From Candidatus Poribacteria bacterium (GTDB lineage: Bacteria > Poribacteria > WGA-4E > WGA-3G): a stretch of 64,000 bases of DNA. Positions 1-64,000 of this stretch are shown one piece after another. Under the pieces are notes generated by a model. The model was not told the origin of the DNA. It saw nothing but the letters and a program-made list of their open reading frames with translations, and made no database searches. The stretch covers positions 2,316,994-2,380,993 of the forward strand of contig OZ243935.1 in assembly GCA_965214045.1 (NCBI GenBank). The letters are read 5' to 3'. Position numbers and translations under genes: made by a program. Positions within the stretch are counted from its first letter, which is position 1, and each line of letters starts with the position of its first letter.

Positions 1-17
1 ATATTAACCAACGCCGG

Positions 18-515
18 ATGCTCTTGACAGTTGTTATTGCCACTATTTTCGGCGGGCTTGTCGCCTTTTGGGTCCAACTGCATCTCTACTACCAATTCGG
101 TGCGGATTCCGGCTACTTTGGACCGTGGGCACTCGGTTACGGGAGAGAATACTTCGGACGGTTGACGAACTGGATTACGTATCCGCTCAGCACAGACTGG
201 CTTGGCGTAATATTTATGGGGATTGGCTTTTCTGTCATGATGGTGCTTACATATCTTCGTGTCAAATTCTTTTGGCTACCCCTGCATCCACTCGGTTATG
301 TGATGGCGAGCAACCAAGAAATGTCTGACCTCTGGATTCCGTTGCTAATTGCCTTGACATTGAAATGGCTTATCCTTCGACACGGTGGTATCCAGAGTTA
401 TCGGCGCGCCATCCCCTTCTTCTTAGGATTAGTCCTCGGTGATTACCTTATGGGGAGCACATGGAGCCTCCTAAACATCCTTCTGAACACCACGATGTAT
501 CAGTTCTATCCATAG
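18..515 (+). CDS. integral membrane protein, C-terminal part (5' end lies left of the window)
   Basis: ORF runs from the window edge. It has several hydrophobic segments. No family recognised by eye. Confidence 0.35.
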   Translation: MLLTVVIATIFGGLVAFWVQLHLYYQFGADSGYFGPWALGYGREYFGRLTNWITYPLSTDWLGVIFMGIGFSVMMVLTYLRVKFFWLPLHPLGYVMASNQEMSDLWIPLLIALTLKWLILRHGGIQSYRRAIPFFLGLVLGDYLMGSTWSLLNILLNTTMYQFYP

Positions 516-525
516 GAACAGTGTA

Positions 526-945
526 TCAGAGATCGAAAATAACTTGAGCAAACCAGCTACCATCACACTTTCGCACGACCTGCAACTGATGATACGTAAC
601 ACTCTTAATTTCGGTGTAAACCTCGTGTTTATCGAAATTTGTCGGTTCACCGTAAACCGTCGCTGATACCTCCGTTTCACTACACCGATGGATATCGGCG
701 CGTTTAAAAAATATCTCCTTCGTTTCGTGTTGAAAGATGAGTTCGTCAAGCCACCCGACGAAGAGATCTTCCACAGATTCAGCCGTAAGGTGGATCTCGA
801 CCGAGTCTGTCTCATCAATTGTATCCACGACCGCTATCGTTTCAAAGAGCCCCTGTGCCGCGTTTTTCAGAAGATTAGGTAGACTTTTCCCTCTAACCAG
901 TAGCCCCATATCAGCCGTGTGTTCGACGTATTCATAAGGTTTCAT
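526..945 (-). CDS. archease (activator of RtcB-type RNA ligase)
   Basis: 139 aa. The N-terminal MKPYEYVEHTADMG...VRG motif and the size are typical of the archease family. Confidence 0.7.
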   Translation of the reverse strand: MKPYEYVEHTADMGLLVRGKSLPNLLKNAAQGLFETIAVVDTIDETDSVEIHLTAESVEDLFVGWLDELIFQHETKEIFFKRADIHRCSETEVSATVYGEPTNFDKHEVYTEIKSVTYHQLQVVRKCDGSWFAQVIFDL

Positions 946-1366
946 TTAATTCTCCATTGTCGCGATTTTTTTCCCTCATCTCCGCAACATCATACCCTGA
1001 GAATCCGATCCTGTCAATTCTCAAAGCCTTCCTGTAGGAGCAACCTCTGAATCCTGACTCCCTCTTCTGTAGAAGTGACCTTCCGGTCGTGACTTTTCCC
1101 AGAACCCGTGCCCTATCTAAACACTGACTCTTGTAGGAGGGAACTCCGATTCCCGACTGCTAACTTCCCACCTGTAGACTTTCAGAGTAAACCTACAAAA
1201 CACCTGCTATGAAAACCGCCCAGAACCCAGTTGTAGTGAAGGTTTACAACCCTTTCTAAGACCTATCACTTTCCATGTTTTACGCTGAATATTCTGAAAC
1301 ACAGCAAAAGGAAATGGCAACTGCTGACTGCTGACTGCTGATTGCTCTATACAAAATACAAATCCG

Positions 1367-1395
1367 TTGACAGGAAACGGATTTTAGGGTATAAT
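1367..1395 (+). promoter_or_regulatory. sigma70-type promoter, perfect consensus (TTGACA-17 bp-TATAAT)
   Basis: TTGACA at 1367-1372 and TATAAT at 1390-1395, with an exact 17-bp spacer. It lies about 150 bp upstream of the aldolase start and is preceded by a (CTGCTGA)n repeat. Confidence 0.5.
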
Positions 1396-1547
1396 TATAA
1401 AAGTTCAAGCGTGAATTGAAACGCCTGCTTTGCTGTCGGAATAGCACCTGCTATGGCGTTTGCATTATGAAATTAAACTTACACGCACCACAGACACTAT
1501 TTAACGGCAAGTTTTGGAAACCTGCAAGCTGCAATAAAAAGCGAGGG

Positions 1548-2258
1548 ATGATAATGTCAGCAGCAAATTTGAAACAGCGGATACATAACGGAGAACTCGT
1601 CTATGGCGCTAACGTCTCTATGGCAGCATCTGCCGACGCGCTCGTTGCCAAAGTCGAAGAGGGCTACGATTTTGTCGCCGTGGATAGCCAACACTCTCCA
1701 TACAACGAGGATCGGCTCGTTGCCTTCTGTAACATGGCAAATGAGTTGGGGATTCTGGTCAACTTTCGGATTAAGCATACCCGACACGCGTATCTCATTG
1801 GCAACTGTCTTGATTTAGGTCCCACAGGCATTGAGGTGCCACAGGTCGAATTAGATGAAACCGTGAACGAAGCAGTTGCTGCTTTCTACTATCCGCAGCA
1901 GGGGCTTCGAAGTTGGGGCGGTGCTGCCCGGGTGAATTCCGAAGGTAGAGAACGGCTTGAGTACGCCGATTGGTGGAACTCCAATGGCATCCTCTGGATG
2001 CAAATTGAATCCATAGAAGCCGTCACACATGCGCGATATCTCGCTAAGCCGGGGGTTGACTGTCTCTCCTTCGGTCCCGCTGATCTGACGTTCAGCATTG
2101 AGAGCCATCCAAATCATGCACTCCAAACCGTGGATGCCTGTGTTGAATACGTTGCAAGAGCTTTGGAGGGGACTACAACCGCTGTCTGCTTTAGGAATGG
2201 TAATCCGAGCACCCGCCAAAAGTACGCCGACATGGGTGTTACCGTCTTTTTGGAATAG
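1548..2258 (+). CDS. HpcH/HpaI-family aldolase (2-keto-3-deoxy sugar-acid aldolase class)
   Basis: The core MIMSAANLKQRIHNGELVYG...VAVDSQHSPYNEDRL...W(M)QIESIEAV resembles HpcH/HpaI aldolases. The ORF-track start at 1416 is probably too far upstream. ATG 1548 or 1554 is preferred, with a GAGGG Shine-Dalgarno just upstream. Confidence 0.65.
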   Translation: MIMSAANLKQRIHNGELVYGANVSMAASADALVAKVEEGYDFVAVDSQHSPYNEDRLVAFCNMANELGILVNFRIKHTRHAYLIGNCLDLGPTGIEVPQVELDETVNEAVAAFYYPQQGLRSWGGAARVNSEGRERLEYADWWNSNGILWMQIESIEAVTHARYLAKPGVDCLSFGPADLTFSIESHPNHALQTVDACVEYVARALEGTTTAVCFRNGNPSTRQKYADMGVTVFLE

Positions 2259-2260
2259 TA

Positions 2261-3592
2261 ATGCTGAGTTACGGATTGGTAAGCACAGCAATAGCGGAAG
2301 ACCGAGAACGACTGCTTGAGGGCATGCGACTGTTAGCAGAAGTCGCGCACAAACACGGTATGCCCATAACGTGGGCGGTCGATACCAAATCTGCTCCAGT
2401 CGTCGCGAAGCTACTCACAGCATGGCATACAGAGAACGGCGACGCGCCATTGTTGATGCTCGACATCGGACAGATCTGGGAAACAAATTGGGAGCGGGCA
2501 AGGAACGCAAATCCGGGTGCCAGCACAGAAGCCATGGCATCGCATCTCGTCACGATGCGAGAGAAGTTGCCAGAATATATAACAAGGGAACGGGAAAGAC
2601 TCACGCGTGCAATGTCTTGGGCAGACCCCAACATCGCAGGAGCAGTCTTCAAGAATGATACTTTTCTACGGGTACTTGAACAGACTGGGTTCCGAGGACT
2701 TTGGGGTTACCACTGGAGTCAGTCGGATGTTGATGACACAGACCCGCACGTTCCCGAAGTTGAAGTTTCCGATCGCGGAGGTTTTGGATGTTTCTACCCG
2801 CTTGAGGCTTCCGCGTCTCTTGATGCTATTGTCACGCGAGGCACCCCTGATGTAGATAGCGCACAATCATTTGAAAAGATTGTGGGTATACCTTACCATA
2901 CCGCTGGTCATCTTGCCGAAGAGACACAAAATCTCCGCGCGGCACTCTTAAACGGAACAGCGCAACAACATTATGATGTCTATGTAGGAAGCACAGCGTG
3001 GAATCAATGGCTTGGTTATGTGGAACATATCGACCCACTTACCGTTGCGCACCTTGGGCAAGAGGGATTGGAACGACTCGATGCCTACTTCGCACACGTC
3101 GTTGGGATTCAAGACACAAAACCGTTACTTCTTTCTCAAATGGTTGACGATTACATTAAACGTTGCCAGAAAACCGAACCGACAGCTGTTATAGAAACGA
3201 GTACAGAGATCCAAGAGGAAACTGCTAAGCCGAAGTCTACGTTAAAAATGTTTTACTACGACGCCGCATGCGAATTCACTTTTGTTGAAGGTGCTATGGA
3301 TCCCATTGAAATCAAAAACTATGCTGGTGAACGGGTGTTACAATCCGAGGCGCATAAACCTGTCCTAACCGGTTTTCTACCGACGCGACATCGGACGCAG
3401 CTACATATCGCTATTGTGATAGAGTCAACGAGGACGATGCCTTATGGGATGGCAGTGTGGGGCGACCACGAAGGTTTACAATTAACCGAGTCTAACGTCG
3501 ATGATGTTAGATGGATAGGAGAACATTCGCTTTTTATACGCCTCACATTACAATCCGGAAAGAACGAATTTAGCGTTAAACTGACAATTTAA
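2261..3592 (+). CDS. hypothetical protein, likely co-transcribed with the aldolase
   Basis: 443-aa ORF that starts 3 nt after the aldolase stop. No recognisable family. Cytoplasmic-looking. Confidence 0.45.
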   Translation: MLSYGLVSTAIAEDRERLLEGMRLLAEVAHKHGMPITWAVDTKSAPVVAKLLTAWHTENGDAPLLMLDIGQIWETNWERARNANPGASTEAMASHLVTMREKLPEYITRERERLTRAMSWADPNIAGAVFKNDTFLRVLEQTGFRGLWGYHWSQSDVDDTDPHVPEVEVSDRGGFGCFYPLEASASLDAIVTRGTPDVDSAQSFEKIVGIPYHTAGHLAEETQNLRAALLNGTAQQHYDVYVGSTAWNQWLGYVEHIDPLTVAHLGQEGLERLDAYFAHVVGIQDTKPLLLSQMVDDYIKRCQKTEPTAVIETSTEIQEETAKPKSTLKMFYYDAACEFTFVEGAMDPIEIKNYAGERVLQSEAHKPVLTGFLPTRHRTQLHIAIVIESTRTMPYGMAVWGDHEGLQLTESNVDDVRWIGEHSLFIRLTLQSGKNEFSVKLTI

Positions 3593-3612
3593 TCTTCTGA
3601 TGATGGTGCGCC

Positions 3613-3648
3613 ACGACGACTTCTTTCATTGGTGAAGTCGTCGTTTTC
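3613..3648 (+). terminator. rho-independent terminator-like hairpin
   Basis: acgacgacttc / gaagtcgtcgt stem followed by TTTT, directly after the stop of the 2261-3592 gene. Confidence 0.45.
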
Positions 3649-3651
3649 GGG

Positions 3652-3739
3652 TTGTGAAGGAAGTGTCGAGGACACACGGTCTTAATAGTGCCAAATTGTG
3701 AAGGAAGTGTCGAGGACACACGGTCTTAATAGTGCCAAA
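3652..3739. repeat. perfect tandem duplication, 2 x 44 bp
   Basis: The unit ttgtgaaggaagtgtcgaggacacacggtcttaatagtgccaaa occurs at 3652-3695 and again at 3696-3739. Confidence 0.85.
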
Positions 3740-3801
3740 AACGTAAGTCCAAATAACGTGCCGGGCTGGATTACGATGAGGATCGTCAAAATCCTAACCA
3801 G

Positions 3802-3828
3802 CCTGACCGAACCGCAAGGAAAATTAGG
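3802..3828 (+). repeat. orphan copy of the CTGACCGAACCGCAAGGAAAATTA core motif (no start codon follows)
   Basis: cctgaccgaaccgcaaggaaaattagg. The same core recurs about 165 bp downstream, in front of thrC. Confidence 0.8.
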
Positions 3829-3889
3829 AATAGGGGTCGGCAGTCAGTAAGCAGAGGATGGGGTTGTAAACCTCGTTTGTGAAGCCTGT

Positions 3890-3998
3890 AGTCCGTAGTG
3901 AAATGGAGGGGTTTTTGCTTGGGCGTTTCCTCCAGATACACGCAAAGGCACGCTAAGGTTCAGACTTGCCTGACCGAACCGCAAGGAAAATTAAAAAT
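3890..3998 (+). promoter_or_regulatory. long-form leader repeat ending in the core motif, upstream of thrC
   Basis: Contains gtagtgaaatggaggggtttttgcttgggcgttt...acgcaaaggcac...cctgaccgaaccgcaaggaaaattaaaaat followed by ATG. Homologous segments occur at 20911-21008 and 44155-44272, with a reverse copy at 54442-54466. Confidence 0.6.
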
Positions 3999-5231
3999 AT
4001 GGAAAAAGTATTAGGGCTCAAATGCCGTGAATGTGGTGAGAAGTATCCCAAGGAGCCTCTTCACGTTTGCGAATTCTGTTTCGGGCCCCTGGAAGTAGAC
4101 TATAACTATGAAGAGATACAAAAATCTGTTTCAAGGCGTTCAATAGAAAACGGTCCACAAAGCATGTGGCGTTATGCAGATCTGCTGCCGATAGATGGTG
4201 AACCGACAGATGGCATTCACACTGGATTCACGCCGCTCGTTCGGGCTAAAAATCTTGGGGACGCCCTTGGTGTCAACGAACTCTATATCAAAGATGACAC
4301 CGTCTGCCATCCGACCTTTTCCTTCAAAGATCGGGTTGTGGCGGTCGCCTTGAGCAAAGCAAAAGAATTCGATTTTGATACTGTTTCTTGTGCCTCCACT
4401 GGCAACCTCGCTAACGCTGTAGCCGCACACGCTGCTATCGCGAAATTGAATTGCTTCATTTTCATCCCCGCAGATCTCGAAGTTGGGAAGATCGTTGCGT
4501 CCCTCGTTTATGGTCCTACAGTTGTCGGTATCACCGCTACTTATGACGAGGTCAACCGACTCTGCAGTGAAATTGGTGGGGTCTATCCGTGGGCATTTGT
4601 TAATATCAACATCCGTCCTTTCTACGCTGAAGGCTCGAAAACGCTCTGTTTTGAACTGATCGAACAACTCGGTTGGAAGGCACCTGCACATATCGTCGCA
4701 CCTGCCGCTGGTGGTTCTCTTATCACAAAGATTGGCAAAGCTTTAAAGGAATTCCACATTTTGGGATTAATAGATAAACCGAACACTAAAATACATGTCG
4801 CCCAAGCCGAGGGTTGTGGACCCATCGTCAATACATACAAAGAGAATAGCGATTTTGTGAAACCTGTTAGACCGAACACAATCGCTAAATCGCTTGCTAT
4901 TGGAAACCCCGCAGACGGCATCTATGCTGTTGATACTGTCCGGAATTCCGGCGGCGCCGGCGAACACGCCACCGATATTGAAATCGTGGATGCGATCAAA
5001 CTTCTTGCTTCCACAGAAGGTATCTTCACCGAAACCGCGGGCGGTGTAACACTCGCTGCCGCGAAAAAATTGATAGAGAGTGGGCACATCGGACCCGATG
5101 AACCAACGGTTCTTGCCATTACAGGCAACGGACTCAAAACCGTTGAAGCACTTGAGAACAAAACAGATACATCACATATCATTGCCCCGCAACTCAACGC
5201 TTTTCGGAAGTTGATGACGGAAATTGGTTAG
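3999..5231 (+). CDS. thrC: threonine synthase
   Basis: PLP-enzyme motifs including FSFKDRVV (Lys in the PLP site). N-terminal zinc-ribbon-like CxxC...CxxC typical of long threonine synthases. Start set at the ATG that directly follows the core motif. Confidence 0.8.
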   Translation: MEKVLGLKCRECGEKYPKEPLHVCEFCFGPLEVDYNYEEIQKSVSRRSIENGPQSMWRYADLLPIDGEPTDGIHTGFTPLVRAKNLGDALGVNELYIKDDTVCHPTFSFKDRVVAVALSKAKEFDFDTVSCASTGNLANAVAAHAAIAKLNCFIFIPADLEVGKIVASLVYGPTVVGITATYDEVNRLCSEIGGVYPWAFVNINIRPFYAEGSKTLCFELIEQLGWKAPAHIVAPAAGGSLITKIGKALKEFHILGLIDKPNTKIHVAQAEGCGPIVNTYKENSDFVKPVRPNTIAKSLAIGNPADGIYAVDTVRNSGGAGEHATDIEIVDAIKLLASTEGIFTETAGGVTLAAAKKLIESGHIGPDEPTVLAITGNGLKTVEALENKTDTSHIIAPQLNAFRKLMTEIG

Positions 5232-5404
5232 GATCCAGTTGAAGATCTGTTTGAGTAGTTCGCTCTATGTGTGGTCTTGAAAAACTGAGCCAGAGACGGC
5301 AAGCCGAAGGCGATATGTCCTGCCTCGCCTCAAGACCCAAGTTCGTAGCGAAGTGGAGAACGACTCGAACACGGAAAGTGTAAAGTTCCAAAGTGCGTTA
5401 CTTA

Positions 5405-5446
5405 CCCGCAAGGTAAAATTAAAAGTCCGCAAGGTAAAATTAAAAA
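5405..5446 (+). repeat. tandemly duplicated core motif (cccgcaaggtaaaattaaaag twice) abutting the recD2 start codon
   Basis: Two adjacent copies. The second is followed at once by ATG at 5447. Confidence 0.8.
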
Positions 5447-7867
5447 ATGGAAACGCTGCAGGGGATACTTGAACGTATCGTCTATGAAAGCCCTGACACC
5501 GGCTATACAGTCGGAAGACTTTCCGCGCGTGATCATGCTGAACTCATCACTGTTGTCGGTAATCTGGCATCTATCAACCCAGGTGAGAGCCTTCTCCTGC
5601 AAGGCGAATGGGTAGATAACGCCAAATACGGCAGACAGTTCCAAATCGAGAAGTATGAAACCATCCTCCCCGCAAATGTAGTCGGATTAAGAAAATATCT
5701 CGGCTCAGGTCTCATCAAAGGCATCGGTCCCAAAATGGCTGGACTCATCGTCCGTAAGTTCGGTATGGATACGATGGATGTCATTGAAAACGAGCCTGAA
5801 AAATTGGCACGCGTCCCCGGTATCGGACGGAAGCGAGTACAAATCATCAAGGAAGCGTGGGAAGCGCAACGCGAGATAAAAAACGTCATGCTCTTCCTGC
5901 AATCGCACGATGTGAGCACAGCACACGCCGCAAAAATTTACAAAACCTATGGAAACGACGCAATCCCAATCGTCACAGAAGACCCCTATCGTCTCGCCGA
6001 TGACATTTATGGTATCGGCTTTGTAACGGCAGATACGATCGCACAGAAACTTGGTATTGATAAGGATGCCCCGCAACGGGTACAAGCGGGAATCAAATAT
6101 GTTCTCAGCCAAAAGGCAGATGATGGACACGTCTTCCAACACCGTGCCGAACTCATTGAGGCGTGCCAAACCATGCTTGAACAGGAACTGGGAGCGATTG
6201 AACAAGGTATCTCTGTCCTCGTCAGAGAAGAAGAGATTATTAATCCCAGTTTTACAGACGTAATGGGTTCCGATGAACAGATTGACATAAACGAGACACA
6301 AGAGAACTATGAGACTTCCGAAACAGATCAGGAACCTCTTTCAACCGATAACCTTAACCATCGACTCGACTCCGATACAACACAGCAAAGCACGAGTCGA
6401 TGGTTAAAACCAACAACCGATAACCAATCCGCCATCTATCTCGCACCCTTTTACTATGCCGAACTCGGTGTCGCAAACCAGTTTTTAAGACTCTTGGCTT
6501 CCAGTCAAGAGCAAAGCACCATTCCATCGTTACCTAATAGTACACCGTCTCTTACCCAATTGGAGGACGAGATGGGTATCCGTTTCGCGCAACAACAGCG
6601 CGAGGCGATCCATACCGCGATGACGACACGCACCATGATCCTTACCGGCGGACCCGGCACCGGCAAAACGACGACTGTTGTCGGCATGATTCGTCTGTTT
6701 GGAACAGAAGGTAGACGCATCACCCTGACGGCACCTACCGGACGCGCGGCGAAACGTCTCAGTGAAACAACCGGTTGCGAAGCCAAAACCATCCATCGGC
6801 TCCTTGAATTCTCCCCGCAAAACAATGGATTTAAGCGTAATCGTCAAAACCCTTTGGACACAGATGTCGTTATTGTTGATGAAACATCTATGGTGGACCT
6901 CGTCCTGATGAACCGTTTAATGCAGGCAATTCGTCCGACAACGACTGTTGTTCTCATTGGCGACACCGATCAGCTTCCTTCCGTTGGTGCAGGTAATGTC
7001 CTTAGAGAACTCATTGATTCCGAAAAGATACCCGTTATCCAACTCACCGAGATATTCCGCCAAGCGCAGGAGAGCATGATCGTCACAAATGCGCATCGCA
7101 TTAATAAAGGCGATTTTCCAGAACTCACTGGCGACACAGACCGGAACTTTTTCTTCATGGAGGAGGAAGATCCCGAAGCAATTACCGAATTAATATGTTC
7201 CCTCATTGCTGATCGGTTACCGCGGCACTACGATTACCATCCGATGGACGACATCCAACTTCTGTGTCCCATGCGGCGCGGGGTACTCGGCACTGAAAAC
7301 CTTAACCAACGTCTCCAGGAAATATTGAACCCAGAATATACTGCCCCAGTATCTCATCCTTTGGAAAAAAAGAGGTTCGGCGTTCAAACCTACAGGCAGG
7401 TACCCCGTAGGGGCGAGGTCGCCTCGCCCGTATCTCGAACTGCAGGGGGTTTCCGCGTCGGTGATAAAGTGATGCAGGTGCGTAACAACTACGACTATGA
7501 CGTGTTTAACGGCGATATTGGGAGAGTCGTCGCGATTGAAAACGTTGAGAAAAAGGTGTACATTCAGTTCCCTGATAAACAGGTAGCTTACGATACCGCG
7601 GACCTTGGAGAACTCGTTTTGGCTTACGCAACGACTATCCATAAGGCACAGGGCAGCGAGTATCCCGCCGTTGTTATCCCCATGCACACGCAACACTATC
7701 TCATGTTACAACGGAATCTGCTTTACACCGGCATCACCCGCGCGAAGGAGCATGTCGTGATAGTCGGCACCAAACGCGCACTCGGAATCTGCCTCCGTAA
7801 CAATCAAGTGATGGAACGCAACAGCTACCTCGCCCAACGCCTTCAGTGGGGTGAAGATAGAAATTGA
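5447..7867 (+). CDS. recD2: RecD2-type SF1 ATP-dependent DNA helicase
   Basis: 806 aa with an N-terminal RecD2-like region. The Walker A box is GGPGTGKTT. Other helicase motifs include VIVDETSMVD. The C-terminal SH3-like/2B region contains YATTIHKAQGSEYP. Confidence 0.8.
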   Translation: METLQGILERIVYESPDTGYTVGRLSARDHAELITVVGNLASINPGESLLLQGEWVDNAKYGRQFQIEKYETILPANVVGLRKYLGSGLIKGIGPKMAGLIVRKFGMDTMDVIENEPEKLARVPGIGRKRVQIIKEAWEAQREIKNVMLFLQSHDVSTAHAAKIYKTYGNDAIPIVTEDPYRLADDIYGIGFVTADTIAQKLGIDKDAPQRVQAGIKYVLSQKADDGHVFQHRAELIEACQTMLEQELGAIEQGISVLVREEEIINPSFTDVMGSDEQIDINETQENYETSETDQEPLSTDNLNHRLDSDTTQQSTSRWLKPTTDNQSAIYLAPFYYAELGVANQFLRLLASSQEQSTIPSLPNSTPSLTQLEDEMGIRFAQQQREAIHTAMTTRTMILTGGPGTGKTTTVVGMIRLFGTEGRRITLTAPTGRAAKRLSETTGCEAKTIHRLLEFSPQNNGFKRNRQNPLDTDVVIVDETSMVDLVLMNRLMQAIRPTTTVVLIGDTDQLPSVGAGNVLRELIDSEKIPVIQLTEIFRQAQESMIVTNAHRINKGDFPELTGDTDRNFFFMEEEDPEAITELICSLIADRLPRHYDYHPMDDIQLLCPMRRGVLGTENLNQRLQEILNPEYTAPVSHPLEKKRFGVQTYRQVPRRGEVASPVSRTAGGFRVGDKVMQVRNNYDYDVFNGDIGRVVAIENVEKKVYIQFPDKQVAYDTADLGELVLAYATTIHKAQGSEYPAVVIPMHTQHYLMLQRNLLYTGITRAKEHVVIVGTKRALGICLRNNQVMERNSYLAQRLQWGEDRN

Positions 7868-8021
7868 CGCACTCTTGCGAAGCAATCGCTTTGGTGATCC
7901 TATCATAAACGGAATTACTAAAGTTTGAACAATTTGTATGTTATCATGGGGTACTCTCAAAAAGATGTGCCGATTCTCACAGCGAAGCATCTACGGAGAG
8001 GCGTATGAACATACATACCTA

Positions 8022-8051
8022 CTTCAGCGACCCACAAGGAAAATTAGAAAA
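8022..8051 (+). repeat. core motif copy (cgacccacaaggaaaattagaaaa) abutting an ATG
   Basis: Lies immediately 5' of ATG 8052, the start of a signal peptide. Confidence 0.75.
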
Positions 8052-9593
8052 ATGAAACGAATCACGTTATTTTTTATCGGTTTCCTATTACTCTCTACAC
8101 AACCCCTCGTACATGCCGAGGTCACGTTGCCGCGTGTCATCAGCAGTAACATGGTACTGCAACGCGATATGCAAGTCCCCATCTGGGGATGGGCATCCGC
8201 AGGCGAGGAAATCACGATAAGTCTCAGCACTGAAAATGAAAGTGCTGAACCGCTTTTTTCAACCACTGCAGTTGCCGATGCCGAAGGCAACTGGCGACTC
8301 AAGCTTGATGCAATGGAAGCCGGGGGTCCCTATACGCTTCGCGTTATTGGAAGTAATACCCTTGAATTGACAAACATTCTTTTCGGGGAAGTCTGGGTCT
8401 GCTCCGGACAGTCAAATATGGAGTGGTCTGTCCGTGCCTCAAAAGACAGCGATGCAGAGATCACTGCAGCGGACTATCCAACAATCCGACTGTTTGACAT
8501 TCCGCATAGACCTTCGGGACTGCTCCAGCAAGATGTAGGAGCCGACTGGCATGAGACCACCCCAACAACAATCGAGAATTTCTCCGCTGTTGCTTACTAT
8601 TTCGGGAGAAAACTTCACAAGAACCTCAATGTCCCGATTGGATTAATAAGTACCAATTGGGGTGGCACCCGTATTGAGCCATGGACACCACCTGTCGGTT
8701 TCGCCAATGTTCCTGCTCTTGAATCCATAGCCAAAGAGATCCAAGAAGCGGACGCAAGTTACCGCGAGCAACTTCCGCAAAAGATGAAAGAGATTGAAGC
8801 GTGGATTGCGGAAACGCGGAAGGCATTAGAAACCAACGCTCGCCTCACACAGATACCCGAAAATAGACACGCTCTGAGACATCACGCCAGACCCACTGGA
8901 CTCTATAACGGCATGGTGCATCCAATCGTCCCTTATGCTGTCCGTGGAGCAATCTGGTACCAAGGCGAATCGAATCTTCAGGACGGAATGCTCTATCATG
9001 AAAAAATGAAGGCACTCATCAGTGGGTGGCGTGAGGTTTGGGGGCAGGGAGATTTCCCTTTCTATTTCGTGCAACTTGCTCCATTTAACTATGGTTGGGG
9101 AGCCAGTCCATTTTTACTACCGGCAATTTGGGAAGCACAAGCCGCGACGTTATCTGTACCGCATACCGGCATGGCTGTAACAACAGATGTTGGTAACCTC
9201 CAAGACATCCATCCGCGAAACAAGCAGGAGGTTGGTAGGCGGCTTGCGTTGTTGGCACTCGCGAAAACGTATGGCAGAGAAGATGTAACCCATTCTGGTC
9301 CACTTTACAAGTCGATGATGGTAGAGGAAAACACAATTCGACTGAACTTTAACTCTGTCGGGAGTGGCTTGATGGCACGAGATGGACAACCACTGACATG
9401 GTTTGAAATCGCAGGCAAGGACAAGCAATTCGTTGAAGCGACTGCAGCGGTTGACGGTAACACAATCGTTGTGTCCAGCGATGCTGTTGCGAATCCGGTC
9501 TCGGTTCGATTCGGTTGGCATCAAAGTGCGGAACCGAATCTCATTAACAAGGAAGGATTACCTGCATCACCCTTTCGCACACATCCGTGGTGA
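8052..9593 (+). CDS. secreted SGNH-type carbohydrate esterase (sialate O-acetylesterase-like, DUF303 family)
   Basis: Signal peptide MKRITLFFIGFLLLSTQPLVHA. The GEVWVCSGQSNME block is characteristic of sialic-acid 9-O-acetylesterase-like enzymes. The ORF-track start at 7938 lies upstream of the motif and of the signal peptide. Confidence 0.65.
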   Translation: MKRITLFFIGFLLLSTQPLVHAEVTLPRVISSNMVLQRDMQVPIWGWASAGEEITISLSTENESAEPLFSTTAVADAEGNWRLKLDAMEAGGPYTLRVIGSNTLELTNILFGEVWVCSGQSNMEWSVRASKDSDAEITAADYPTIRLFDIPHRPSGLLQQDVGADWHETTPTTIENFSAVAYYFGRKLHKNLNVPIGLISTNWGGTRIEPWTPPVGFANVPALESIAKEIQEADASYREQLPQKMKEIEAWIAETRKALETNARLTQIPENRHALRHHARPTGLYNGMVHPIVPYAVRGAIWYQGESNLQDGMLYHEKMKALISGWREVWGQGDFPFYFVQLAPFNYGWGASPFLLPAIWEAQAATLSVPHTGMAVTTDVGNLQDIHPRNKQEVGRRLALLALAKTYGREDVTHSGPLYKSMMVEENTIRLNFNSVGSGLMARDGQPLTWFEIAGKDKQFVEATAAVDGNTIVVSSDAVANPVSVRFGWHQSAEPNLINKEGLPASPFRTHPW

Positions 9594-9691
9594 TTGGCTT
9601 TCAGCGATCAGTGGTCAGCAATCGGCAAAAGAGTGTAATTTCACCAGAAAACCTTTTAACTGACCGCCGACTGCCGTAAAAAATGGAGGTA

Positions 9692-9712
9692 GGGGCGGGG
9701 TTACCCCGCCCG
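9692..9712. other. GC-rich hairpin (ggggcgggg tta ccccgcccg) between the esterase and dehydratase genes
   Basis: Perfect 8/9-bp palindrome. It is followed by an A-run on the + strand and a T-run on the - strand, so it could act as a terminator or attenuator. Confidence 0.4.
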
Positions 9713-9723
9713 TACAAAAAATA

Positions 9724-10866
9724 ATGAAAATCACAGCGATCAAAACCTTTATGGCGCGATTTGGCAATCGACCTCGCGGTCTCATCAAAGTCGAAACAGA
9801 CGAAGGACTCTATGGATGGGGTGAAGCCTATTCTACAGGACCTGACCTTTCTGTTGAGCCGATTGCGGACTACATCTTCGAGATGATTCAAGGAGACGAT
9901 CCGAGGCGGATTGAGTATATCATGATGAAACTGCATCAGCAGTTTCGTTTCCCGCCCGGTGGTGCTGGACTCGCTGTCATTTCGGCTGTTGATCATGCCT
10001 TGTGGGACATCAGCGGGAAAGCGGCAGGCTTACCGGTATATATGCTCCTCGGTGGACACGCTCGCGATCGCATCCGCGTCTACCGCGGCATCGGTGGCAG
10101 AGATGGCATTGAAGCTGCTGATCAAGCACACAAACTCCATGAAGACTGGGGATTCACGGCTTTCAAGACGAGTCCGTACCAACTCGATCCAGATGCAGAT
10201 CGTTGGGGACGCGTCTGTGATGCCGCCGCTACCTATTTTGAGCAAATTCGGAATAACACACCCGCAGATTGGGAGATCGCCTTCGATCCTCACGCCAAGA
10301 TCTTCGAGCCGATTCGTGCGCTTCAACTCGCAAATGCACTCGCGCCCTATGATCCGTATTTCTATGAGGAACCGCTGCGACCCGAACACATGCCCGCGTG
10401 GACACGTCTGCGCGCCCAGATGCAAGTGCCGCTCGCGACAGGCGAATCTCTCTATACACGCTTTGAGTTTCTGGATGTTATCTCGGCACAAGGGGCTGAC
10501 ATCATTCAGCCGGACATTTGTGTCTGTGGTGGACTCTTAGAGATGCGGAAGATTGCCGCAATTGCTGAAGCACACTACGTCAGTGTCGCACCCCATAACC
10601 CGATGGGACCGCTCGCAACGGCGGTTAATGTCCACTTCTCCGCCGCAACCCCGAATTTCAAAATCCTTGAGTATCTTTTGCCTACTGAGACGGAATGGAA
10701 CGATTGGGTGGACGAACCTTATCTACCAAAAGACGGTTATCTGGAATTGCGTGACTGTCCGGGCTTGGGTGTAGAGGTGGACGAATCCGCGATCACCGAC
10801 AACGAATACATCCATTGGCAGCGCACCAGTCCCATCCGACCCGATGGTTCAACAGGATATATTTAA
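9724..10866 (+). CDS. enolase-superfamily dehydratase (mandelate racemase/muconate lactonizing fold, D-galactonate dehydratase-like)
   Basis: MKITAIKTF...KVETDEGLYGWGEA...ALWDISGKAAGLPVYMLLGG closely resembles the DgoD-type N-terminus. Metal-binding region present downstream. Confidence 0.7.
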   Translation: MKITAIKTFMARFGNRPRGLIKVETDEGLYGWGEAYSTGPDLSVEPIADYIFEMIQGDDPRRIEYIMMKLHQQFRFPPGGAGLAVISAVDHALWDISGKAAGLPVYMLLGGHARDRIRVYRGIGGRDGIEAADQAHKLHEDWGFTAFKTSPYQLDPDADRWGRVCDAAATYFEQIRNNTPADWEIAFDPHAKIFEPIRALQLANALAPYDPYFYEEPLRPEHMPAWTRLRAQMQVPLATGESLYTRFEFLDVISAQGADIIQPDICVCGGLLEMRKIAAIAEAHYVSVAPHNPMGPLATAVNVHFSAATPNFKILEYLLPTETEWNDWVDEPYLPKDGYLELRDCPGLGVEVDESAITDNEYIHWQRTSPIRPDGSTGYI

Positions 10867-10940
10867 TTCGGCTCTCAGCGGTCAAGGCGTTCGCTTCGCT
10901 CACTCTCGGCAGTCAGCAGTCAGTGGGAAACCATTGAAAC

Positions 10941-12443
10941 TTATTTATGATTTGTGTTTCCAGTGCCTCTTTTCTGATTACTGGTGGCTATATACGCTTG
11001 TAGATGCTTCAACGCGCTCCCATCCTCCATTACTGACTGGGCGCGGGCAAGCGCGTCTTTAGGTTCTGGGCAAATCCCCAACAGGTAATCGACCATCGCT
11101 GTATTTAGGAGAATCCTATCGTAGATATGCCCTTTTTCACCGGATAGAGCCGCCACACCGGCTTCCGCAAATGCCGCCGCGCTGACAACTTCCGGACGAG
11201 GGCTTCTCGTATAGTCAAACCCATAAATCTCCGGATCTATATCTATCGCGAAATCTTCACGGGCACCGTTTACACGACGGAAGCCTTGAGAATAGTTGAT
11301 TGCCATCCTATCGCTCGTAGAAGGTTTTCCGAGTCGGAGTGCGTAATGGCTTGTCCCTTCCTCACCTTTCACAGCAACCGCAGCATCAAATCCGCGCTCC
11401 CATGCTAATTGGAGCAGTGGTTTCTCGTAACCGATGTGATAATAGCCAAGCACCATATAGTTTGCCTCTCGTGCTGAAAAAAATTGTTGTGCTTTCTCAG
11501 TTGCTGCCCACGGCGGACGTTTCTTGATATGCACCCGCAGTTCGCGTAAGTTATAGGCGGACGGACAGTACTCGCGTTGGCTGATATACCCGAAACCCAC
11601 CGATTCGTCTGTAATCAGTGAAGCCGTCTGTGCGAGCGATAGTTGCGTGTTCGCGCCGAGTGCGTTCAGGATAGTTTCCTCTGTTACACCGTTTTTCGGG
11701 GGCATTGCATCGACACTGTGAAGGAGCGATGCTTCACCGAGTGCGGCACGTACTGCGGCGACGAACAAGGTTGGACGAAAGTAACGCGCTGCGCCATCGT
11801 AAGGCTGGCCAAAATGCGTTAATTCCGCAACGTCAATCGGTTGGACCTCTTCCGGTCCGAAAAACGCGTCAAGATAGCCTCGTACCTCTTGGTAGGTTTC
11901 GCGGTTCATTCTTTGTCCGATAAGTGCGGCACCTTTGAAAGCAGGTTTCACGTCGTCGCTAAGGATAGCTTTACACATTTCGCGGGTTTCAGTGTAGCCT
12001 AAATGTTTTGCTTGTAGAATCTTTTCTAATGCGTTCACGACAATTGCCTCTGTTGGATTCGCTGGTACGCAACCGTTCTCAGGGCTCATAAGGTATTGGA
12101 TTTCCGGGGGCAGTTGTTCTGTAAGTGCTGAATTGTATTTACGAAACGCCGCTTGCTCTGCTGGACTCCATTGTGTCGCTTTTGGGAAATAGGCACGGAG
12201 CGTCATTGCTGCAAAGAATGCCCCCATCTGTGCTGCTGAGACTGCCTCCGATTCTGGGAGTTCACCTCTTAGGGACTTCAGAAGCGTTTCAAGCAGAGGC
12301 TCCGGTTGCGGAAAGTCCGAAGCATTCATGCCTAAGGGTCGTGTCTGATGCGGTCCCGTGCAGACTCGCGCTTGTGCCTCAAGCAGGTCGTCGTTCGGAC
12401 CTGGGTATACCGGTGTGTATGAGTGGGAATCAAAGTCCGCCAT
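10941..12443 (-). CDS. hypothetical protein with a possible divergent TrpD/AnPRT-like (glycosyltransferase family 3) fold
   Basis: Start moved to the ATG at about 12443 (MADFDSHSY...), which is preceded by a GGAGGA Shine-Dalgarno. The central block FGQPYDGAARYF...VRAALGEASLLHS...KNGVTEETILNALG is loosely reminiscent of the TrpD glycine-rich/HG region, but the canonical GTGGD motif is absent. Low confidence. Confidence 0.4.
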   Translation of the reverse strand: MADFDSHSYTPVYPGPNDDLLEAQARVCTGPHQTRPLGMNASDFPQPEPLLETLLKSLRGELPESEAVSAAQMGAFFAAMTLRAYFPKATQWSPAEQAAFRKYNSALTEQLPPEIQYLMSPENGCVPANPTEAIVVNALEKILQAKHLGYTETREMCKAILSDDVKPAFKGAALIGQRMNRETYQEVRGYLDAFFGPEEVQPIDVAELTHFGQPYDGAARYFRPTLFVAAVRAALGEASLLHSVDAMPPKNGVTEETILNALGANTQLSLAQTASLITDESVGFGYISQREYCPSAYNLRELRVHIKKRPPWAATEKAQQFFSAREANYMVLGYYHIGYEKPLLQLAWERGFDAAVAVKGEEGTSHYALRLGKPSTSDRMAINYSQGFRRVNGAREDFAIDIDPEIYGFDYTRSPRPEVVSAAAFAEAGVAALSGEKGHIYDRILLNTAMVDYLLGICPEPKDALARAQSVMEDGSALKHLQAYIATSNQKRGTGNTNHK

Positions 12444-12612
12444 TTTACAATATCCTCCGAGCGTGGTTCCATTATATTTCGTGGCGCAAAATGTTAGGTA
12501 AGAGAGATTGATTCTATTATACTGCTTTTTGCGGTTTAAAACAAATTTCGCACATTTTCGCGGTGCTACAAGCATCTTGACAAGGCGCGTAAAAGAAGAT
12601 ATAATAATCAGT

Positions 12613-13641
12613 ACTTAACGTGAGTTTGAAAAAAGTTTAGCGTTTAGAAAATCACGGGTAAATCGCTGACAGTTTGAAGTTCATCGAGGTTCAACGCGGG
12701 TTTCTTCTCCAAGAGCTGATAGGCGATCAAAGCAGAGACGACATTGACTTGGAAGTTAACGAAACTTCTATGTCGACTGTGTTCCACTTGTGTCTGCGTT
12801 TTCAGTTCCTTGATCACCGATTCAATAAGCGTCCGTTTTTTTAGCAGCACCTCATCGGAAATCGACACCCGCAGCGGCTTCATGTTTTTACGGACTTTAT
12901 AGACCAAGTTGATACCTTGTGCATGTAGAAACTCCCGGAGGTCTTTGGAGATATATCCCTTATCGCCATAGAGAGTGCCGAACATCTGCTCGGACGACAA
13001 CTTCGAGAGGGGCTGACGGTCATCGGTATTCCCCGGGGACACCTCAAAGCCTAAGAGATCCCCTTTCTCGTTGATAATCAGATGGAGTTTAAAACCGTAG
13101 AACCACCCCATTGAGGTCTTCGAGCGTCGGGCGTGTGCTGCGAAGACGCGATGCGAGGAAATCCGCTTATTGTCGCAAACCCGCAAACGTGTGGAATCCA
13201 CGAAGGAGATACCGCTACATTCACCCAAGTGAGCATGAAGATAAAGCGTCAAAAGCGTCAACACCTCTTTCTTGAGTTCGACGAACCGAGAATAACTCAG
13301 TAGATGTGGAAACTCGTTGACCCAGTAGACACGGACATGTTTTACGTAAAAGCGTTTGAACGTCCGATACCCACTTTGATGGAACGCAACAAGGATCGTC
13401 ATCACTTCGCTCGGATGCAGTTGCCGAGGGCGTCCGCGTGTTTCCAGGGGTGTCTTCTCTGGTAGACAATGCGGGCCCTGCCATTTTTCGTAAGCAAGAA
13501 AAAAGTCGTCCATTTTACAGAAAAGTGTTATGATATTCATCAGAGAACTCCTTTTGGTTATAGAGATGTGATAACTCCATTATACCAAAGGGGTTCTCTT
13601 TATACAAAAACTTTCAATTATTTATCAAACTCACGTTAAAA
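12613..13641 (-). mobile_element. IS982-family insertion sequence
   Basis: A DDE transposase ORF flanked by imperfect terminal inverted repeats TTAACGTGAGTTTGA (12615-12629 and, as reverse complement, 13625-13639). The size of about 1.03 kb is typical for IS982. Confidence 0.75.
12644..13540 (-). CDS. IS982-family DDE transposase
   Basis: 298 aa. Recognised by eye as IS982-family from sequence similarity (...FVDSTRLRVCDNKRISSHRVF...GFKLHLIINEKGDLL...YGDKGYIS...). Confidence 0.75.
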   Translation of the reverse strand: MNIITLFCKMDDFFLAYEKWQGPHCLPEKTPLETRGRPRQLHPSEVMTILVAFHQSGYRTFKRFYVKHVRVYWVNEFPHLLSYSRFVELKKEVLTLLTLYLHAHLGECSGISFVDSTRLRVCDNKRISSHRVFAAHARRSKTSMGWFYGFKLHLIINEKGDLLGFEVSPGNTDDRQPLSKLSSEQMFGTLYGDKGYISKDLREFLHAQGINLVYKVRKNMKPLRVSISDEVLLKKRTLIESVIKELKTQTQVEHSRHRSFVNFQVNVVSALIAYQLLEKKPALNLDELQTVSDLPVIF

Positions 13642-13654
13642 TTGTAGTTTTCAT

Positions 13655-15761
13655 ATGGAGAATCAAACCCCACATATTTATGCCCAAGACAAAAACAGAA
13701 ATGCGGATTTCACCAAGTGGGGACTCCCTGATGGTGCTATTGCTCGGTTAGGACGAGGAGGTATACAAGTGCTATCGATGTCGCCAAATGGGGAATATTT
13801 GGCGGTCGGAACCTTGATCGGGGTGTGGGTGTATGAGTCCTCAACACTTGCACCCATCGCGTTGTGGGACACAGAGCGCGGGCTAATTTCTACTCTCGAT
13901 TTTTCTCCCCACGGCAAGTGGCTTGCTACGGGTAACACAGATGGCAGTATCAAGATATGGGATATTCATCGCGGCATATGTATTTCCAGAATGCAACGTC
14001 CACAAGAAAAAAATGGCAAGTGGCGTGACGGAAATTCACAGATCGCCTTTTCATCTGATGGTCACTACATCGCTTCTTCGGCTAAGTTAACAGGGAACAT
14101 TTATTTATGGCACGCAGAAACAGGTAAACGAATCTCCATGTTTTCTGACCCTCCCGAGGTGAGGTTAAAATGGCGTGCCCCCCCCTCGGCCTCTCTGCTT
14201 TTCCAATGATGGATGCCTCTTGGCGTGTGCTAGCTCTGTTGATGCAGACGGAACTGCCGATTTCATTTCGGTGTGGCATGTGGAAACAGGCGAGCGAGTC
14301 GCTTCTCTTAAGGGAGGGACGACGCTTTTGCGTTCCCTTACTTTTTCACCTTGCGGGCAGCACATCGCCGCCGCGGATGTATCTGGCACCGTACAAGAGT
14401 GGAACATCCATACAGGTAAACAGCAAGTGATAGCATCATACGAAACTGCTGAAACGGTGAAAGTAGCATCACACACTGAGACATCTAGTATAACCTCCTA
14501 TTACCGAATAATTCCCGACTACTCCGCTTCCGGCACCCTACTTGCTGCTGCTCGACATGACTCCACCCTTACTGTCTGGGATGTGAAACGTGGTGAGAAA
14601 CGTAATGTCTTTGAACATCATGAACCTATCACACACATTTACTTTTCAAACCAGAAACATAGGAATGGAGAGAATTCCTCATCTGTCGTGGCTTTTGCGA
14701 GCGCAGAGGAAATCAATGTTTGGACTTTAGATAACCCATACACGGGGACTCCTATTTCCCGATACGTTTTATTTCCGGATGTTATAGCTTTTTCGCCTGA
14801 TGGTCGGACACTTGTAAGTGCAGGTTTTGCTCCTGCTACCTCTTGGGATATTGTTACAAGACAACCGCAGCGGCTGATGTCTCGTGCCGAAACAAAAGGT
14901 CGTTCACAAAAGAGCATCCGTTCTATCCATATCTCCTCGGCTGGGAAAATATATGCGTTAGGAGTTTTCCAGAATATCCTTACCGTTTGGGATCTTGAAA
15001 CGAATCAAACAATCGCTACCCTTACTGAACACAATGAATATGTGCTGACAGCTGCCTTCGCACCAACAGGGGAACAATGGGCAAGTGGTAGCCACAACGG
15101 AGAATTGTATGTATGGAAAAAACAAGGAACACGCAAAAAACTACTCGGACACACCGATGCGATTCAGACACTCGCCTTTTCGTCGGATGAAAAGTGCTTA
15201 TTGAGTGCCTCAAGCGACGGAACAGTGCGCCTCTGGCATGTTGCCTCAGGTGAAGAGATCGCCTCGCTTTCCTTAGCCCGATTAGATACAAAGCATTATC
15301 TTGACACTTTTCCCAGCAAACTGATCAGCACACAACAGCGTAGAAGCTGCGAGAGAGAGAATACCTCCCCACATTCCGAAATGAAGGCAATAGCTTTTTC
15401 ACCTTCTGGTAACGTCATTGCCGGTGGGATATTTGGCGAAATACGGTTCTGGAATGCTGATACCTATGAAACTTGCTTGGCAATACGTTTACCTCAAGGG
15501 TGTCAACGCCCGTATGCCTTAGATTTTTCTCGGTGTGGACGCTACCTCGCTTCTGGCTCTTGGTGGCAAAACACAGAGAAAGTTTCCATCCGATTATGGG
15601 AGGTTGCCACGGGTGAGAATATCGTCACTTTTTGGGGACACCCTACAGATGTCCAAGATCTTGCTTTTTCCCCGGATGGTTCGCTGTTGGCAAGTGGGAG
15701 TCTTGATGGAACTGTACTCCTATGGGATCTGACACCTTATCTACAAAATGAAACGCCGTGA
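13655..15761 (+). pseudogene. WD40-repeat beta-propeller protein interrupted by a +1 frameshift in a C8 homopolymer
   Basis: ORFs 13655-14209 and 14175-15761 both encode WD40 repeats (FSPDG/FSNDG...WD). They overlap in different frames exactly at the CCCCCCCC run 14178-14185. One protein of about 700 aa is restored by a 1-nt indel. Confidence 0.6.
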
Positions 15762-17016
15762 TGCTATCGCTGCGGGCATCGTGCATCTCCTTGAAAACCC
15801 ATTGCGTTCCGGGTTGTCTATCCTCGGCATCCTCATCGGAATCGCCAGTGTCCTCTGCATGATTGCCATCAGCGATGGCGCGAAACGTCTCATCACCCAA
15901 GACCTTGAAAAATTGGGGGGATCAAACCAAGTTCAATTCCAGATACTCACACACATTCGCAAACGCGGGCGGTTCCTCCGGTACACCACCGAACGATATA
16001 CGCTTAAGGATGCTTATGCCATTGAGGCGGAATGCCCAGATGTCCTATATGTCTTACCGAAAAATGAAAGATATCGACCCCACCTTGTTACCAGCCGATA
16101 CAACAGTCGACCCAGTCCGCATCTCGAAGGTGTTACAGCAAACTATGCAATCGGCATGCACTGGGAGATTCAAGCAGGCAGATTCCTCTCCAAAACCGAT
16201 ATTGAAAACGCAACACAAGTCTGTGTCTTGGGGGCAAACATCGCCCGTGAGTTGTTTGGTGCATCATCAGCGATCGGGCAAGAAGTGAAGGTGCGGGCTT
16301 CTTGGCAGCTCCCTTCCGTAAGACTACGTGTTGTTGGAGTCATGAAAACAAAAGGGAGAAGTCTAAGTTCTTGGCGTTCTTTAGATGATACCATTTGTGT
16401 GCCGTTGACGACGCGCAAACAACGGATTTTTGGCACTCGCTACGTTGATACGCTTGTTATCTTTTTTCAAAAGGATGCCGATGTTTATAGGGTCATTGAT
16501 TTGGCAAAAGATGTCCTGCGTAAAAGACACCGAGGGAAAGATGACTTTATCCGCTATTGGATACCGAGAATGAACATTCAGCAGCTGGATCACATTGAAA
16601 AAGTTATAAAAATCGCTTTAGGGGGCATCGCTGGTTTCTCGCTGTTTGTGAGTGGTATCGGCATCATGAATATCTGTCTCGTCTCTGTCGGTGAAAAGAC
16701 ACGAGAGATAGGTTTGCGGAAGTCGGTCGGCGCGAAGCTCACTGACATCTTCTACCAATTCCTAACCGAATCCATTTGTCTTTGTTTCTGTGGCGGGATA
16801 CTCGGCGTTGCCGGTGGCTGGTTGGCAGCACCCGGTGCCGCACAGTTGGCTGTGCGGGTTCAGCCAATTGTTGAGGACTGGCCGGTTGCCTTCTCTCTAC
16901 CTTGGGGACTGACCGCTCTTATTTTTTCAACCTTCATGGGCATCATTTTCGGGGTCTATCCTGCGATACGTGCAGCACGGCTTTCACCGATGGATGCACT
17001 CCGCACCGAAACATAA
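15748..17016 (+). CDS. ABC transporter permease, FtsX/MacB-like family
   Basis: N-terminal transmembrane segment, large periplasmic domain, then three C-terminal transmembrane segments, as in MacB/LolCE/FtsX permeases. Overlaps the WD40 gene stop by 14 nt. Confidence 0.65.
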   Translation: MKRRDAIAAGIVHLLENPLRSGLSILGILIGIASVLCMIAISDGAKRLITQDLEKLGGSNQVQFQILTHIRKRGRFLRYTTERYTLKDAYAIEAECPDVLYVLPKNERYRPHLVTSRYNSRPSPHLEGVTANYAIGMHWEIQAGRFLSKTDIENATQVCVLGANIARELFGASSAIGQEVKVRASWQLPSVRLRVVGVMKTKGRSLSSWRSLDDTICVPLTTRKQRIFGTRYVDTLVIFFQKDADVYRVIDLAKDVLRKRHRGKDDFIRYWIPRMNIQQLDHIEKVIKIALGGIAGFSLFVSGIGIMNICLVSVGEKTREIGLRKSVGAKLTDIFYQFLTESICLCFCGGILGVAGGWLAAPGAAQLAVRVQPIVEDWPVAFSLPWGLTALIFSTFMGIIFGVYPAIRAARLSPMDALRTET

Positions 17017-17074
17017 GGAGGTCGTCTTGAAAAGTTCCTATTTCCTTTTAATCTTGAAACGTTTAGAAAAAATG

Positions 17075-17100
17075 CCGATTTGGAAATCGACACTTTTTTT
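17075..17100 (+). terminator. rho-independent terminator-like hairpin with T7 tract
   Basis: ccgattt gg aaatcg stem followed by ttttttt, about 60 bp after the permease stop. Confidence 0.4.
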
Positions 17101-17362
17101 CTGCCGTGGATAATCTTGATCACTCTTCTTCTCGTTGCTTTCTGGATTCGGATTCAGGGCGTTCCAAATATTCCTGAGGGTCAATTTACGGGAAACGATC
17201 CATATCTCCACTATTGGCAAGCACAGATCGTGTCTGAACAGGGTAAGTTGCAGTTCGGTATTTTCTATAAGAACCTACTGAACCCTATAAGACCCTCATA
17301 AAATATAAAGTTATTTAGTTTTTTACTTGACAACCCTTTTACTTTTCTGATAGACTCTATGT

Positions 17363-18034
17363 ATGAATAAAAGATTTGTGAAGATTGGTGAAGCCGCTAA
17401 ACTTCTTGGTGTGTCCGTTCAGGCACTTCGGAATTGGGAAACGGAAGGTAAGATACTGCCTTCTCACCGCACCCCTGGCGGTCAACGTATGTATGATTTA
17501 GCAGAACTTCTCGGTGTCAATGATTTGACCGCTCCTACAATTGCTTATGCCCGCGTCTCGAGTTCGGATCAAAAGGAAGATTTAGAACGTCAGCAGGCCG
17601 TCCTTGAAGCGTTTTGCAATAAGAAGGGGTGGCAGACTGAAATCATAAGAGACCTCGGCAGTGGCATGAACTACAACAAGAAAGGACTCTCACGCCTCCT
17701 TGAGCTCCTGGTGAATGGTCAAATGTCTCGTTTAGTTATCACGCACAAAGACAGACTCGTTCGTTTTGGTGCGGAGATTGTCTTTCGTATCTGCGAACTC
17801 AAAGGTATAGAAGTTGTGATTATCAACAAAAGTGAGCCCCCGTCTTTTGAGGAAGAACTCACGAGCGATGTCATGGAAATCCTGACTGTGTTTTGTGCGA
17901 AACTCTATGGACGGCGTTCTCATAAATCCAAGAAAATGGCGCGAGAGATAGAGAAGATCGTCTCCGAAGAAAAAGAACATTTGGAACTTAACCTTGACAC
18001 GCCGCACACAAAAGATAGAACTCAACCCGAATAA
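17363..18034 (+). CDS. tnpA: IS607-type transposase TnpA (MerR-like HTH plus serine recombinase/resolvase catalytic domain)
   Basis: N-terminal HTH (IGEAAKLLGVSVQALRNWE) followed by a resolvase catalytic block YARVSSSDQKEDLERQ. Confidence 0.8.
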   Translation: MNKRFVKIGEAAKLLGVSVQALRNWETEGKILPSHRTPGGQRMYDLAELLGVNDLTAPTIAYARVSSSDQKEDLERQQAVLEAFCNKKGWQTEIIRDLGSGMNYNKKGLSRLLELLVNGQMSRLVITHKDRLVRFGAEIVFRICELKGIEVVIINKSEPPSFEEELTSDVMEILTVFCAKLYGRRSHKSKKMAREIEKIVSEEKEHLELNLDTPHTKDRTQPE

Positions 18035-19091
18035 CAAAGAAGCCACGCTTCTGTCTCAACACGCCGGCTATGCCCGTGTTGCGTTCAACTTCGCTTTATC
18101 GTCGTTGAAAGTCGGTTTAGATACCGACGACTGGCGAAGTCATGTTGAGATCAAGCGTGAGTTTAACGCCGTCAAATACGATAAGTTTGACTGGTGTAAA
18201 GCCCTCTCACAGAATGCGTCGAAGACTGCGATACACAATCTTGGAGACGCTGTTACACGCTGGAAAAAAGGACAAAACAAGTTCCCGGTCTATAAGCACC
18301 GATCTGGTAAATGCTCTTACCAAGCAGACAATGGCGAAGGAACTGTTGAAGTTCATAAAAAGCGTATCAACCTTCCAAAGATAGGATGGATACGCATGCG
18401 TGAGGAACTGCGTTATACTGGTGAAATCACAAAAGTCGTTGTGTCGAAACATAACGACAAATGGTTTGTGTCTATCACCGTTAGACGCCTCGATAGCAGC
18501 AACTATAAGCACCAACCGTCTCTGTTTGACCGACAAGAAAAGCAACCGATAGGGATAGACGTAGGTATCAATACACTCGCTACATGCTCTAATGGGGAGA
18601 CTTACGACAATCCACGACCTCTCAAGCGATATGAGCGAAAGTTAGCGCGTGCCAATCGTGCTTTGTCACGTAAGGTTAAGTTTTCAAAGAACTGGTATAA
18701 GCAGAAAAAACGCCTCTCTGCTGTCCACGCACGTATTGGTAATCTCCGTGAGGACGCTCACCACCAAGCCACGATACGGATTGTTCGCAAAGCACGTGCT
18801 ATCGGTATTGAGACGCTGAAGGTTACCCACATGCTCAAGAATCGGAAACTTGCCAAAGCATTATCCGACTCAGCACTTGGAGGCTTTCTAACCAAACTCA
18901 AGTATAAAGCAGAGAGACGCGGCATACCGATAACCGAAGCCTCCCAATTCTTTGCGAGTTCCAAGACCTGTAGCAACTGCGGACACAAGAAAACAGACGT
19001 GATGCTCTTTGATAGAATCTATCATTGCTCCGAATGTGGTTTTGAATGTGATAGAGACCTGAATGCGGCTATCAATCTGTGTCCTGCGTAG
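17994..19091 (+). CDS. tnpB: TnpB (IS605/IS607 OrfB family; RuvC-like RNA-guided nuclease family with C-terminal zinc finger)
   Basis: 365 aa. Has the RuvC-I motif IGIDVGIN and a C-terminal CSNCG...CSECG zinc ribbon. Overlaps tnpA by 41 nt. Confidence 0.85.
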   Translation: MTRRTQKIELNPNNKEATLLSQHAGYARVAFNFALSSLKVGLDTDDWRSHVEIKREFNAVKYDKFDWCKALSQNASKTAIHNLGDAVTRWKKGQNKFPVYKHRSGKCSYQADNGEGTVEVHKKRINLPKIGWIRMREELRYTGEITKVVVSKHNDKWFVSITVRRLDSSNYKHQPSLFDRQEKQPIGIDVGINTLATCSNGETYDNPRPLKRYERKLARANRALSRKVKFSKNWYKQKKRLSAVHARIGNLREDAHHQATIRIVRKARAIGIETLKVTHMLKNRKLAKALSDSALGGFLTKLKYKAERRGIPITEASQFFASSKTCSNCGHKKTDVMLFDRIYHCSECGFECDRDLNAAINLCPA

Positions 19092-19300
19092 AAAAATGGC
19101 AGTTTCAATCGCGAAGGTTCCGATTGAAACGAAACCTTTTGTTTTGCTTTTGAAAACAAAAGTGCCATTTTTCTAATGACCTTGAACCGTCGCCACGAGT
19201 TGCGAGGAGACGTAAAACGCCTGTGGAGTCCGTGTCAGACCTCGGTGAGAGGCAGTGGACGTTGAAGCAGGAAGTCAGGCACACATCGAAAGAACACTGT
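19092..19300 (+). ncRNA. putative TnpB-associated guide RNA (omega/reRNA) scaffold region
   Basis: Inference only. It lies directly 3' of tnpB and is highly structured, with nested palindromes at 19093-19180. The segment aaacgcctgtggagtccgtgtcagacctc is conserved with the 3' flank of the tnpB at 24951-26045 (aaacgcttgtggagtttgtgtaagacctc). Confidence 0.3.
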
Positions 19301-19414
19301 AGCGTTTTATAGGTTCTTGAGGTGTTGTTAAGTCCTACACAACGGCAGAAAGTGAAACCTAACTTAACACTCGATATTTTTCTTTCAACGCACTGCATTT
19401 CTTGACATATTGCT

Positions 19415-20812
19415 ATGCTTTTGACAATATCAACCACATATTCTCCCGCAACGGATCTCGGTTATCTGTTGCATAAACACCCATCTCGAATTCAATCCTT
19501 TGAACTCTCATTTGGGCAAGCGCATGTCTTTTATCCGGAGGCGGATACCGAGAGATGCACAGCAGCATTGCTTCTTGATGTTGATTCGATTGGACTTATC
19601 CGCCGCCCTCGTGGGCAATTTGCGCAAAATTTCGCGTTAGCGCAGTATGTCAGTGATCGTCCTTACGTTGCTTCGTCGTTTTTGAGCGTAGCAATTGCAC
19701 GGGTGTTTGGTAGCGCGTTGTCGGGCAGGTGCAAAGAACGTCCAGAGCTCGCGGAGACTGCGATTCCTTTAAGTGCGAAGTTAGCCATTCTACCATGTCG
19801 CGGCGGAGAGAAATTGTTGCGGCGACTTTTCGAGCCACTCGGTTATACCGTAACAACAGAGCACCAGGCGTTGGACACACAATTCCCGCAGTGGGGGCAG
19901 AGTCGTTATTTTACGGTGACAATTGAAAATATCTGTCGTTTGAGTGAGCTTCTCACGCATCTTTACATTCTGATTCCTGTGCTTGACGACGAGAAACACT
20001 ATTGGGTTGACGAGGCGGAAATCGAAAAGCTGTCAAAGCGTGGGAGTGATTGGCTCGCTGCGCATCCAGAACAAGAATCGATTGTTCGTCGCTACCTGAA
20101 ACATCAGCGGCAGCTTACCTCTCAAGCACTTGCCCAATTGTGCGAAAAGGACAATCAAGAGACTAACGAGGCAACTCAAGCAGAAGAAGAACAGGTTGAG
20201 GAACGGATCGGTCTGAACGAAATCCGTTTAGTTGCGGTCACCGAAATCCTCAAACAGTGTGGGGCAAAACGCGTTCTTGATTTGGGATGTGGTGAAGGAA
20301 AACTTCTTCGTAAGTTGTTGGCTGAGAGGCAATTTGAAGAGATCGTCGGAATGGACGTTTCACATCGTGCCCTGAAAACCGCGCAAAAACGACTTCAGCA
20401 TGACCGCTTACCGGAAAATCAGAAAGAGCGGATTCGTCTGTTTCAGGGGTCGCTCGGGTACCGAGATAAACGCTTAGATGGATACGATGCAGCTGCCGTT
20501 GTAGAGGTAATTGAACACTTAGATTTACCACGACTGGCGGTTTTTGAGCGCGTGCTTTTCGAGTATGCCTGTCCTCGGACGGTTGTGTTGACGACACCGA
20601 ACATAGAATACAATCTAAAGTTTGAGAACCTACAGGCTGGATATTTCCGGCATAAAGACCACCGTTTTGAGTGGACGCGGGACGAATTTCAGTCTTGGGC
20701 GGGAAAGGTTGCCGAACGCTTCGGTTATACCGTTGTGTTTCATCCGATCGGTCCAACTGTTGAAGATATTGGACCACCAACCCAGATGGCAGTCTTTACC
20801 CGAAAAGCTTGA
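19415..20812 (+). CDS. hen1: bacterial Hen1 RNA 3'-terminal ribose 2'-O-methyltransferase
   Basis: 465 aa, the size of bacterial Hen1. The N-terminal domain MLLTISTTYSPATDLGYLLHKHP...AALLLDVD is conserved. The C-terminal SAM methyltransferase domain contains VLDLGCGEGKLLRKLL. Confidence 0.75.
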   Translation: MLLTISTTYSPATDLGYLLHKHPSRIQSFELSFGQAHVFYPEADTERCTAALLLDVDSIGLIRRPRGQFAQNFALAQYVSDRPYVASSFLSVAIARVFGSALSGRCKERPELAETAIPLSAKLAILPCRGGEKLLRRLFEPLGYTVTTEHQALDTQFPQWGQSRYFTVTIENICRLSELLTHLYILIPVLDDEKHYWVDEAEIEKLSKRGSDWLAAHPEQESIVRRYLKHQRQLTSQALAQLCEKDNQETNEATQAEEEQVEERIGLNEIRLVAVTEILKQCGAKRVLDLGCGEGKLLRKLLAERQFEEIVGMDVSHRALKTAQKRLQHDRLPENQKERIRLFQGSLGYRDKRLDGYDAAAVVEVIEHLDLPRLAVFERVLFEYACPRTVVLTTPNIEYNLKFENLQAGYFRHKDHRFEWTRDEFQSWAGKVAERFGYTVVFHPIGPTVEDIGPPTQMAVFTRKA

Positions 20813-20910
20813 TGAATGGGATGGACGCAATTCTCTTGTAAATGCGGTTTCCCACAGATTGGTGCGGTGGTATCCGATACCGAACGGATAAAAAGGCGCG
20901 CAGCCTCAAA

Positions 20911-21008
20911 CGTAGTGGGAGGATTTTGCTTGGGTATTTCTTCAGGTCTACGCAAAGACACTTGGAAGCACAAACCTACTTCACCGAACCGCAAGGAAAA
21001 TTAGGAAA
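20911..21008 (+). repeat. long-form leader repeat ending in the core motif followed by ATG (short ORF only)
   Basis: gtagtgggaggattttgcttgggtattt...acgcaaagacac...caccgaaccgcaaggaaaattaggaaa followed by ATG at 21009. Only a 14-codon ORF follows. Confidence 0.7.
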
Positions 21009-21043
21009 ATGTCTGTTATTCTTCTCGAAGTCCAAAGCCGCAA

Positions 21044-21129
21044 GCCCGTAATGAAATGGAGGGCGACTCTACGGGAAGGCAGGTAAATGTATAAACCCAC
21101 TTCATCGAACCGCAAGGAAAATTAGAAAC
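21044..21129 (+). promoter_or_regulatory. extended leader repeat (GCCCGTAATGAAATGGAGGGCG...ATCGAACCGCAAGGAAAATTAGAAAC) abutting the pnkp start
   Basis: Homologous to the leaders at 30042-30131 and 34672-34757. ATG at 21130. Confidence 0.7.
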
Positions 21130-23697
21130 ATGAGAATTCCTGAACCTTCACTTATACTCCTCATTGGACCTTCGGGTTCAGGTAAATCTACCTTTGCACG
21201 TAAGCATTTTAAACCAACCGAGATTCTTTCGTCGGATTTCTGCCGAGGACTCGTTTCAGACGATGAGACCGATCAGACGGTAACGAATGATGCTTTTGAA
21301 GTGCTACGCTTCATCGCAGCCAAACGGCTCGCTGCCGGGAAATTGACGGTTATTGATGCCACGAATGTCCAGGTTGAAGCGCGAAAACCTTTGTTGGCAC
21401 TGGCGCGCGAATACCACTATTTAACCGTTGCTATTGTGTTTGATCTTCCCACAAAACTTTGTCAAGAAAGAAACGAGACGCGTCCCGACAGAAATTTGAA
21501 ACCTCATGTCATCCGTCAACAGAGCCAACAACTCCGTCGCTCGTTGCGCACTCTCAAACGCGAAGGTTTTCGGCAATTTGTCTATGTAATGTCCACACCC
21601 GAAGTTATTGAAGCCACCCATATAGAGCGGCAGCCATTGTGGACGAATCGCACAGACGAGCAAGGACCGTTTGATATTATTGGGGATATTCACGGCTGTT
21701 TTGATGAGCTTGTTGAATTGCTCGAAGAACTCGGTTACAAGGTCTCAATACAACCGGACGGCGACACCGTTGTTGAACCGCCACAAGGCAGGAAAGCGGT
21801 TTTCGTGGGCGATTTTGTTGACCGAGGTCCTAAAGTCCCTGAGGTGTTACGCTTGGTCATGGGAATGCAAAAAACCGACACGGCTCTCTGTGTCCCCGGG
21901 AATCATGACGTAAAACTGATTCGGGTACTTCGCGGCAAAAATGTGAATCCGACGCACGGATTAGCAGAATCCCTTTCTCAATTGGAGAGAGAATCAGTCG
22001 AATTTAAGGCACAAATCGTGGAATTCCTTGATGGTTTGGTGAGTCACTGTGTCCTTGACAACGGAAAGTTGGTCGTCGCGCATGCAGGAATGAAGGATGA
22101 ATTGCAAGGCAGGGCATCGGGGCGCGTGCGAGAATTCGCACTCTATGGCGAAACCACCGGAGAAACCGATGAGTTCGGCTTACCTATTCGACGCAATTGG
22201 GCTGACGAATATCGCGGGAACGCGATGGTTGTCTACGGACACACGCCGGTTGTCGAGCCGCAATGGGTAAATCGGACAATCAACATTGATACCGGATGTG
22301 TTTTCGGCGGTAAACTGACAGCGTTGCGATACCCTGAAAAAGAACTCGTGTCTGTTCCAGCACACCGGACGTATTATGAACCGGTTAAACCGCTTCTTGT
22401 AGGAGCGGACTCCGATTCCCGACAATCTTCTGTCGAAATGCAGGGGTCTGATGGCATTCTCGACATCAATGATGTACTTGGAAGGCGTGTCATCAGCACA
22501 CGATTACATCATAATGTGACAATCCGTGAAGAGAATACAATAACCGCACTTGAGGGAATGAGTCGTTTCGCTATAAACCCAAAATGGCTTATTTATCTTC
22601 CACCCACGATGTCACCAACAGAAACCACAAGCAATCCGGGGCTGCTTGAACATCCGGCGGAAGGGTTCGCTTATTACCGCAAACAAGACGTATCCACAGT
22701 CATTTGGGAAGAAAAACACATGGGATCCCGTGCTGTCGTTGTCGTTTGCCGAGATCCAGAAACCGCGAAAAGACGATTTGGTGTCCCAGGCGACACGCTT
22801 GGCATCTGTTACACACGGACCGGTAGACGTTTCTTTAACGATGCCACGATTGAAGCCGAACTGTTGGAACAAGTGAAAACCGCGATGGATACAGTCGGCT
22901 ATTGGGAGACCCTCAATACAGATTGGATCTGTTTTGACTGCGAGTTGATGCCTTGGTCAGTTAAGGCTCAGGAATTGTTACAGCAGCAATATGCACCCGT
23001 CGGAGCATCGGCTCATGTCGCGTTAGGAGAAACGATTGCCTCCCTGAAGATAGCCGCCGAGCGCGGCGTTGACGTGGATTGTATATTGGATGACTATCGT
23101 CAGCGCGCAGAGGCAGTGACCGCATACGTTAGGGCATATCAGCAATATTGTTGGGACGTCCAGTCTATTGCGGACTTGAGACTGGCTCCGTTCCATCTAC
23201 TTGCGACGGAAGGTACGGTGTATTTCGACAAAGACCATCTGTGGCACATGCGAATGCTTACGAAACTCTGTGAGAATTCTGAGGATAACCTGTTGTTCGC
23301 CACTCACTACGAGAGGGTTGATGTGACGCATGAGGCAAGCCAAACTGAAGCGATCTGTCGGTGGGAAGAACTCACCGAGCAGGGCAGCGAAGGGACAGTC
23401 ATCAAACCCCTGGATTTTATCGTTCAAGGCAAGCGAGGATTGGTACAACCCGCTATAAAGTGTCGAGGTCGTGAATACCTGCGGATAATCTATGGACCTG
23501 AATATACAGTGCCTCGAAACTTAGAACGTCTCCGTTCTCGCGGACTTTCTCACAAACGTTCTCTCGCACTTCGAGAGTTTGCGTTAGGCGTTGAGGCACT
23601 TGAACGCTTCGTTCACCGTGAACCCTTGCCCCGTGTTCATGAGTGCGTTTTCGGAATTCTGGCACTCGAAAGTGAGGCAGTTGATCCGAGACTTTAA
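21130..23697 (+). CDS. pnkp: polynucleotide kinase-phosphatase-ligase Pnkp (RNA repair)
   Basis: 855 aa in three modules. The P-loop kinase has GPSGSGKST. The calcineurin-like phosphoesterase has GDIHGC, GDFVDRGP and GNHD. The C-terminal nucleotidyltransferase has a KHMGS motif-I-like block. Confidence 0.8.
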   Translation: MRIPEPSLILLIGPSGSGKSTFARKHFKPTEILSSDFCRGLVSDDETDQTVTNDAFEVLRFIAAKRLAAGKLTVIDATNVQVEARKPLLALAREYHYLTVAIVFDLPTKLCQERNETRPDRNLKPHVIRQQSQQLRRSLRTLKREGFRQFVYVMSTPEVIEATHIERQPLWTNRTDEQGPFDIIGDIHGCFDELVELLEELGYKVSIQPDGDTVVEPPQGRKAVFVGDFVDRGPKVPEVLRLVMGMQKTDTALCVPGNHDVKLIRVLRGKNVNPTHGLAESLSQLERESVEFKAQIVEFLDGLVSHCVLDNGKLVVAHAGMKDELQGRASGRVREFALYGETTGETDEFGLPIRRNWADEYRGNAMVVYGHTPVVEPQWVNRTINIDTGCVFGGKLTALRYPEKELVSVPAHRTYYEPVKPLLVGADSDSRQSSVEMQGSDGILDINDVLGRRVISTRLHHNVTIREENTITALEGMSRFAINPKWLIYLPPTMSPTETTSNPGLLEHPAEGFAYYRKQDVSTVIWEEKHMGSRAVVVVCRDPETAKRRFGVPGDTLGICYTRTGRRFFNDATIEAELLEQVKTAMDTVGYWETLNTDWICFDCELMPWSVKAQELLQQQYAPVGASAHVALGETIASLKIAAERGVDVDCILDDYRQRAEAVTAYVRAYQQYCWDVQSIADLRLAPFHLLATEGTVYFDKDHLWHMRMLTKLCENSEDNLLFATHYERVDVTHEASQTEAICRWEELTEQGSEGTVIKPLDFIVQGKRGLVQPAIKCRGREYLRIIYGPEYTVPRNLERLRSRGLSHKRSLALREFALGVEALERFVHREPLPRVHECVFGILALESEAVDPRL

Positions 23698-23827
23698 AGG
23701 TCCGTTTTGAAACGATGACAGGATTTAATGCTAAAAAACTTCGCATCCAATTTTTTTTGACGAAAATCTCCGCGAATTACAACAGATACTACAAAATAGG
23801 AACTTTACTGCAACAGCGCATAAAAAA

Positions 23828-24739
23828 ATGAAAAATCGATTAATATACTACCTATTAATCTTCTATCTTGGTTTAGCGGTGGGTATAGGCTGTACGACGC
23901 AAGATACCCCTAATCCCCTATCACCTGAAGATAACACCGAAGTTGTTCTTAAAGATCATCGACTCACTGAAAATGAAACGTGGAACCCCGAAAAAACGTA
24001 TATTGTACATGGTACAGTGGAGATTCCACAGGAGATAACCCTCAACATACCACCCGGCACGACTGTTAAATTTGGACAGGATGCCCTTCTCACAGTGAGA
24101 GGTATTCTAAAGATCGGAACACCTTTAGATCAAGATGTGGTCACTCGACTCGTGCATCTCACATCGAACAATGCCGAATCTGCCTCCGGTGATTGGAACG
24201 GAATCCTCTTCGACCATACACACGATTTAGAGAGTTTTGTCAGAGGGACGGTTATAGAGCATGCCACAGTCGCCCTTGACATCAAAACGACATCCCCAAC
24301 TGTTGCAGAATGCACCCTTCGTGAAAATGAAACCGCCATCACTCTGGACGGAAGCGATGCTATCATCCGACGCAATGATATTCTTGACAATCATGTCGGG
24401 ATTAATACTATCGGACGCCAAACGCGACCAAAGATTGAGAGCAACAATATCACCAAAAACGAGACTGGAATCTTCTGTGAAAATGTCCAATCTATTATTC
24501 AAAACAACAACCTGAACGCGAACATTTTCGCACTCCGTTTGAATGTAAAATTTGACTTGGTGGTAACCCACAATTGGTGGGGAAATTCAGATGCTACCGA
24601 GATAGCGAATGTTATTATAGATGCCGCTGATCCGGTCCTGACGACTAAACAGATAGGCATCGTCTATTATGAGCCGTTCGCCGATGCGCGGATCGCCGAG
24701 GCAGGCTTTCCATATCCGACACTTCTCATCGATCTATAG
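23828..24739 (+). CDS. lipoprotein with parallel beta-helix repeats
   Basis: Signal peptide with a lipobox (LAVGIGC). Repeated N-x-I/L-xxN blocks (NNITKNETGIF, NNNLNANIF) of right-handed beta-helix type. Confidence 0.5.
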   Translation: MKNRLIYYLLIFYLGLAVGIGCTTQDTPNPLSPEDNTEVVLKDHRLTENETWNPEKTYIVHGTVEIPQEITLNIPPGTTVKFGQDALLTVRGILKIGTPLDQDVVTRLVHLTSNNAESASGDWNGILFDHTHDLESFVRGTVIEHATVALDIKTTSPTVAECTLRENETAITLDGSDAIIRRNDILDNHVGINTIGRQTRPKIESNNITKNETGIFCENVQSIIQNNNLNANIFALRLNVKFDLVVTHNWWGNSDATEIANVIIDAADPVLTTKQIGIVYYEPFADARIAEAGFPYPTLLIDL

Positions 24740-24832
24740 CAGGAGTGGATGATGGTGAAAATGAAGAATCTTACTTAACAATCCCAAGTCTTTAGACTTG
24801 GGTCAAACCCAGTAATTTATTTTCTTTTTTTC

Positions 24833-24862
24833 TTGACAACAGAAGTGCTGATATGGTATAAT
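24833..24862 (+). promoter_or_regulatory. sigma70-type promoter (TTGACA-18 bp-TATAAT) driving tnpB
   Basis: TTGACA at 24833-24838 and TATAAT at 24857-24862. Confidence 0.5.
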
Positions 24863-24950
24863 AGTATTACCTTATCAGTGGGAGTGCTATCAACACTCCC
24901 ACACCTTTGATAGAGGGATAAGGAAACTTCACAGATAAGGTGATACTCCA

Positions 24951-26045
24951 ATGGCACATAAATCCCATAAGATAGCACTTCGGGTTAATTCTGAACAAGA
25001 CGCGTGGTTTCATAGCCAATGCGGTTACGCTCGGTTTGCCTGTAATAATGCCCTGGCACATTTCAAAGCGGGTTTGGAATCAGGCACGTTCCATTCGGGA
25101 GTTGATTTAAACAATCACTTCAATACAGCCAAAAAAGCGTATGACTGGACGAAAGCACAAGACCAGCGTGCTGCGTTATATGCTATCCGAAACCTAACAG
25201 CAGGCATAAACCGCTGGAAAGACAAGATGAGTGGGTTTCCAAAGTTCAAGAAGCGTGGGCATAGGTTATCCTACACCACAGACGAACAGGCAGTAAAGGT
25301 AGACGGGAAGCGTATCAAGTTGCCCAAAATCGGTTGGGTCAAAATGTTTCAAGAGTTGCGTTTTGAGGGCGAGATTCTCCGTGTTACTATATCCAAGACG
25401 GCGCATAGGTGGTTTGTATCTATCACCGTTGACACAGGAACACCCAATGTTCTACGTGATACGCGTGGACTCCCTGTAGTCGGCATAGACGTAGGTATCA
25501 ACTCACTTGCTACACTGGATACGGGTAAACACTACGATAATCCAAGACCTTTGAAACGCTATGAAAGGAAGTTGGCACGTGAGCAACGCAAGTTAAGTCG
25601 TAAAGTATTTCTATCCAATAACTACTATAAGCAAAAAGAGAGAGTTGCTAAACTACACTATAAGATTGCTTGTATCCGAAATGACGCACACCACCAAGCG
25701 ACCACAGAGATCGTCAATATGGAAACCAGTGCGATTGGCATAGAAACACTCAAAGTTACGAACATGCTCAAGAATAGGAAACTTGCCAAAGCCTTATCGG
25801 ATAGTGCGTTAGGGGGTTTCCTTTCTAAACTTAAGTCCAAAGCAGAAGTGCTTGGAATACCTGTTGTAGAAGCCCCACAATTCTTTGCGTCCAGCAAAAC
25901 GTGCAGCAGTTGTGGGTATGTCAAAGACGAATTGTCGTTATCAGAGCGTGTGTTTCATTGTGACTGGTGCAAGACCAAAATAGATAGAGACCAGAACGCT
26001 GCGATAAATCTTAAGAAACTCGCCGTGGGCTACACGGAGAGTTAA
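24951..26045 (+). CDS. tnpB: TnpB (IS605 OrfB family), second copy
   Basis: 364 aa. Clearly homologous to the tnpB at 17994 (IGIDVGINSLAT, LKVTNMLKNRKLAKALSDSALGGF, C-terminal CSSCG...CDWC zinc ribbon). Confidence 0.85.
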   Translation: MAHKSHKIALRVNSEQDAWFHSQCGYARFACNNALAHFKAGLESGTFHSGVDLNNHFNTAKKAYDWTKAQDQRAALYAIRNLTAGINRWKDKMSGFPKFKKRGHRLSYTTDEQAVKVDGKRIKLPKIGWVKMFQELRFEGEILRVTISKTAHRWFVSITVDTGTPNVLRDTRGLPVVGIDVGINSLATLDTGKHYDNPRPLKRYERKLAREQRKLSRKVFLSNNYYKQKERVAKLHYKIACIRNDAHHQATTEIVNMETSAIGIETLKVTNMLKNRKLAKALSDSALGGFLSKLKSKAEVLGIPVVEAPQFFASSKTCSSCGYVKDELSLSERVFHCDWCKTKIDRDQNAAINLKKLAVGYTES

Positions 26046-26089
26046 AACGCTTGTGGAGTTTGTGTAAGACCTCCACAAGGAGGCTACAA

Positions 26090-27334
26090 ATGACGAAGCA
26101 AGAATCCCACGACTTTAGGCGTGGGAGTATCAAAAGTACAATTCTGAACGTCTCACAAAACCACCATGTCCGCGGCGGTTCTGATAGATACTTTTTTACC
26201 CTCGCCGAGTTGTTACAAAAACACGGACATCGGGTCGTGCCCTTCACAGCCGCAAACCCTAATAACGAACCCTCCGAATGGGAACACTATTTCCCACGCG
26301 GTGCCGACTTCGAGCATCCCGGAGCAGGAGACCTACTGCGCTTTTTATATTCACACGATGCTGTTAAATCAATTCGACGGTTGTTGAAGGACACAGATAT
26401 CGACCTCGCGCATTTCCATATCTACTACGGTAAACTCACTGCTTCAATCTTGGAAGTCCTAAAAAAAGACGGAATTCCGCTCATCCAGACGTTACACGAG
26501 TACAAGTTAACCTGCCCAGTTTATAGCCATCTCTCAAACGATGAAATTTGCGAGGCGTGTGAAGGTAAACACTTTTGGCGCGCGCTCCCAAAACGCTGCA
26601 ACAGGGGTTCACTTGCGCGGACTGCGTTGAGCGTCACGGAGTCTTATGTATCACGCATCCTCGGTGCTGTTAAGAAATTCGACCATTTCATTTCCGTCTC
26701 TCATTTCCTTCGGAAAAAGATGATCTCACACGGCATCCCAGAAGACCAAATCTCAACCGTTCATAACTTTGTCGATGTCTCTGACATCACACCGAATTTC
26801 GACGTTGGGGATTATGTCCTCTACTTCGGACGGGTGCATCGGAGCAAAGGGATTTTGACATTGATAGAAGCGGCGGCACCGCTCAAGCAATGCCCGATCT
26901 ACATCGTCGGTGATGGTGAAGCAATGCCCGAAATTCAGCGGATCGTTGAAGAGAACGAATGTGATCATATTCACCTCCTCGGTTTTAAGCAGGGCGATGC
27001 GCTCCGGGAACTCATTCTGAATAGCATCTGCACAGTCTTGCCATCAGAGTGGTATGAGAACTGTCCGATGTCTGTCTTGGAATCCTATGCTTACGGCAAA
27101 CCGGTCATTGGTGCTGATATAGGTGGGATTCCAGAGCTCATCGTAGATGGCGTTGATGGATTTCTCGTTCCATCGGGTGAGCGAGAAGCACTTCGAGAGC
27201 GTCTCCTATGGATTTTTGAACATAGAAACGAGGCTGTCGAGATGGGACGCATGGGTCGTCAAAAGATGGAGACAGCGTTTAATGCCGACATTCATTATGA
27301 AAGGATTATGAATGTCTACCAGCAATTTTTGTAG
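26090..27334 (+). CDS. glycosyltransferase family 4 (GT-B, RfaG-like)
   Basis: Start at ATG 26090, preceded by an AGGAGG Shine-Dalgarno. C-terminal GT4 donor-binding region (...GFKQGDALRELILNSICTVLPSEWYENCPMSVLESYAYGKPVIGADIGGIPELI...). Confidence 0.75.
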   Translation: MTKQESHDFRRGSIKSTILNVSQNHHVRGGSDRYFFTLAELLQKHGHRVVPFTAANPNNEPSEWEHYFPRGADFEHPGAGDLLRFLYSHDAVKSIRRLLKDTDIDLAHFHIYYGKLTASILEVLKKDGIPLIQTLHEYKLTCPVYSHLSNDEICEACEGKHFWRALPKRCNRGSLARTALSVTESYVSRILGAVKKFDHFISVSHFLRKKMISHGIPEDQISTVHNFVDVSDITPNFDVGDYVLYFGRVHRSKGILTLIEAAAPLKQCPIYIVGDGEAMPEIQRIVEENECDHIHLLGFKQGDALRELILNSICTVLPSEWYENCPMSVLESYAYGKPVIGADIGGIPELIVDGVDGFLVPSGEREALRERLLWIFEHRNEAVEMGRMGRQKMETAFNADIHYERIMNVYQQFL

Positions 27335-27385
27335 TATCAATATCCAAGAATCTCGGTTATATGCCGCAATTTTGAAGGAAAAGAA

Positions 27386-29992
27386 ATGCGAATTTTAATT
27401 CTGTTATTGATTTTCTGCTTTTTATCCGCTACGTGGGGCGACATTCGATTTGAAGAGGTGTCACAGCAAGCGGGAATTACACGAATCGGTGAAAGTTGGG
27501 GCAACGCTTGGGGAGACTTTGATGGCGATGGTTACCTCGATTTATGGGCTACCAACCATAAGCAAAAACCCAGCCTCTATCGCAACAACGGTGATGGGAC
27601 TTTCACGGACATTATTGACGATGTTTGGGATGCGAATCCGCATGCAGACACACACGGTGTCGCTTGGGCAGATTTTGATAATGATGGAGACCAGGATCTG
27701 ATTGTTCTCTCAGGGGGTGGAGGCGGGACCAACGCAATAAATCCGAAACACAACAACCACTTCTATGTGAATGAAAATGGAATCCTAAAGGAGAAAGCTG
27801 CGGAATTTGGTATATCGCTTCCACTCCTCCGAGGGAGATCCCCTCTGTGGTTCGACTGGAATGGCGACGGGCGACTCGATCTTCTGGTCACCGGCAAAGT
27901 CCGTCCAGACCGGGCTGGTAACCTTGTAACTTCCTCAATCTTTCAACAGACTCCCAACGGCTTTGCGAATGTTAATGAAATAGCAGGATTCCGAGTCCCT
28001 GTAGACACCTCACTGGCACAGATGACGGATCTAACAAGCGATGGGAGTATGGAGATCTTTATTGACGGTAGAACCTATCCTGGAAGTGTCTATGATACAT
28101 CGGTGAAGCCGTTTAAGGAGTTGAGTGAGATGCTTAACATCCCGAAATTGCTCTATAACGTTCGGGATGCAGTATTCATGGATTTCAGCGGTGACCTGCT
28201 TATTGATGCCTTTCTGGCACGCGGAATCACCCGTAATTATATTGATACAAGAGCAGAACGTCAAATAAGAGCATACATTCAGGTGAACACCGGTGAGAAG
28301 GGTTTTAGTTTTAAAACAGATGGTGAAATCCGATTTGAAATCCATTCCGTTTGGGCGACGCGTTTAAAGCATTTATCTATCGGTGAAGCTGGACATAGCT
28401 TAACAGCATTTGATGGGGAATTTATCCCAAACGATCCTATCCGAAATGTTGCCTCCTTTGTGTTTGTGTTGAATCTTAATGATCCAAGGGTCATTGGACT
28501 CAAGCCACGTTCCGAAAACGAACTCTGGGGGATGTACGTCGGATACACCCCAAGTTCAAGACAGTGGACCCTATTATACCATACAAAGCCTGATATCCAA
28601 ACGAATTGGACTGGATTTGAAACACTTATCCAAGCTGACCAGCCAATTGTAGAGGTGGAACCCATAAACTTTTCTACATACGAACTCTCCTACCAACCTC
28701 GCTCTGTTCTTCTAAGCAGTCAGGAAAATCAGTTCGCACCAACGGCTACTTTTTTCGGAGCGATCAACGGACGTTCTGTTGTCGCTGGCGATTTTGATAA
28801 CGATATGGACGTTGATCTCTATGTCGTCCGATCAAGTAGTATCAGCAATTTCCCAAATCATCTTTATGAAAATCGAGGAGACGGCACTTTTGTTCAGTTA
28901 GCAGGAGCAGGTGGGGCGGCCGGAAGCACACAGGGTAGAGGACAAAGCGTTACAATGGCTGACTATGATAGAGATGGATACCTTGATTTTTTTGTCACCA
29001 ACGGTAGAGGTGCCTACCCCTTTAACGAGGGACCCGATCAGCTGTTCCGCAATATCAGCAGTGGCAATAATTGGTTACAAATCGACTTAGAAGGAACCGT
29101 TTCCAATCGTGATGGAATTGGCACGAGGCTTTTCGCAACCACACCTGATGGCAAGACCCAGCTCCGAGAAAACGGCGGCGGTATCCATTGGGCGCAGCAA
29201 GATCAGAAACGCATCCACTTTGGACTCGCACAGCATGAAACAGTCAGTGAATTAGTTATCCATTGGCCCAGCGGCATCATTCAAAAATTGAAAGACATAC
29301 CGGTAAACCAAGTCTTACGGGTCGTTGAGGCTGGTGGACGAACAACACTCTCTGCAGATGTCAATCAGGATGGTCAGGTAAATATACTTGACTTTGTTCT
29401 TGTCGTTAATCATTTCGGAGAAAATCCACCTACAAATCCTCGGGCAGATGTCAACAAAGATGGTGAGGTCAGTATTTTAGATCTCGTTTGGATTCTCAGA
29501 TCGGTTGAGAGCAACCGAGGGACTGCAGCCGCACCATATCATAAGGAGTATCGGTCTACTGAAAACCGTTTATCGGATGCTGACACCGCGTTGCTCGCTT
29601 CCTTTTACGGAAAGATTGAAGAAGTATCAACAAATGCTACACATAAGGAATTAGTCAAACGTTTTTTAAAAGCATGGTTGATATCTATTGAAGAACCGTT
29701 AGATACAAAACTCCATGCCAACTATCCAAATCCGTTTAATCCAGAGACGTGGATCCCGTACCAACTCGCGAAAAATAGCGACATCACAATACGCATCTAT
29801 GATGCCTCAGGACGTATTGTACGGACGCTCTTTACTGGACATCAAACTGCTGGATATTACTTGAGCCGCGGTGAAGCAGCGTATTGGGATGGCAAAAACG
29901 AGTTAGGAGAACAGATGGCGAGTGGGGTTTACGTTTGTGAGTTAGAAACACCGACGTTCAAACAGACAAGACGACTCGTTATACTGAAATAA
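27386..29992 (+). CDS. secreted FG-GAP/VCBS (CRTAC1/ASPIC-like) repeat protein with dockerin-like repeats and a T9SS C-terminal sorting domain
   Basis: Signal peptide present. Multiple DxDxDGxxD calcium-binding/FG-GAP units (WGDFDGDGYLDLW, WADFDNDGDQDL, DFDNDMDVDLY). Two dockerin-like segments (DVNQDGQVNILDFVLVVNHFGE, ADVNKDGEVSILDL). C-terminal NYPNPFNPETWIPYQL...IRIYDASGRIVRTL...GVYVCEL matches the Por_Secre_tail pattern. Confidence 0.7.
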   Translation: MRILILLLIFCFLSATWGDIRFEEVSQQAGITRIGESWGNAWGDFDGDGYLDLWATNHKQKPSLYRNNGDGTFTDIIDDVWDANPHADTHGVAWADFDNDGDQDLIVLSGGGGGTNAINPKHNNHFYVNENGILKEKAAEFGISLPLLRGRSPLWFDWNGDGRLDLLVTGKVRPDRAGNLVTSSIFQQTPNGFANVNEIAGFRVPVDTSLAQMTDLTSDGSMEIFIDGRTYPGSVYDTSVKPFKELSEMLNIPKLLYNVRDAVFMDFSGDLLIDAFLARGITRNYIDTRAERQIRAYIQVNTGEKGFSFKTDGEIRFEIHSVWATRLKHLSIGEAGHSLTAFDGEFIPNDPIRNVASFVFVLNLNDPRVIGLKPRSENELWGMYVGYTPSSRQWTLLYHTKPDIQTNWTGFETLIQADQPIVEVEPINFSTYELSYQPRSVLLSSQENQFAPTATFFGAINGRSVVAGDFDNDMDVDLYVVRSSSISNFPNHLYENRGDGTFVQLAGAGGAAGSTQGRGQSVTMADYDRDGYLDFFVTNGRGAYPFNEGPDQLFRNISSGNNWLQIDLEGTVSNRDGIGTRLFATTPDGKTQLRENGGGIHWAQQDQKRIHFGLAQHETVSELVIHWPSGIIQKLKDIPVNQVLRVVEAGGRTTLSADVNQDGQVNILDFVLVVNHFGENPPTNPRADVNKDGEVSILDLVWILRSVESNRGTAAAPYHKEYRSTENRLSDADTALLASFYGKIEEVSTNATHKELVKRFLKAWLISIEEPLDTKLHANYPNPFNPETWIPYQLAKNSDITIRIYDASGRIVRTLFTGHQTAGYYLSRGEAAYWDGKNELGEQMASGVYVCELETPTFKQTRRLVILK

Positions 29993-30041
29993 AGGAAAAT
30001 TAGGCATGCAAGAACCTCTTAAAGGTCGGACAAAGCACGCA

Positions 30042-30131
30042 GCCCGTAATGAAATGGAGGGCGGATCTACGGAAAGGAACGTCAAATTTGAAACCGACCT
30101 GACCGAACCGCAAGATAAAATTAAAAAAGCA
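30042..30131 (+). promoter_or_regulatory. extended leader repeat with the core motif, upstream of the epimerase gene
   Basis: 88 of 94 nt identical to the 34672-34757 copy. Ends ...ccgcaagataaaattaaaaaagca, just before a TTG. Confidence 0.7.
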
Positions 30132-31112
30132 TTGGTCACAGGCGGTGCGGGCTTTATGGGCGCACACGTCGTTAATGAACTTCTCAACCAAGGTAACACA
30201 GACGTTGTTGCCCTTGATGACTTGAGCGGCGGTTTCCGTGAGAACCTGAACCCTGCCGCAACCTTTGTTGAAGGAAGCATCCTCGATGTTTCGCTAATAA
30301 ATCAACTCTGTAAGGAGTATCAATTCGATTATATCTATCATCTTGCCGCGTATGCAGCGGAGGGTCTCAGTCACTTCATCAAACGATTTAACTACCAGAA
30401 CAACCTCATCGGGAGCGTAAACCTCATCAATGCGGCAGTAAACTACAATGTCAAACGGTTTGTGTTCACCTCTTCCATTGCTGTTTACGGTGCGAATCAA
30501 CTTCCAATGCACGAAGCACTTACCCCAATGCCCGAAGATTCCTACGGTATCGCCAAATACGCTGTTGAACAGGAACTTCTTGTCGCAAAACGACTCTTTG
30601 ATCTGGATTATACCATTTTCCGTCCCCACAACGTCTACGGTGAACTCCAGAATATCGGTGACAAGTATCGAAACGTCATTGGTATTTTTATGAATAATAT
30701 TATGCAAGGGGAACCATTAGTTATCTTTGGAGACGGTGAGCAGACGCGCGCCTTCACACATATCGCCGATGTCGCTCCGCATATTGCACACTCTGTGGAT
30801 GTACCTGAAGCATCAGGAGAGGTTTTTAACGTCGGTTCGGATAAGCATGTTTCTGTCAACGAATTGGCAGACTTGGTAATGACGGCGATGGGGAAGGAAG
30901 TCCGTGTTATCAATGTGCGTGCGAGGGAAGAGGTTAAACATGCCTATTGCACACACGAAAAGTTCCACGAGGTCTTTGGAAAGACCTCGGAGGTCACGCT
31001 TCCGGAGGGTTTGGAAAGAATGGCAACATGGACGCAGTCCGTTGGACCACGAGCTTCCACCTTGTTTACTGACATCGAAATTCGCAAAAATCTACCCGAA
31101 AGCTGGAAATAG
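30132..31112 (+). CDS. NAD-dependent epimerase/dehydratase (extended SDR; UDP-sugar epimerase-like)
   Basis: Has the Rossmann motif VTGGAGFMG, a YxxxK block (YGIAKY) and a long C-terminal domain. The start is uncertain. The TTG at 30132 gives a typical M-VTGGAGF N-terminus. Upstream in-frame ATGs lie inside the leader repeat and are unlikely to be used. Confidence 0.7.
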   Translation: MVTGGAGFMGAHVVNELLNQGNTDVVALDDLSGGFRENLNPAATFVEGSILDVSLINQLCKEYQFDYIYHLAAYAAEGLSHFIKRFNYQNNLIGSVNLINAAVNYNVKRFVFTSSIAVYGANQLPMHEALTPMPEDSYGIAKYAVEQELLVAKRLFDLDYTIFRPHNVYGELQNIGDKYRNVIGIFMNNIMQGEPLVIFGDGEQTRAFTHIADVAPHIAHSVDVPEASGEVFNVGSDKHVSVNELADLVMTAMGKEVRVINVRAREEVKHAYCTHEKFHEVFGKTSEVTLPEGLERMATWTQSVGPRASTLFTDIEIRKNLPESWK

Positions 31113-31252
31113 GCAGGAGGTTAGCCGTCAGCAGTCGGTTGTCAGCAGTCGGTGAAGAGCGAATTATGGCATCAGGAAATACGCAACTGCCACAAGAATC
31201 TACCGAAAGCCGAAAGCCGAAAGCCGAAAGCCAGTATAAAACATTTTGGGTG

Positions 31253-32542
31253 ATGGCGATTACCTTTGCTGGAATGGGGTTGAGTCTTCTCGTCCGGGTC
31301 CTATTGATTCCAAAACGTTTCGGATTCGGCGATACAGCGGACGCACTCACCGCCGCATTAACGGTCGTGCTATTGGTGGATACGATTGTCCGAGAAGGTG
31401 CTAAATTCAGTCTTGTTCCAGTCTTTGTTTCAAACGAGAAGGAGATGACTCGCACGGAATACCAACGTTTCACCAATAGTCTCCTAATTTTGTTGCTGGG
31501 TATTGGTTTCGGAATTTTCATTCTGATTGAACTTTTTGCACCGTGGCTAGCTGGTGGATTGTTATCGAAATCGACTGTTGATGTGCAGAGGGTTACGGCA
31601 CTTTTGCGATTTTGTGCGCCTCTCCTTATCTTCGGATGTGGTAGTACTGTTTTGGGGGCTTTCCTAAACAGCCAGCAGCATTTCAAGACGGTTGCCCTCC
31701 GAAATGCTCTACCCGCTGGCGCCGCGGCATTTATATTTCTGTTCCTGTGGAACACGCAGCACCTTGAAAACTGGGTGGTAATGGCATACACAGGAGGATT
31801 TATCGCGTATTTTATATGGCTGTGCATCGGAGCATATCGAACGGGACATCGGTATGAATTTACAGGCGTTTCTGTGGACACGCTGCGTGATCTAAAAGAC
31901 ACGGTTACCCTGCCGACGCTCGGCTTCGGAATACGGCAAATCGTAAACCGCTTACTCGTTGAGGTGTACCTTGTTTCACAACTTGGAAGCGGAGCGATTA
32001 CGCTCTATAAGTCTGCTTTCCAAATCTTTTCAGCACTACAGACCCTTATCGGTATCAGTATTGCGACTACCGGCTTGCCTGATATGGCGGCAGCGGTGGC
32101 ACGCGATCACGACGCGACAAACGATAAAATGGAATTAGGGCGTACACTCAACCGAAACGCACGCACGGCTATCATCATCGGATTTCCAGTAACCTTGATC
32201 TTGCTGGTATTTCACGAACGGATTAGTTCGCTCTTGTATGGGAGAGGAACAATCGATCAAACGTCAATTGAATTGATAGGACAACTCCTCTTTTGGCTCA
32301 GTTCAGGAATGATATTCTCCTGTCTGATACCTGTACTAAATGCCGGACTTTACGCCCAAAAGTCCTATCGCGCTGTTTTCACAAATATGGTGACGATGGC
32401 AATCCTTAATTTTCTGCTGGCGTACGGATTAATGGAAACATGGTGGCTTCTATCTGTCTCGTTGTCTGTATCAATCACCGCGCTTCTTGCTGTTGGGAAC
32501 CTGACGTATCTCCTCCGAAGAACACGGGTATCTTGGTTCTAA
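31253..32542 (+). CDS. MOP-superfamily polysaccharide flippase (MurJ/Wzx-like)
   Basis: About 12-14 transmembrane segments, with a MurJ-like N-terminus MAITFAGMGLSLLVRVLL. The ATG at 31253 is preferred over the track start at 31139, because the upstream stretch is repeat-rich: (CCGAAAG)4 and CAGCAGTCGG copies. The starts at 31166 or 31139 remain possible. Confidence 0.6.
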   Translation: MAITFAGMGLSLLVRVLLIPKRFGFGDTADALTAALTVVLLVDTIVREGAKFSLVPVFVSNEKEMTRTEYQRFTNSLLILLLGIGFGIFILIELFAPWLAGGLLSKSTVDVQRVTALLRFCAPLLIFGCGSTVLGAFLNSQQHFKTVALRNALPAGAAAFIFLFLWNTQHLENWVVMAYTGGFIAYFIWLCIGAYRTGHRYEFTGVSVDTLRDLKDTVTLPTLGFGIRQIVNRLLVEVYLVSQLGSGAITLYKSAFQIFSALQTLIGISIATTGLPDMAAAVARDHDATNDKMELGRTLNRNARTAIIIGFPVTLILLVFHERISSLLYGRGTIDQTSIELIGQLLFWLSSGMIFSCLIPVLNAGLYAQKSYRAVFTNMVTMAILNFLLAYGLMETWWLLSVSLSVSITALLAVGNLTYLLRRTRVSWF

Positions 32543-32616
32543 CTTTTTAATTGGGGAACTCCGATAAAATGGTTGTTGGTTATCGGCTAATAGGCAAAAA
32601 TTAGTTCCGAAATCGT

Positions 32617-32704
32617 AAGCCTGCAACAACGGCGCAGGCGACTTGAGAGAAGGCACTTCAAGCATGAAACCTACTCAATTACTCCGCAAGGTAAGTTTAA
32701 AAAA
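32617..32704 (+). repeat. start-codon cassette repeat (AAGCCTGCAACAACGGCGCAGGCGAC...AGAGAAGGCAC...ATGAAAC...CCGCAAGGTAAGTTTAAAAA)
   Basis: About 90-nt homology to 42250-42337. It includes the ATG at 32664 and the first 13 codons of the sulfotransferase. Confidence 0.75.
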
Positions 32705-33638
32705 TGTTGCGGACTATCGCTACCTCATCGTAGGCGGCACCACGAAGGCGGCGACAACGTCGCTGTTTGCCTACTTGGCGGATCATCCTGCTATTTGCGC
32801 TGCCACTTACAAGGAGACTCGGTTCTTTCTCAGCAGCGATTATCCGCTTCCTTCAAAATACCGGTATAAAGATGATGTTGAGGAATACAATCTTTTGTTT
32901 CCGGATGCTGATGGAACGCAGCTTCGGATGGAATCGACCCCCGACTATCTATATTGTGACGAAGCCCGTGAGAGAATTGCCACATCTCTGCCCGAGGCAA
33001 AGTTAGTCTTCAGTCTCCGTGAACCAATTTCCAGGTTAATCTCTTGGTATCGTTTCGCGAAACAAATTGGTAAGTTGCCCCAAACTTTGAGTTTTGACGC
33101 GTATGTTGAATTGCTTTTCGCTGCTACTAATCGCCATGAAGAGACAGAAGAACAGCACTTGCAAACACTTCAGCAGGGGTGTTATACTATCTATCTGAAG
33201 CACTATTTTAACCGATTCGGTCCAGAGCGTGTCCACATCCTTTTTTATGAGGAACTCGCGGCACAACCGGCGGATGCTATGGCAAAATTGTGTGACTTCG
33301 CTGGTATTGATGCCGGTTTTTATAGCGATTACGGGTTTAAAGTAACGAATCGCACCCAGCAGATGCGAAATTCTGAGTTGCATCAAAAATATAGGGACTT
33401 CCGGTTTCGATTACGACAGTGGACGCATAACAAACCGATCATTCATACCCCGTTGCGCTCAATAAGACGAACAATTGAGCCGCTCTATCTTCGATTGAAC
33501 ACACAGACGGGTGAGAAGGCGCAGATGTCAGAAGAAACACAGCACCGTTTGATCGATTATTACACATCGGATGTTCAGGCTCTCGACGAATTGATTGGGA
33601 AACCGATACCATGGAAAACTTGGGCAAAATCCAGTTGA
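32664..33638 (+). CDS. sulfotransferase-family protein (PAPS-dependent)
   Basis: 5'-PSB P-loop YLIVGGTTKAATTSL. 3'-PB region ...SLREPISRLISWY. Confidence 0.7.
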   Translation: MKPTQLLRKVSLKNVADYRYLIVGGTTKAATTSLFAYLADHPAICAATYKETRFFLSSDYPLPSKYRYKDDVEEYNLLFPDADGTQLRMESTPDYLYCDEARERIATSLPEAKLVFSLREPISRLISWYRFAKQIGKLPQTLSFDAYVELLFAATNRHEETEEQHLQTLQQGCYTIYLKHYFNRFGPERVHILFYEELAAQPADAMAKLCDFAGIDAGFYSDYGFKVTNRTQQMRNSELHQKYRDFRFRLRQWTHNKPIIHTPLRSIRRTIEPLYLRLNTQTGEKAQMSEETQHRLIDYYTSDVQALDELIGKPIPWKTWAKSS

Positions 33639-34534
33639 TGATTGTTGGCGCACAGAAGGCAGGGACCTCCTCACTCCTCCGCTACTTGGCGCAGCATCCC
33701 GATATCCACACGCACGCACAACCAGAGATGACCTTCTTTCTCCAAGCGCGTGAATATACGCGCGGATATGAATGGGCTTTTGGGAAATACTTTGATGGAG
33801 AGAATTCCGACGATGAGATTAAGGATAAACATCTGATCGCTAAGAATGTAATGGTGATGCATTCGCCGGACGTTATGCAACGGATTTATGAACACAATCC
33901 GCATATACACATCGTTGTCCTCCTACGGGAACCTGTGGCACGTGCCTATTCTGCCTATTGGTGGGCTCGGCGGAGAGGGTGGGAGAACATCAAAACTTAT
34001 GAAGAGGCACTGGCTGCCGAGGAAGCGCGCCTGAACGAAGGCTGGTTTAAATGGCGACAATGTGCTTATCAATACAATGGCATCTATTATCCACATGTCA
34101 AGCGTCTGATGACCCAATTTGGCTCCAATCACGTGCATTGTGTCTTAACCGATGATTTGAAGGATAACGCCGAAGCTGTCTGTCAGCAACTCTTTGATCG
34201 CATGGGTATCAGTGCGAATTTCAGTCCCACAATAGGTGAACGGCATAACAAAGCCGCGCTGCCGCGTTCCGAAAAATTCAACTTTTTCTTTACGCAATTT
34301 TTAGCATCCCACAATCCACTCAGAAAAGCGATTCGGAAATTGCTACCTGATGCCACTGCTTACAAGTTGAGAAAAGCCGTTTTGGAGTGGAACGACAAGC
34401 CTGCGGAAAATATGGATTCAGCACCGCCTCCGATTAATCCACAGACGCGTGAACGCCAGATGGCATATTTCAAACCGTTTAACGAACAATTAGTCGAATT
34501 ATTAGGCAGAGATCTTTCGTCTTGGGATTTTTAA
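33611..34534 (+). CDS. sulfotransferase-family protein (heparan-sulfate N/3-O-sulfotransferase-like fold)
   Basis: MIVGAQKAGTSSLLRYL (5'-PSB) and VLLREPVARAYSAY (3'-PB). The start overlaps the previous gene's stop. Confidence 0.7.
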   Translation: MENLGKIQLMIVGAQKAGTSSLLRYLAQHPDIHTHAQPEMTFFLQAREYTRGYEWAFGKYFDGENSDDEIKDKHLIAKNVMVMHSPDVMQRIYEHNPHIHIVVLLREPVARAYSAYWWARRRGWENIKTYEEALAAEEARLNEGWFKWRQCAYQYNGIYYPHVKRLMTQFGSNHVHCVLTDDLKDNAEAVCQQLFDRMGISANFSPTIGERHNKAALPRSEKFNFFFTQFLASHNPLRKAIRKLLPDATAYKLRKAVLEWNDKPAENMDSAPPPINPQTRERQMAYFKPFNEQLVELLGRDLSSWDF

Positions 34535-34610
34535 TTTTTTTTGATTTTACCTTGCGGAGTAACAACGTGCGTTTGGACTTTGACATGCGTTCCTTAAATC
34601 TGAAGAAATA
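34528..34610 (-). repeat. reverse-complement copy of the core motif plus a conserved 3' module immediately after a sulfotransferase stop
   Basis: ttttaattttttttgattttaccttgcgg is the reverse complement of ccgcaaggtaaaatcaaaa... It is followed by agtaacaacgtgcgtttggactttgacatgcgttcc. The same module occurs at 38906-38985. Confidence 0.7.
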
Positions 34611-34671
34611 CCCTATCAAAAACCCTGTGCCGTTGTTGCAGACTACTGTCTTGGGTAAACTAAAACCCATA

Positions 34672-34757
34672 GCCCGTAATGTAATGGAGGGCGGATTTAC
34701 GGAAAGGAACGTTAAACTTGAAACCGACCTGACCGAACCGCAAGGTAAACTTAAAAA
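34672..34757 (+). promoter_or_regulatory. extended leader repeat ending at the ATG of the next gene
   Basis: gcccgtaatgtaatggagggcggatttacggaaaggaacgttaaacttgaaaccgacctgaccgaaccgcaaggtaaacttaaaaa followed by ATG 34758. Confidence 0.75.
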
Positions 34758-36137
34758 ATGATTTACTTTTTAACAGGATACGTTGCTTTTGAAGAGTTTA
34801 TACTGAAGTTTTTACCTGTCAGCGACGCTATCTACTCCTATTTAAGATTCTTCGGCGAAATAATCATCTATATCGCTTTTGGAAGACTCGTTATCCATAA
34901 ACTCCACAGAGGCATTCCTTTTGTAAAGACGGCAATAGACTTGCCGATTATCGGTTTTTACAGCGTTGTCCTCCTCTCAATGCTCATAAATAGCTCGCCT
35001 TTGATAGGGAGTCTTTACAACATCCGACCGTTTGCCCGATATATTGTCCTCTTCTATCTCATCGCGAATTCTGCTTTGTCGGAGAGACGGATTACAACCC
35101 TTTTACGCATAATTCTTGTGGTGGGGGTCTTCCAACTTGTCGCGGGTATAGTTCAGTGGGTGGGCGGACCCGCCGCGTTCGATTTCTTCCTACCTCGCGA
35201 ATCAACACTCACCATCGGTGGGTTCACCAAAGAGTACAGATTGCTTGAACTCGGCAGAGAGATTGGCAGCGTCTACGGTACTTTAGGAGATACCGTAATT
35301 TACGGTGTCTTTATGATTCTTGTTCTTGTTATCTATCTTTCTCGTATTCGGCGACTCGAATATCTGAATCTGCTCGGTGCAGTGATACTGTTTTTCTTTA
35401 TCGCGCGTTCGTATTCACGCGCCGCAACCTTCTCCGCCCTTCTCGCGGGTGGCGCGTGGTTCCTCTTCCACCACGGTTGGAAAAAGACCCTTCGTTTGGC
35501 AGTAGCGACTGTCCTCATCTTTGGAATTCTACTGGTAATGGCAAACCCATTTAACCTTGAATATATAAACCCGCGCAAAGCAAGGGTTGGACTCGTCGGC
35601 AACGTAACAGGCGTATTTTCCGGGTCCTATGTCCGTGTCGCGCAGAAACAGCGGCTCGGAGCGTTGATCGGAAATGTCCCAACGGTGCTTGTTAACAAGC
35701 CGATCTTAGGGTATGGTGCCGACCAGAACAGCACGATTGAGAGACTTAATATGAGCAAACGCTCATTCCTGCTTAAAGTCCTCAGTAAGAACGGCTTCAA
35801 GGATGTGTATTGGGTAGCCATCCTATGTTTCTATGGCATATTGGGACTGGGTTTCTTCGCTTTGATATTTTACCAACTCTTTCGCGCTGCGCTGCGGCTT
35901 TACAAGAGGTCAACCAGTTCATCTTCTGCTATGGAGAGAGGTGCCCCTACCTCACGTGTAACACAACGGATCGCTATTATCATGCTCTGTCTCGTCGCTG
36001 TTACTGTATTTTTACTTTTCTTTAATCGAACGCTTGAATTTCGAGGGTATGGGTTCTACTTCTGGCTCTGTGCCGGTCTCATGTTTGCCAGTGATAGATC
36101 GCTCCCGACCTATAGACCCCTGAGGGTAACATTATGA
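34758..36137 (+). CDS. polytopic membrane protein, O-antigen ligase/polymerase (Wzy/WaaL)-like
   Basis: About 10-12 transmembrane segments with a larger periplasmic loop. Position and topology fit a Wzy-type polymerase or ligase. The call rests on topology and context. Confidence 0.5.
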   Translation: MIYFLTGYVAFEEFILKFLPVSDAIYSYLRFFGEIIIYIAFGRLVIHKLHRGIPFVKTAIDLPIIGFYSVVLLSMLINSSPLIGSLYNIRPFARYIVLFYLIANSALSERRITTLLRIILVVGVFQLVAGIVQWVGGPAAFDFFLPRESTLTIGGFTKEYRLLELGREIGSVYGTLGDTVIYGVFMILVLVIYLSRIRRLEYLNLLGAVILFFFIARSYSRAATFSALLAGGAWFLFHHGWKKTLRLAVATVLIFGILLVMANPFNLEYINPRKARVGLVGNVTGVFSGSYVRVAQKQRLGALIGNVPTVLVNKPILGYGADQNSTIERLNMSKRSFLLKVLSKNGFKDVYWVAILCFYGILGLGFFALIFYQLFRAALRLYKRSTSSSSAMERGAPTSRVTQRIAIIMLCLVAVTVFLLFFNRTLEFRGYGFYFWLCAGLMFASDRSLPTYRPLRVTL

Positions 36138-37813
36138 ATAGCATTCAGCCATCAGCCATCAGCCATCAGCCAAGAAGCGGTCAAGGGTCAGCTGTCAGCA
36201 AAGGAAATCGTGCGATAGGTGAAAACGATGGCAACCGCCACAATGATCGACTGACAGCCGACTGCCGACTGCTGATAGCTATTCTGATGACACTATTTTT
36301 CGCAGTTGGTTGTCAAACCCAAAAATCGCTGCCTAATACGCTGTATTTTGAAATTAATACACGTAACGGGCAACCGCTCCGTCAAGGACTCTACGGCTTC
36401 AACTCAAATATGATAAGCGGTGATTACGGTTACCTTGATGACGATTTTGTCGCCTTAACCAAGGTACTCGCGCCGAAGACCTTACGGTTTCCGGGCGGGA
36501 CGGTTGGAAACTTTTATCATTGGGAACCTGGTGGCTTTTTTGAGGATGAAATGGTATCGACGCTCAGTACGAAACTTAATAGACGGATGAAGGGAAATTA
36601 CGTCAAACTTCAAAGGCGGCGGAACGGTCAAATCCTTTTCGACGACTTTATGCAGTTATGCCACACACTGAATATCACGCCTATTGTTGTTGTAAACTTA
36701 TGGACAGGCACTCCAGAAGAGAGTGCGGCGTGGGTTCGCTATGCGAAAGACAAAGGCTACCAGATTACGCATTGGGAACTCGGTAACGAATACTATCTAC
36801 CGCATTATCTCAACAAATATCCAACCGTTGAAGTCTACATAGCGGAAGCCAAGAAACATGCGACAGCGATGAAAGCTGTGAATCCAGATATAAAGGTATC
36901 CGTCTGTGCGACTCCGATTGCTTTCCATAAGGAGGGATGGTTGGTAAAAAGTTACCAACGGAAATGGGATGAAGGTCTCGCAGCTGATAATAGTTTCTAC
37001 GACGCTTATACCGTCCATGTCTATGCCTATAAGGCTGTCCGAAAAAAAGAGATCGAAGAAATGCGGGGCTACTTGATGGGATGGATTCACTTTGGTGTCG
37101 CGGAGGCTATTGATTACTATGAAAAGTTATTTCCAAATAAAGAGATGTGGATAACGGAATGGAACATCACCAACCCCGCAAACCGAGTCGCAAATACACA
37201 ACTCCATGCGATGTATGTGGGTGATTTTTTCCTGAAAATGTTAGCGATTCCGAACGTCACACAGGCAAACTTTCACGTCATCACGGGTCCCGGGAAAGGA
37301 TTCCCTGTGTTTTCGCCTGTAACACCGCCAACACCGAATACCTTTTGGAAATATGGCGGTGAACCCGAGTCCGATTTCGGTGGCACTATTCGACGTGCTG
37401 TTTATCCTGCTTTTCAACTCATCGGTGAAGCATTCGCTGAGGCTGACACACAGTTCTCCCTTTCAATTCAAAATCAGCCCTTTCTGGCAGGAACCATGGA
37501 GTATAAGGATAAACAGATGCCCGGTATTCAGGCACATGCCATCGGTGGAAATGCCATGGAACATTTGACTGTACTCGTCAGTAATCGGACAAGTGAGCAA
37601 TACGAACCGCAACTCCTAATTGATGGTGAACGTTACAAGGGCAACATCGACTACCGTTATGTTGCTGATGAGAGGCTCAATGCAACCAACGGTGGAAACG
37701 CTGAAATGGAGGGGTCTGGTAAAATCGAAGTCCGTATCCAAGAGTGGCATGGGAAATCGACGGAACTTGTCATCCCTAAAAATAGTTTTGGAATTTTAAA
37801 ATTAAGAGAATAG
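36134..37813 (+). CDS. glycoside hydrolase, clan GH-A TIM barrel (GH39/GH79/GH30-like), probable lipoprotein
   Basis: Catalytic-pair pattern WELGNEY (acid/base) and ITEWN (nucleophile). Lipobox-like LFFAVGC. The N-terminal low-complexity region is encoded by (CAGCCAT)3 and GACTGCCGACTGCTG repeats, so the true start may be later. Confidence 0.6.
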   Translation: MNSIQPSAISHQPRSGQGSAVSKGNRAIGENDGNRHNDRLTADCRLLIAILMTLFFAVGCQTQKSLPNTLYFEINTRNGQPLRQGLYGFNSNMISGDYGYLDDDFVALTKVLAPKTLRFPGGTVGNFYHWEPGGFFEDEMVSTLSTKLNRRMKGNYVKLQRRRNGQILFDDFMQLCHTLNITPIVVVNLWTGTPEESAAWVRYAKDKGYQITHWELGNEYYLPHYLNKYPTVEVYIAEAKKHATAMKAVNPDIKVSVCATPIAFHKEGWLVKSYQRKWDEGLAADNSFYDAYTVHVYAYKAVRKKEIEEMRGYLMGWIHFGVAEAIDYYEKLFPNKEMWITEWNITNPANRVANTQLHAMYVGDFFLKMLAIPNVTQANFHVITGPGKGFPVFSPVTPPTPNTFWKYGGEPESDFGGTIRRAVYPAFQLIGEAFAEADTQFSLSIQNQPFLAGTMEYKDKQMPGIQAHAIGGNAMEHLTVLVSNRTSEQYEPQLLIDGERYKGNIDYRYVADERLNATNGGNAEMEGSGKIEVRIQEWHGKSTELVIPKNSFGILKLRE

Positions 37814-37844
37814 ATAGTTGTTCATAGAGAGGCATGTTATTCTT

Positions 37845-37903
37845 CAAACCGACCTGACCGAACCGCAAGGAATAATTAAAAGTCCGCAAGGAATAATTAA
37901 AAG
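37845..37903 (+). repeat. leader repeat with tandemly duplicated core (ccgcaaggaataattaaaag twice) abutting an ATG
   Basis: caaaccgacctgaccgaaccgcaaggaataattaaaagtccgcaaggaataattaaaag followed by ATG 37904. Compare the duplication at 5405-5446. Confidence 0.8.
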
Positions 37904-38944
37904 ATGGTATTTGTTGTAGGGAATAGTCGCAGTGGTACAACAATGATGGGGCGGATTTTAGGAAAACACCCGAGTATTTATACTTTCGGGGAACTTCACT
38001 TTTTTGGTCAGTTGTGTGCCCCGCCGTTTTCATCGGAATCGCGTAAGGAGGAGATAGAAGAACTCGCCTCACAGTTACATTGTATTCAGCAAGAAGGGTA
38101 TCGCACGCATGGAAACCCACGTCGTTTCTTAAGCAAGGCAGAGTCCTTTCTTGAGAGTCTAATCACTTATCCTGAAACGCAAGCCGCGCTTTTTGAAGCC
38201 TTTCTCCACCATGTTGCTGCTGAGAATGGTGGTGCTATCCCTTGCGATCAAACACCGCGTAATGTCTTTTATATTGCCGATATCCTTCAGCTTTACCCGA
38301 AAGCTCGGATTATCAATATGATCCGTGACCCACGCGATGTGTTATTATCTCAAAAAAGGAAGTGGAAACGCCGGTTTCTCGGCGGGAGTGATCTGCCGAA
38401 AAAGGAAACGTTCCGTGATTGGGTGAACTATCATCCAATAATCATTAGTTACATCTGGCGCACCGCCGTCGCCGCTGCTGAGCAGTTTTTACAACACGAA
38501 CGAGTTACCTCCATCTATTTTGAGGAACTCCTCGCGCACCCTAAGGCAACTGTCAAACATCTCTGTGATTTTGTCGGTATTACTTACACGGATGCAATGC
38601 TCCAAGTACCGCAAGTTGGATCTTCTGTCGCGGAGGACCAGCCTCAGCAACTTGGCATAAATCCGCACCGAGCACACAGTTGGAACAGGAACACAACTGG
38701 CGGAGAGCTCAGTTCCGCTGAGATTTACCTTAACCAGACGATAACTGCAGCTCTCATGAAAACACATAACTATATCCCTGTGTCGGTGCGTCCAAATCTC
38801 GCACATTTGACACTACACCTATTGACCTTTCCTGTAAAATTAGTCGGGGCATTCCTTTTTAACCTTGATCGGATGAAAAGCATCCGTCAAACGCTAAAGA
38901 GACGGATTTTTAATTTACCTTGCAGAGAAACAACGGACGTTTGA
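37904..38944 (+). CDS. sulfotransferase-family protein
   Basis: VVGNSRSGTTMMGRIL (5'-PSB) and MIRDPRDVLLS (3'-PB). The last about 12 codons are encoded by the reverse-orientation repeat module. Confidence 0.7.
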   Translation: MVFVVGNSRSGTTMMGRILGKHPSIYTFGELHFFGQLCAPPFSSESRKEEIEELASQLHCIQQEGYRTHGNPRRFLSKAESFLESLITYPETQAALFEAFLHHVAAENGGAIPCDQTPRNVFYIADILQLYPKARIINMIRDPRDVLLSQKRKWKRRFLGGSDLPKKETFRDWVNYHPIIISYIWRTAVAAAEQFLQHERVTSIYFEELLAHPKATVKHLCDFVGITYTDAMLQVPQVGSSVAEDQPQQLGINPHRAHSWNRNTTGGELSSAEIYLNQTITAALMKTHNYIPVSVRPNLAHLTLHLLTFPVKLVGAFLFNLDRMKSIRQTLKRRIFNLPCRETTDV

Positions 38945-38985
38945 ACTTTGAAGTGCGTTTCTTCAGATATACGTAAAGGTACTTT
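38906..38985 (-). repeat. reverse-complement core motif plus conserved 3' module (second copy)
   Basis: tttttaatttaccttgcagagaaacaacggacgtttgaactttgaagtgcgtttc, homologous to 34528-34610. Confidence 0.7.
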
Positions 38986-39002
38986 ATTTATTAAACCCAC
39001 CT

Positions 39003-39029
39003 CACCGAACCGCAAGGAATAATTAAAAT
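39003..39029 (+). repeat. core motif copy abutting an ATG
   Basis: caccgaaccgcaaggaataattaaaat followed by ATG 39030. Confidence 0.8.
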
Positions 39030-40031
39030 ATGATTGCACAGATAGATTCACGTTATATTAAAACCCGCCCAACGAAGGTCCTAACGCGCCTGATGAGTTA
39101 TGCCCTCTTTGAAGGTCGTCCTGTAACCACGAAAGGTCGCTGGATAAATCCGCTCGTTTTTTCACTTTTGAAGAGGTTCGCTGCGAAGAGTAACACATAT
39201 AAATCTGTTGAAAAACCGATCTTCATCTTGGGGACCGGTCGCAGTGGCACTACGATACTCGGTATTGTGCTATCTATGCACAGGGAGATTGGCTATCTCA
39301 ACGAACCAAAGGCTATATGGCATCTCATCCATCCGCATGAAGACATTATCGGTAACTACAGTCAAGCGGATGCAAAATATCGACTCACTGCCGAAGATGC
39401 AACAAACGAAATGTGTCAGTGCGCTTCGCAGCTATTCGGTGCCTATTTGGCAGCAACGCGCTCAAAACGTCTGGTTGATAAGTATCCGGAACTCATCTTC
39501 AGGGTAGATTTCGTTCGCGCACTGTTTCCTGATGCTCGTTTCATTTTCCTTACCCGCAATGGGTGGGATACGTGCCATTCAATTGCAACATGGTCGGAAC
39601 GGCTCGGTATCCAGATCAATAGCGAGAAACATGATTGGTGGGGTGTGAATGACCGGAAGTGGAGGCTCTTAGTTGAGCAACTCGTTAAAACGGACCCTGT
39701 TTTTTCGAAATCTACTGATGAAGTTAAACGTATGGATCGACATCTCGATAGAGCAGCTGTGGAATGGATAGTCACTATGCGTGAGGGGCTTCATTTAATG
39801 CGAACGTCACCTGACTATATTCATCTTATTCGTTTTGAGGATCTGACATCACAGCCGGATGAAACCCTCTCGGCTTTATGTGACTTCTGCGAACTTCCAA
39901 TGGACACAACATTCCGTGAGTATGCTCGACAGACCTTGCATCCAGTACCTGCTAAAGAATCTTTTGATATTCATACGAAGATCGCACCACTTTTCCATGA
40001 TACCATGAGAGAAATGGGATATAATACTTAG
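39030..40031 (+). CDS. sulfotransferase-family protein
   Basis: ILGTGRSGTTILG (5'-PSB) and FLTRNGWDT (3'-PB-like). Confidence 0.65.
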   Translation: MIAQIDSRYIKTRPTKVLTRLMSYALFEGRPVTTKGRWINPLVFSLLKRFAAKSNTYKSVEKPIFILGTGRSGTTILGIVLSMHREIGYLNEPKAIWHLIHPHEDIIGNYSQADAKYRLTAEDATNEMCQCASQLFGAYLAATRSKRLVDKYPELIFRVDFVRALFPDARFIFLTRNGWDTCHSIATWSERLGIQINSEKHDWWGVNDRKWRLLVEQLVKTDPVFSKSTDEVKRMDRHLDRAAVEWIVTMREGLHLMRTSPDYIHLIRFEDLTSQPDETLSALCDFCELPMDTTFREYARQTLHPVPAKESFDIHTKIAPLFHDTMREMGYNT

Positions 40032-40101
40032 ATGAATTTTGAATTACGTATGGCGAGATGTATGCTCTTGCCTATTATTAAAGATCGGACGCATTCATAC
40101 A

Positions 40102-42194
40102 ATGCCCAAAGACCCAGTTAGACAAACAGGAAGACATTCTCCAACAACACATTCTTTTACCCGGCGGGACTTCCTCTCAACCAGTTTGAAAGCTGGTGCT
40201 GCTGCCTTCACGACTGGACTCTTACCGAAATGGAATGCTGACGCTCAAGGGCAGTACAACGTGTTATTCATCGTTGTGGATGACTTGCGACCTTTACTTG
40301 GGTGCTACGGGCATCCAGAGGTACACACTCCTAATATTGATAAGCTCGCCGAACGAGGAACGGTTTTCAACCGAGCATATTGCCAGTATCCTCTCTGTAG
40401 TCCGTCCCGGACTTCGATGATAACAGGATTACGCCCGGAAACAACAGGTGTGCTGAATAATTCGCAAAATTTTCGGAAGAAATTGCCTGACGCGATTACA
40501 CTGCCTCAGCATTTCAAAACACATGGGTATCATACCCAATCCGTCGGTAGAATCGCACACCTTCCACAACTCCAGGATGATGAAAACTCATGGAGCGTTG
40601 CATCATGGAGACCGTTATGGTTGCCTTTTGATATAGAAACGACCCCATCTTGGCAAGCACTTGATGTTGACGATGACGATCTCAGAGATGGTAAAACTGC
40701 GAGACGAGCAGTTCGGACCCTGAACGGGATTAAAGACCGGCAATTTTTCCTTGCTGTCGGATTTTACAAACCGCATTTGCCCTTTAAGGCACCGCGAAAA
40801 TATTTTGAATTGTACGATACCCAAAACTTTGATTTGCCTGCTTCTTCTGTATCACCTAAAGATGCCCCTGATAGCGCACTTACCAATTGGAGTGCGATCC
40901 GAGCTTATCAAGATCTGCCTTTGGGAACAACACCTCTCTCTGATGCTAAGACCTTAGAATTGATTCGCGCGTATGCCGCCACAACGAGTTATACGGATGC
41001 ACAAATTGGTCGTGTATTAGCACAGTTAGATACCCTCGGTCTTACGGAGAATACTGTCATCGTTTTTTGTGGTGACCATGGGTATCATCTTGGTGAACAC
41101 GGAATATGGGGAAAACAAACCCTTTTTGAAGTCTCTCTCAGATCTCCTCTGATTGTTAGCATCCCATACCAACAAAGTTCGGAGACTGAGGCTTTGACTG
41201 AACTTGTTGACATCTATCCGACATTATGTGATGCGTGTCACTTGCCTATTCCAACAGAACTTGAAGGCAGTAGTATGATGCCGGTTATTGAGCAACCGAC
41301 TCGTCCTTGGAAAACTGCCGCTTTTAGCCAATTCGGGGGGAGTTCGCACGGTGGCATATCTATCCGGACGGAACGGTATAGATATACTGAATGGGACGAA
41401 ACGGGAGTCGTGGTGTTGAACTCTATGATTATGAAGCGGATCCAGATGAGACCGTTAATATCGCGACGCAACCAGAAAATGCGGAACTCGTCGTACACCT
41501 CAGCGAACGGCTTCACGCCGGATGGCAAGCGGCTTTGCCGGATATGCGCCAGCAGGTTCCCGTTCCGCAAACATTACCGTGGGATATAAATAATGATGGC
41601 GTTGTTGATATCCGTGATCTTGTTCTAATTTCAAGTAGTTTTGGTGAGGAAACACCAGCACACCCGAAAGCTGATGTAAATAAGGATGGTAAAGTTAACA
41701 TTCTTGACTTGCTTCTGGTGGCTGCGCATTTCGGTGAATCCAGCACGCCTGCTTCGCCATCGACTCGTGCCAATATTAGCGCAGAGCATTTTGACTTGGT
41801 GGAGCAATGGCTGACTGAAGCACATCTCGCAAATGATGGTTCACTTCCTTTTCAGGAAGGTATTGCTGCTTTAGAGCGTCTAATGGATACAGGGGTACCT
41901 ATGGAAACAGTTCTCTTACCGAACTATCCGAATCCGTTTAATCCTGAGACGTGGATACCTTACGATTTGGCTGAAGATTCGGATGTCGAGATCCACATCT
42001 ATAATCTGAAAGGTGAAACTGTGCGGCAGTTATCGCTTGGTTTTCAAAGTGCTGGCACCTATCGGACTCGGTCTCGTGCGGCATATTGGGATGGTCGGAA
42101 TGCTATCGGTGAACCTGTGGCAAATGGTGTCTACTTTTATACGCTTCAGACGGGACAAATGACAGCGACACGCCAAATGGTGATATTGAAATAG
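40102..42194 (+). pseudogene. Tat-exported formylglycine-type sulfatase fused to dockerin-like repeats and a T9SS C-terminal domain; reading frame broken near 41405-41420
   Basis: Twin-arginine signal TRRDFLSTSLKAGAAAF. Sulfatase signature CQYPLCSPSRTSMITG. The sulfatase C-terminal box (RYRYTEW...VELYDYEADPDET) is split between ORF 40039-41589 and ORF 41391-42194, which are -1 apart. The downstream part carries DINNDGVVDIRDL / DVNKDGKVNILDL and NYPNPFNPETWIPYDL...IHIYNLKGE...GVYFYTL. Confidence 0.6.
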
Positions 42195-42201
42195 GTAAAT
42201 C

Positions 42202-42337
42202 ATGAGAGATGAAATCTGCATTATTCACCCGCAAGATAAAATTAAAAACAAGCCTGCAACAACGGCGCAGGCGACAACAGAGAAAGGCACGTGAGAGATG
42301 AAATCTGCGTTATTCGCCCGCAAGGTAAAATTAAAAA
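42202..42337 (+). repeat. start-codon cassette: a partial copy (42202-42248) and a full copy (42250-42337), the latter including the ATG at 42298 and the first codons of the following gene
   Basis: atgagagatgaaatctgcRttattcRcccgcaagRtaaaattaaaaa occurs twice, separated by aagcctgcaacaacggcgcaggcgacaacagagaaaggcac. Homologous to 32617-32704. Confidence 0.75.
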
Positions 42338-43965
42338 TCTGTGTTTCAGTGTTCGTTTTAATTGCCGCAACAGTACAGGCTGCCTCGCTCATCAATGTTC
42401 CGCTCAATCCGGACTTGTCTGACTTTAATCGTGAAACCTACCGCTTTATTCATCGTTTACTTAACAAGCGGGTTTTACCCGGTATCCGGCGCGGTTCGTT
42501 GCCACTCACCCGTAAACAGGTTGTATCTTATCTGTTAGAGGTGGATCAGAAACAGAAAAACGGCGAAATCGCGTTGAGCGCTATTGACCAAGAGCGGCTA
42601 AACACACTATTAACCTTTTACCGCGAAGCTCGTGCGCCTATAACACAAAGCCCTGCCAGAAACCGACGATTGCATCTGCTGACAATGACCGGGAAAAAGA
42701 TGGACAAGGACTATCGGTTCTCTTTCGATGTGAGAGCTTCACAGCGTGTTATCGCGCATCTTATTGATAACTTGTCGGAGGAACAACCCAGTGAAGGAAA
42801 CATGCATGTTACCACCTTCTATCCACATCTCTATGGACAGGTGGGGGAAACGTTTGCCTTTACGACCGATATAGCACATAGGTTCGTCTACGGTGAATTT
42901 TTTGATGATTTCTTTCCTGATGAGACGAAAATTAGGCAATTGGAGGGTGGACTCAAAAACCGAACTGCTATTAACGCCTATCTGAAATTTGACTTGCCGT
43001 GGTTTGAACTGCAGCTTGGACAGGATACACTTCAGTGGGGACCTGGCTATCATGACAGCCTTTTGGTTTCCAAGAACCCGCTCGCTATGGACATGGTTAA
43101 ACTCCAAGCTACCTATAAACCTGTTACCTTCACAGCGTTCACCGGTATACTGGAGGATATGTCAGCGGAGATCAATCATAAGTATATTTCGGGACATAGG
43201 GTTGAGGGGTATTTCTGGGATAGGTTCGGTTTTGGTCTCTCTGAAGTCGTCGTTTACGGCGACCGTTTTGAGCCTGGGTATCTGAACCCAGTCAATATCT
43301 ACCTGATTAACGAGCAGCCGATTTCACGGGCAGATGGGCGCGTCCCCGGCAGTGGTGACAACGTCCTGATGAGTGTTGATATGCGGCTTCGTCTTGTAGA
43401 TGATTTTGAAATTTATGGCGAATTGATGGTGGACGATGGGAACCCCGCAGCGAATTTTAAACATTGGGATACGAAGTTTGGGGTCCTCGGTGGTATATAT
43501 CTAACAGACCCTTTTGGCATTGCAGATACTGACTTTCACGCTGAATACGCCTTTATAAACCAATACGCGTATACGCATGTAAATCCTGTGAATGTCTACA
43601 AACATTTTACCACGCCTATTGGACATCAGATCGGTTCTGATGCTGACAATCTATGGATAGAACTGCGTCGCCGATGGACAGATAGGCTTGAAACGACTTT
43701 CGGTTACGAATTAGAACGCCATGGGTCGGGTGGTATTGACAAACAACATCCGGTTGGTGCTCCAAAAGACGATGTTTGGACCCCGTTATCAGGTGTCACA
43801 GAAAGTGAGCACCGTCTCTCAGTCGGGGCTAACTGGGTTATTATCGGACATTATTCGCTCTATGCGGAGTGGGCACGCGTATGGAGAAGGAACTTGGGAA
43901 ATCGTAGAGATGTCCGCGAAAACGCGAATGAAATTGAAGCCAAATTCCTCTACCGGTTTCCCTAA
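42298..43965 (+). CDS. secreted outer-membrane beta-barrel-type protein, capsule-assembly Wzi-like
   Basis: Signal peptide with AQA|AS cleavage. Length and position in a glycan locus fit the Wzi family. Assignment tentative. Confidence 0.45.
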   Translation: MKSALFARKVKLKICVSVFVLIAATVQAASLINVPLNPDLSDFNRETYRFIHRLLNKRVLPGIRRGSLPLTRKQVVSYLLEVDQKQKNGEIALSAIDQERLNTLLTFYREARAPITQSPARNRRLHLLTMTGKKMDKDYRFSFDVRASQRVIAHLIDNLSEEQPSEGNMHVTTFYPHLYGQVGETFAFTTDIAHRFVYGEFFDDFFPDETKIRQLEGGLKNRTAINAYLKFDLPWFELQLGQDTLQWGPGYHDSLLVSKNPLAMDMVKLQATYKPVTFTAFTGILEDMSAEINHKYISGHRVEGYFWDRFGFGLSEVVVYGDRFEPGYLNPVNIYLINEQPISRADGRVPGSGDNVLMSVDMRLRLVDDFEIYGELMVDDGNPAANFKHWDTKFGVLGGIYLTDPFGIADTDFHAEYAFINQYAYTHVNPVNVYKHFTTPIGHQIGSDADNLWIELRRRWTDRLETTFGYELERHGSGGIDKQHPVGAPKDDVWTPLSGVTESEHRLSVGANWVIIGHYSLYAEWARVWRRNLGNRRDVRENANEIEAKFLYRFP

Positions 43966-44154
43966 TAGAACTTACGCAAATTAAACAGAGAACGAATATA
44001 TTTTGCTGAAAAGTTGCTATTTTGTTGCATTTAACCCTCTAAATTTCCCTTATCAGGTGGGCTTTAAAAGGAAATGCGTAAGTCCTACGTAATAAAAAAC
44101 TGAAGATTTAAATCGTTTTTATCATCAAATGATGTACTGACGGTTGATAGCCGA

Positions 44155-44272
44155 AAAACCAAGCGTTTTTGCTTGGGTGTTTACGAAATGAAATTATGCC
44201 TTAAGGCGACTCGAGAAAAAAGAACGTCAATATCCAAACCCTGATACTTAACCGCAGGGAAAATTAAAAAAT
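44155..44272 (+). repeat. long-form leader repeat ending in a core-motif variant (accgcagggaaaattaaaaa) not followed by ATG
   Basis: Contains the ccaagcgtttttgcttgg hairpin. Confidence 0.65.
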
Positions 44273-44288
44273 TGGTCGTAAAAACAAA

Positions 44289-44318
44289 TTGGACTTTTGC
44301 GCTTAAAACGGGTATAAT
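44289..44318 (+). promoter_or_regulatory. sigma70-type promoter (TTGGAC-18 bp-TATAAT)
   Basis: TTGGAC at 44289-44294 and TATAAT at 44313-44318. It would give an approximately 245-nt leader before ATG 44571. Confidence 0.45.
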
Positions 44319-44545
44319 ATATATGTAGAACCCAATCTGAAACAGAGACGAACTGTGCTTTGATAGCACAATTTAATCGCCTGAATTTATCTTGCGGTCG
44401 GTCCAGGGCGTTCTTGAAAAGAAGTTTTTCTGTCGCGTCCGTCCGGCGCGATGCTTGGACTACAATTGTTAGCCAAAGTGCATAGCTTGAAACGAAGTGG
44501 AAAGCGGGTATACGGAATAGAATATGAATTCACAGACTCACCTCT

Positions 44546-44570
44546 CTGAACCGCAAGGAAAACTGGAAAA
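44546..44570 (+). repeat. core motif copy abutting an ATG
   Basis: ctgaaccgcaaggaaaactggaaaa followed by ATG 44571. Confidence 0.75.
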
Positions 44571-45683
44571 ATGAGGATTAGGGTGTTGGGCATACGCGGG
44601 CTCCCCGCTACCTATAGTGGACTGGAAACTATCATGGGTGAACTTGCTCCCCGCTGGGTAGAAGCCGGTCATGAAGTTATCGTCTACTGCCGGAAGGCAC
44701 TTTTCAAGGAAAGACCTGCGGAATGGAATGGCATCAAGCTTGTTTATTTGCCAAGCATAGAGCATAAGATGTTCAGTACTCTGAGCCACAGTTTTCTCGC
44801 AACGATGCACGCTTCGGTTACCGCATCTGATGTCATTTTGACATGGAACGCTGGCAATGGTCCGTTCGGATGGTTCTTCCGTATTGCAGGGAAAACCGCT
44901 GTTATCAACGTGGATGGAATGGAATGGCTCCGTCCAAAATGGAAAGGGCTTGGCGCACTTTACTTCAAGTGGGCGGCAAAGATGGCGACAGCGGCGTTTC
45001 CAATTGTTATTACCGATGCTTCTGAAATGAAGCGTCTCTATCTTGAGGAATTGGGGGCGGAAACTACTTATATCGCTTATGGTGCGAACATTGAGCCTTC
45101 GAAACATCCAGAGATTCTGGAGACCTATGGGCTTAAACCCCGGAATTATTATCTTATTGCCAGTCGGCTTGTCCCGGATAACAATGCCGATCTCATTTTA
45201 GAGGCGTTCGTTGCTTCAAAGAGCCAAAAGCAACTTGCTATCGCTGGCGGCGCGGATTACAAAGGCAACAAACTTGAGAACGAATTTCTATCGAAATTAA
45301 AAAACATTGCTAACGAGAACGTCAAGTTTCTCGGACATATTGACGATTCTGAACATATTAAAGAACTTCACCATCACTGCTTTGCCTACGTTCATGGACA
45401 CCAGTTCGGTGGCATTAATCCTTCTATTCTAAAGGCGTTAGGGTTTTCCAACTGCATTCTTGCGCTGAATACACCCTTCAACGATGAAGTGCTGGCAGGT
45501 GGGTATTATGGGGTACTCTTTGATAAAAACGTGGCGTCTCTTACGGAAAAGATTCAGATGTTGGAACAACATCCAGAACAGGTTGAAAATTTCCGACAGC
45601 GTGCACCGGAACAGATCCGCAAACGGTTTAATTGGGAAAACATAGCACAGCAATATCTTGATGTTTTTGAAAAACTCCAGTAG
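44571..45683 (+). CDS. glycosyltransferase family 4 (WbuB/WcfP-like)
   Basis: GT-B fold with a C-terminal donor-binding region (...CFAYVHGHQFGGINPSILKALGFSNCILALNTPFNDEVL...). Confidence 0.7.
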   Translation: MRIRVLGIRGLPATYSGLETIMGELAPRWVEAGHEVIVYCRKALFKERPAEWNGIKLVYLPSIEHKMFSTLSHSFLATMHASVTASDVILTWNAGNGPFGWFFRIAGKTAVINVDGMEWLRPKWKGLGALYFKWAAKMATAAFPIVITDASEMKRLYLEELGAETTYIAYGANIEPSKHPEILETYGLKPRNYYLIASRLVPDNNADLILEAFVASKSQKQLAIAGGADYKGNKLENEFLSKLKNIANENVKFLGHIDDSEHIKELHHHCFAYVHGHQFGGINPSILKALGFSNCILALNTPFNDEVLAGGYYGVLFDKNVASLTEKIQMLEQHPEQVENFRQRAPEQIRKRFNWENIAQQYLDVFEKLQ

Positions 45684-45934
45684 GACTAACTTTTATCGGT
45701 TGCCCGTGATATGTATAAAGCCCTGAAAATTTCGTCAGGGCTCTGTTATGCAAGTTAGTATAATCTCGCAACCCTACGCCTAACATTTGGATTGCGATAG
45801 AGGAATTAACCATGCCATTCCTATCAAGAAGCATAAATCAGATAGGAAAAGATGCAGGCAGAACTGGCTTGCAAGCTTCGCCAAAAATATCAAAGACAGG
45901 GATTCTTGTGGAACGACTTTCCTCTTTCTACGCA

Positions 45935-46492
45935 ATGCGTGGCAAACATTTGTTCGATGCTATTGCTGCATTTCTCCTTATCATTATCTTTGCCCCTCTA
46001 ATGGTGCTGATTGCCATCCTAATTAAGATCACCTCACGTGGTGCCGTCTTTTTCTCACACAAGCGGGTCGGTTTAAATAACGAACTGTTTGTTATCCATA
46101 AATTTCGGAGTCTGCATGTGGATACGCCGTCCTACTCCGAAAAGCCTGGTGCGATTGATGATAAACGCATTACACCGATCGGTAGATGGCTCCGTAAAAC
46201 GAGTTTGGATGAGTTGCCTCAACTTTTCAATGTACTAAAAGGCGAAATGAGTCTGGTGGGTCCGCGTCCAGAAATGCCCTTTCTTGCTGAGCATTATGAG
46301 CCGTCGGAAAACCAACGCCACCTCGTCCGCCCGGGGATGACAGGTCTCTGGCAGCTGAGTCCACGTCGACAAGGGACAATCCGAGAGGGTATCCCTGTTG
46401 ATTTGGAGTACATTGAGAATCTATCCTTCTGGAACGATTTCAAAATACTCCTCCGAACCTTCAAGGTCTTTTGGGATAGCAACACCTATTAA
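45935..46492 (+). CDS. small undecaprenyl-phosphate sugar phosphotransferase (PglC/WbaP C-terminal-domain type), initiating transferase
   Basis: MRGKHLFDAIAAFLLIIIFAPLMVLIAILIKITSRGAVFFSHKRVG...KFRSL...DELPQLFNVLKGEMSLVGPRPE is the bacterial sugar transferase signature. The track start at 45812 is probably too early. Confidence 0.75.
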   Translation: MRGKHLFDAIAAFLLIIIFAPLMVLIAILIKITSRGAVFFSHKRVGLNNELFVIHKFRSLHVDTPSYSEKPGAIDDKRITPIGRWLRKTSLDELPQLFNVLKGEMSLVGPRPEMPFLAEHYEPSENQRHLVRPGMTGLWQLSPRRQGTIREGIPVDLEYIENLSFWNDFKILLRTFKVFWDSNTY

Positions 46493-46553
46493 CGCAATCG
46501 TTTTTTCACGACTGGGTTTGAAAATCTGTATGTTTTTTAAAACGCAACCGTGA

Positions 46554-46588
46554 GCCCGTAATGTAATGGTGGAAGGTAAAATTAAAAT
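46554..46588 (+). repeat. truncated leader repeat (gcccgtaatgtaatggtggaaggtaaaattaaaat)
   Basis: Shares GCCCGTAATGTAATGG and the GGTAAAATTAAAA tail with the other leaders. Overlaps the annotated start of the DUF983-like gene. Confidence 0.6.
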
Positions 46589-46925
46589 ACTCGGTAGAAG
46601 TCTGAGATGCAGTTTTCAACTGAAATGTCCGCGGTGTGGTGAAGGGGCACTGTTTCAAACGTATTTCAGGATGTTTACCCACTGTGCAATGTGTGATTTG
46701 AAGTTTGAACGAGAATCCGGTTACTTTATCGGCGCGATGTACCTCAATTACGGCGCGACAATCCTCATCGCTTTTCCAAGTTATTTCCTATTTGAGAAGT
46801 TTACTTCTATTCCTTTCTATGCTAATTTAAGTGTGTGGGCACTATTTTCCGCTATCTTCCCCGTTCTCTTCTACCGTTATTCAAAGAGTTTATGGCTGAA
46901 CTTTGATTACATCTTTTCGTCTTAG
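46566..46925 (+). CDS. small zinc-ribbon membrane protein (DUF983-like)
   Basis: CPRCGEG...C..C zinc ribbon followed by two transmembrane helices. Start uncertain. Confidence 0.5.
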   Translation: MVEGKIKILGRSLRCSFQLKCPRCGEGALFQTYFRMFTHCAMCDLKFERESGYFIGAMYLNYGATILIAFPSYFLFEKFTSIPFYANLSVWALFSAIFPVLFYRYSKSLWLNFDYIFSS

Positions 46926-47068
46926 GACCAACTGGATAGTAATGCTTAAAACCCGTTAATTTCCAAGGATGTGGATCAAATTCATCGAAGACTTGATTTT
47001 GACAGGGGTCCCCATCGCTTGCTGAGAACGGATGGAAAAATCGGGACGAAAACCTAATCGTTAAAAAA

Positions 47069-47818
47069 TTATCTTGTGAAAATCTGACCGCGAGTATAAG
47101 AGGCTTCATCGGACGCGAGGAACGTGAGGACCCGTGCGACTCCTGATGGATCACCAAGTGAATTGCGGGCATTAGCAACCGCTGCCTTTGGATCTTGTCC
47201 ATCCCGTTTTGCCGATTCTGCAATCTGTCCGAGTTTCAGTGGGGTTGCCAGTCCGCCAGGACAGATAGTATGTATACGGATGTTCATTGATGCTACCTGA
47301 TTTTCTACCGTCATTACGAGCCCATTGACGCCACCCTTGCTGGAGGCGTAAGCAACCGAGGAGCTTCCACCGCGAACCCCTGCCCCGGAAGCGATACATA
47401 GGATTACACCACCACCGCTCTTCATTATTGGGACAGCATGTTTAAGAGCGAAAAAAGTTCCTTTGAGATTCACGTCGATAACTGAGTCAAAGGTTGCGGC
47501 TTCAAAATTATCGATGCGGACACTCGGTCCACGCAGAACGCCTGCGGAAGTTACCAAAGTGTCAATCCCGCCGTATTCCCTGTCAGCAGTTTCCATCAAA
47601 TCCGCTACTTCGGTTTCGACTGTGACATTGGTACGTTGGAACTTGGCAATTCCACCTGCCTCAACAATTGTAGTGAGCGTTTTTTGAGCGTCTTCTTCAT
47701 TGATGTCACCGAAGACGACTTTCGCCCCTGCTTTAGCATATTCAATCGCTGTTGCCGCACCAATACCTGTAGATCCACCAGTAATGACAGCCACCTTATC
47801 GTTAAGTCGAATATCCAT
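47069..47818 (-). CDS. short-chain dehydrogenase/reductase (classical SDR)
   Basis: TGGSTGIGAATA cofactor motif, NAG-like (TSAG) block and YxxxK (YASSKGG). Confidence 0.8.
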   Translation of the reverse strand: MDIRLNDKVAVITGGSTGIGAATAIEYAKAGAKVVFGDINEEDAQKTLTTIVEAGGIAKFQRTNVTVETEVADLMETADREYGGIDTLVTSAGVLRGPSVRIDNFEAATFDSVIDVNLKGTFFALKHAVPIMKSGGGVILCIASGAGVRGGSSSVAYASSKGGVNGLVMTVENQVASMNIRIHTICPGGLATPLKLGQIAESAKRDGQDPKAAVANARNSLGDPSGVARVLTFLASDEASYTRGQIFTR

Positions 47819-47978
47819 ATTCTATCTCCTTGAAATCATAGAAGTAATCTCCGTGTCGTTAGGTTCGGTGGTAAAGATTATAGGTGGAATATGTTGATAG
47901 CGCAAGTATTTTTGTCTTGATACAAGCGGAGGCGCGAGTTACATTTACGATGTTAGTTGGGAATCGCTAAGAGAGTAG

Positions 47979-48776
47979 CTAATTTTTAAACTGAAAGCGG
48001 TAAGGAATACGGAGACGTTGACTGACAACTATTTCGCCTCGTTTCGCTGGCACGAATCGGGACGCTTTGAGTGCCGTAATTGCCGCTTCTTCACATCCTA
48101 ACCCACTAATCTCGATCACCTTGATAACTTTGATGTCTCTCGCTATGCCGTCTGTACCGATTGTCGCTTCAAGTACAACGAGTCCCTCCATGTGGGAAAG
48201 GCGAGCAGATTCGGGATATATCGGATCGACTTTACGGAAGAACCGAGCATCTTGTGTTGGTTCCTCCGGCAGTACCGAAACTGATGGAAGTTCGGTGGCT
48301 TCAGCACTCGCAATAACAGTTGGTATTAATGACCACTCTGGACGTGATATCCGTTTAGGGGTCGGACGGATTAGTTGTGAACCACGATCCGGAGACTGGA
48401 GAGGTAAATTACGCTGAAGTGTTTTCTCGTTGCCTATTCCAATTTCTGTTGGAGTCGTCTGCTGGATAGTCGAGACCGGAAGCGTATCAACGAAGGGTTT
48501 CGGCTGGCTTTGCGGTGTGTGGGTGGCATCTGAAATCGTCCGAATACGCTGCGGCTGTGAGTGAATGAAATTTGGCTGTGTTAATGCTGGCACTTTGAGT
48601 CGGCGTGGCTCGAGCATAGGTTTTGTCTCTGGGAGCGAGACAAATTCAGCCATAATCGCATCACCGTGTTTATCTACTGTCCCGACGATAGATAGAGCTG
48701 CGATCGCAACACCTATCAGGTGAACGCAGATAGATAAAGATACAGACTTGTTCAAAAATTGGATAGACCTGTTCAT
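47979..48776 (-). CDS. TonB-family protein (N-terminal transmembrane anchor, Pro/Gln-rich linker, TonB C-terminal domain)
   Basis: C-terminus ...PIYPESARLSHMEGLVVLEATIGTDGIARDIKVIK...FVPAKRGEIV matches the TonB C-terminal fold pattern. Confidence 0.65.
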   Translation of the reverse strand: MNRSIQFLNKSVSLSICVHLIGVAIAALSIVGTVDKHGDAIMAEFVSLPETKPMLEPRRLKVPALTQPNFIHSQPQRIRTISDATHTPQSQPKPFVDTLPVSTIQQTTPTEIGIGNEKTLQRNLPLQSPDRGSQLIRPTPKRISRPEWSLIPTVIASAEATELPSVSVLPEEPTQDARFFRKVDPIYPESARLSHMEGLVVLEATIGTDGIARDIKVIKVIEISGLGCEEAAITALKASRFVPAKRGEIVVSQRLRIPYRFQFKN

Positions 48777-49030
48777 AATTTAAACACCTATTTGCTGACT
48801 GCGTATCCGTGAGGTACGCTCAGCATAGGGGTGATGTATACTTTACAGTTTTGTTTTTGCAAACGGAGCGAGTATCTACGCTAAATGTAGCAAAATCTAT
48901 GCCAATCCTTACTAATTTGTAAAGGGCGCGAAAAAACTTGCTATTTTCCCATATTTGTTGTAAAATTTTAAGATAGACGATTGGATCCATCGTGATAGGC
49001 AATCTCAGTACTAATGAGGAGGATACTTTC

Positions 49031-49264
49031 ATGGAAGTGAGAATTGAATACTGCACCGCCTGAAACTACCAGCCGCGGGCAGCCAGTTTGGCGGATGCCT
49101 TAAAACAGAAATACGGTACGGCAGTTAAGACGGTCGATTTGATCCCCGGTAGTGGTGGGGCTTTTGAAGTCTCTTTAAACGGAACACTGCTTTATTCAAA
49201 GTTAGAAACCGGACAATTTCCGACGACAGAGCAGATAACAACCGCGATGGACGCTGCGGCATAG
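49031..49264 (+). CDS. SelW/Rdx-family selenoprotein with in-frame TGA (Sec) in a CxxU motif
   Basis: Not in the ORF track. ATG 49031 is preceded by a GAGGAGG Shine-Dalgarno. Translation reads MEVRIEYCTA-U-NYQPRAASLADALKQKYGTAVKTVDLIPGSGGAFEVSLNGTLLYSKLETGQFPTTEQITTAMDAAA, with TGA at 49061-49063 and TAG stop at 49262-49264. This is the Rdx/SelW pattern (CxxU near the N-terminus; GxxGxFEV...K block). Confidence 0.65.
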
Positions 49265-49344
49265 CCAGCGTCTCTGGAAAGGCGGAAGTGGTTATAGTAC
49301 GCAAGCCTATAGAGGTTTGCGGAACAATACTTCCGCCTTTTTTA

Positions 49345-50160
49345 TTATTCTACTGCAACGATTGCAATCTTCCACCGGTCTGCTTGCTGAATGAGGGCAT
49401 CGGCATCCATCACAAATGTTCGCCGTGCTTCGACTGCTAACACACTCGCTTTAACTTGATGCAGCACCTCAAGTGTTTGCATGCCCACCGTCGGCACATC
49501 AATACGAAAATCGTGGCTCTCAGCGGCGGCTTTCGCAACAATGACACCTTGCCTTCCTAAGTTTCCTCCACGCTGAATAGTTGCATCTGTCCCTTCAATG
49601 GCTTCCATAGCAAGGACAATCTGATTTTTAACGACAACTGTTTGACCAATATCCATATTTGCTATCTGACGGGCGGTACTGATACCGAGTTCAATATCTA
49701 TCCATTGGCTTGCAGTGGGTTGTCGAGTTGTTAGGACGCTGGGTTCCGGGAGAAGGTGCTGGAGGTACTGATCTTGGGTGAGGATGGTAAGTCCGGCGGA
49801 TTCAAGGTAGTTAAGTGCGGCGTTGACGATTACGGAAGGTTTTTCGCGTCGGTTTTGTACGAGGATTTTAATGGTTGTTGTGTCAATTTGAAAGGGGCGA
49901 AGGAGAATGTTTTTTTCGACTTTCCCGATGATCACAACCTCTTTTACGCCTGAATTAAGAAGCGTTCGGGTGATCTTTTGAATCTGACCGACCCCATAAG
50001 TGTGAAGTTCGCATGTGATTCCGGCAAAGCGTTGCGCGTCGGATTTTGTTATTTGGATAATAACGGGTTGTCGTTCATGGACAACAACAGCGTGTGCTAA
50101 TAGCACCGGCAGTTCACCTGCACCTGCAATAATACCCAATTTTTCCACTTTTTTAGGCAT
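49345..50160 (-). CDS. lpxI: UDP-2,3-diacylglucosamine hydrolase LpxI (DUF1009)
   Basis: 271 aa. The N-terminus KLGIIAGAGELPVLLA and overall pattern match the LpxI family. Follows lpxA in the same orientation. Confidence 0.65.
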   Translation of the reverse strand: MPKKVEKLGIIAGAGELPVLLAHAVVVHERQPVIIQITKSDAQRFAGITCELHTYGVGQIQKITRTLLNSGVKEVVIIGKVEKNILLRPFQIDTTTIKILVQNRREKPSVIVNAALNYLESAGLTILTQDQYLQHLLPEPSVLTTRQPTASQWIDIELGISTARQIANMDIGQTVVVKNQIVLAMEAIEGTDATIQRGGNLGRQGVIVAKAAAESHDFRIDVPTVGMQTLEVLHQVKASVLAVEARRTFVMDADALIQQADRWKIAIVAVE

Positions 50161-50234
50161 TGATTCTGACCCGAAACTTAGTGGAGGATAGTCCAGATTT
50201 AAGAGTTTAAAAGATACTGCAGAGAAGTTAAAGG

Positions 50235-51059
50235 CTAACCACTCGGAGTGCGGTTCGGTTGACTGAATCCTATGCCACGTTTCGAGGTCTCTATAAATGT
50301 GAGTAAATATTCAACTTCCGGTGTTGATTCGAGCGTTTCTTTGACTCTGGCAACGGCGTGCTTGAGTGGTAACCCTGATCGGAACAAGATGCGGAATGCC
50401 TTCTTTAACGCCGCGAGCGTTTCAGGTGTAAGTTGTGACAAAGGGTTAATCCGTGATGTTCGGATACCGATGCTGTTCAGGCTCCGAACACGCGCGGGTT
50501 GTCCGGCGGAAAGGGCAAACGGTGGGATATCCTGCACGATTTTTGAGAAACCCCCTGCCATTGCCATTTTGCCGACGCGCACATATTGGTGCAGTGCCGC
50601 ATGTGCTCCGAGTCGAACATCATCTTCAATCACGACATGCCCCGCAAGCGAGACAAAGTTCGCCATGATTATTCTATTGCCGACGATGGTGTCGTGTGCG
50701 AGATTAACCCAATTCATCAGCAAATTATTATCCCCGACGATAGTTGCTTCCTCTTCAAAAGATGACCTGGAGATAGAAACGTATTCGCGTAGTATATTGC
50801 GATTCCCGATTTTCACGTAGCTTCGACAGCCCCCGTACTTCAGGTCTTTAGATTCGTTACCGATGGTAGCACCGAAGAAAATTTTACATTCTTCGCCGAT
50901 AGTTGTCCACTTCTCAATCTGAACATGCGGTCCGATCACGGTGCCGCGCCCTATATGAACATCGTCACCGACAAGACTGTAGGGGCCAATCTGAACCCCC
51001 TCTTCCAACGTTGCTTTTGGAGAGATAATAGCCGTAGGGTGAATGTTGGTTTCTAACAC
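50235..51059 (-). CDS. lpxA: UDP-N-acetylglucosamine O-acyltransferase LpxA
   Basis: Left-handed beta-helix hexapeptide repeats. The ETNIHPTAIISPKA N-terminus is as in LpxA. Likely GTG start, preceded by GGAGG, about 20 codons downstream of the track start (coordinate within 1 nt). Confidence 0.8.
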   Translation of the reverse strand: MLETNIHPTAIISPKATLEEGVQIGPYSLVGDDVHIGRGTVIGPHVQIEKWTTIGEECKIFFGATIGNESKDLKYGGCRSYVKIGNRNILREYVSISRSSFEEEATIVGDNNLLMNWVNLAHDTIVGNRIIMANFVSLAGHVVIEDDVRLGAHAALHQYVRVGKMAMAGGFSKIVQDIPPFALSAGQPARVRSLNSIGIRTSRINPLSQLTPETLAALKKAFRILFRSGLPLKHAVARVKETLESTPEVEYLLTFIETSKRGIGFSQPNRTPSG

Positions 51060-51217
51060 AGATGCCCCTCCGTTTATATTGGCAGTTGGCAGTCGGCAAT
51101 CAGCCGTCGGCGGACCCACTTTCGGTTTTCTGGAACTCTCAAATCAAATAGGGAACTGCTGGTCGTTAGGAAACCCTCTTTGCTGAAAGCCGAAAGCCGA
51201 AAGCCGAAAGCCATAGA

Positions 51218-52504
51218 TCAGGCAGATGCTAATACGATTGATAGTTCTGCCTCTGTAGCGAGTTCGTCTCCTACGTAAACGCGACCTTCGATGCGTGCAA
51301 TTCTGCTTCGTAGTTGTGCGACCTCTATTTCCAGTCGGAGTTGGTCCCCCGGAATGACAGCGCGTCGGAATGTTGCCTTGTTGATTGAGCGAAAATAGCC
51401 AAGTTCACCTTCCTTACCGATGTCTCGAAGCACAAGCCATGCAGCGAGTTGTGCAAGGGCTTCAATCTGTAGCACACCCGGCATCACAGGGCGCGTCGGG
51501 AAATGCCCCTCAAAAATTGGTTCGTTATAAGTCACATTCTTAATGCCTACAGCGCGCTTTTTGCTTTCGTATTCAATAACTCTATCGACCATGCACATCG
51601 GATGCCGGTGCGGCAACACTTCATAGATATCCATTACCTCAATCGGTTCTTGAACTGGTACCTGTTGGAGGTGGCCCGCTTCAGCGAGGGCTTGCACAAA
51701 TTCCGCATGAAACATATGTCCAGTCCGCATCGCGAGAACATGTGCTTTCGGTAGGTGTCCAGCTAAATAGAGATCGCCAATCAAATCAAGGATTTTATGT
51801 CGGACCAACTCGTCTTCAAACCGCAGTGGTGTGTTGGGTTCACCTGCGGTATTGATAACAACGACGTTATCATAGTTTGCCCCTTTCCCGATGCCGAGTG
51901 CCTGTAGGGCTTCAATTTCATTTTCGAAACAGAAACTCCGTGCTGGTGCGATATCGTCAGCATACGATTCTCGGGTTATTTTGAATGTTGCTGTTTGTGG
52001 TTTCGTCTGCGGATGTGCATAAACGAACGTCACCTCTAAAGCGTCGGCAGGTAGCAACACGAGTTGCTTATCCCCTACAGAAAGCGCGAACGGTTCCGTG
52101 ACCTCAATAAACTTCCGTGGGGCATCTTGTGAGACAAGCCCTACTGCTTGGATATTTTCGACGTATGGTGCCGCACTCCCATCAAGCCCAGGAGGTTCTG
52201 ACGCGTCAAGTTCCACCGTCGCGTTGTCAACGCCGAGACCGCCGAGTGCTGAGAGGATGTGTTCGATGCTGCTAACCGTTGTATCACCGTTACGTAAACT
52301 GGTACATCGTGGCAGAATATCTGCCCAGTTTTCCTGACATACTTTCACTTCAGGCGCACCAGCCATATCCACACGTCGGAAGACGATGCCGGAATCTGCC
52401 GGTGCTGGTTTCAAGGTTAACGTCACGGATTCCCCTAACATTAACCCTTTTCCTGTCATTGTTATTTCGTTCTGAATTGTTTGCTGTGAATCAGCTTTTG
52501 CCAT
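51218..52504 (-). CDS. lpxC: bifunctional UDP-3-O-acyl-GlcNAc deacetylase / 3-hydroxyacyl-ACP dehydratase (LpxC-FabZ fusion)
   Basis: The N-terminal LpxC domain has an HKxL block. The C-terminal hot-dog FabZ domain contains ...MCMVDRVIEYESKKRAVGIKNVTYNEPIFEGHFP.... Confidence 0.85.
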   Translation of the reverse strand: MAKADSQQTIQNEITMTGKGLMLGESVTLTLKPAPADSGIVFRRVDMAGAPEVKVCQENWADILPRCTSLRNGDTTVSSIEHILSALGGLGVDNATVELDASEPPGLDGSAAPYVENIQAVGLVSQDAPRKFIEVTEPFALSVGDKQLVLLPADALEVTFVYAHPQTKPQTATFKITRESYADDIAPARSFCFENEIEALQALGIGKGANYDNVVVINTAGEPNTPLRFEDELVRHKILDLIGDLYLAGHLPKAHVLAMRTGHMFHAEFVQALAEAGHLQQVPVQEPIEVMDIYEVLPHRHPMCMVDRVIEYESKKRAVGIKNVTYNEPIFEGHFPTRPVMPGVLQIEALAQLAAWLVLRDIGKEGELGYFRSINKATFRRAVIPGDQLRLEIEVAQLRSRIARIEGRVYVGDELATEAELSIVLASA

Positions 52505-52660
52505 TCGCTTTTGTCACTTTCTGTTTAGTAGTTGTCAGTCATCAGTTTGCCTTGCCGCGAGAGTTAAGGGATGTCTGTAACAATCTACCTGTGTTTTGGT
52601 TTGGAGTATTCCAAGAGGTGGTAATCGTTATAGACCTACTCTGGAACTGATAACCGACGA

Positions 52661-53743
52661 CTATTTAGAAGCACGCCGCATTTTTCGTATCATCCTATTG
52701 TGTTCTGAAAGCGTCTTTGAAAAATGGTGCTTTCCTTCACCTATTGCCACGAAATAGAGATAGTCTGTTCTTTCGGGTCGCAGTGCAGCTATAATTGAAT
52801 CGATACCTGGATTCGCAATAGGACCAGGAGGCAAACCTTTGTATTTATACGTGTTATAAGGCGAATCAACCTGCAGATCGGTTTTCGTTAAGGGGCTCTC
52901 TGGATTCCCTAAGGCATAAAGCACCGTTGGATCTGCCTGAAGTTTCCACTTTCGTGTAAGCCGGTTATGAAAAACACTTGAAATACGGGGGCGTTCGAGT
53001 CTAACTTGTGCTTCCTTTTCAATGACAGAGGCAAGCGTTACAATTTCGTGACGGGTACGCCCTAAATTTTCTGCCTCCTCGTCAAATTTTTCCGTCCATT
53101 GCTGTTTAAATTCATTAAGCATCATTTCAACAACCTTCTGAGTTGTTGTGCCTTTCGCGAATTTGTACGTATTCGGAAAAAGATAGCCCTCCACAGTTAT
53201 GTTTGTAAGTCCATACCGCTCCAACAAACGCGGGGTTTCAGTAGCTTTCTGAAACGCCTCGGCTGTGCCAAAGCCGCTTGTTTCCCAAAGTTCGGCAATA
53301 GCAGATGTCGTTAAACCTTCTGGTACTGTCCAACTAACCAGTGTAACCTGTCCCTTTTCAAATTCATCGAGTAGATCCCACAACGCCATGTTTCGCCGTA
53401 ACGCATAAGTTCCAGCTTGTAGGTGTCTACCAGTCCCTCTGTATCGGACAGCTAAACGGAAGGCGTGTTCGCTGCGTATTAACTTTTGTTCAATTAATCG
53501 CTTTGCTATTGCGCGCGAACTGCTCCCTACTGGCACATCAAAGTTGACAACCTCTTTTGACGATGTTGGTGGTAGCGTCAGGGATGCTCCAATCAACAAG
53601 ACAATGAGGCAAAGAGTACCAAGACAGCATAGCGTCAATATGCCGATCTTAATTTTTCGTGTTTTCCAGAGAGAGGTAGCTTGACTATCTGGTGATTGAA
53701 CAGATTTATCTTCTACTCCCTGCTCTGTTTGTGCAGACCCCAT
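52661..53743 (-). CDS. mltG: endolytic murein transglycosylase MltG (YceG-like)
   Basis: N-terminal transmembrane anchor. YceG/MltG family pattern (...YLFPNTYKF..., ...YNTYKYKGLPPGPIANPG...). Confidence 0.75.
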   Translation of the reverse strand: MGSAQTEQGVEDKSVQSPDSQATSLWKTRKIKIGILTLCCLGTLCLIVLLIGASLTLPPTSSKEVVNFDVPVGSSSRAIAKRLIEQKLIRSEHAFRLAVRYRGTGRHLQAGTYALRRNMALWDLLDEFEKGQVTLVSWTVPEGLTTSAIAELWETSGFGTAEAFQKATETPRLLERYGLTNITVEGYLFPNTYKFAKGTTTQKVVEMMLNEFKQQWTEKFDEEAENLGRTRHEIVTLASVIEKEAQVRLERPRISSVFHNRLTRKWKLQADPTVLYALGNPESPLTKTDLQVDSPYNTYKYKGLPPGPIANPGIDSIIAALRPERTDYLYFVAIGEGKHHFSKTLSEHNRMIRKMRRASK

Positions 53744-53967
53744 GTATTTTCATGATTCTTTAAATGATGGGTCCTCTGACTTTGCTCCATCACATTTCGC
53801 TACCACTTCCCAGTAACGAGTGAGTCCCTGGTTTTCGCTAAGAACACACGAATACTTTTTATCCTATATTTCTTAGGAAGACCATCGTGGAACGATAATC
53901 ATTTGACCCTGGTTAGAAAAATGTTGGAGGCTCCGGCGTAACACCTTGGCGTATCCTAATGGACGAA

Positions 53968-54414
53968 TCAGGAATGCTCTGTAGGTGTGGCAGGATCGCT
54001 CTCCGGGTTTTGATTCAAATAGTCTCTGAGAATAATTACTGCTGCCACCTCGTCAATAAGTTCTTTCTGTGCTTTTGTGTCTTTGTTAAGTTCGCTCAAA
54101 ATCTCTTCTGCTTCAGCCGTTGTAAAACGTTCATCCTGAAATTCGATCGGAATGTCAATTGTGTGCGACAAGCGTTCAGCAAACTTCTGGACCTTCTTGG
54201 CTTGCGTGCCGATAGAACCATCGAGAGAGATGGGCAAACCGATGACGACACGTTCCACCTGGTGGATGGAGACGAGATCCGAGATAGCAATTAAATCAAC
54301 CTGTCGATTTTTTCGGGTTAGTGTACACAGTGGATGTGCCGCAATACCGAGCGCGTCACTGAGCGCAACCCCAATGCGTGTATCACCGACATCTAATCCG
54401 AGTAAAATTGCCAT
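53968..54414 (-). CDS. ruvX: Holliday-junction resolvase-like nuclease RuvX/YqgF
   Basis: 148 aa. ILGLDVGDTRIGVALSD N-terminus. RNase H-like YqgF pattern. Confidence 0.8.
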   Translation of the reverse strand: MAILLGLDVGDTRIGVALSDALGIAAHPLCTLTRKNRQVDLIAISDLVSIHQVERVVIGLPISLDGSIGTQAKKVQKFAERLSHTIDIPIEFQDERFTTAEAEEILSELNKDTKAQKELIDEVAAVIILRDYLNQNPESDPATPTEHS

Positions 54415-54441
54415 TTTTAAACGATTACTCTTGGGCTAAGG

Positions 54442-54466
54442 AACACCCAAGCAAAAATCCCTCCAT
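54442..54466 (-). repeat. reverse-complement fragment of the long-form leader repeat
   Basis: aacacccaagcaaaaatccctccat is the reverse complement of atggagggatttttgcttgggtgtt (compare 3903-3925 and 44166-44180). Confidence 0.55.
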
Positions 54467-54586
54467 GTCATTACAGACAGATTTCTGATTTTCTAACTAT
54501 TGAGTTTCTGTAATTTCTTCAGTTCGAACACGAAAATTGTTAAGTTCACAGATACTATGACGTATCTGTAAGGAATAATTAAAAAA

Positions 54587-56365
54587 TTAGAAACGACCTG
54601 AGCGTAAAATAGAGATTACCAATCCGAATCCGAAAAAAGTTGCAGTCAGATAACCCATGATGCCGAGAAAAAACTTCCATTCCCAAATTTCAGCGACTTG
54701 TAGGATGATCGACGAGCCTACAATCAATGAGGCAATGATGAGGCTAAAAGCGATCCGATTGACAACTCGATCGAATACCTTAATCACTGCTTCAAGACTC
54801 AGATGCTCAAGTTCAAATTTAAGAGTACCTCGCTGTAATTTTTGCAAAATACGATGCAATTGAAGAGGCGTTTCACGGACCAATTCCGTGAAATCTTCCA
54901 TAGAATCTGCTATCTGTCGTTCCCATCGTTTACTTCCAAAATTTTGGACGAGAAATTGTGCGATATACGGTTCGCTGAATTTCAAGATATCGAAGTCAGG
55001 ATGCAGTTTCATCACAACCGATTCAACCGTCGCTACAGTCTTACCGAGCATTAAAAAGGCTGGCGGTACATGAATTTGATGGCGCAATGATGCGTTAAAG
55101 ACTTCGTGAATTACCTCGCCGAGACGAAGTTTGCTCGGAGGCATATTGAAATGACGCTCCAAAAAATCGTACATTTCTAACTTTAACGCTGCGATGTCTG
55201 TTCCGTCCCCCAGAATACCCATTCGGATGTAGCTTCTAACGACTGCATCTACGTCTTTGGTTAACACGGCACTCAGCCAACTGCAGATATGCTGAAGCAT
55301 ATCGTTGCTTATCCTACCCACCATGCCGAAGTCTACCAGTCCAATCCGTCCATCCTCTAAAACGAAGATGTTCCCCGGATGCGGATCCGCGTGGAAAAAT
55401 CCATCGTTCAGCACTTGCGTATAGAACATTTCCACGAGTGTCTCAGCGAGTTCCGCCCGATCAAACCCCATCTCATCCAATTGCGCGATTGCGTTGATTG
55501 GTACACCGTCGATCCGTTCCAAAGTCAAAACACGACGATTCGTGAATTCCCAATGAACTTTGGGAATTTTCACCTTCAGTGATGTTGCGAATCTCTGGTG
55601 GAAAGCATCCGTATTTGCGGCTTCGATTGTAAAATCGATCTCCTTCCGAATCGAGCGTGAGAACTCGCGGACGAGTTCAGTCGGTTTGAACAGATGCATC
55701 TCTGGGTCTCGATTTTCGAGCCGTTCTGCTAACTCCATCAATAAGTTGAGATCCGTCTGAATAATCGTTGCCACGCGTGGACGTTGGACTTTAACGACTA
55801 CCGGTTCACCTGTCTCTAACGTTGCTGCGTGCACCTGTGCGATTGAAGCCGCCGCGAATGGCTGCTGTTCGTAGGTTAAGAAAACCTTCTCAAGCGGCAA
55901 TTCAAATTCCTTTTCAATGGTAGTGCGTACCTCTGAGAAATCGAACGACTGTGCGTGTCGTTGCAGTTTCTGGAACTCGGTGCTCCACGCCAATGCGTCT
56001 TCTTGTCCAACGAGTTCAGAGAGAATGTCCACCCGGGTGCTGAGAACTTGCCCTAATTTAACGAACGTTGGTCCCAACTCTTCAAAGGCAAGTCGCAAAC
56101 GCTCTGGAACAGATAGGAGTGTCCCTGAGGTGTTTTCATCTGAATCCTTTCTCGCATTTCGGAAATCCCACCATCTCGATTTCTGGGAGTGGGTCTCTTC
56201 TCTCGCCTTCCGCGTGAACATACTTTTGAGTCTGAAACGACTTGTCCGTCCTCGCTCAAAGATTTGAGAGATGATATGTCCGAAGCCGTGTCTCGCCAGG
56301 ACGCTAACAATCTCAGGTAGACGTTTGGCACTTTTGAGTTTACGATTCAGGTTCAGGATGCGCAT
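54587..56365 (-). CDS. ubiB: ABC1/UbiB-family atypical protein kinase
   Basis: 592 aa. ADCK/UbiB kinase-like domain with a KxGQ-like motif (...FVKLGQVLSTR...). C-terminal transmembrane helices. Confidence 0.7.
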   Translation of the reverse strand: MRILNLNRKLKSAKRLPEIVSVLARHGFGHIISQIFERGRTSRFRLKSMFTRKAREETHSQKSRWWDFRNARKDSDENTSGTLLSVPERLRLAFEELGPTFVKLGQVLSTRVDILSELVGQEDALAWSTEFQKLQRHAQSFDFSEVRTTIEKEFELPLEKVFLTYEQQPFAAASIAQVHAATLETGEPVVVKVQRPRVATIIQTDLNLLMELAERLENRDPEMHLFKPTELVREFSRSIRKEIDFTIEAANTDAFHQRFATSLKVKIPKVHWEFTNRRVLTLERIDGVPINAIAQLDEMGFDRAELAETLVEMFYTQVLNDGFFHADPHPGNIFVLEDGRIGLVDFGMVGRISNDMLQHICSWLSAVLTKDVDAVVRSYIRMGILGDGTDIAALKLEMYDFLERHFNMPPSKLRLGEVIHEVFNASLRHQIHVPPAFLMLGKTVATVESVVMKLHPDFDILKFSEPYIAQFLVQNFGSKRWERQIADSMEDFTELVRETPLQLHRILQKLQRGTLKFELEHLSLEAVIKVFDRVVNRIAFSLIIASLIVGSSIILQVAEIWEWKFFLGIMGYLTATFFGFGLVISILRSGRF

Positions 56366-56625
56366 GAGGTTTACGTCTCTTTATAAGTCTGGCAATACCG
56401 CTCTTAAAATTTTACACGAAAAATTGTGTGGAGTCAAGAAAAATCTCATGCACACAAACATTCGTGAACATAATCTTGATATATTGCCATAACGCTGGTA
56501 TAATTTTGCTTGGGGAAACAGACAGAGAGTTCGCAAGTGGTGTTGAGAACTGGAATCGATACTCCTTTTACATCTAACGGGAGAAAGATCGCTCACACCC
56601 TACAGTATACCGAACAGGAGATCAA

Positions 56626-57516
56626 ATGTCTAAACATCAACTTTATTATGGCGACAACCTCGAAATTCTTCAGAAGTATGTTTCTGATGAAAGCATCAAT
56701 CTGATTTACATTGATCCGCCGTTTAACACCGGAAAACTCCAACAGCGCACGGAGATTCAGGTAGAACTTGATGCCGATGGTGATCGGGTCGGCTTCCAAG
56801 GAAGAACATACCGAACCCTCACAGGCAAGACCATGCATTATACCGATAAGTTTGAGAGTTCGGATGCGTATTTACAATTTTTGAGACCGCGTTTTGAGGA
56901 GGCGTATCGTGTGCTTCATCCGCACGGGAGTTTCTTCCTCCATATTGATTATCGCGAAGTGCATTATTGTAAAGTGATGCTTGATGAAATTTTCGGGCGA
57001 GAATCTTTCGTCAATGAGATTATTTGGGCTTACGATTATGGAGGGAGACCCAAGTCGAGGTGGCCTGCCAAACATGATAACATCTTGTGGTATGCCAAAA
57101 CGCCGGAAGACTACACCTTCAATTTCGACGAGATGGATAGAATTCCGTATATGGCACCTGGGTTGGTCGGTAAAGAGAAAGCGGCACGTGGCAAAACACC
57201 GACTGATGTTTGGTGGCACACCATTGTTGCCACCAATGGAGGTGAAAAGACCGGCTATCCTACACAAAAGCCGCTCGGAATCCTTAACCGTATCGTCAAG
57301 GTGCATTCATCATCGAGTGATACACTTTTAGATTTTTTTGCTGGCAGCGGCACATTGGGTGAAGCTGCAGCACTACACGATTGCTCCTCAATTTTAATCG
57401 ATGATAATATTCCCGCAATTAGCCTAATTATGGGGAGAATGGCTCCTTATGGTGTCGAACTCATCAATGCTGATTACGCAACATTGTGCACGCCGCAGAT
57501 AGAAAGCGGGATCTAA
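56626..57516 (+). CDS. DNA methyltransferase, beta-class (N6-adenine or N4-cytosine), apparently solitary
   Basis: Motif IV DPPF (IYIDPPFNTG) precedes motif I FAGSGT (DFFAGSGTLGEAA), the beta-class order. No restriction endonuclease candidate is adjacent. Confidence 0.7.
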   Translation: MSKHQLYYGDNLEILQKYVSDESINLIYIDPPFNTGKLQQRTEIQVELDADGDRVGFQGRTYRTLTGKTMHYTDKFESSDAYLQFLRPRFEEAYRVLHPHGSFFLHIDYREVHYCKVMLDEIFGRESFVNEIIWAYDYGGRPKSRWPAKHDNILWYAKTPEDYTFNFDEMDRIPYMAPGLVGKEKAARGKTPTDVWWHTIVATNGGEKTGYPTQKPLGILNRIVKVHSSSSDTLLDFFAGSGTLGEAAALHDCSSILIDDNIPAISLIMGRMAPYGVELINADYATLCTPQIESGI

Positions 57517-57690
57517 TGTTCTCATTCCGTTCCAAAAATCAGAAACTGTTTCTTTGACCATCTTTATTAAAGAAGGGTGTTCTACGTTGTGACGGTAGGG
57601 GCAAAGGGAAACTGGATCTTACTAAAGATAGAAGTTTCCGCTTGATTTTCATTGAGAAACTGAATATAATGAACGATGGAGGCACGGATA

Positions 57691-58356
57691 ATGAAAACAT
57701 TTAAGGAGATTTCAGAGCAGATTCGAGAAAATATAAACCAATTTCTGGAAGCAGTTGACGATGCCGAACCACTGCTTGAGAAAACCATCGTTGACATGAA
57801 AGTGCGGCTCGATGAGGCGAAAGATCTCGTAGCAATAGCAATCGCAGATGAAGGGACGCTCAAACGCGCCTATCAGGAGGCTGTTGATACAGCAAACGTA
57901 TGGGATGAAAAGGCTGACGCTGCTTTACAGAATCAGGATACAGCAGGGGCGAGCGAAGCGCAACGACGCAGGCAACATTACCTGAACCTGGCAGATGGTT
58001 ATAAACGTCAAATTGCTGCTCAGGCGGCAGTCGTAACGACCCTCAAAACAGCACTTCACGAATTTTATCAGCAATTCCAAAGCGCAGCGGGGCACGCTGA
58101 GCACCTATCCCACCGTCAGAAACAAGCAAAGACGCGCTCGGAACTCTATCAATTAATCGCGGCAGCGGAAAATGCGATCTCCACAGTTTTGGCGCGGTCT
58201 GAAGAAAAATTAAAAACGACGGAGGAAAAGGCAGAAATCTGGGAAAACCAAAATCGCCGCGATGCCACTGATGTGACAAAAAACGCAGACAATCCTAATC
58301 TCGACCAAGTGCTTGCAGAACTTAAAAGTGATGTCTTAGGCAGCAATCGCAAATGA
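57691..58356 (+). CDS. pspA: PspA/IM30-family protein
   Basis: About 220-aa all-coiled-coil protein. The N-terminus MKTFKEISEQIRENINQFLEAVDDAEPLLEKTIVDMK and the PspA/IM30 coiled-coil pattern fit. Confidence 0.65.
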   Translation: MKTFKEISEQIRENINQFLEAVDDAEPLLEKTIVDMKVRLDEAKDLVAIAIADEGTLKRAYQEAVDTANVWDEKADAALQNQDTAGASEAQRRRQHYLNLADGYKRQIAAQAAVVTTLKTALHEFYQQFQSAAGHAEHLSHRQKQAKTRSELYQLIAAAENAISTVLARSEEKLKTTEEKAEIWENQNRRDATDVTKNADNPNLDQVLAELKSDVLGSNRK

Positions 58357-59111
58357 TTAAAACCTTGAGTTTGACAAAATATTTCGGTAAATTGTGTGCT
58401 GTAGATGCATTGACACTTGAGGTGGATGCCGGTGAGATATTCGGATTCCTCGGACCGAATGGGGCAGGAAAGACGACGACAATCAATATGCTGACGGGCT
58501 TACTCCGTCCAACATCTGGCACTGCAACGCTTGGCGGGTATGACATTCAGAAGCAGAGTTTACAGGCGAAAGCGATTCTTGGACTGATGCCGGATACGCC
58601 TCAACTTTATGAAGCATTGAGTGGTAGACAGTTTGTCCGTATGATAGCGGATTTATATGAAGTGCCATCAGAGCAAGCCGAAAATGAGATGGGCGTGCTC
58701 CTTGAGCAACTTGAACTTGCCGATGCTGCTGATGACCAGATCAAAGGGTATTCTTATGGCATGCAGAAGAAGATTCTGCTCATCTCGGTTCTTGTACACC
58801 ATCCGCGAATTCTTTTCCTCGATGAACCGACCAGTGGTCTCGATCCGAGGAGTGCCCGTACTGTCAGGGAAATCTTGCGCGAACGGTGTGAGCGCGGTTC
58901 TACTGTATTTATGACAACACACATCCTTGAAATTGCCGAGCGTATTTGCGATCGCGTCGGTATTATCAGTAAGGGACAACTTATTGCTGTCGGAACCCTT
59001 GCGGAATTGCAGCAGCAGAAGCAGGAATACCACGGACGACCTGTTGATGTTAGCCGTAACCGGACAGAGACACTTGAGGATATTTTTCTTGATCTTACGG
59101 CGGATTTTTAA
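58353..59111 (+). CDS. ABC transporter ATP-binding protein
   Basis: Walker A GPNGAGKTTT. Signature-like and Walker B blocks (ILFLDEPTSGLD). Confidence 0.85.
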   Translation: MIKTLSLTKYFGKLCAVDALTLEVDAGEIFGFLGPNGAGKTTTINMLTGLLRPTSGTATLGGYDIQKQSLQAKAILGLMPDTPQLYEALSGRQFVRMIADLYEVPSEQAENEMGVLLEQLELADAADDQIKGYSYGMQKKILLISVLVHHPRILFLDEPTSGLDPRSARTVREILRERCERGSTVFMTTHILEIAERICDRVGIISKGQLIAVGTLAELQQQKQEYHGRPVDVSRNRTETLEDIFLDLTADF

Positions 59112-59134
59112 TTATACCTTGCGGTTCAGTCAGG
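59105..59134 (-). repeat. reverse-complement core motif at the 3' end of the ABC ATPase gene
   Basis: tttttaattataccttgcggttcagtcagg is the reverse complement of cctgactgaaccgcaaggtataattaaaaa. It overlaps the stop codon of the 58353-59111 gene. Confidence 0.7.
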
Positions 59135-59167
59135 TCAATAGGCAGTCACCAGCCAATTGTTAAAAAG

Positions 59168-60826
59168 ATGCTAAAAAATGTAATAATTCTGCTAAGAGCG
59201 GATTTACAAGGGTGGTTGAATCGTCTTAGGGGTGATGGAGAAGCGTGGCGAAAAGCCGCTTTAAAGGGTATCGGTTACCTCGTTTTCATCGTTGCATTAT
59301 CGGTGTTGGGTAACTCCCTTTTCACACATTTACGGCTGACTGAGGCAGAGCCGACGCTTCTGCTGGGTGTAATTAATGGATTCATGGTCTTTGGGATTAT
59401 TGTCATTGCCAAGGAATTGATGGAGAGTTCACTGAAAAGTTTATACGAGGCACCGGACACCGCACTGTTACACGCGGCACCGGTTCAACCGGTCGCGATT
59501 TTCGGATATAAGTTCATTCATCTCACTATCACGCGCTTTCTGAGTATCCTCTGTTTTCTGGGACCTCCATGGGTAGCCTTCGGTCTGATATTTGAATTGC
59601 CATGGCATTTTTACGCCGTACTATTTCCGGTGTGCTTGTGTCTTTTGGTAATGATCGCAGGTTATGTTACCATCAGCGTAATGTTGATCGCACGTTTCTT
59701 TTCGTCTGGGTGGCTCCTCGCGACACTCAAGGTGCTCGGTACTGCAATCGGCGTAACGGTAGGTTTTCTGTTATCGTTGATACTGTTTTTCGAGTTTGAA
59801 CCGATCCATATAAAGCAATTTTTGCTCAATTGGGCTTCTGAAAGGACGGTGGATACGACTGCCTCGTGGTATCCACACGAGTGGATTGGAAAACTGCTGT
59901 TGAGTTGGGTGACTGAATCCACAATAGGGGTCCGATTGAGATGGGCACTCGGAGGTATCGGTGGAAGTCTCACCGCTGTTGGGATGGCGACGCTCGTCGC
60001 GCAGCTAATTTATCAGCGCGGTTGGGAAAACATTCGGCAGTTGAAGGTTTCCAAGCGGAAACCCGTGCGGAGCCCCGATGCTACTAAAGTATCACATCTG
60101 GAACGCATGCGGCTTGCGCTCGGACGTGGTAAGATACGGTCTATGATGCTAAAGGACTTTCTCATTTTCGCTCGGCATAGTGGACGCTTAATTGCCGTTG
60201 TGATGCTTACACTATTTTTGGTAGTTCACATCGCCGTCTTATTCGTGTATGAAGGTGGCGCAGATACGAACGCTGGGCTGGTTCTTACTGTGCAGATAGT
60301 CCTTTATAGTATGCTTATTACCTACGGTATCAGTTGTAACGGTCTTCGAGATGAGGGAAAAACATGGTGGATGCTGAAAGCCGCCCCTGTTACACCAAAG
60401 TTAGTGTTCACGAGTAAATTCTTGACTGCGCTTTTCTGTGCGTTGATTTATGCTGAATTCTGGTCTCTGTTTGCCGTTTGTCTACTCCAAATACCGACAG
60501 ATGCTTGGATACCGGTACTGCTAACACCTCTCTTAACACTCCCGACTGCGTGTGCCTTGAATACAGCGATTGGGACTTTGTCGTGGATGGCGGAATTGAC
60601 ACATTGGGGAAATACCCTATCAAAAACACCGAAGCCGATCTTGCGGGTTTTAACGTTCACCGTGACGCTCATTATTGATGTTGCACTTGTCCTCGCGCCG
60701 GTAATAGCGTGGTATACGGAAAGTTTCATTGCGTTTGTCGGGTTGGTAATTCTCCTTGTAGGTGTATTCGGAATATCTTATAGATGGGGAGTAAGGAACC
60801 TCCGTAGGTTGTTGGTTGCACAGTAG
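59168..60826 (+). CDS. polytopic membrane protein, probable permease partner of the upstream ABC ATPase
   Basis: 552 aa with about 12 predicted transmembrane helices. No specific family recognised. Confidence 0.5.
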   Translation: MLKNVIILLRADLQGWLNRLRGDGEAWRKAALKGIGYLVFIVALSVLGNSLFTHLRLTEAEPTLLLGVINGFMVFGIIVIAKELMESSLKSLYEAPDTALLHAAPVQPVAIFGYKFIHLTITRFLSILCFLGPPWVAFGLIFELPWHFYAVLFPVCLCLLVMIAGYVTISVMLIARFFSSGWLLATLKVLGTAIGVTVGFLLSLILFFEFEPIHIKQFLLNWASERTVDTTASWYPHEWIGKLLLSWVTESTIGVRLRWALGGIGGSLTAVGMATLVAQLIYQRGWENIRQLKVSKRKPVRSPDATKVSHLERMRLALGRGKIRSMMLKDFLIFARHSGRLIAVVMLTLFLVVHIAVLFVYEGGADTNAGLVLTVQIVLYSMLITYGISCNGLRDEGKTWWMLKAAPVTPKLVFTSKFLTALFCALIYAEFWSLFAVCLLQIPTDAWIPVLLTPLLTLPTACALNTAIGTLSWMAELTHWGNTLSKTPKPILRVLTFTVTLIIDVALVLAPVIAWYTESFIAFVGLVILLVGVFGISYRWGVRNLRRLLVAQ

Positions 60827-61129
60827 CAGAAACCGGGCATGTAATACAAGAAACGGATTTCGTCTATTCCCAGACTAAATCTCTGAGACTGCACTCAGTT
60901 GATACTAAAGTTTGGACAATTTTAAAAAATGAGCAAAGTTGCCCCTGAGATGCCTTCTTCTGTAGCATAGACTGTTAGTCTGCGCCTCCATAGCATAACG
61001 GGTTTTATGGGTTTCGAGCATCCTGATTAACTTTTTACGGGAATTGACGGAATGAAAGCCCAATGCTTTAGCTTTGGGCTTTCATTCCGCCGTTGTGGAA
61101 AGGACCAAACGCCAAAACGCCATTTTTGA

Positions 61130-61158
61130 GTTGACATTGCGTCCACATTGTGGTATAA
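61130..61158 (+). promoter_or_regulatory. sigma70-type promoter, perfect consensus (TTGACA-17 bp-TATAAT)
   Basis: TTGACA at 61130-61135 and TATAAT at 61153-61158. Confidence 0.5.
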
Positions 61159-61258
61159 TGAGAGTATCACGTTGGACCGACATTCATAGCATTGCCGCTT
61201 GGTAATGTGTCGGTCCTACCCACTATGAAGGGGTTAAAGGCATGATACGTGAAAGTCC

Positions 61259-62368
61259 ATGAAAACAGAAAAATACGAGTTCTACCATCAATCTAACTTA
61301 ATACAGATCGGCAATTTGATTGACGATTTGCATGGTGTGCATGTTCACCTGTTGATGTTGCAGAGACGCTATTATCGTATCTATGGTAAATATGCGTCTT
61401 TTTCCCGCATCTGCAATCATATCACGAAGCTAAAACAGCGGACGAAACCGCAGTGGAATCAACTACCGAGTCAGGTCCTCCAACAAGTCGCAAAGCGTAT
61501 TCACTTGGGATACGAAAAGTTTTTTGACAACATTAAAGACCGCAAAGCCGGTAAAACAAAACGTAAAGTCGGTAGACCGAAAATCAAGCCGACTCATAAA
61601 TATAACTCCTTGACGTTCACACAAGCAGGTTTCAAAATAGAAGGCAATCGTCTAAGAATCAACTGTCTCGGTAAGTCGTTCACGTTTTGGAAGCACCGCG
61701 ACTGGACAGGCACGATAAAGACGGTAACACTCAAACGTGATAATGTAGGCGACTACTCTCTATACCTAAGTTGTGAGGACTGCGAACTCTCCGAGAAACT
61801 CCCTTTGACCGGTAATGTGGCAGGGGCGGACTTCGGAATGAAAACATTCCTCACCCTTTCAGATAACACGAGAATAACGTCCCCCGAATTCTACAAGCAA
61901 GGTCTCAACGCAATCCGTTCGGCAAACAAGGCACTCTCCCGTAAGCAATATCTTTCGAGTGGCTGGTATCGTGCGAAGCGTCACCTCTGTCGTATTCATA
62001 AGAAAATAGCAAATCAGAGACGCGATTGGTACTTCAAATTGGCCCTTCGACTTGTGCGTAAATACGATAAGATTGCGATAGAGACGCTCAATCTTGAGGG
62101 TATGAAACGCCTCTGGGGACGCAAAATCTCTGACCTTGCCTTCGGCGAATTCGTCTTGATCCTCGAGTGGACATGTGCCAAATACGGCAAAACATTGTTG
62201 AAAGCAGGTCGTTGGACCCCTACGACAAAGCCGTGTTCGGCTTGTGGACATCCCAACGAAAATCTAACGCTTTCAGATAGGCAGTGGATATGCCCTGACT
62301 GTGGTTCACACCACGATAGGGACGTAAACGCTGCTATCAACATTTTGCAGGCTGGGGTACCCGCGTAA
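61259..62368 (+). CDS. tnpB: TnpB (IS605 OrfB family), third copy
   Basis: 369 aa. RuvC-like GADFGMKTFLTLSD. C-terminal CSACG...CPDCG zinc ribbon. Only distantly related to the other two copies. Confidence 0.8.
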   Translation: MKTEKYEFYHQSNLIQIGNLIDDLHGVHVHLLMLQRRYYRIYGKYASFSRICNHITKLKQRTKPQWNQLPSQVLQQVAKRIHLGYEKFFDNIKDRKAGKTKRKVGRPKIKPTHKYNSLTFTQAGFKIEGNRLRINCLGKSFTFWKHRDWTGTIKTVTLKRDNVGDYSLYLSCEDCELSEKLPLTGNVAGADFGMKTFLTLSDNTRITSPEFYKQGLNAIRSANKALSRKQYLSSGWYRAKRHLCRIHKKIANQRRDWYFKLALRLVRKYDKIAIETLNLEGMKRLWGRKISDLAFGEFVLILEWTCAKYGKTLLKAGRWTPTTKPCSACGHPNENLTLSDRQWICPDCGSHHDRDVNAAINILQAGVPA

Positions 62369-62726
62369 CACTGCGCGATAAAGCCGTCCGATCGCACCTT
62401 CGTGAATGCGGCGGAGACGGAATAATAGCCTGCCGGTGGAACGACAGTCAGACGTTCAAACCTCTGGTAAGAACGCAGTTGTGAAGAAACCGAAGCCCAC
62501 GCCTTTAGGCGTTGGGTAGTATCACCAACTTGCGTAGATTGTATCTTGAACATAACTCGATTTCGGATTTCTCACCGCTCTCCGAATTATCTGAGCACAC
62601 GATTATTAGTAAACGTGGCAATCCCAGTATTCCGCAAAGCACGTCTGTGCATAACTACAACGGCACTCCCGCGACGCGGCGGATGTTGGTTTTAAAATAA
62701 AATTCTTAAAAAAGAAAGCAGAAAAA

Positions 62727-63239
62727 ATGTTGATAGAATATGAAGGCATAACACCAGATGTGCATCCCTCTGTTTTTGTCGCTCCAGGGGCGATGATTAT
62801 TGGTGATGTAACGATTGGGCAAGAATCGAGCATTTGGTTTAACAGCGTGCTCCGAGGGGATTTAGAACCGATCCGAATCGGGTGTCGCACCAACGTTCAG
62901 GACGGTGCAGTGATACACATGGACAAAGAAATTCCGTGTCTTATCGGCGATGACGTTACGATCGGACACGGTGCGATCCTCCATAGTTGCACTATTGGGG
63001 ATGGGGCACTCATCGGCATGGGAGCGATTCTCCTAACGGGTTCGGTAATTGGTGAGAATGCGGTTGTTGCGGCTGGCACGCTTGTCCGCGAAGGACAAGA
63101 AGTCCCACCGAGTGCCGTTGCAATGGGAGTCCCTGCAAAAGTACGGCGTGAGGCTACCGAGGCGGAACTTGAACGCGTCCGACGCGGTAAGGACGATTAT
63201 GTCTTACGTGGCAAACTGATGCAAAAATCTGCGTCGTAG
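62727..63239 (+). CDS. gamma-class carbonic anhydrase / hexapeptide-repeat protein (CaiE/PaaY/YrdA-like)
   Basis: 170 aa. Left-handed beta-helix hexapeptide repeats. The His ligands are conserved (...IHMDKE...GHGAILHSC...). Confidence 0.75.
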   Translation: MLIEYEGITPDVHPSVFVAPGAMIIGDVTIGQESSIWFNSVLRGDLEPIRIGCRTNVQDGAVIHMDKEIPCLIGDDVTIGHGAILHSCTIGDGALIGMGAILLTGSVIGENAVVAAGTLVREGQEVPPSAVAMGVPAKVRREATEAELERVRRGKDDYVLRGKLMQKSAS

Positions 63240-63368
63240 GGGTATCCTCAAGCATAACGCGTTTATTTTTAGGGTTATTGAAAAATTAAGAATTGAACAG
63301 TGCGCGTCCGCCCAAGCATCGCGCCGGATTGGGTATACGGGGAAGGTCGTTCTCGTAGAATTACCCTT

Positions 63369-63394
63369 ATCGAACCGCAAGGAAAAATTAAAAA
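63369..63394 (+). repeat. core motif copy abutting an ATG
   Basis: atcgaaccgcaaggaaaaattaaaaa followed by ATG 63395. Confidence 0.8.
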
Positions 63395-64000
63395 ATGGCA
63401 AAACGAACATGTTTAATGATTGGTGGCAGTGGTATGGCTGGTGGCTGGATTAACAATTTTACGAATAATTTCAGCGACCGGATCGAGATCGTTGGCTTGG
63501 CGGATGTGAGTACAGAGGTCCTCACGGCGCAGGGCGAGGCATTGGGGCTCGGCACCTCACAACTCTTCACAGACTTTAACGAGGCGTGTGCAGAAGTCAA
63601 GGCTGATTTCTGTGGTATTGCTGTTCCACCGCAATTTCATAGTCCTGCCGCAATTGCGGCTATGGAAAATGGGATGCCTGTTATCTGTGAAAAACCGATT
63701 GCGGACACCTTGGATGCAGCAAAAGCGATGGTGCGCACCGCCCAAAAGACAGGATTGCCCTGCGCTATTATCCAAAATTATCGTTATGCAGATAATAAAC
63801 AGGAATTGATTCGCATCCGCGATGAGGGTAGATTGGGGAGGCTTCAACATATTGTTGGAAGATACGCGTGTGATTATCGTCGCTATCTTTCGTGGGGCAG
63901 AGCCTGGCGACATGATATGGATTTCGGGCTTCTTTTTGAAGGTTCCGTCCATCATCTTGACATGCTTCGGTTCCTCTCCGGTGGCGATTGTGAAACCTTG
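63395..64000 (+). CDS. Gfo/Idh/MocA-family NAD(P)-dependent oxidoreductase (3' end beyond the window)
   Basis: Rossmann N-terminus MIGGSGMAGGW. The EKP block (PVICEKPIA) is typical of the family. Open to the window end. Confidence 0.65.
   Translation, partial: MAKRTCLMIGGSGMAGGWINNFTNNFSDRIEIVGLADVSTEVLTAQGEALGLGTSQLFTDFNEACAEVKADFCGIAVPPQFHSPAAIAAMENGMPVICEKPIADTLDAAKAMVRTAQKTGLPCAIIQNYRYADNKQELIRIRDEGRLGRLQHIVGRYACDYRRYLSWGRAWRHDMDFGLLFEGSVHHLDMLRFLSGGDCETL

Follow-up and report, generated by a model that had tools for sequence, protein, structure and literature searches.

ERIC/IRU sequences of the Enterobacteriaceae and Yersinia are intergenic repeats located within transcription units, each built as a single long imperfect palindrome of ~127 nt, and they can influence the mRNA stability and the translation of the flanking cistrons. 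The REP sequences and BIMEs of enterobacteria and pseudomonads are high-copy intergenic mosaics of few motifs, found in tandem and inverted arrangements, often between co-directional genes, and probably transcribed; in the GTAG-tagged REPs (Di Nocera et al. 2013, PMC3733652), the stem of a short palindromic unit is immediately preceded, on its 5' side, by an unpaired tag with AG at its end. The Correia elements of Neisseria (CREE/NEMIS) and other bacterial MITEs are non-coding, ~100-150 nt long and present in hundreds of copies, mostly immediately upstream of genes, with a strain-variable presence and an effect on the expression of the neighbouring genes; the Correia elements have terminal inverted repeats, a TA target duplication, sigma-70 promoters and an IHF site (review PMC10969869).

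The repeat described here, of which we found no published description, resembles the REPs and BIMEs in its copy number, its intergenic location often between co-directional genes, its mosaic construction, its tagged palindromic unit and its tandem and inverted arrangements, and like them it is probably transcribed. With the Correia elements and other MITEs it shares the size, the non-coding nature, the copy number, the position mostly just upstream of genes and the variable presence, and it may likewise alter the expression of the neighbouring genes; with ERIC it shares the location within transcription units. Its palindrome has only 4 + 2 bp and a conserved 13-nt loop, and 70-80% of its copies face a gene start, whereas REPs lie mostly downstream of genes. 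In contrast to the Correia elements, it has no terminal inverted repeats, no target duplication and no two-hexamer promoter, but supplies, at constant spacing, a signal that resembles a ribosome-binding site; unlike ERIC, it is asymmetric, modular and strongly oriented. We know of no REP or BIME whose 3' end is an invariant module placed 12 nt ahead of an ATG, and neither a RAYT nor another transposase was identified for the poribacterial element. The explanation that we favour, with a confidence somewhat better than even, is that of a mosaic intergenic repeat of the REP/BIME/MITE type, phylum-wide in the sponge-symbiont Candidatus Poribacteria, whose 3' end would be a portable translation-initiation region.

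In the window (the whole 64-kb stretch of DNA analysed), the core CCGCAAGG followed by an A/T-rich 12-mer has 24 matches, against 1.77 +/- 1.39 in shuffles, and copies occur about once per 2.7 kb. All the copies listed by a previous sequence-only reading are present. The long form-A copy 30033..30127 (+), upstream of the epimerase gene, consists of a tag and leader (30033-30041), a hairpin (30042-30062; stem 30042-45 with 30059-62, upper pairs 30049/55 and 30050/54, triloop 30051-53), a middle module (30063-30081), a variable stretch (30082-30092), a conserved block including the degenerate core CCGCAAGA (30093-30115) and an A/T spacer (30116-30127). No ATG follows this spacer; translation likely begins at TTG 30132 (or ATT 30120), and the Pfam epimerase domain begins at residue 42 of the ORF that starts at ATG 30006. 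At the orthologous locus L087 this copy is missing and the gene start reads ATGAAAAAG. In the form-A copy 34663..34757 (+), the hairpin 34672-34692 (stem 34672-75 with 34689-92) precedes the conserved block with the core CCGCAAGG at 34738-34745 and a spacer (34746-34757) directly followed by ATG 34758 of a Wzy-like gene; L087 retains it, with a GTTC/GAAC stem, a 39-nt loop insertion and a different variable stretch. The identity of these two copies, previously given as 88 of 94 nt, was put slightly too high: it is 82/90 ungapped between 30042-30131 and 34672-34761, or 88% over 102 nt (family D3). Head-to-head with the second of them, immediately past the stop codon of gene 33611-34534, lies the reverse-oriented copy 34537..34650 (-), with a GYCTGC...GCASRS hairpin, the TTTTTGATAGGG module and an alternative 3' half.

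The related form noted at 21044-21129 is a third form-A copy, 21035..21129 (+; hairpin 21044-21064, core 21110-21117, 12-nt spacer, then ATG 21130 of a Pnkp-type gene), in tandem with the form-B copy 20905..21009 (+), which is characterized by the GGGAGGATTTTGCTTGGGTATTTCTTCAG module and whose ATG 21010 opens no real gene. The second long form of the sequence-only reading corresponds to this form B, also found at 3882..3998 (+; core 3979-3986, 12-nt spacer, ATG 3999) and, degenerate, at 44155..44272 (+; core CCGCAGGG at 44252-44259). Compared with L063, the copy 3882..3998 is an insertion inside the ...AAAATTA^AAAAA of an older copy, 3740..3826 (+), with an AGYCC...GGGCT hairpin, whose nearly identical counterpart in L063 abuts the ATG directly. 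A form-A hairpin with a GTTC/GAAC stem is joined to the alternative 3' half at 5332..5446 (+; ATG 5447), where a tandem duplication of the final 21 nt gives two cores, at 5406 and 5427; L063 has no element at this site and reads GCCTATAATTAAAAAAATGG. The form-A copy 44475..44570 (+) has a GCTT/AAGC stem, a core at 44551-44558 and ATG 44571. The C-type copy 32612..32703 (+; hairpin GCCTGC 32619-24 with GCAGGC 32634-39, core 32684-32691) is followed at +12 by an out-of-frame ATG (32704), and the sulfotransferase gene probably starts at the in-frame ATG 32664 within the element; L087 lacks the copy entirely and has an intergenic space of just 24 nt. The element 42203..42337 (+) joins a fragment (42203-42248) to a C-type copy (42249-42337, core 42318-42325) that contains the start ATG of ORF 42298-43965.

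Short copies are found at 7988..8051 (+; no hairpin, degenerate core CCACAAGG at 8032-8039, ATG 8052), at 37819..37903 (+; 21-nt tandem duplication of the 3' module with two cores, 37863 and 37884, before a sulfotransferase gene that starts at ATG 37904), at 63349..63394 (+; core 63375-63382, ATG 63395) and, reversed, at 59100..59139 (-), at the 3' end of gene 58353-59111. The head-to-head pair 38907..39029 combines a reversed alternative 3' half (38907-38965, -) with a short forward copy (38966-39029, +; core 39010-39017, ATG 39030). Two incomplete copies already listed were confirmed: a truncated one, 46546..46590 (+), in which the 5' half of the hairpin is joined directly to AAGGTAAAATTAAAAT, and a reverse fragment, 54442..54478 (-), which comprises hairpin A with the beginning of the B module and is 86% complementary to 3891-3927.

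Every copy is terminated by a near-invariant 3' module, ACCTGACCGAACCGCAAGG plus 12 A/T-rich nt; this obligatory part of the family, AACCNACCTGACCGAACCGCAAGG followed by ~12 A/T-rich nt (WAWAATTAAAAA), is completed in the long forms by optional 5' modules. More than 112 stretches contain the 18-mer CCTGACCGAACCGCAAGG; nearly all of them come from Poribacteria MAGs, which represent at least 26 Candidatus Poribacteria species. A same-strand gene start lies within 40 nt ahead of 134 of the 237 copies, and 46/237 are directed at the 3' end of a gene. An element is present in 138 of 492 co-directional junctions (154 copies sense and 29 antisense, that is 84% sense), 14 of 64 divergent ones and 6 of 74 convergent ones. 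The module abuts the ATG directly in about half of the copies and ends exactly at it in most gene-proximal ones. Among the copies with a long ORF downstream, the AAGG-to-ATG distance is exactly 12 nt in 82, 13 nt in 15 (12 ATG and 3 TTG starts) and 11 nt in 8; spacings of 17-40 nt are rare. The invariant 3' end probably acts as a ready-made ribosome-binding site. The poribacterial 16S 3' end is canonical, ...CACCUCCUUUCU. Less favourable to this role are the copies directed at the 3' end of a gene and the position of the AAGG, which is ~2 nt more distant from the ATG than the native Shine-Dalgarno at its modal position and would pair over only 4-5 bp.

The same A/T-rich end may be read as a promoter cassette for leaderless mRNAs, in which the WAWAAT after AAGG would be a -10 box, transcription would begin 7 nt downstream, with the A of the ATG as its first nucleotide, and the invariant block would bind an activator or a sigma factor. 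The -10 boxes of leaderless genes in Actinobacteria and Deinococcus are TANNNT-like hexamers ~7 nt before the ATG (PMC3898074, PMC4633059). In the poribacterial hexamer, the A at position 2 and the T at position 6 never change and the other positions vary, and the T-to-ATG distance is 7 nt in the largest class; some copies have TATAAT (59110), the minus-strand copy at 59124(-) contains TTGACC-N16-TATAAT, GCCTATAATTAAAAAAATG occurs in L063 with no other part of the element, and the use of ATG is near-exclusive (97/103 element-linked genes). However, the spacing follows AAGG and not the hexamer: where the internal ATT is shifted by one base, the 12 nt are kept in 30 of 33 copies. Only about half of the copies have a T at position 1, the -35 position is occupied by AACCNACC, and a sigma-70 scan detected a two-hexamer promoter in no element. 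The genes without an element are Shine-Dalgarno-led, with a canonical peak between -11 and -14 and nothing resembling a -10 box at -12, the true poribacterial promoters observed here are canonical TTGACA-N17-TATAAT, and the divergent intergenic regions are not enriched in elements. We consider the promoter cassette unlikely; the case for a role in ribosome binding is much stronger than that for a promoter. A point against the initiation-region reading is that a canonical promoter is seen downstream of some copies (L018/L036); in the window, the promoter-like site TTGGAC-N18-TATAAT lies at 44281-44310, past the copy 44155..44272.

Comparison of orthologous loci reveals gain, loss and replacement of elements and swapping of their modules. 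For one gene, L019 and L023 read AAAAAGGAGACGAAAAG-ATG and L054 AAAAAGGAAAATTTAAAAG-ATG, and L044 and L047 carry a full element ending in ...CCGCAAGGAAAATTAAAAAA-ATG; here the element overwrote the native Shine-Dalgarno, and the spacer left behind is free of G and offers no other Shine-Dalgarno candidate. At another junction, L018 reads TAAGC-ATG and L036 carries an inserted element that separates the stop codon from the ATG. Such turnover, with the tandem arrays, the nested insertions, the reversed or truncated copies and the presence that varies among close species, could also be that of a selfish REPIN/MITE-like repeat without host function, which would owe its spread to a transposase not seen here or to recombination, and whose position at start codons would result from a preference for A-rich targets and from selection against harmful insertions. 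The A-rich tracts before the ATG of element-less orthologues fit this explanation, as do the likeness of the YAG-tagged hairpin to the GTAG-tagged REPs (PMC3733652) and the core retained in copies that adjoin no gene. The perfect core is kept in ~93% of the copies without a following gene, about as often as in gene-linked copies, so that a part of its conservation may reflect recent copying or gene conversion instead of selection at each locus. Against a selfish repeat, orthologues with 85% identity in their coding flanks share 99% identity in the core, whereas the other parts decay (block 0.82, spacer 0.84, variable stretch 0.66, hairpin region 0.34-0.40); the replacement of a native Shine-Dalgarno, the rarity of the 17-40 nt spacings expected from simple insertion upstream of native sites and the sense orientation at co-directional junctions also make a purely selfish repeat rather improbable.

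CCGC and the preceding 14 nt show the same invariance as AAGG, which a Shine-Dalgarno function would not by itself account for. An 18-nt block more invariant than this role needs, an otherwise accessible and unstructured leader and a CC[GCAA]GG able to form a GNRA-capped mini-hairpin would suit a common leader for a global trans-acting factor, in which the invariant CCUGACCGAACCGCAAGG would bind an RNA-binding protein, a small RNA or a specialised initiation factor and place at least a quarter of the genes in one post-transcriptional regulon. We regard this as doubtful: no candidate factor was identified, the complementarity to the 16S 3' domain, when tested, is poorer for the poribacterial sequence than for that of E. 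coli, and gene conversion among hundreds of copies could equally maintain the invariance.

The 5' module of a long form is a REP-like unit with a YAG tag, a 4-bp stem of covarying letters and the conserved 13-nt loop GNAAYGWARTGGA, or a GCCTGC...GCAGGC hairpin, or a T-rich/G-rich, microsatellite-like module, GTTTTTGCTTGGG...TTTCYYCAG. The YAG-tagged hairpin is the sole module with real covariation and is under structural constraint: 99.6% of its cells are paired, and its 62 double changes compare with 21.8 +/- 3.9 in shuffles, a level reached by 0 of 500. The excess of G.U-type over A.C pairs (13 to 2) points to folding of the sense strand. The sequence-only reading had proposed changes that preserve pairing in two other stems. 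Its ccgtaa/ttacgg stem exists in one copy (34674-34679 with 34697-34702), but 45 form-A copies are paired at 74.7% against 74.8% in shuffles, hence no covariation; its GGAGG/CCTCC-type stem exists as TGGAGG/CCTCCA in an individual copy (3904-3909 with 3929-3934), but the flanks of the TTTTTGCTTGGG module do not covary, their combinations tracking the downstream module type and not the 5' flank. The observation thus stands in part, with the compensatory changes located in a hairpin that it had not named.

A structured cis-regulatory RNA of the 5' UTR (riboswitch, thermosensor or attenuator), as that reading had put forward, could account for this hairpin, its conserved loop and its G.U bias, and is nevertheless very improbable. 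No further conserved pairing was found in the copies, the whole long leaders are no more stable than their dinucleotide-shuffled versions (z from -0.27 to +0.73), the 3' half is no more structured than random, if anything less (z = +0.34), and Rfam returned no match to the element even at E <= 1. The genes downstream number in the hundreds and are functionally unrelated, reversed copies follow genes, and the hairpin module is dispensable, the 5' modules being exchanged, scrambled or missing at orthologous loci. The longer forms differ from the short ones only by additional, unstable hairpin modules, and a riboswitch or thermosensor reading of them is not supported. The other proposal of the sequence-only reading, a MITE family supplying promoters and ribosome-binding sites, agrees in essence with the evidence, with the corrections that terminal inverted repeats and target duplications are absent, that the ribosome-binding role is the better supported of the two and that one small hairpin is under structural constraint; its interpretation is partly supported.

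In the model of a portable translation-initiation region, the element would be transcribed as the 5' end or the intercistronic leader of the downstream gene, and its AAGG(A) would serve as the Shine-Dalgarno by pairing with the 16S tail, the C/A-rich and A/U-rich flanks keeping the initiation site unstructured. The 5' modules undergo gain, loss, nesting and exchange through insertion or recombination, and may serve the propagation of the element, or the processing and stability of the mRNA.

The leader-like repeats noted in this stretch belong to one mosaic family, defined by a core, CCGCAAGG, and the A/T-rich 12-mer that comes after it, with 24 core matches in the window against 1.77 ± 1.39 in dinucleotide shuffles. 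A full copy opens on its 5' side with a short leader, roughly CAAAACC, then the tag NYAG and a hairpin module; 3' of this module come GGATMTACGGARAGGCAC, some 10-15 variable nucleotides, AACCNACCTGACCGAACCGCAAGG and WAWAATTAAAAA, very often followed by ATG. The block located 5' of AAGG is CCTGACCGAACCGC, the invariant 18-nt block of the element is CCUGACCGAACCGCAAGG, and in an alternative 3' half GATTTGAGGAACGCACGTCAAAGTCCAAACGCACGTTGTTWCT stands ahead of CCGCAAGG. The long copies differ in their optional 5' modules. In form A the hairpin module is G-NNN-[GNAAYGWARTGGA]-NNN-C, with a stem of 4 bp and two upper pairs around a 13-nt loop, and among 45 copies the four positions of the tag are G in 28, T in 33, A in 43 and G in 45, the last G being the first base of the stem. 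In form C the module is GCCTGC-loop-GCAGGC, with a 6-bp stem and loops that lengthen through short added units (CCCAAGCAAAAAC and CGCAGAAAYA, for example). Form B contains a 25-nt GTTTTTGCTTGGGYRTTTCYYCAG module placed 3' of the 3' arm of the hairpin, where it substitutes for CGG and enters after ...GGAGGG in form A and after ...GCAGG in form C. Short forms devoid of the hairpin, tandem whole elements and nested variants also exist, and the last 12-30 nt of the element are frequently duplicated in tandem (5406/5427 and 37863/37884). One nested variant has an insert of 39 nt, AATTATGCCTTAAATGGCATAATTTGTCTTWGCTTTACA, that itself contains a TTATGCC/GGCATAA hairpin and behaves as a mini-module within the loop of hairpin A; it recurs in four comparison loci from other Poribacteria (L087, L047, L019 and L095) and is partly present at 44183-44205 of the window.

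The sequence-only reading had given 88 of 94 identical positions for the 30042 and 34672 copies. Their likeness is real, and the figure has to be corrected to 82 of 90 without gaps (30042-30131 and 34672-34761), or 88% over 102 nt in the direct-repeat entry D3. Every other copy that it had named was recovered: a third one of form A (21044-21129), a shortened one (46546-46590) in which the 5' half of the hairpin is joined straight to AAGGTAAAATTAAAAT, two of form B (3882-3998 and 20905-21009), one that is degenerate (44155-44272), and a reverse fragment (54442-54478, inverted repeat I5). In the interval studied here, the elements sit between genes of a polysaccharide cluster coding for an epimerase, a MurJ-like flippase, four sulfotransferases and a Wzy-like protein. 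Elsewhere in the window, 21130-23697 codes for a Pnkp-type RNA repair enzyme that combines kinase, phosphatase and ligase domains, and 27386-29992 for a large protein bearing FG-GAP/ASPIC, dockerin and Por_Secre_tail domains, whose dockerin- and calcium-binding-like coding repeats account for the direct repeats D8 and D11, outside the element family.

An exact scan for the 18-mer CCTGACCGAACCGCAAGG, with one genome per species, found it in more than 112 stretches, nearly all of them from Candidatus Poribacteria MAGs, which among the 80 listed represent at least 26 species. The four non-poribacterial matches among the matches listed are without the A/T-rich spacer and correspond to the chance level for an 18-mer. 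The window is thereby placed in the Poribacteria and the element spans the whole phylum; the comparison loci pooled with the window (944 kb) hold about 250 copies. No copy was found in viral contigs, searches of the literature on poribacterial repeats yielded no description of the element, and the exact-protein look-ups for the window genes, in other assemblies and in transcripts, returned no record of these proteins.

The nature of this family had been ascribed to a structured cis-regulatory RNA, possibly riboswitch-like, on the basis of pairing stems and of base changes that preserve them. When the 45 form-A copies are aligned (alignment A1), RNAalifold retains nothing beyond the form-A hairpin and the invariant CC[GCAA]GG. 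This hairpin is well supported: 99.6% of its cells are paired, control stems slid along the alignment drop to 27-59%, and double-change cells number 62 against 21.8 ± 3.9 in shuffles, none of 500 shuffles being as high. C-G and U-A pairs switch in three of the four lower pairs and in one upper pair, giving at least ten stem versions, among them GCCC/GGGC, GCTT/AAGC, GTCC/GGAC, GCCT/AGGC, GCTC/GAGC, GCAC/GTGC, GTTC/GAAC and GTTT/AAAC, and the excess of G.T-type over A.C pairs (13 to 2) hints that folding takes place on the sense strand. The stems that had been singled out are real in single copies and do not appear to be features of the family. The cells of the ccgtaa/ttacgg stem are paired at 74.7%, against 74.8% in shuffles, and an upstream CCGTAG/CTACGG alternative covaries no better; for the GGAGG/CCTCC pair around the TTTTTGCTTGGG module of form B the case is weak, the type of 3' flank (CCCCTAG or CTTCAG) tracking the downstream module and not the 5' flank. 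The 3' half is no more stable than its shuffles (z = +0.34 for the sense strand) and no pair of columns covaries in it over 107 copies, so that a hairpin or any other pairing in the variable stretch or the 3' half was discarded. The five long forms of the window fold with z values of +0.66, -0.27, +0.16, +0.61 and +0.73, and Rfam gave no match at the gathering score over the whole window and none at E ≤ 1 over 29900-39200. A riboswitch-type RNA, in which several conserved and covarying helices would be expected ahead of genes of related function, is thus not supported: there is a single small hairpin, z values are close to zero and the downstream genes are diverse (epimerase, Wzy-like protein, sulfotransferases, Pnkp and others). 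In screening, a few changes that look compensatory can make an abundant repeat pass for a riboswitch.

The constant part of the family is its 3' module, which commonly lies at a fixed distance from a start codon. In copies followed by a long ORF, AAGG lies 12 nt ahead of the ATG in 82 cases and 11 nt in 8; a start is found at 13 nt in 15 copies (12 ATG and 3 TTG), and distances of 17-40 nt are scattered cases. A same-strand gene start lies within 40 nt ahead of 134 of the 237 classifiable copies, 46 of the 237 face the 3' end of a gene on the opposite strand and 8 lie within genes. Genes in the loci were called crudely as the longest non-overlapping ORFs. In these loci, picked for carrying the element, so that the rates are valid as ratios only, 28% of co-directional junctions are occupied (154 sense against 29 antisense copies), 22% of divergent ones and 8% of convergent ones.

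In the main rival to the reading that we favour, the hexamer of the A/T-rich spacer would be the -10 box of leaderless transcripts starting at the A of AUG, and the invariance of its A2 and T6, with the T located 7 nt ahead of the ATG, is what such a promoter would display. In 41 copies the hexamer is 7 nt from the ATG and in another 30 it is 8 nt away, with AAGG remaining at 12; when the hexamer is shifted by one base, AAGG is still 12 nt away in 30 of 33 copies. Moreover, there is no -35 box, the two-hexamer scan for sigma-70 promoters gave no match in any element, the genuine promoters seen here are canonical and divergent regions are not enriched for elements, all of which weakens the promoter reading. 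An ECF-type promoter was also considered and rejected, no GG-N10-GC indicative of sigma-54 was seen by eye, and sites of the CsrA GGA type do not suit the family, since about half of the copies have AAGGT instead of AAGGA and no other GGA motif is invariant. Promoter-like sites do occur directly 3' of the A/T-rich end of some elements: TTGGAC-N18-TATAAT at 44281-44310 of the window and TTGACA-N17-TATAAT at about 2330-2360 of locus L018 and 1300-1330 of locus L036, where the site precedes a DtxR-like gene (MLTHAAEDYLKSIY). At such sites the A/T tail of the element occupies the position of an UP element. A conserved small RNA behind these sites was dismissed, as L018 and L036 share the DtxR-like gene and the window site is unrelated.

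In the reading that we favour, the 3' module would be a portable translation-initiation region, transcribed as a 5' or intercistronic leader. Initiation in the host is of the ordinary Shine-Dalgarno kind: in 565 element-free genes, GGAG, GAGG, AGGA and AAGG peak at -11 to -14 and no -10-like peak exists at -12. Poribacterial 16S genes, retrieved with what we take to be the POR1130 primer sequence (6 of 10 also carry the POR389 primer site), end in ...GGATCACCTCCTTTCT, and AAGG(A) is complementary to the UCCUU of the 16S tail ...CACCUCCUUUCU, allowing a pairing of 4-5 bp. AAGG is the only purine-rich motif ahead of the ATG in element-linked genes, its 12 nt to the ATG fall inside the 5-13 nt range of Shine-Dalgarno motifs, it is at most 2 nt off the native Shine-Dalgarno position, it stands where the native AAGGAG was at an orthologous gene, and it is surrounded by unstructured C/A-rich and A/U-rich sequence. 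It is because of this pairing, this position, this replacement of a native site and these unstructured flanks that the module is read as an initiation region; the putative Shine-Dalgarno function of AAGG, like the mode of spread, is what we infer from sequence. The idea of a longer pairing between the invariant block and the 3' domain of 16S rRNA was rejected. The block resembles what we take to be the complement of E. coli 16S 1520-1534 (13 of 15 positions and one indel). The poribacterial CCTGCGGCTGGATCA fits less well (12 of 15 and one indel), and for a continuous duplex the order relative to AAGG is wrong.

The comparison of orthologous loci reveals that the element comes and goes. L087 is collinear with 28767-36070 of the window and keeps the head-to-head pair at 34537-34757, with a GTTC/GAAC stem for GCCC/GGGC in form A, a 39-nt insertion in loop A, an expanded loop in the reverse copy and a wholly different variable stretch. 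The 30042 and 32612 copies are missing from L087, which has an element ahead of the MurJ-like gene, a place taken by other repeats in the window. The copy at 3882-3998 is an insertion relative to L063, inside ...AAAATTA^AAAAA of an older copy, and L036 has a full element between a stop codon and an ATG where L018 has TAAGC-ATG. One gene could be traced through five species: it is preceded by native AAAAAGGAGACGAAAAG-ATG in L019 and L023, by AAAAAGGAAAATTTAAAAG-ATG in L054 and by a full element ending in CCGCAAGGAAAATTAAAAAA-ATG in L044 and L047. Since L023 and L047 are nearest by flank identity and L019 is the outgroup, L047 gained its element recently, and this gain swapped out 31 nt including the native Shine-Dalgarno sequence, replaced by 213 nt. 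No target duplication was found at the clean presence/absence pairs L018/L036, L063/window and L023/L047. In 40 pairs of orthologous elements, with 85% identity in their coding flanks, the identity reaches 0.99 in the core, 0.82 in the preceding block, 0.84 in the spacer, 0.66 in the variable stretch and, in gapless register, 0.34-0.40 in the hairpin region; therefore the 3' module is held constant at each locus and the 5' modules of the long forms are labile. The comparison with L063 also uncovered a perfect 44-nt tandem duplication (TTGTGAAGGAAGTGTCGAGGACACACGGTCTTAATAGTGCCAAA) at 3652-3739, just 5' of the 3740 element and single in L063, as well as an extra gene of about 190 codons in L063 (1990-2800, against 5232-5300 of the window, where it is missing), placed between the orthologues of 3999-5231 and 5447-7867, which looks like a Uma2/DUF820-type endonuclease.

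The proximity of the elements to genes has consequences for gene calling, since start codons are misplaced by gene callers where ORFs cross elements or begin inside them (30006, 32643 and 42298). Two copies, at 32664-32703 and 42298-42337, have a GAGAAGGCAC...ATGAAA middle whose ATG is in frame with the downstream ORF (the sulfotransferase at 32643-33638 and the ORF at 42298-43965), the usual ATG at +12 being either missing or, at 32704, in another frame that stops after 9 codons. These copies would encode the first 13 or so residues of the ORF, MKPTQLLRKVSLK...; the L087 sulfotransferase orthologue begins with MGLTKN... and has no element. The ORF starting at ATG 30006 crosses the whole 30042 element (30006-30135), with the epimerase domain from residue 42. 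In L087 the epimerase orthologue starts ATGAAAAAGACAGTGTTAGTC, an ATG lost in the window (ATTAAAAAAGCATTGGTC), where the start is probably TTG 30132 or ATT 30120.

In its behaviour the element is close to mosaic repeats of the BIME/REP type and to gene-proximal MITEs such as the Correia elements. A GTAG-tagged REP is a palindromic unit of 20-40 bp, one end of which bears the unpaired tag GTAG. The usual place of these REPs is 3' of coding regions, where the neighbouring ORFs are unidirectional or convergent (PMC3733652). The element differs from them in facing gene starts within 40 nt in 134 of 237 copies and gene 3' ends in 46, and in occupying 8% of convergent against 28% of co-directional junctions. 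In REPIN-RAYT systems, a cognate RAYT, a Y1 HUH transposase, is flanked by repeats, and two inverted REPs make up the mobile unit. Here single, oriented copies predominate over a minority of head-to-head pairs (34537-34757 and 38907-39029), and a RAYT/IS200-like motif search over 763 ORFs in 944 kb from about 30 genomes, a sample in which a single-copy gene would rarely be found, had an amidohydrolase-like protein as its sole match. The alternative of a MITE family, also put forward at the outset, agrees with the presence/absence polymorphism of L087 and L063 against the window; the defining traits of MITEs are missing, as no terminal inverted repeat joins the ends of single copies and no target duplication was seen. 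A review of MITEs lists promoters, IHF sites and post-transcriptional effects among their functions, and the words "ribosome" and "start codon" are absent from it (PMC10969869). Because the hallmarks of MITEs and the location of REPs are lacking and this review has no ribosome-binding role, we class the element as an oriented mosaic repeat whose invariant end gives, throughout the phylum, a putative ribosome-binding region set at a constant distance from the ATG. Other intergenic short repeats are present, namely CAGCAGTCGGTTGTCAGC-type units and (GAAAGCC)x4 (31122-31153, 31205-31233, 36250-36281, 51077-51106 and 51185-51213, with (GAAAGCC)x4 identical at 31205 and 51185), and similar CAGTYRGT runs adjoin elements in many loci, for instance L093, L107 and L087. 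Since palindromes with a proper GTAG tag occur in the window (CTTGTAGGAGSGRACTCCGATTCCCGAC at 1030-1058, 1129-1157 and 22395-22423) and in L025 and L095 (GTAGGTTGGGTT...AACCCAAC and GTAGGTCGGGTA...ACCCGAC), Poribacteria also have classical-looking REPs.

CCGC and the 14 nt located 5' of it are as invariant as AAGG, and copies that no gene follows preserve the core to a similar degree. Gene conversion among copies, a requirement of propagation or a trans-acting factor could each be the cause. In the boldest reading, to which we give little credence, a self-propagating cassette would have overwritten the native ribosome-binding sites of at least a quarter of the genes across the phylum, and CCUGACCGAACCGCAAGG would be kept for a dedicated trans-acting factor, whether RNA-binding protein, small RNA or specialised initiation component. 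If this were true, it would amount to a genome-wide translational control through a common leader, with no described bacterial counterpart. If the 3' module works as a ribosome-binding site, repeats would have driven a genome-wide standardisation of translation signals in Poribacteria, with one 30-nt leader placed before hundreds of unrelated genes and kept in many species. Such a family would provide a clear example of repeats domesticated into expression signals and a natural portable leader for synthetic biology in an uncultivated phylum, and the shared leader could permit a global control of translation in these sponge symbionts.

What the first reader, a model, noticed from the sequence alone, without database searches (positions are those of the whole stretch)
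32617..42337. A repeat module that carries the start codon and first about 13 codons of two unrelated genes
32617-32704 (sulfotransferase) and 42250-42337 (Wzi-like outer-membrane protein) share about 90 nt. The shared stretch is AAGCCTGCAACAACGGCGCAGGCGAC, then a Shine-Dalgarno-like AGAGAAGG, then ATGAAAYCTRC...TTAYTCRCCCGCAAGGTAARTTTAAAAA. The two proteins therefore begin MKPTQLLRKVSLKN and MKSALFARKVKLKI. A partial extra copy at 42202-42248 lies just upstream of the second gene. Here the core motif is coding and supplies the positively charged n-region of a signal peptide. The nucleotide conservation is as high as in the non-coding copies, which points to selection at the DNA or RNA level or to recent spread of a cassette. 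A promoter-plus-start module that is reused between genes is unusual.
Basis: seen in the sequence. Interest (0 to 1): 0.65.

Follow-up and report, generated by a model that had tools for sequence, protein, structure and literature searches.

The report
Leader repeat co-opted as gene start
The ~90 nt shared by the two genes is a copy of a structured leader element that sits just upstream of hundreds of Poribacteria genes; here the original start codon was lost and translation most likely begins at an ATG inside the element.

Summary
Window 32615-32706 and 42248-42341 are two full-length copies, 79% identical, of a ~93-nt element. A half copy lies at 42203-42248. The pair is not private: the window holds 17-19 copies.

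A profile of the element hit all 83 Poribacteria loci sampled and 1 of 36 loci from other taxa. No Rfam family matches it.

The usual layout is hairpin P1, long-range helix P2, CC-GCAA-GG, a 12-nt A-rich spacer, then the gene's ATG. P1 and P2 show compensatory changes.

Orthologues show that both genes once began differently: MKNVADY for the sulfotransferase and MIVLRNLL for Wzi. In the sulfotransferase the junction lacks one AAAAATG heptamer, so the element's normal ATG is out of frame. The only in-frame start upstream of the catalytic domain is the ATG 20 nt before the core. In Wzi, 1.5 element copies replaced the old 5' end; ATC at 42337 is a possible rival start.

The two copies are barely closer to each other than to copies in other genomes, so I see no evidence of recent copying between them. 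Similar leader-to-coding fusions occur in at least six other unrelated genes. What the element does is inferred, probably an RNA-level translation or processing leader.

The parts
32615..32706 (+). Full-length leader-element copy in front of and inside the sulfotransferase gene
   Evidence: Covariance model R1, built without this copy: 57.8 bits, model positions 1-93. nhmmer E=1e-13.
32619..32639 (+). P1 hairpin, variant GCCTGC-AACAACGGC-GCAGGC
   Evidence: Sequence. Family-wide covariation of P1. The same 21-mer occurs in other genomes.
32664..32666 (+). ATG inside the element, 20 nt upstream of the core; the likely sulfotransferase start
   Evidence: It is the only in-frame ATG/GTG/TTG/CTG/ATN between the in-frame TTG at 32643 (ORF boundary) and ATC at Ile22 (32727), next to the Sulfotransfer_3 match that begins at residue 23. 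It is kept in L001 and L128 and in proteins P0003, P0005-7, P0010, P0011, P0014 and P0018.
32684..32691 (+). Core CCGCAAGG (P3, a CC-GCAA-GG mini-hairpin), read here as codons for R-K
   Evidence: the core is invariant across the family.
32704..32706 (+). ATG at the family's normal start position (core end + 12 nt), here out of frame (+1) with the gene
   Evidence: In the orthologue L128 this ATG has mutated away while the ATG at -20 is kept.
32664..33638 (+). Sulfotransferase CDS (324 aa)
   Evidence: Pfam Sulfotransfer_3 and Sulfotransfer_1. Orthologues P0001-P0120.
42203..42248 (+). Partial upstream copy (3' half of the element), part of a tandem duplication with an 89-nt period
   Evidence: D5; 11.8 bits. 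The same arrangement is present in L006.
42248..42341 (+). Full-length leader-element copy in front of and inside the Wzi-like gene
   Evidence: R1: 55.5 bits, model positions 1-93. P2 is kept through compensatory changes, 6 of 7 pairs.
42298..42300 (+). ATG inside the element, 20 nt upstream of the core; the likely Wzi start
   Evidence: It gives an n-region with five K/R, a 13-residue hydrophobic core and VQA|AS. It is conserved in L006.
42337..42339 (+). In-frame ATC one base before the family's normal start position; a rival Wzi start
   Evidence: Sequence. L062 has an analogous TTAAAAATC junction.
42298..43965 (+). Wzi-like outer-membrane protein CDS (555 aa)
   Evidence: Pfam Caps_assemb_Wzi. 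Orthologues P0121-P0240.
30038..30129 (+). Third copy in the window that runs into a CDS (epimerase). There is no ATG at the normal position, and ATT at 30120 is in frame.
   Evidence: R1: 86.1 bits. Translation from ATT gives (M)KKALVTGGAG, with the Epimerase profile starting at residue 4.
34668..34760 (+). Best canonical copy in the window, ending at the ATG of the gene at 34758
   Evidence: R1: 101.7 bits. Used here as the reference for the normal layout.

Best explanation
The shared module is a copy of a Poribacteria-specific leader element of about 93 nt, which I believe is undescribed.

Normal layout: hairpin P1; then box 1 (ACGGAGAGG) paired over about 20 variable nt with CCUNACCG to form helix P2; then AA; then CC-GCAA-GG (P3); then a 12-nt A-rich spacer; then the gene's AUG.

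Shown: family membership of both copies, the structure, the spacing, and the restriction to Poribacteria.

Shown by comparison with orthologues: in both flagged genes the ancestral start codon was lost.
- Sulfotransferase: the junction TTTAAAAAATGTTGCGG equals the ancestral TTTAAAAAATGAAAAATGTTG minus one AAAAATG heptamer. This fits either slippage or out-of-register joining at a 7-nt microhomology. The element's own ATG is therefore out of frame.
- Wzi: 1.5 element copies replaced the 5' end, and the element's TTAAAAA is joined in frame to about codon 10 of the old signal peptide.

Inferred: translation now starts at an ATG that sits 20 nt upstream of the core in both copies. That position is one C-to-G change away from the common family variant ATC. 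It lies 10 nt downstream of the purine-rich box 1. From there CGC-AAG-GUA-AAA-UUA-AAA reads R-K-V-K-L-K.

Inferred: the element normally acts in the sense-strand RNA as a translation-initiation and/or processing leader.
For: Family and specificity:
- 17 covariance-model hits with E<1e-4 and 19 nhmmer hits in the window.
- 83 of 83 Poribacteria loci hit, against 1 of 36 loci from other taxa.
- No Rfam match in the window or in 143 kb of other Poribacteria DNA.

Structure:
- P1 has 49 cells changed on both sides, against 15.4 +/- 4.9 in shuffles (0 of 500 shuffles reach it). Pair 7-22 is UA in 22 sequences and CG in 20.
- P2 pair 35-69 is GC 22, AU 9, GU 3.
- G-U pairs number 23 against 5 A-C mismatches, so the sense strand is the one that folds.
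- Core variants GCAA, GUAA and GCGA all fit a GNRA tetraloop.

Spacing:
- The core is followed by exactly 12 nt and then ATG.
- Independent gene calls start 20 nt after the first base of the core.

History:
- About half of the 120 sulfotransferase orthologues listed start MKNV(A/G)DY, the most common single form. L007 has a canonical element followed by ATGAAAAATGTT. L127, L131 and L132 have ATGAAAAATGTT without an element.
- The window, L001 and L129 share the shortened junction. L128 has lost the out-of-frame ATG but keeps the ATG at -20.
- The Sulfotransfer_3 match starts at residue 23.
- About 70 of the 120 Wzi orthologues listed start M(I/M)(I/V)LRNLL-like; L007 and L130 have no element.

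Generality: leader-to-coding fusions also occur in FG-GAP, TPR, DAO, SNase-like, amidase and epimerase genes.
Against: There is no expression, proteomic or transcription-start data, so the start codons are inferred.

For Wzi, the in-frame ATC at 42337 lies one base from the family's normal start position and could be the start.

The Wzi fusion is seen only in the window and in the 98%-identical L006, so its conservation carries little weight.

The order of events (ATG gain versus loss of the old start) cannot be resolved.

The spacer also looks like a -10 hexamer, with A at position 2 and T at position 6, sitting 6 nt before the ATG. The frequencies are biased by the scan pattern I used, so a DNA-level role is not excluded.

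The inner part of P2 is paired in only 60-65% of sequences.
Confidence: 0.7

Rival explanations
1. The real starts lie at or near the element's normal start position, and the N-terminal extensions are not translated. For Wzi this would be ATC at 42337, giving M-CVSVFVLIAATVQA. For the sulfotransferase it would need a non-standard codon.
For: The ATC lies one base before the canonical position. L062 has the same TTAAAAATC junction. Four other genes appear to use ATT inside the spacer where the ancestral ATG stood, which would show that non-ATG starts are tolerated next to this element.
Against: The sulfotransferase has no table-11 start codon in frame between the ATG at 32664 and ATC at Ile22 (32727); the codons between are AAA CCT ACT CAA TTA CTC CGC AAG GTA AGT TTA AAA AAT GTT GCG GAC TAT CGC TAC CTC. 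An ATC start would leave Wzi with a signal peptide that has no charged n-region, whereas the ancestral peptide has an Arg.
Confidence: 0.2
2. One gene's module was recently copied onto the other by cassette spread or gene conversion. That would explain the shared ATG and the 26-nt identity.
For: Within the window each copy is the other's best match, apart from orthologues. They share the same ATG register and the GAC that follows P1.
Against: They are only 79% identical, against 76-77% for copies in other genomes. Without P1 the figure is 71%, below the 95th percentile of random pairs (75%). The hairpin 21-mer is conserved exactly in other genomes. Genomes that carry the fused sulfotransferase leader have a different, 581-aa Wzi: P0006 with P0124 and P0007 with P0123 share contig lengths. 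The two fusions therefore have different ages.
Confidence: 0.1
3. The element is mainly a DNA-level promoter for leaderless or short-leader transcripts: a -10-like NANNNT hexamer 6 nt before the ATG, with G at -14. The upstream boxes would be sites for a factor or an alternative sigma.
For: A at position 2 and T at position 6 of the hexamer are nearly constant. Some copies carry a perfect TATAAT. The spacing to the ATG is rigid. Copies often begin 5-46 nt after the upstream stop codon, which leaves little room for another promoter.
Against: No sigma-70 -35/-10 match falls in any copy: 12 sites were found in the region against 22 expected by chance, none of them in the elements. There is no -35-like hexamer. 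Compensatory changes and the G-U over A-C asymmetry in P1 and P2 point to a folded sense strand. The four A residues after the hexamer are 90-98% conserved, which is unusual for a discriminator region. The frequencies are also biased by my own scan pattern.
Confidence: 0.2
4. The element is a selfish, non-autonomous mobile repeat, similar to a MITE, REP or IS200/IS605-derived element. Its contact with start codons would be incidental.
For: Presence at orthologous genes is patchy: L007 has it, while L127, L131 and L132 lack it, and Wzi gained it only in the window lineage. There are tandem copies and 21-nt or 89-nt duplications. Strand-specific hairpins also fit single-stranded DNA transposition. 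A TnpB gene lies in L003.
Against: Copies are on the strand of the downstream gene, and 119 unique copies have exactly 12 nt between the core and an ATG (a set chosen for that spacing), far more regular than random insertion would give. No target duplications or terminal inverted repeats were seen. Orthologous copies persist and keep their structure while their sequence diverges.
Confidence: 0.15

Closest known systems
Rickettsia palindromic elements (RPE), from my own knowledge (Ogata et al. 2000); not checked with the tools here
   Same: A short, structured repeat family whose copies end up in frame inside unrelated protein-coding genes and add peptide segments.
   Different: RPEs insert inside genes and have no fixed relation to start codons. 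This element normally lies just upstream of the ATG and becomes coding only when the start codon is lost.
Mycobacterial interspersed repetitive units (MIRU), from my own knowledge (Supply et al. 1997)
   Same: Repeats of 40-100 bp between genes of the same orientation, whose ends overlap the stop and start codons of the flanking genes.
   Different: MIRUs are tandem minisatellites thought to couple translation through small ORFs. This element is usually a single copy with covariation-supported hairpins and a fixed 12-nt spacer.
Correia elements, REP/BIME and ERIC repeats, and 'putative mobile promoters' (Matus-Garcia et al. 2012), from my own knowledge
   Same: Abundant intergenic repeats that are co-transcribed and can alter expression, and homologous upstream regions found in front of unrelated genes.
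   Different: Those have terminal inverted repeats or lie at 3' ends, and have no fixed register with the start codon. No sigma-70 promoter was found here.
Lineage-specific cis-regulatory leader RNA motifs in Rfam
   Same: A conserved, structured 5' leader upstream of coding regions, supported by covariation.
   Different: No Rfam 15 family matches. Typical leader motifs serve one pathway, whereas this element precedes genes of many unrelated functions, at roughly 0.1 copy per kb in the sampled loci and 0.3 per kb in the window.

Membership tests
Poribacterial leader element (family defined here) | P1 hairpin of 4-6 bp with an inner 2-bp helix, at the 5' end | tested here: met
   Both copies carry GCCTGC...GCAGGC. 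Family covariation is shown.
Poribacterial leader element (family defined here) | Long-range helix P2 between box 1 and the segment just before the core | tested here: met
   The Wzi copy forms 6 of 7 pairs, with compensatory changes. The sulfotransferase copy forms only 4 of 7 and has an alternative TTGAG/CTCAA pairing, so the feature is weaker there.
Poribacterial leader element (family defined here) | Core CCGCAAGG, a 12-nt A-rich spacer, then the gene's ATG in frame | tested here: not met
   The core and spacer are present in both copies. In the sulfotransferase the ATG at +12 is out of frame. In Wzi that position is TCT. These are derived, fused members.
Poribacterial leader element (family defined here) | Full-length match to a covariance model built from other copies | tested here: met
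   57.8 and 55.5 bits over model positions 1-93.
Sigma-70-type promoter | TTGACA-like and TATAAT-like hexamers separated by 16-18 nt | tested here: not met
   No site falls in any copy between 29900 and 45000. There is no -35-like consensus.
Any Rfam 15 family | Score at or above the family's gathering threshold | tested here: not met
   Zero hits at gathering thresholds in the window and in 18 Poribacteria loci. At E<=1 there were only two unrelated weak hits elsewhere in the window.
In-frame repeat insertion of the RPE type | A repeat copy lies inside an ORF, in frame, in unrelated genes | tested here: met
   Seen in sulfotransferase, Wzi, FG-GAP, TPR, amidase, epimerase, DAO and SNase-like genes.
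In-frame repeat insertion of the RPE type | The repeat-derived segment is actually translated | not testable with these tools
   This needs proteomics or ribosome profiling.
IS200/IS605-derived or REP-type mobile repeat | Defined ends, a target-site signature and a cognate transposase (TnpA or RAYT) | not tested
   Only a TnpB gene near one locus was noticed. Insertion sites were not analysed.
Sec-type signal peptide (Wzi N-terminus starting from the ATG at 42298) | A positively charged n-region, a hydrophobic h-region and an AXA-like cleavage motif | tested here: met
   By inspection: MKSALFARKVKLK, then ICVSVFVLIAATV, then QA|AS. No predictor was run.

The most novel reading that the evidence does not exclude
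Poribacteria may use a phylum-specific structured RNA leader (P1, P2, a GNRA mini-hairpin and an A-rich spacer) as a general translation-initiation or processing platform in front of hundreds of genes. Its A-rich 3' end, next to the common gene opening ATG-AAA, would be a hotspot for slippage that repeatedly removes start codons. Cells would then recover by starting inside the leader, either at the ATG 20 nt before the core or at ATT in the spacer. The leader would thus be a recurrent source of new N-termini, including ready-made signal-peptide n-regions.
Probability: 0.3. Interest if true: 0.8.

Novelty: new variant of a known kind. Interest (0 to 1): 0.62.

Why it matters
The finding shows a concrete route by which a non-coding leader becomes the N-terminus of a protein. 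It also shows that gene callers in this phylum will often place starts wrongly around this element.

The underlying element is abundant, appears restricted to Poribacteria, has covariation-supported structure, and is absent from Rfam and from the literature I could search. If it is a general initiation or processing leader, it would be an unusual way to organise gene expression in an uncultured phylum, one that includes many sponge symbionts. It could also serve as a practical marker for true start codons in these genomes.

Tried and rejected
- Chance similarity: rejected.
- Rfam families, including any Poribacteria motif: no match at gathering thresholds, and no relevant match at E<=1.
- tRNA or tmRNA: none found.
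- Sigma-70 promoter or intrinsic terminator inside the element: no consistent match.
- Sigma-54 (GG-N10-GC) and ECF-type motifs, checked by eye: the second half-site is not conserved.
- A conserved upstream ORF starting 20 nt before the core: rejected. Only 9 of 170 copies have ATG there, and most of those frames close within 4-15 codons.
- Recent copying between the two genes: not supported.
- A search of JGI metagenome contigs for the variant that contains the internal ATG found nothing.
- RNAalifold on mixed alignments recovered only P1 and P3. P2 emerged only when I tested it explicitly. An alternative helix P0, pairing CGUA with UACG, was weaker at 72% paired and conflicts with P2.
- Literature searches for a described Poribacteria leader or repeat found nothing relevant.
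- My first ORF-through-element script was flawed, because stop codons inside the spacer ended the scan; I replaced it.


Full report
**1. Observation**

The two stretches are as described.
- The 26-mer AAGCCTGCAACAACGGCGCAGGCGAC occurs only at 32617 and 42250, with none expected by chance.
- In a gapped alignment the two 88-nt stretches are 79% identical.
- A 46-nt partial copy at 42203-42248 is 93% identical to 42292-42337.
- Both ORFs read through the repeat.

**2. The pair belongs to a large family**

Repeat finding and motif searches showed that the 3' half (…AAACCNACCTNACCGAA-CCGCAAGG-AAAATTAAAAA) recurs about 20 times in the window. It is almost always on the + strand and ends right at the ATG of a downstream ORF.

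The organism is a member of Candidatus Poribacteria, according to the names attached to homologues.

I scanned one genome per species for AACCGCAAGG-NANNNT-N6-ATG.
- An nhmmer profile of the element hit all 83 of those loci. It hit 1 of the 36 others, and that one is an unclassified MAG.
- After discounting the copy that brought each locus in, the density is about 0.1 per kb. In the window it is 0.30 per kb. By extrapolation this suggests several hundred copies per 5-6 Mb genome.
- Rfam 15 has no matching family in the window or in 143 kb of other Poribacteria DNA.
- Four literature searches found no description of the element.

**3. Anatomy**

The canonical copy has five parts.
- *P1*, a 21-nt hairpin. 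Variants include GCCC…GGGC, GCCUGC…GCAGGC, GCUU…AAGC and GCAUGC…GCAUGC.
- *Box 1*, ACGGAGAGG. It pairs across about 20 variable nt with CCUNACCG to form helix *P2*.
- *P3*, the core CC-GCAA-GG.
- A *12-nt A-rich spacer*.
- The gene's *ATG*.

The evidence for this structure is as follows.
- P1 covaries strongly. 49 cells are changed on both sides, against 15.4 +/- 4.9 in shuffles, and 0 of 500 shuffles reach the observed value. Pair 7-22 is UA in 22 sequences and CG in 20, with none unpaired. All slid controls fall to 29-52% paired.
- The outer pairs of P2 switch together between two subfamilies, ACGG…CCG and (A/G)AG…UUU. Pair 35-69 is GC 22, AU 9, GU 3.
- G-U pairs outnumber A-C mismatches 23 to 5, so the sense strand is the one that folds.
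- Core variants GCAA, GUAA and GCGA all fit a GNRA tetraloop.
- In 119 unique copies chosen for having ATG 12 nt after the core, the four A residues before the ATG are 90-98% conserved. Gene calls from the source databases start exactly 20 nt after the first base of the core.
- No sigma-70-type promoter match falls in any copy.

A covariance model built without the two flagged copies finds 17 copies in the window at E<1e-4. It scores the flagged copies over their full length at 57.8 and 55.5 bits.

**4. Why these two copies are coding**

*Sulfotransferase.*
- About half of the 120 orthologues listed begin MKNV(A/G)DY…IVGGTTKAATTSL, the most common single form.
- L007 has a canonical element followed by ATG-AAA-AAT-GTT. 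L127, L131 and L132 have the same ATGAAAAATGTT without an element.
- The window, L001 and L129 read …TTTAAAAAATGTTGCGG. That is the ancestral junction minus one AAAAATG heptamer. It fits either slippage between direct repeats or out-of-register joining at a 7-nt microhomology.
- As a result, the ATG at the family's normal position (32704) is in the +1 frame. The codon that replaced the ancestral Met is TTA.
- Apart from an in-frame TTG at 32643, seven codons further upstream at the ORF boundary, no other table-11 start codon lies in frame between the ATG at 32664 and ATC at Ile22 (32727), next to the Sulfotransfer_3 match that begins at residue 23.
- L128 is a diverged relative. It has lost the out-of-frame ATG but keeps the ATG 20 nt before the core and an open frame.
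- Sister lineages L003 and L129 solved the same loss differently, with an internal deletion and a new ATG that gives M(P/S)RFN(L/R)LK….

*Wzi.*
- About 70 of the 120 orthologues listed begin with an M(I/M)(I/V)LRNLL-like signal peptide.
- L007 and L130 have no element in front of the gene.
- Relatives that are 94-97% identical, such as L005, have lost the Met and carry a long, K/R/H-rich extension that contains a degenerate 5' half of an element.
- Only the window and L006 have 1.5 tandem copies whose TTAAAAA is joined in frame to …ICVSV.
- Starting from the ATG at 42298, the peptide MKSALFARKVKLK-ICVSVFVLIAATV-QA|AS is a conventional signal peptide.
- ATC at 42337, one base before the normal start position, remains a possible rival start.

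**5. Are the two copies specially related?**

No.
- At 79% they are barely closer to each other than to copies in other genomes (76-77%). Without P1 the figure is 71%, which is within the range for random pairs.
- The hairpin 21-mer occurs exactly at eight other independent positions (ten locus records) in other genomes.
- Genomes that share the fused sulfotransferase leader carry the other, 581-aa Wzi form. The two fusions therefore have different ages.
- The shared ATG register has a structural explanation. ATC and TTC are the common triplets at that position, so a single C-to-G change makes an ATG. The site lies 10 nt after the purine-rich box 1. Only spacers of the UAAAAUUAAAAA type stay open in that reading frame.

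**6. The phenomenon is general**

In about 1 Mb of sampled Poribacteria DNA, other copies also run into coding regions.
- L064+4288: an FG-GAP/ASPIC protein that begins MKPVLFTRKVKLKI. Its ATG is the normal ATG of a duplicated core.
- L062: an amidase that begins with TTG…RKEKLKILLIF.
- Four genes have ATT of the spacer exactly where the ancestral ATG should be. These are the epimerase at window 30120 and the genes in L063 (DAO), L035 (SNase-like) and L064 (TPR). Pfam domains begin at residues 4-6 in the epimerase and DAO genes.

This pattern fits an 8-nt slippage between ATTAAAAA and ATGAAAAA.

**7. Function**

The sense-strand structure, the SD-like AAGG, the A-rich spacer and the fixed register all favour an RNA-level leader for translation initiation and/or processing. 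This is an inference. A DNA-level, -10-like reading and a selfish mobile-repeat reading remain open, and they are not mutually exclusive.

**8. Verdict**

The feature is a derived state of a leader family that appears to be undescribed, not a private cassette shared by two genes.

Noticed in passing
window 30108-30129 (ATT at 30120-30122); also L063:2014, L035:1336, L064:2503: Four unrelated genes have no ATG after the element. Instead, the ATT of the spacer lies in frame exactly where the ancestral Met should be, giving (M)KKALVTGGAG, (M)KNIYDAIVIGAG, (M)KRTFLL and (M)KKFVTGLF. This suggests an 8-nt slippage between ATTAAAAA and ATGAAAAA, followed by use of ATT as the start codon.
   Followed up: partly
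window 5406-5446 and 37863-37903; also L006:3030-3070, L040, L062, L123: The 21-nt 3' module (CCGCAAGG plus spacer) is tandemly duplicated. Only the second unit is followed by an ATG.
   Followed up: no
window 34535-34617 (-), 38903-38995 (-), 59103-59196 (-): Minus-strand copies sit at or inside the 3' ends of + strand genes and point antisense into them. The one at 38903-38995 overlaps the last codons of the gene that ends at 38944 and is conserved in L003, L006 and L007. In these copies a hairpin follows where the ATG would be (ATCCGTC…GACGGAT).
   Followed up: no
window 3894-4001, 20911-21011, 38949-39032, 44194-44274: A subset of copies carries an insertion of about 26 nt after P1, GGGGTTTTTGCTTGGGYGTTTCYTCAG. 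It can pair GGAGG with CCTCC and resembles a hairpin followed by a T-run. It may be a nested second element.
   Followed up: no
window 20911-21132: Two elements lie in tandem. The ATG of the first (21008) opens only a 25-codon ORF that runs into the second element, so the first looks like an orphan leader.
   Followed up: no
element core plus spacer, for example window 5427-5449: CCGCAAGGTAAAATTAAAAAATG resembles the 16S rRNA helix 27 region, which I recall as GGCCGCAAGGTTAAAACTCAAATGAATTGACGG in E. coli. This is from memory and I did not check it against a Poribacteria 16S sequence. The 3' strand of P2 (CACCUCA) also resembles the anti-Shine-Dalgarno tail.
   Followed up: no
L064:2471-2520: An ATG 20 nt before the core opens a 15-codon frame (MESAVFIRKVKLKSS*), while the long TPR ORF continues in another frame. 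A 1-nt difference in the A-run would join the two, so this could be an assembly error or a slippage polymorphism.
   Followed up: no
window 3652-3739: An exact 44-nt tandem duplication (TTGTGAAGGAAGTGTCGAGGACACACGGTCTTAATAGTGCCAAA, two copies) lies just upstream of an element copy.
   Followed up: no
window 31205-31233 and 51185-51213: An identical 29-nt stretch, made of the heptamer GAAAGCC repeated about four times, occurs at two places 20 kb apart.
   Followed up: no
L005:11887-12740; L003:17509-18660: Syntenic loci differ by mobile-element genes. L005 has an IS630-type transposase just after Wzi, and L003 has a TnpB (OrfB_IS605) gene. The sulfatase genes upstream of Wzi are present in the window clade but absent from L007.
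   Followed up: no

Follow-up and report, generated by a model that had tools for sequence, protein, structure and literature searches.

A predicted SelW-like (Rdx-family) selenoprotein gene with a conserved in-frame UGA and a candidate SECIS element in Candidatus Poribacteria

The locus described here lies in a 64,000-nt stretch of Candidatus Poribacteria DNA, which was analyzed as a whole and is called the window below. On its forward strand, a reading frame closed by a TAG at 49262-49264 is interrupted at its eleventh codon by an in-frame TGA (Table 1). The initial annotation, made from the letters of the window, had proposed a GAGGAGG Shine-Dalgarno (SD) sequence ahead of an ATG at 49031, an in-frame TGA at 49061-49063 and a 77-codon read-through protein that ORF finding splits at the TGA. 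The SD and the ATG are both found at these positions, and translation of the whole frame, MEVRIEYCTA*NYQPRAASLADALKQKYGTAVKTVDLIPGSGGAFEVSLNGTLLYSKLETGQFPTTEQITTAMDAAA (77 codons, the asterisk standing for the TGA), confirms the in-frame TGA and the length of the read-through product. With selenocysteine (Sec) written as U, this product is MEVRIEYCTA-U-NYQPRAASLADALKQKYG...GSGGAFEVSLNGTLLYSKLETGQFP... The split is also observed, the table-11 ORF list containing solely a 58-amino acid (aa) ORF that follows the TGA, at 49088-49264.

Upstream, the SelW-like gene is separated by a 254-nt spacer from a divergent TonB-like gene. A promoter consensus scan gives a weak sigma-70-like candidate with 9 of 12 matches, and two sites are found in the region vs. 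1.2 expected by chance. Downstream, the gene is followed by a predicted intrinsic terminator, composed of a 13-bp outer stem (49278-49290 with 49328-49340) around an inner hairpin and then a U-run; its fold reaches -37.3 kcal/mol (z = -6.4), and none of 200 shuffled sequences is as stable. Beyond the terminator, the lipid-A genes lpxI, lpxA and lpxC-fabZ are carried by the opposite strand. As read from its sequence, the SelW-like gene is a separate, monocistronic unit with its own SD and a strong terminator. The LpxI neighbor is kept in 59 of 82 related loci (see below) and is missing from a Poribacteria clade of 67-73% identity and from some more divergent loci, including both Bacillaceae ones. 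The selW-like/lpxI adjacency is therefore probably not functional.

Table 1. Features of the SelW-like locus, in window coordinates.
Feature	Position	Strand	Details and basis
Sigma-70-like promoter candidate TTGCTA, 17 nt, TAAAAT	48938..48966	+	~65 nt upstream of ATG; weak
Shine-Dalgarno GAGGAGG	49016..49022	+	8 nt before ATG 49031
SelW-like/Rdx-family selenoprotein gene (predicted)	49031..49264	+	77 codons, then TAG; translation, HMMs, PDB relatives, fold
C-T-A-U redox motif, Cys8 TGC (49052-54) to Sec11 TGA	49052..49063	+	PDB alignments, model
Predicted selenocysteine codon: in-frame UGA, codon 11	49061..49063	+	TGA in 85/85 related loci
Bacterial SECIS stem-loop (predicted)	49077..49100	+	MFE -10.2 kcal/mol, conservation, synonymous freeze
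SECIS 5' arm	49077-85	+	GGGCAGCCA
SECIS apical loop	49086-88	+	GUU
SECIS upper 3' arm	49089-92	+	UGGC
SECIS bulge	49093-95	+	GGA
SECIS lower 3' arm	49096-49100	+	UGCCU
Intrinsic terminator between selW-like gene and convergent lpxI	49278..49343	+	fold, scan

The read-through protein, with Sec written as Cys for profile searches, is matched over the full domain by three profiles, each time above the curated cut-off. The Pfam Rdx profile (PF10262, cut-off 22.6 bits) gives 89.3 bits (E 1.9e-25) over profile positions 1-71 of 74, TIGR02174 (CXXU_selWTH, cut-off 34.2) gives 77.9 bits and NF041051 ('SelT/SelW/SelH family (seleno)protein', cut-off 88) gives 90.8 bits. When the ORF located after the TGA is searched alone, the PF10262 score falls to 53.8 bits, so that about 35 bits of the family signal come from the 10 codons that precede the TGA.

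Eight Rdx proteins are matched among PDB sequences, namely 2fa8, 2ljk (MIEN1), 2ojl, 3dex, 2p0g, 2obk, 2oka and 2npb (mouse SelW; phmmer E 6.8e-4). In the alignments, C8 and the TGA position pair with both cysteines of the CTQC motif of 2fa8 and 2ojl or of the CEPC motif of MIEN1. The alignment of the TGA with the Cys or Sec codon of homologues, which had been put forward earlier as a check, is therefore observed, the TGA falling on the second Cys of CxxC. One of the solved relatives, 2obk, is deposited as 'putative Se binding protein'. An AlphaFold2 model was built on P0001, a 94% identical homologue in which a W stands in place of Sec (pLDDT 96.2, pTM 0.85). In this model the elements follow each other in the order beta1, alpha1, beta2, beta3, beta4 and alpha2; strand E2-8 is followed by helix H14-31, the redox motif being located at the end of beta1, ahead of alpha1. 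The model superposes on 2fa8, 2ojl, 2obk, 2p0g and 3dex with TM-scores of 0.88-0.95 (about 0.9-1.4 Å rmsd), and on mouse SelW and MIEN1 with a TM-score of 0.79. In a Foldseek search of the PDB, its top 23 matches are all Rdx-family entries (TM up to 0.95), followed by the Plasmodium protein 4o32 and then by thioredoxins (TM about 0.6). Sequence, motif and fold thus all agree: full-domain HMM matches, a CxxC/CxxU motif right after the first beta strand in both alignments and model, and, on the P0001 model, a thioredoxin-like beta-alpha-beta-beta-beta-alpha fold. As judged from its sequence and from the predicted structure, the protein is a member of the Rdx/SelW-like family, as had been proposed initially together with the CxxU motif.

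The conservation of the TGA was then considered in relatives retrieved by scanning genomes, one per species. Of the two retrieval patterns, the effective one was YSKLETGQF, from the C-terminus; the other includes a W, hence a TGG that is unable to match TGA, so that the retrieval is not biased towards TGA. The scan gave 253 relatives, and the 80 best of them were fetched, i.e., 78 species-level MAGs (73 titled Poribacteria and 5 'uncultured bacterium') and 2 Bacillaceae isolates; together with 5 others, they make a total of 85 loci. The TGA is present at codon 11 in all 85, at protein identities of 48-99%. This holds for the 82 loci examined first as well as for 3 loci of a more distant clade (52-55% identity), which keep the TGA in another gene context. 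The claim that the TGA occupies the Cys/Sec position of homologues is strengthened by this complete conservation. An orthologue with a Cys codon, which according to the initial annotation would read TGC or TGT, was not encountered, neither a Cys nor a Trp codon being found at this position among the 85 related loci.

These data also bear on a possible artefact of sequencing or assembly as the origin of the TGA, or on a nonsense mutation recently acquired by the Cys-type (TGC/TGT) gene of a single strain. Such an origin could be imagined for a codon that is one base from TGC or TGT, in a window apparently coming from a metagenome-type assembly. It is refuted by the comparative sequence data, to the point that its probability appears negligible: the 85 loci sharing this TGA were assembled independently, some of them within complete chromosomes from long reads, and a conserved hairpin with frozen synonymous sites follows the codon (see below).

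The stretch preceding the TGA is conserved as well. The 10 pre-TGA codons are in frame in 85/85 loci, the ATG lies exactly 30 nt upstream of the TGA in 78/78, and an SD-like motif is found at no more than 20 nt from the ATG in all the 81 related loci with enough upstream sequence. Ile5, Glu6, Tyr7 and Cys8 are invariant across relatives, and their codons vary synonymously (ATT/ATC/ATA, GAA/GAG, TAC/TAT and TGC/TGT, respectively). Pairwise codon differences amount to 6384 synonymous vs. 5213 non-synonymous before the TGA and to 51178 vs. 35986 after it, i.e., in similar ratios. The conserved ATG and SD and the synonymous type of change argue that translation of the pre-TGA stretch uses the frame of the post-TGA one. 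Taken together, the roughly 35 bits added by the 10 upstream codons and the presence of the same TGA in every related locus place the sequence pattern described in the initial annotation, as far as sequence comparison can tell, far beyond chance.

Public databases give another picture of this gene. The gene calls of relatives are of two types, either full-length proteins of 76-77 aa with C-x-x-W, the W of which is a TGA in the DNA, or truncations of 57-58 aa (NCBI, JGI) that start at the same point as TTG 49088 and are named 'SelT/SelW/SelH family protein', 'selenoprotein' or 'selenoprotein W-related protein'. The truncated calls, the table-11 ORF at 49088-49264 and the ability of the post-TGA piece to pass the Pfam threshold alone would all be in line with a real gene of 58 aa starting at TTG 49088, the TGA being a true stop and the upstream region being non-coding, a mini-ORF or a pseudogenised N-terminus. 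The product of such a gene would, however, be deprived of strand beta1 and of the family-defining CxxU/CxxC motif, and no SD precedes TTG 49088, whereas a strong one precedes ATG 49031. Given also the upstream codons, which stay in frame and behind a conserved ATG in the relatives, the invariance of I5, E6, Y7 and C8 despite synonymous change, and the HMM signal that these codons add, we regard a 58-aa gene as extremely unlikely.

A SECIS element is expected downstream of the UGA in a bacterial selenoprotein gene, and the initial annotation had proposed a possible one there. When the sequence located 3' of the UGA is folded alone, a stem-loop is predicted at 49077-49100, with a 4-bp upper stem, a 5-bp lower stem and a GUU loop closed by A:U. 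It spans 14-37 nt downstream of the UGA, with the apical loop 22 nt after it. Among 62 distinct homologue sequences treated in the same way, the hairpin is part of the unconstrained MFE fold of 61 (median -10.4 kcal/mol), and enforcing the core pairs brings every one of the 62 to -7.5 kcal/mol or below. In the alignment, 59/59 sequences form the three core G:C pairs, and the loop positions A-G-U-N-U are invariant save N, which can be U, C, G or A. Covariation is thin, consisting of one wobble change and of one compensatory C:G to G:C swap, seen in 2 related Bacillaceae sequences; the lower stem differs between clades, some of which break its pairs. In PMC13188914 (Fig. 2), the bSECIS model is given as an apical loop of 3-9 nt, an upper stem of 4-16 bp, a G as the first or second loop nucleotide, usually in the form N1-G-[G/U]-N-N2 with N1:N2 paired, a UGA-to-loop spacing of 16-37 nt and an MFE of -7.5 kcal/mol or lower. 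The 49077-49100 stem-loop displays all the features published there.

As the hairpin overlaps a conserved peptide, AASLA, its synonymous sites were examined. Ala18 is GCC in 76/76 sequences, Ser19 is AGT in 78/78, Leu20 is TTG in 75/77 and Ala23 is GCC in 75/75; elsewhere in the gene, 3-6 codons are used for the same amino acids. Codons 16-23 have a normalised synonymous entropy of 0.127, vs. 0.647 for codons 24-74. They are the 8-codon window of lowest entropy in the gene, and none of 100,000 random codon sets is as low (p < 1e-5). By these comparisons of sequences, the hairpin is under RNA-level constraint at the place where a SECIS is expected.

The claim of a SECIS after the UGA was thus supported, through a stem-loop overlapping the one first put forward. 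The latter, made of CCGC at 49073-49076, 14 nt and GCGG at 49091-49094, is present in the window and is not conserved. CCAC is read instead in most relatives, among them L003 (98.7% identical); this A in place of G49075 breaks the pairing, and the CCGC/GCGG hairpin was therefore rejected as a functional element. A fold of 49055-49120 including the UGA, in which AAACU pairs with AGUUU (z = -0.05), was also rejected, because column 28 of the alignment, where U is replaced by G, A or C, varies without any compensating change at column 4; this variation fits the N position of the loop of the 49077-49100 stem-loop. Rfam searches, performed on the whole window at the gathering threshold and on 48900-49400 with E up to 10, retrieved no SECIS or relevant family, the matches to mir-4657 and ARRPOF being noise.

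The machinery for Sec decoding was searched for in the same stretch of DNA. ARAGORN finds 0 tRNAs in the 64-kb window and no tRNA in 81 related loci, motif scans of the window for SelA, SelB and SelD gave nothing real, and tblastn with SelA and SelD of L081 matched neither the window nor any of the Poribacteria loci fetched. For the window this absence is expected, as it represents about 1% of the genome. Nor did an ORF scan of the window for other TGA-interrupted ORFs yield a convincing second selenoprotein candidate. At the level of the phylum, SelA and SelB have been reported to co-occur in most sponge-symbiont bins (Slaby et al., 2017; PMC5649159). In Table S4 of this study, the SelA/SelB/SelD counts are 2/1/1 for bin70 and 4/1/2 for bin44, both being Poribacteria bins, and 2/1/1 for Ca. 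Poribacteria WGA-3G; a locus from WGA-3G (L055) carries the TGA-containing SelW-like gene. A 2026 survey (PMC13582414) also places Poribacteria among the phyla with Sec-containing group 4 hydrogenases. The published COG counts for SelA, SelB and SelD in the phylum give indirect support to a Sec machinery in this genome, where selA, selB, selC and selD would be expected. The orthologue of two Bacillaceae, Rossellomorea aquimaris and Pseudalkalibacillus sp., also contains the TGA and is located between a divergent selD and selA (PF03841, 478 bits); this selD itself has an in-frame TGA in ...GG-U-GCKIGP....

A further question is which amino acid would be inserted at the UGA. It could be Cys, carried by a tRNA(ReC)-type tRNA in a SECIS-dependent manner, or Trp or Gly, through near-cognate read-through or reassignment. 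The inserted amino acid is not distinguishable by sequence analysis alone, automated calls on short contigs give a W, and tRNA(ReC), with its SECIS-dependent UGA recoding, is described in literature cited in PMC13582414. The W calls nevertheless fit gene calling in the style of code 4, as L001 does not translate under table 11. In the window, where table-11 ORFs cover 84% of the sequence, TGA stops 9 of 43 long ORFs; it is thus an ordinary stop, which excludes a genome-wide reassignment. A stretch of 6.2 kb of the window is 98.7% identical to OZ246979.1, the 5.89-Mb chromosome of a Candidatus Poribacteria MAG. In the PDB alignments, moreover, the family position is Cys or Sec and never Trp, and SelA, SelB and SelD are reported for Poribacteria (PMC5649159). 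If the product contained Cys, a change of TGA to TGC or TGT would be expected somewhere, yet all the loci keep TGA. As it is never replaced by TGC, TGT or TGG, decoding as Cys or Trp, and more generally as anything other than Sec, appears very unlikely.

Our results point to 49031-49264 (+) being a 77-residue SelW-like (Rdx-family) selenoprotein gene of Candidatus Poribacteria, the UGA of which would be read as Sec, and we put the probability of this interpretation at about 0.92. An in-frame UGA is found at the Cys/Sec position of the family, with homology on both of its sides, and we infer from these sequence data that Sec is actually inserted there. When the ribosome meets the UGA of codon 11, the stem-loop at 49077-49100, with its apical G-U, would recruit SelB-GTP-Sec-tRNA(Sec), and selenocysteine would be inserted in place of termination. 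The product would adopt a minimal thioredoxin-like fold, with Cys8-x-x-Sec11 located between beta1 and alpha1. The Cys8/Sec11 pair would most likely cycle between selenol/thiol and selenenylsulfide, and the protein may, according to its motif and fold, act as a small thiol-dependent oxidoreductase.

The Sec form is found in 78/78 of the species-level genomes inspected, which belong to the best 80 of the 253 relatives. One could imagine, beyond the selenoprotein assignment itself, that Poribacteria have the SelW-like protein as a core selenoprotein throughout the phylum, without replacement by a Cys form, and that its role lies in selenium handling and not in general antioxidant defence. Such a role is hinted at by the Bacillaceae orthologue, which has the same SECIS and lies between the Sec-containing selD and selA, and by the name under which 2obk was deposited; the protein could then deliver or reduce selenium for SelD. 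We nevertheless consider this extension unlikely.

The interest of the selenoprotein assignment is mainly practical, and what is known of Sec decoding and of the Rdx family is unchanged by it. The gene, which comes from a sponge-associated bacterium, codes for an ordinary small protein, presumably of redox function, and belongs to a well-known family whose members are routinely truncated by annotation pipelines. In public Poribacteria genomes it is systematically mis-annotated, either as a 57-58 aa protein without CxxU or with Trp in the place of Sec, and its correct annotation would add one more selenoprotein to the proteome of a major sponge-symbiont group. The gene would also be an independent marker of the Sec-decoding trait, as retained across Poribacteria, in agreement with the SelA/SelB enrichment reported in sponge symbionts. 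As no description of a SelW-like gene in Candidatus Poribacteria was found in the literature searched, we count it as new for Poribacteria, within a known family.

How the locus compares with known systems can be considered at the level of the protein family, of its solved structures and of the SECIS. Among profile-defined families, the window protein matches PF10262, TIGR02174 and the equivalog NF041051 (SelTWH_Campy) over its full length and above all three cut-offs; its NF041051 score barely exceeds the cut-off, indicating a related subfamily and not a close orthologue of the Campylobacter protein. The Cys-type Rdx structures (Atu0228 2fa8, 2ojl, 2obk, 2p0g, 2oka and 3dex) share its predicted fold and the position of its motif, at 27-32% identity; they differ from it by a CxxC motif and by a length of about 100-108 residues as deposited, vs. 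CxxU and 77 residues. Mammalian SelW (2npb, CxxU) and MIEN1 (2ljk, CxxC) belong to the same Rdx family, with the motif after beta1, and are more distant, as indicated by their lower TM-score.

The predicted SECIS is located within the coding sequence, in contrast to eukaryotic SECIS elements, which lie in the 3' UTR and have another architecture and other protein partners. It resembles the E. coli fdhF-type SECIS in being an in-CDS stem-loop 3' of the UGA, with a G then a U in the loop and A:U as N1:N2. Compared with the canonical bacterial SECIS, it is short, and its lower stem contains a 3-nt bulge and varies between clades; its binding by SelB is predicted.

Finally, SelW-like selenoproteins with a CxxU motif have been known in bacteria since 2005 (Zhang and Gladyshev; PMC1088965, PMC1794560, PMC2398784). 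Few Cys homologues of this family are found in Sec-decoding organisms (PMC1794560), and annotation frequently overlooks or shortens its genes (PMC4607533). The protein described here is like these selenoproteins in its size of about 75 residues, its N-terminal CxxU, its UGA-encoded Sec, as predicted here, and a SECIS located just downstream within the coding sequence. No essential difference thus separates it from the surveyed bacterial SelW-like proteins, and in the 78 species-level genomes considered here it occurs solely in the Sec form.

Three related loci (L083, L084 and L085) form a more distant clade, at 52-55% identity, in which the in-frame TGA is present (YCTS-U-GYLPRAASLAEK) and the gene has the context ComEC / Rdx / homoserine dehydrogenase. 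The CCA-GUC-UGG hairpin is also found there, and the SECIS (the predicted stem-loop downstream of the UGA) and the conserved AASLA peptide motif thus travel together far outside the close relatives in Poribacteria. In the Poribacteria clade at 67-73% identity (L058-L076), the SelW-like gene does not adjoin lpxI, its neighbours being a lactonase, an enoyl-CoA hydratase, a cupin and a Laminin_G_3-domain protein (e.g., L063 1-6222).

Gene calls of this family in public entries are systematically wrong. Among the public protein entries of relatives (P0001-P0038), short-contig calls carry Trp at the Sec position, which fits a reading of TGA as Trp. The versions from NCBI and JGI are truncated at the N-terminus, so that the CxxU motif is missing, and have 57-58 aa, or 64 aa in the distant clade. 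The N-terminus of one entry, P0018, is spurious and frame-shifted.

Features of the window and of related loci (L-numbers).
Feature	Location	Strand	Remarks
SelW-like gene with wrong public gene call	L001 146-376		
Composite hairpin and U-run	window 49278-49343		between convergent selW-like and lpxI genes
lpxI	window 49345-50160		clustered with LpxC-FabZ fusion ORF
lpxA	window 50235-51119		clustered with LpxC-FabZ fusion ORF
LpxC-FabZ fusion, one 428-aa ORF	window 51218-52504	-	PF03331 and PF07977 domains
selD-selW-like-selA region	L081 1713-4694		Rossellomorea aquimaris JAIVLN010000005.1
SelW-like orthologue with in-frame TGA	L081 2992-3234	+	Rossellomorea aquimaris JAIVLN010000005.1
selA	L081 3294-4694		PF03841 match, 478 bits
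Rdx gene with in-frame TGA	L083 9962-10195		
Rdx gene with in-frame TGA	L085 9962-10195		

In the window, the composite hairpin is very stable (-37.3 kcal/mol, z -6.4) and is probably a terminator common to the selW-like gene and lpxI. A weak Rfam 'mir-4657' match at this hairpin (18.9 bits vs a cut-off of 73) is spurious. Among the lipid-A genes, the LpxC and FabZ/FabA-like domains are joined in one protein, and the N-terminus of LpxA, from its listed GTG start, is probably about 30 residues too long. Over all 64 kb (1-64000), ARAGORN detected no tRNA gene and Rfam gave 0 matches at gathering threshold; ORFs of at least 200 aa span about 84% of the window, with TAA (20), TAG (14) and TGA (9) as stop codons.

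In Rossellomorea aquimaris, the SelW-like orthologue is flanked by a divergent selD on one side and by selA on the other, a layout shared by Pseudalkalibacillus sp. Hm43 (L082), and selD too is interrupted at its active site by a TGA in frame (...SKGG-U-GCKIGP...); the 6.2-kb locus contains no selB. This Bacillaceae selD(Sec)-selW(Sec)-selA cluster may be a hint that the role of the SelW-like protein is selenium-related.
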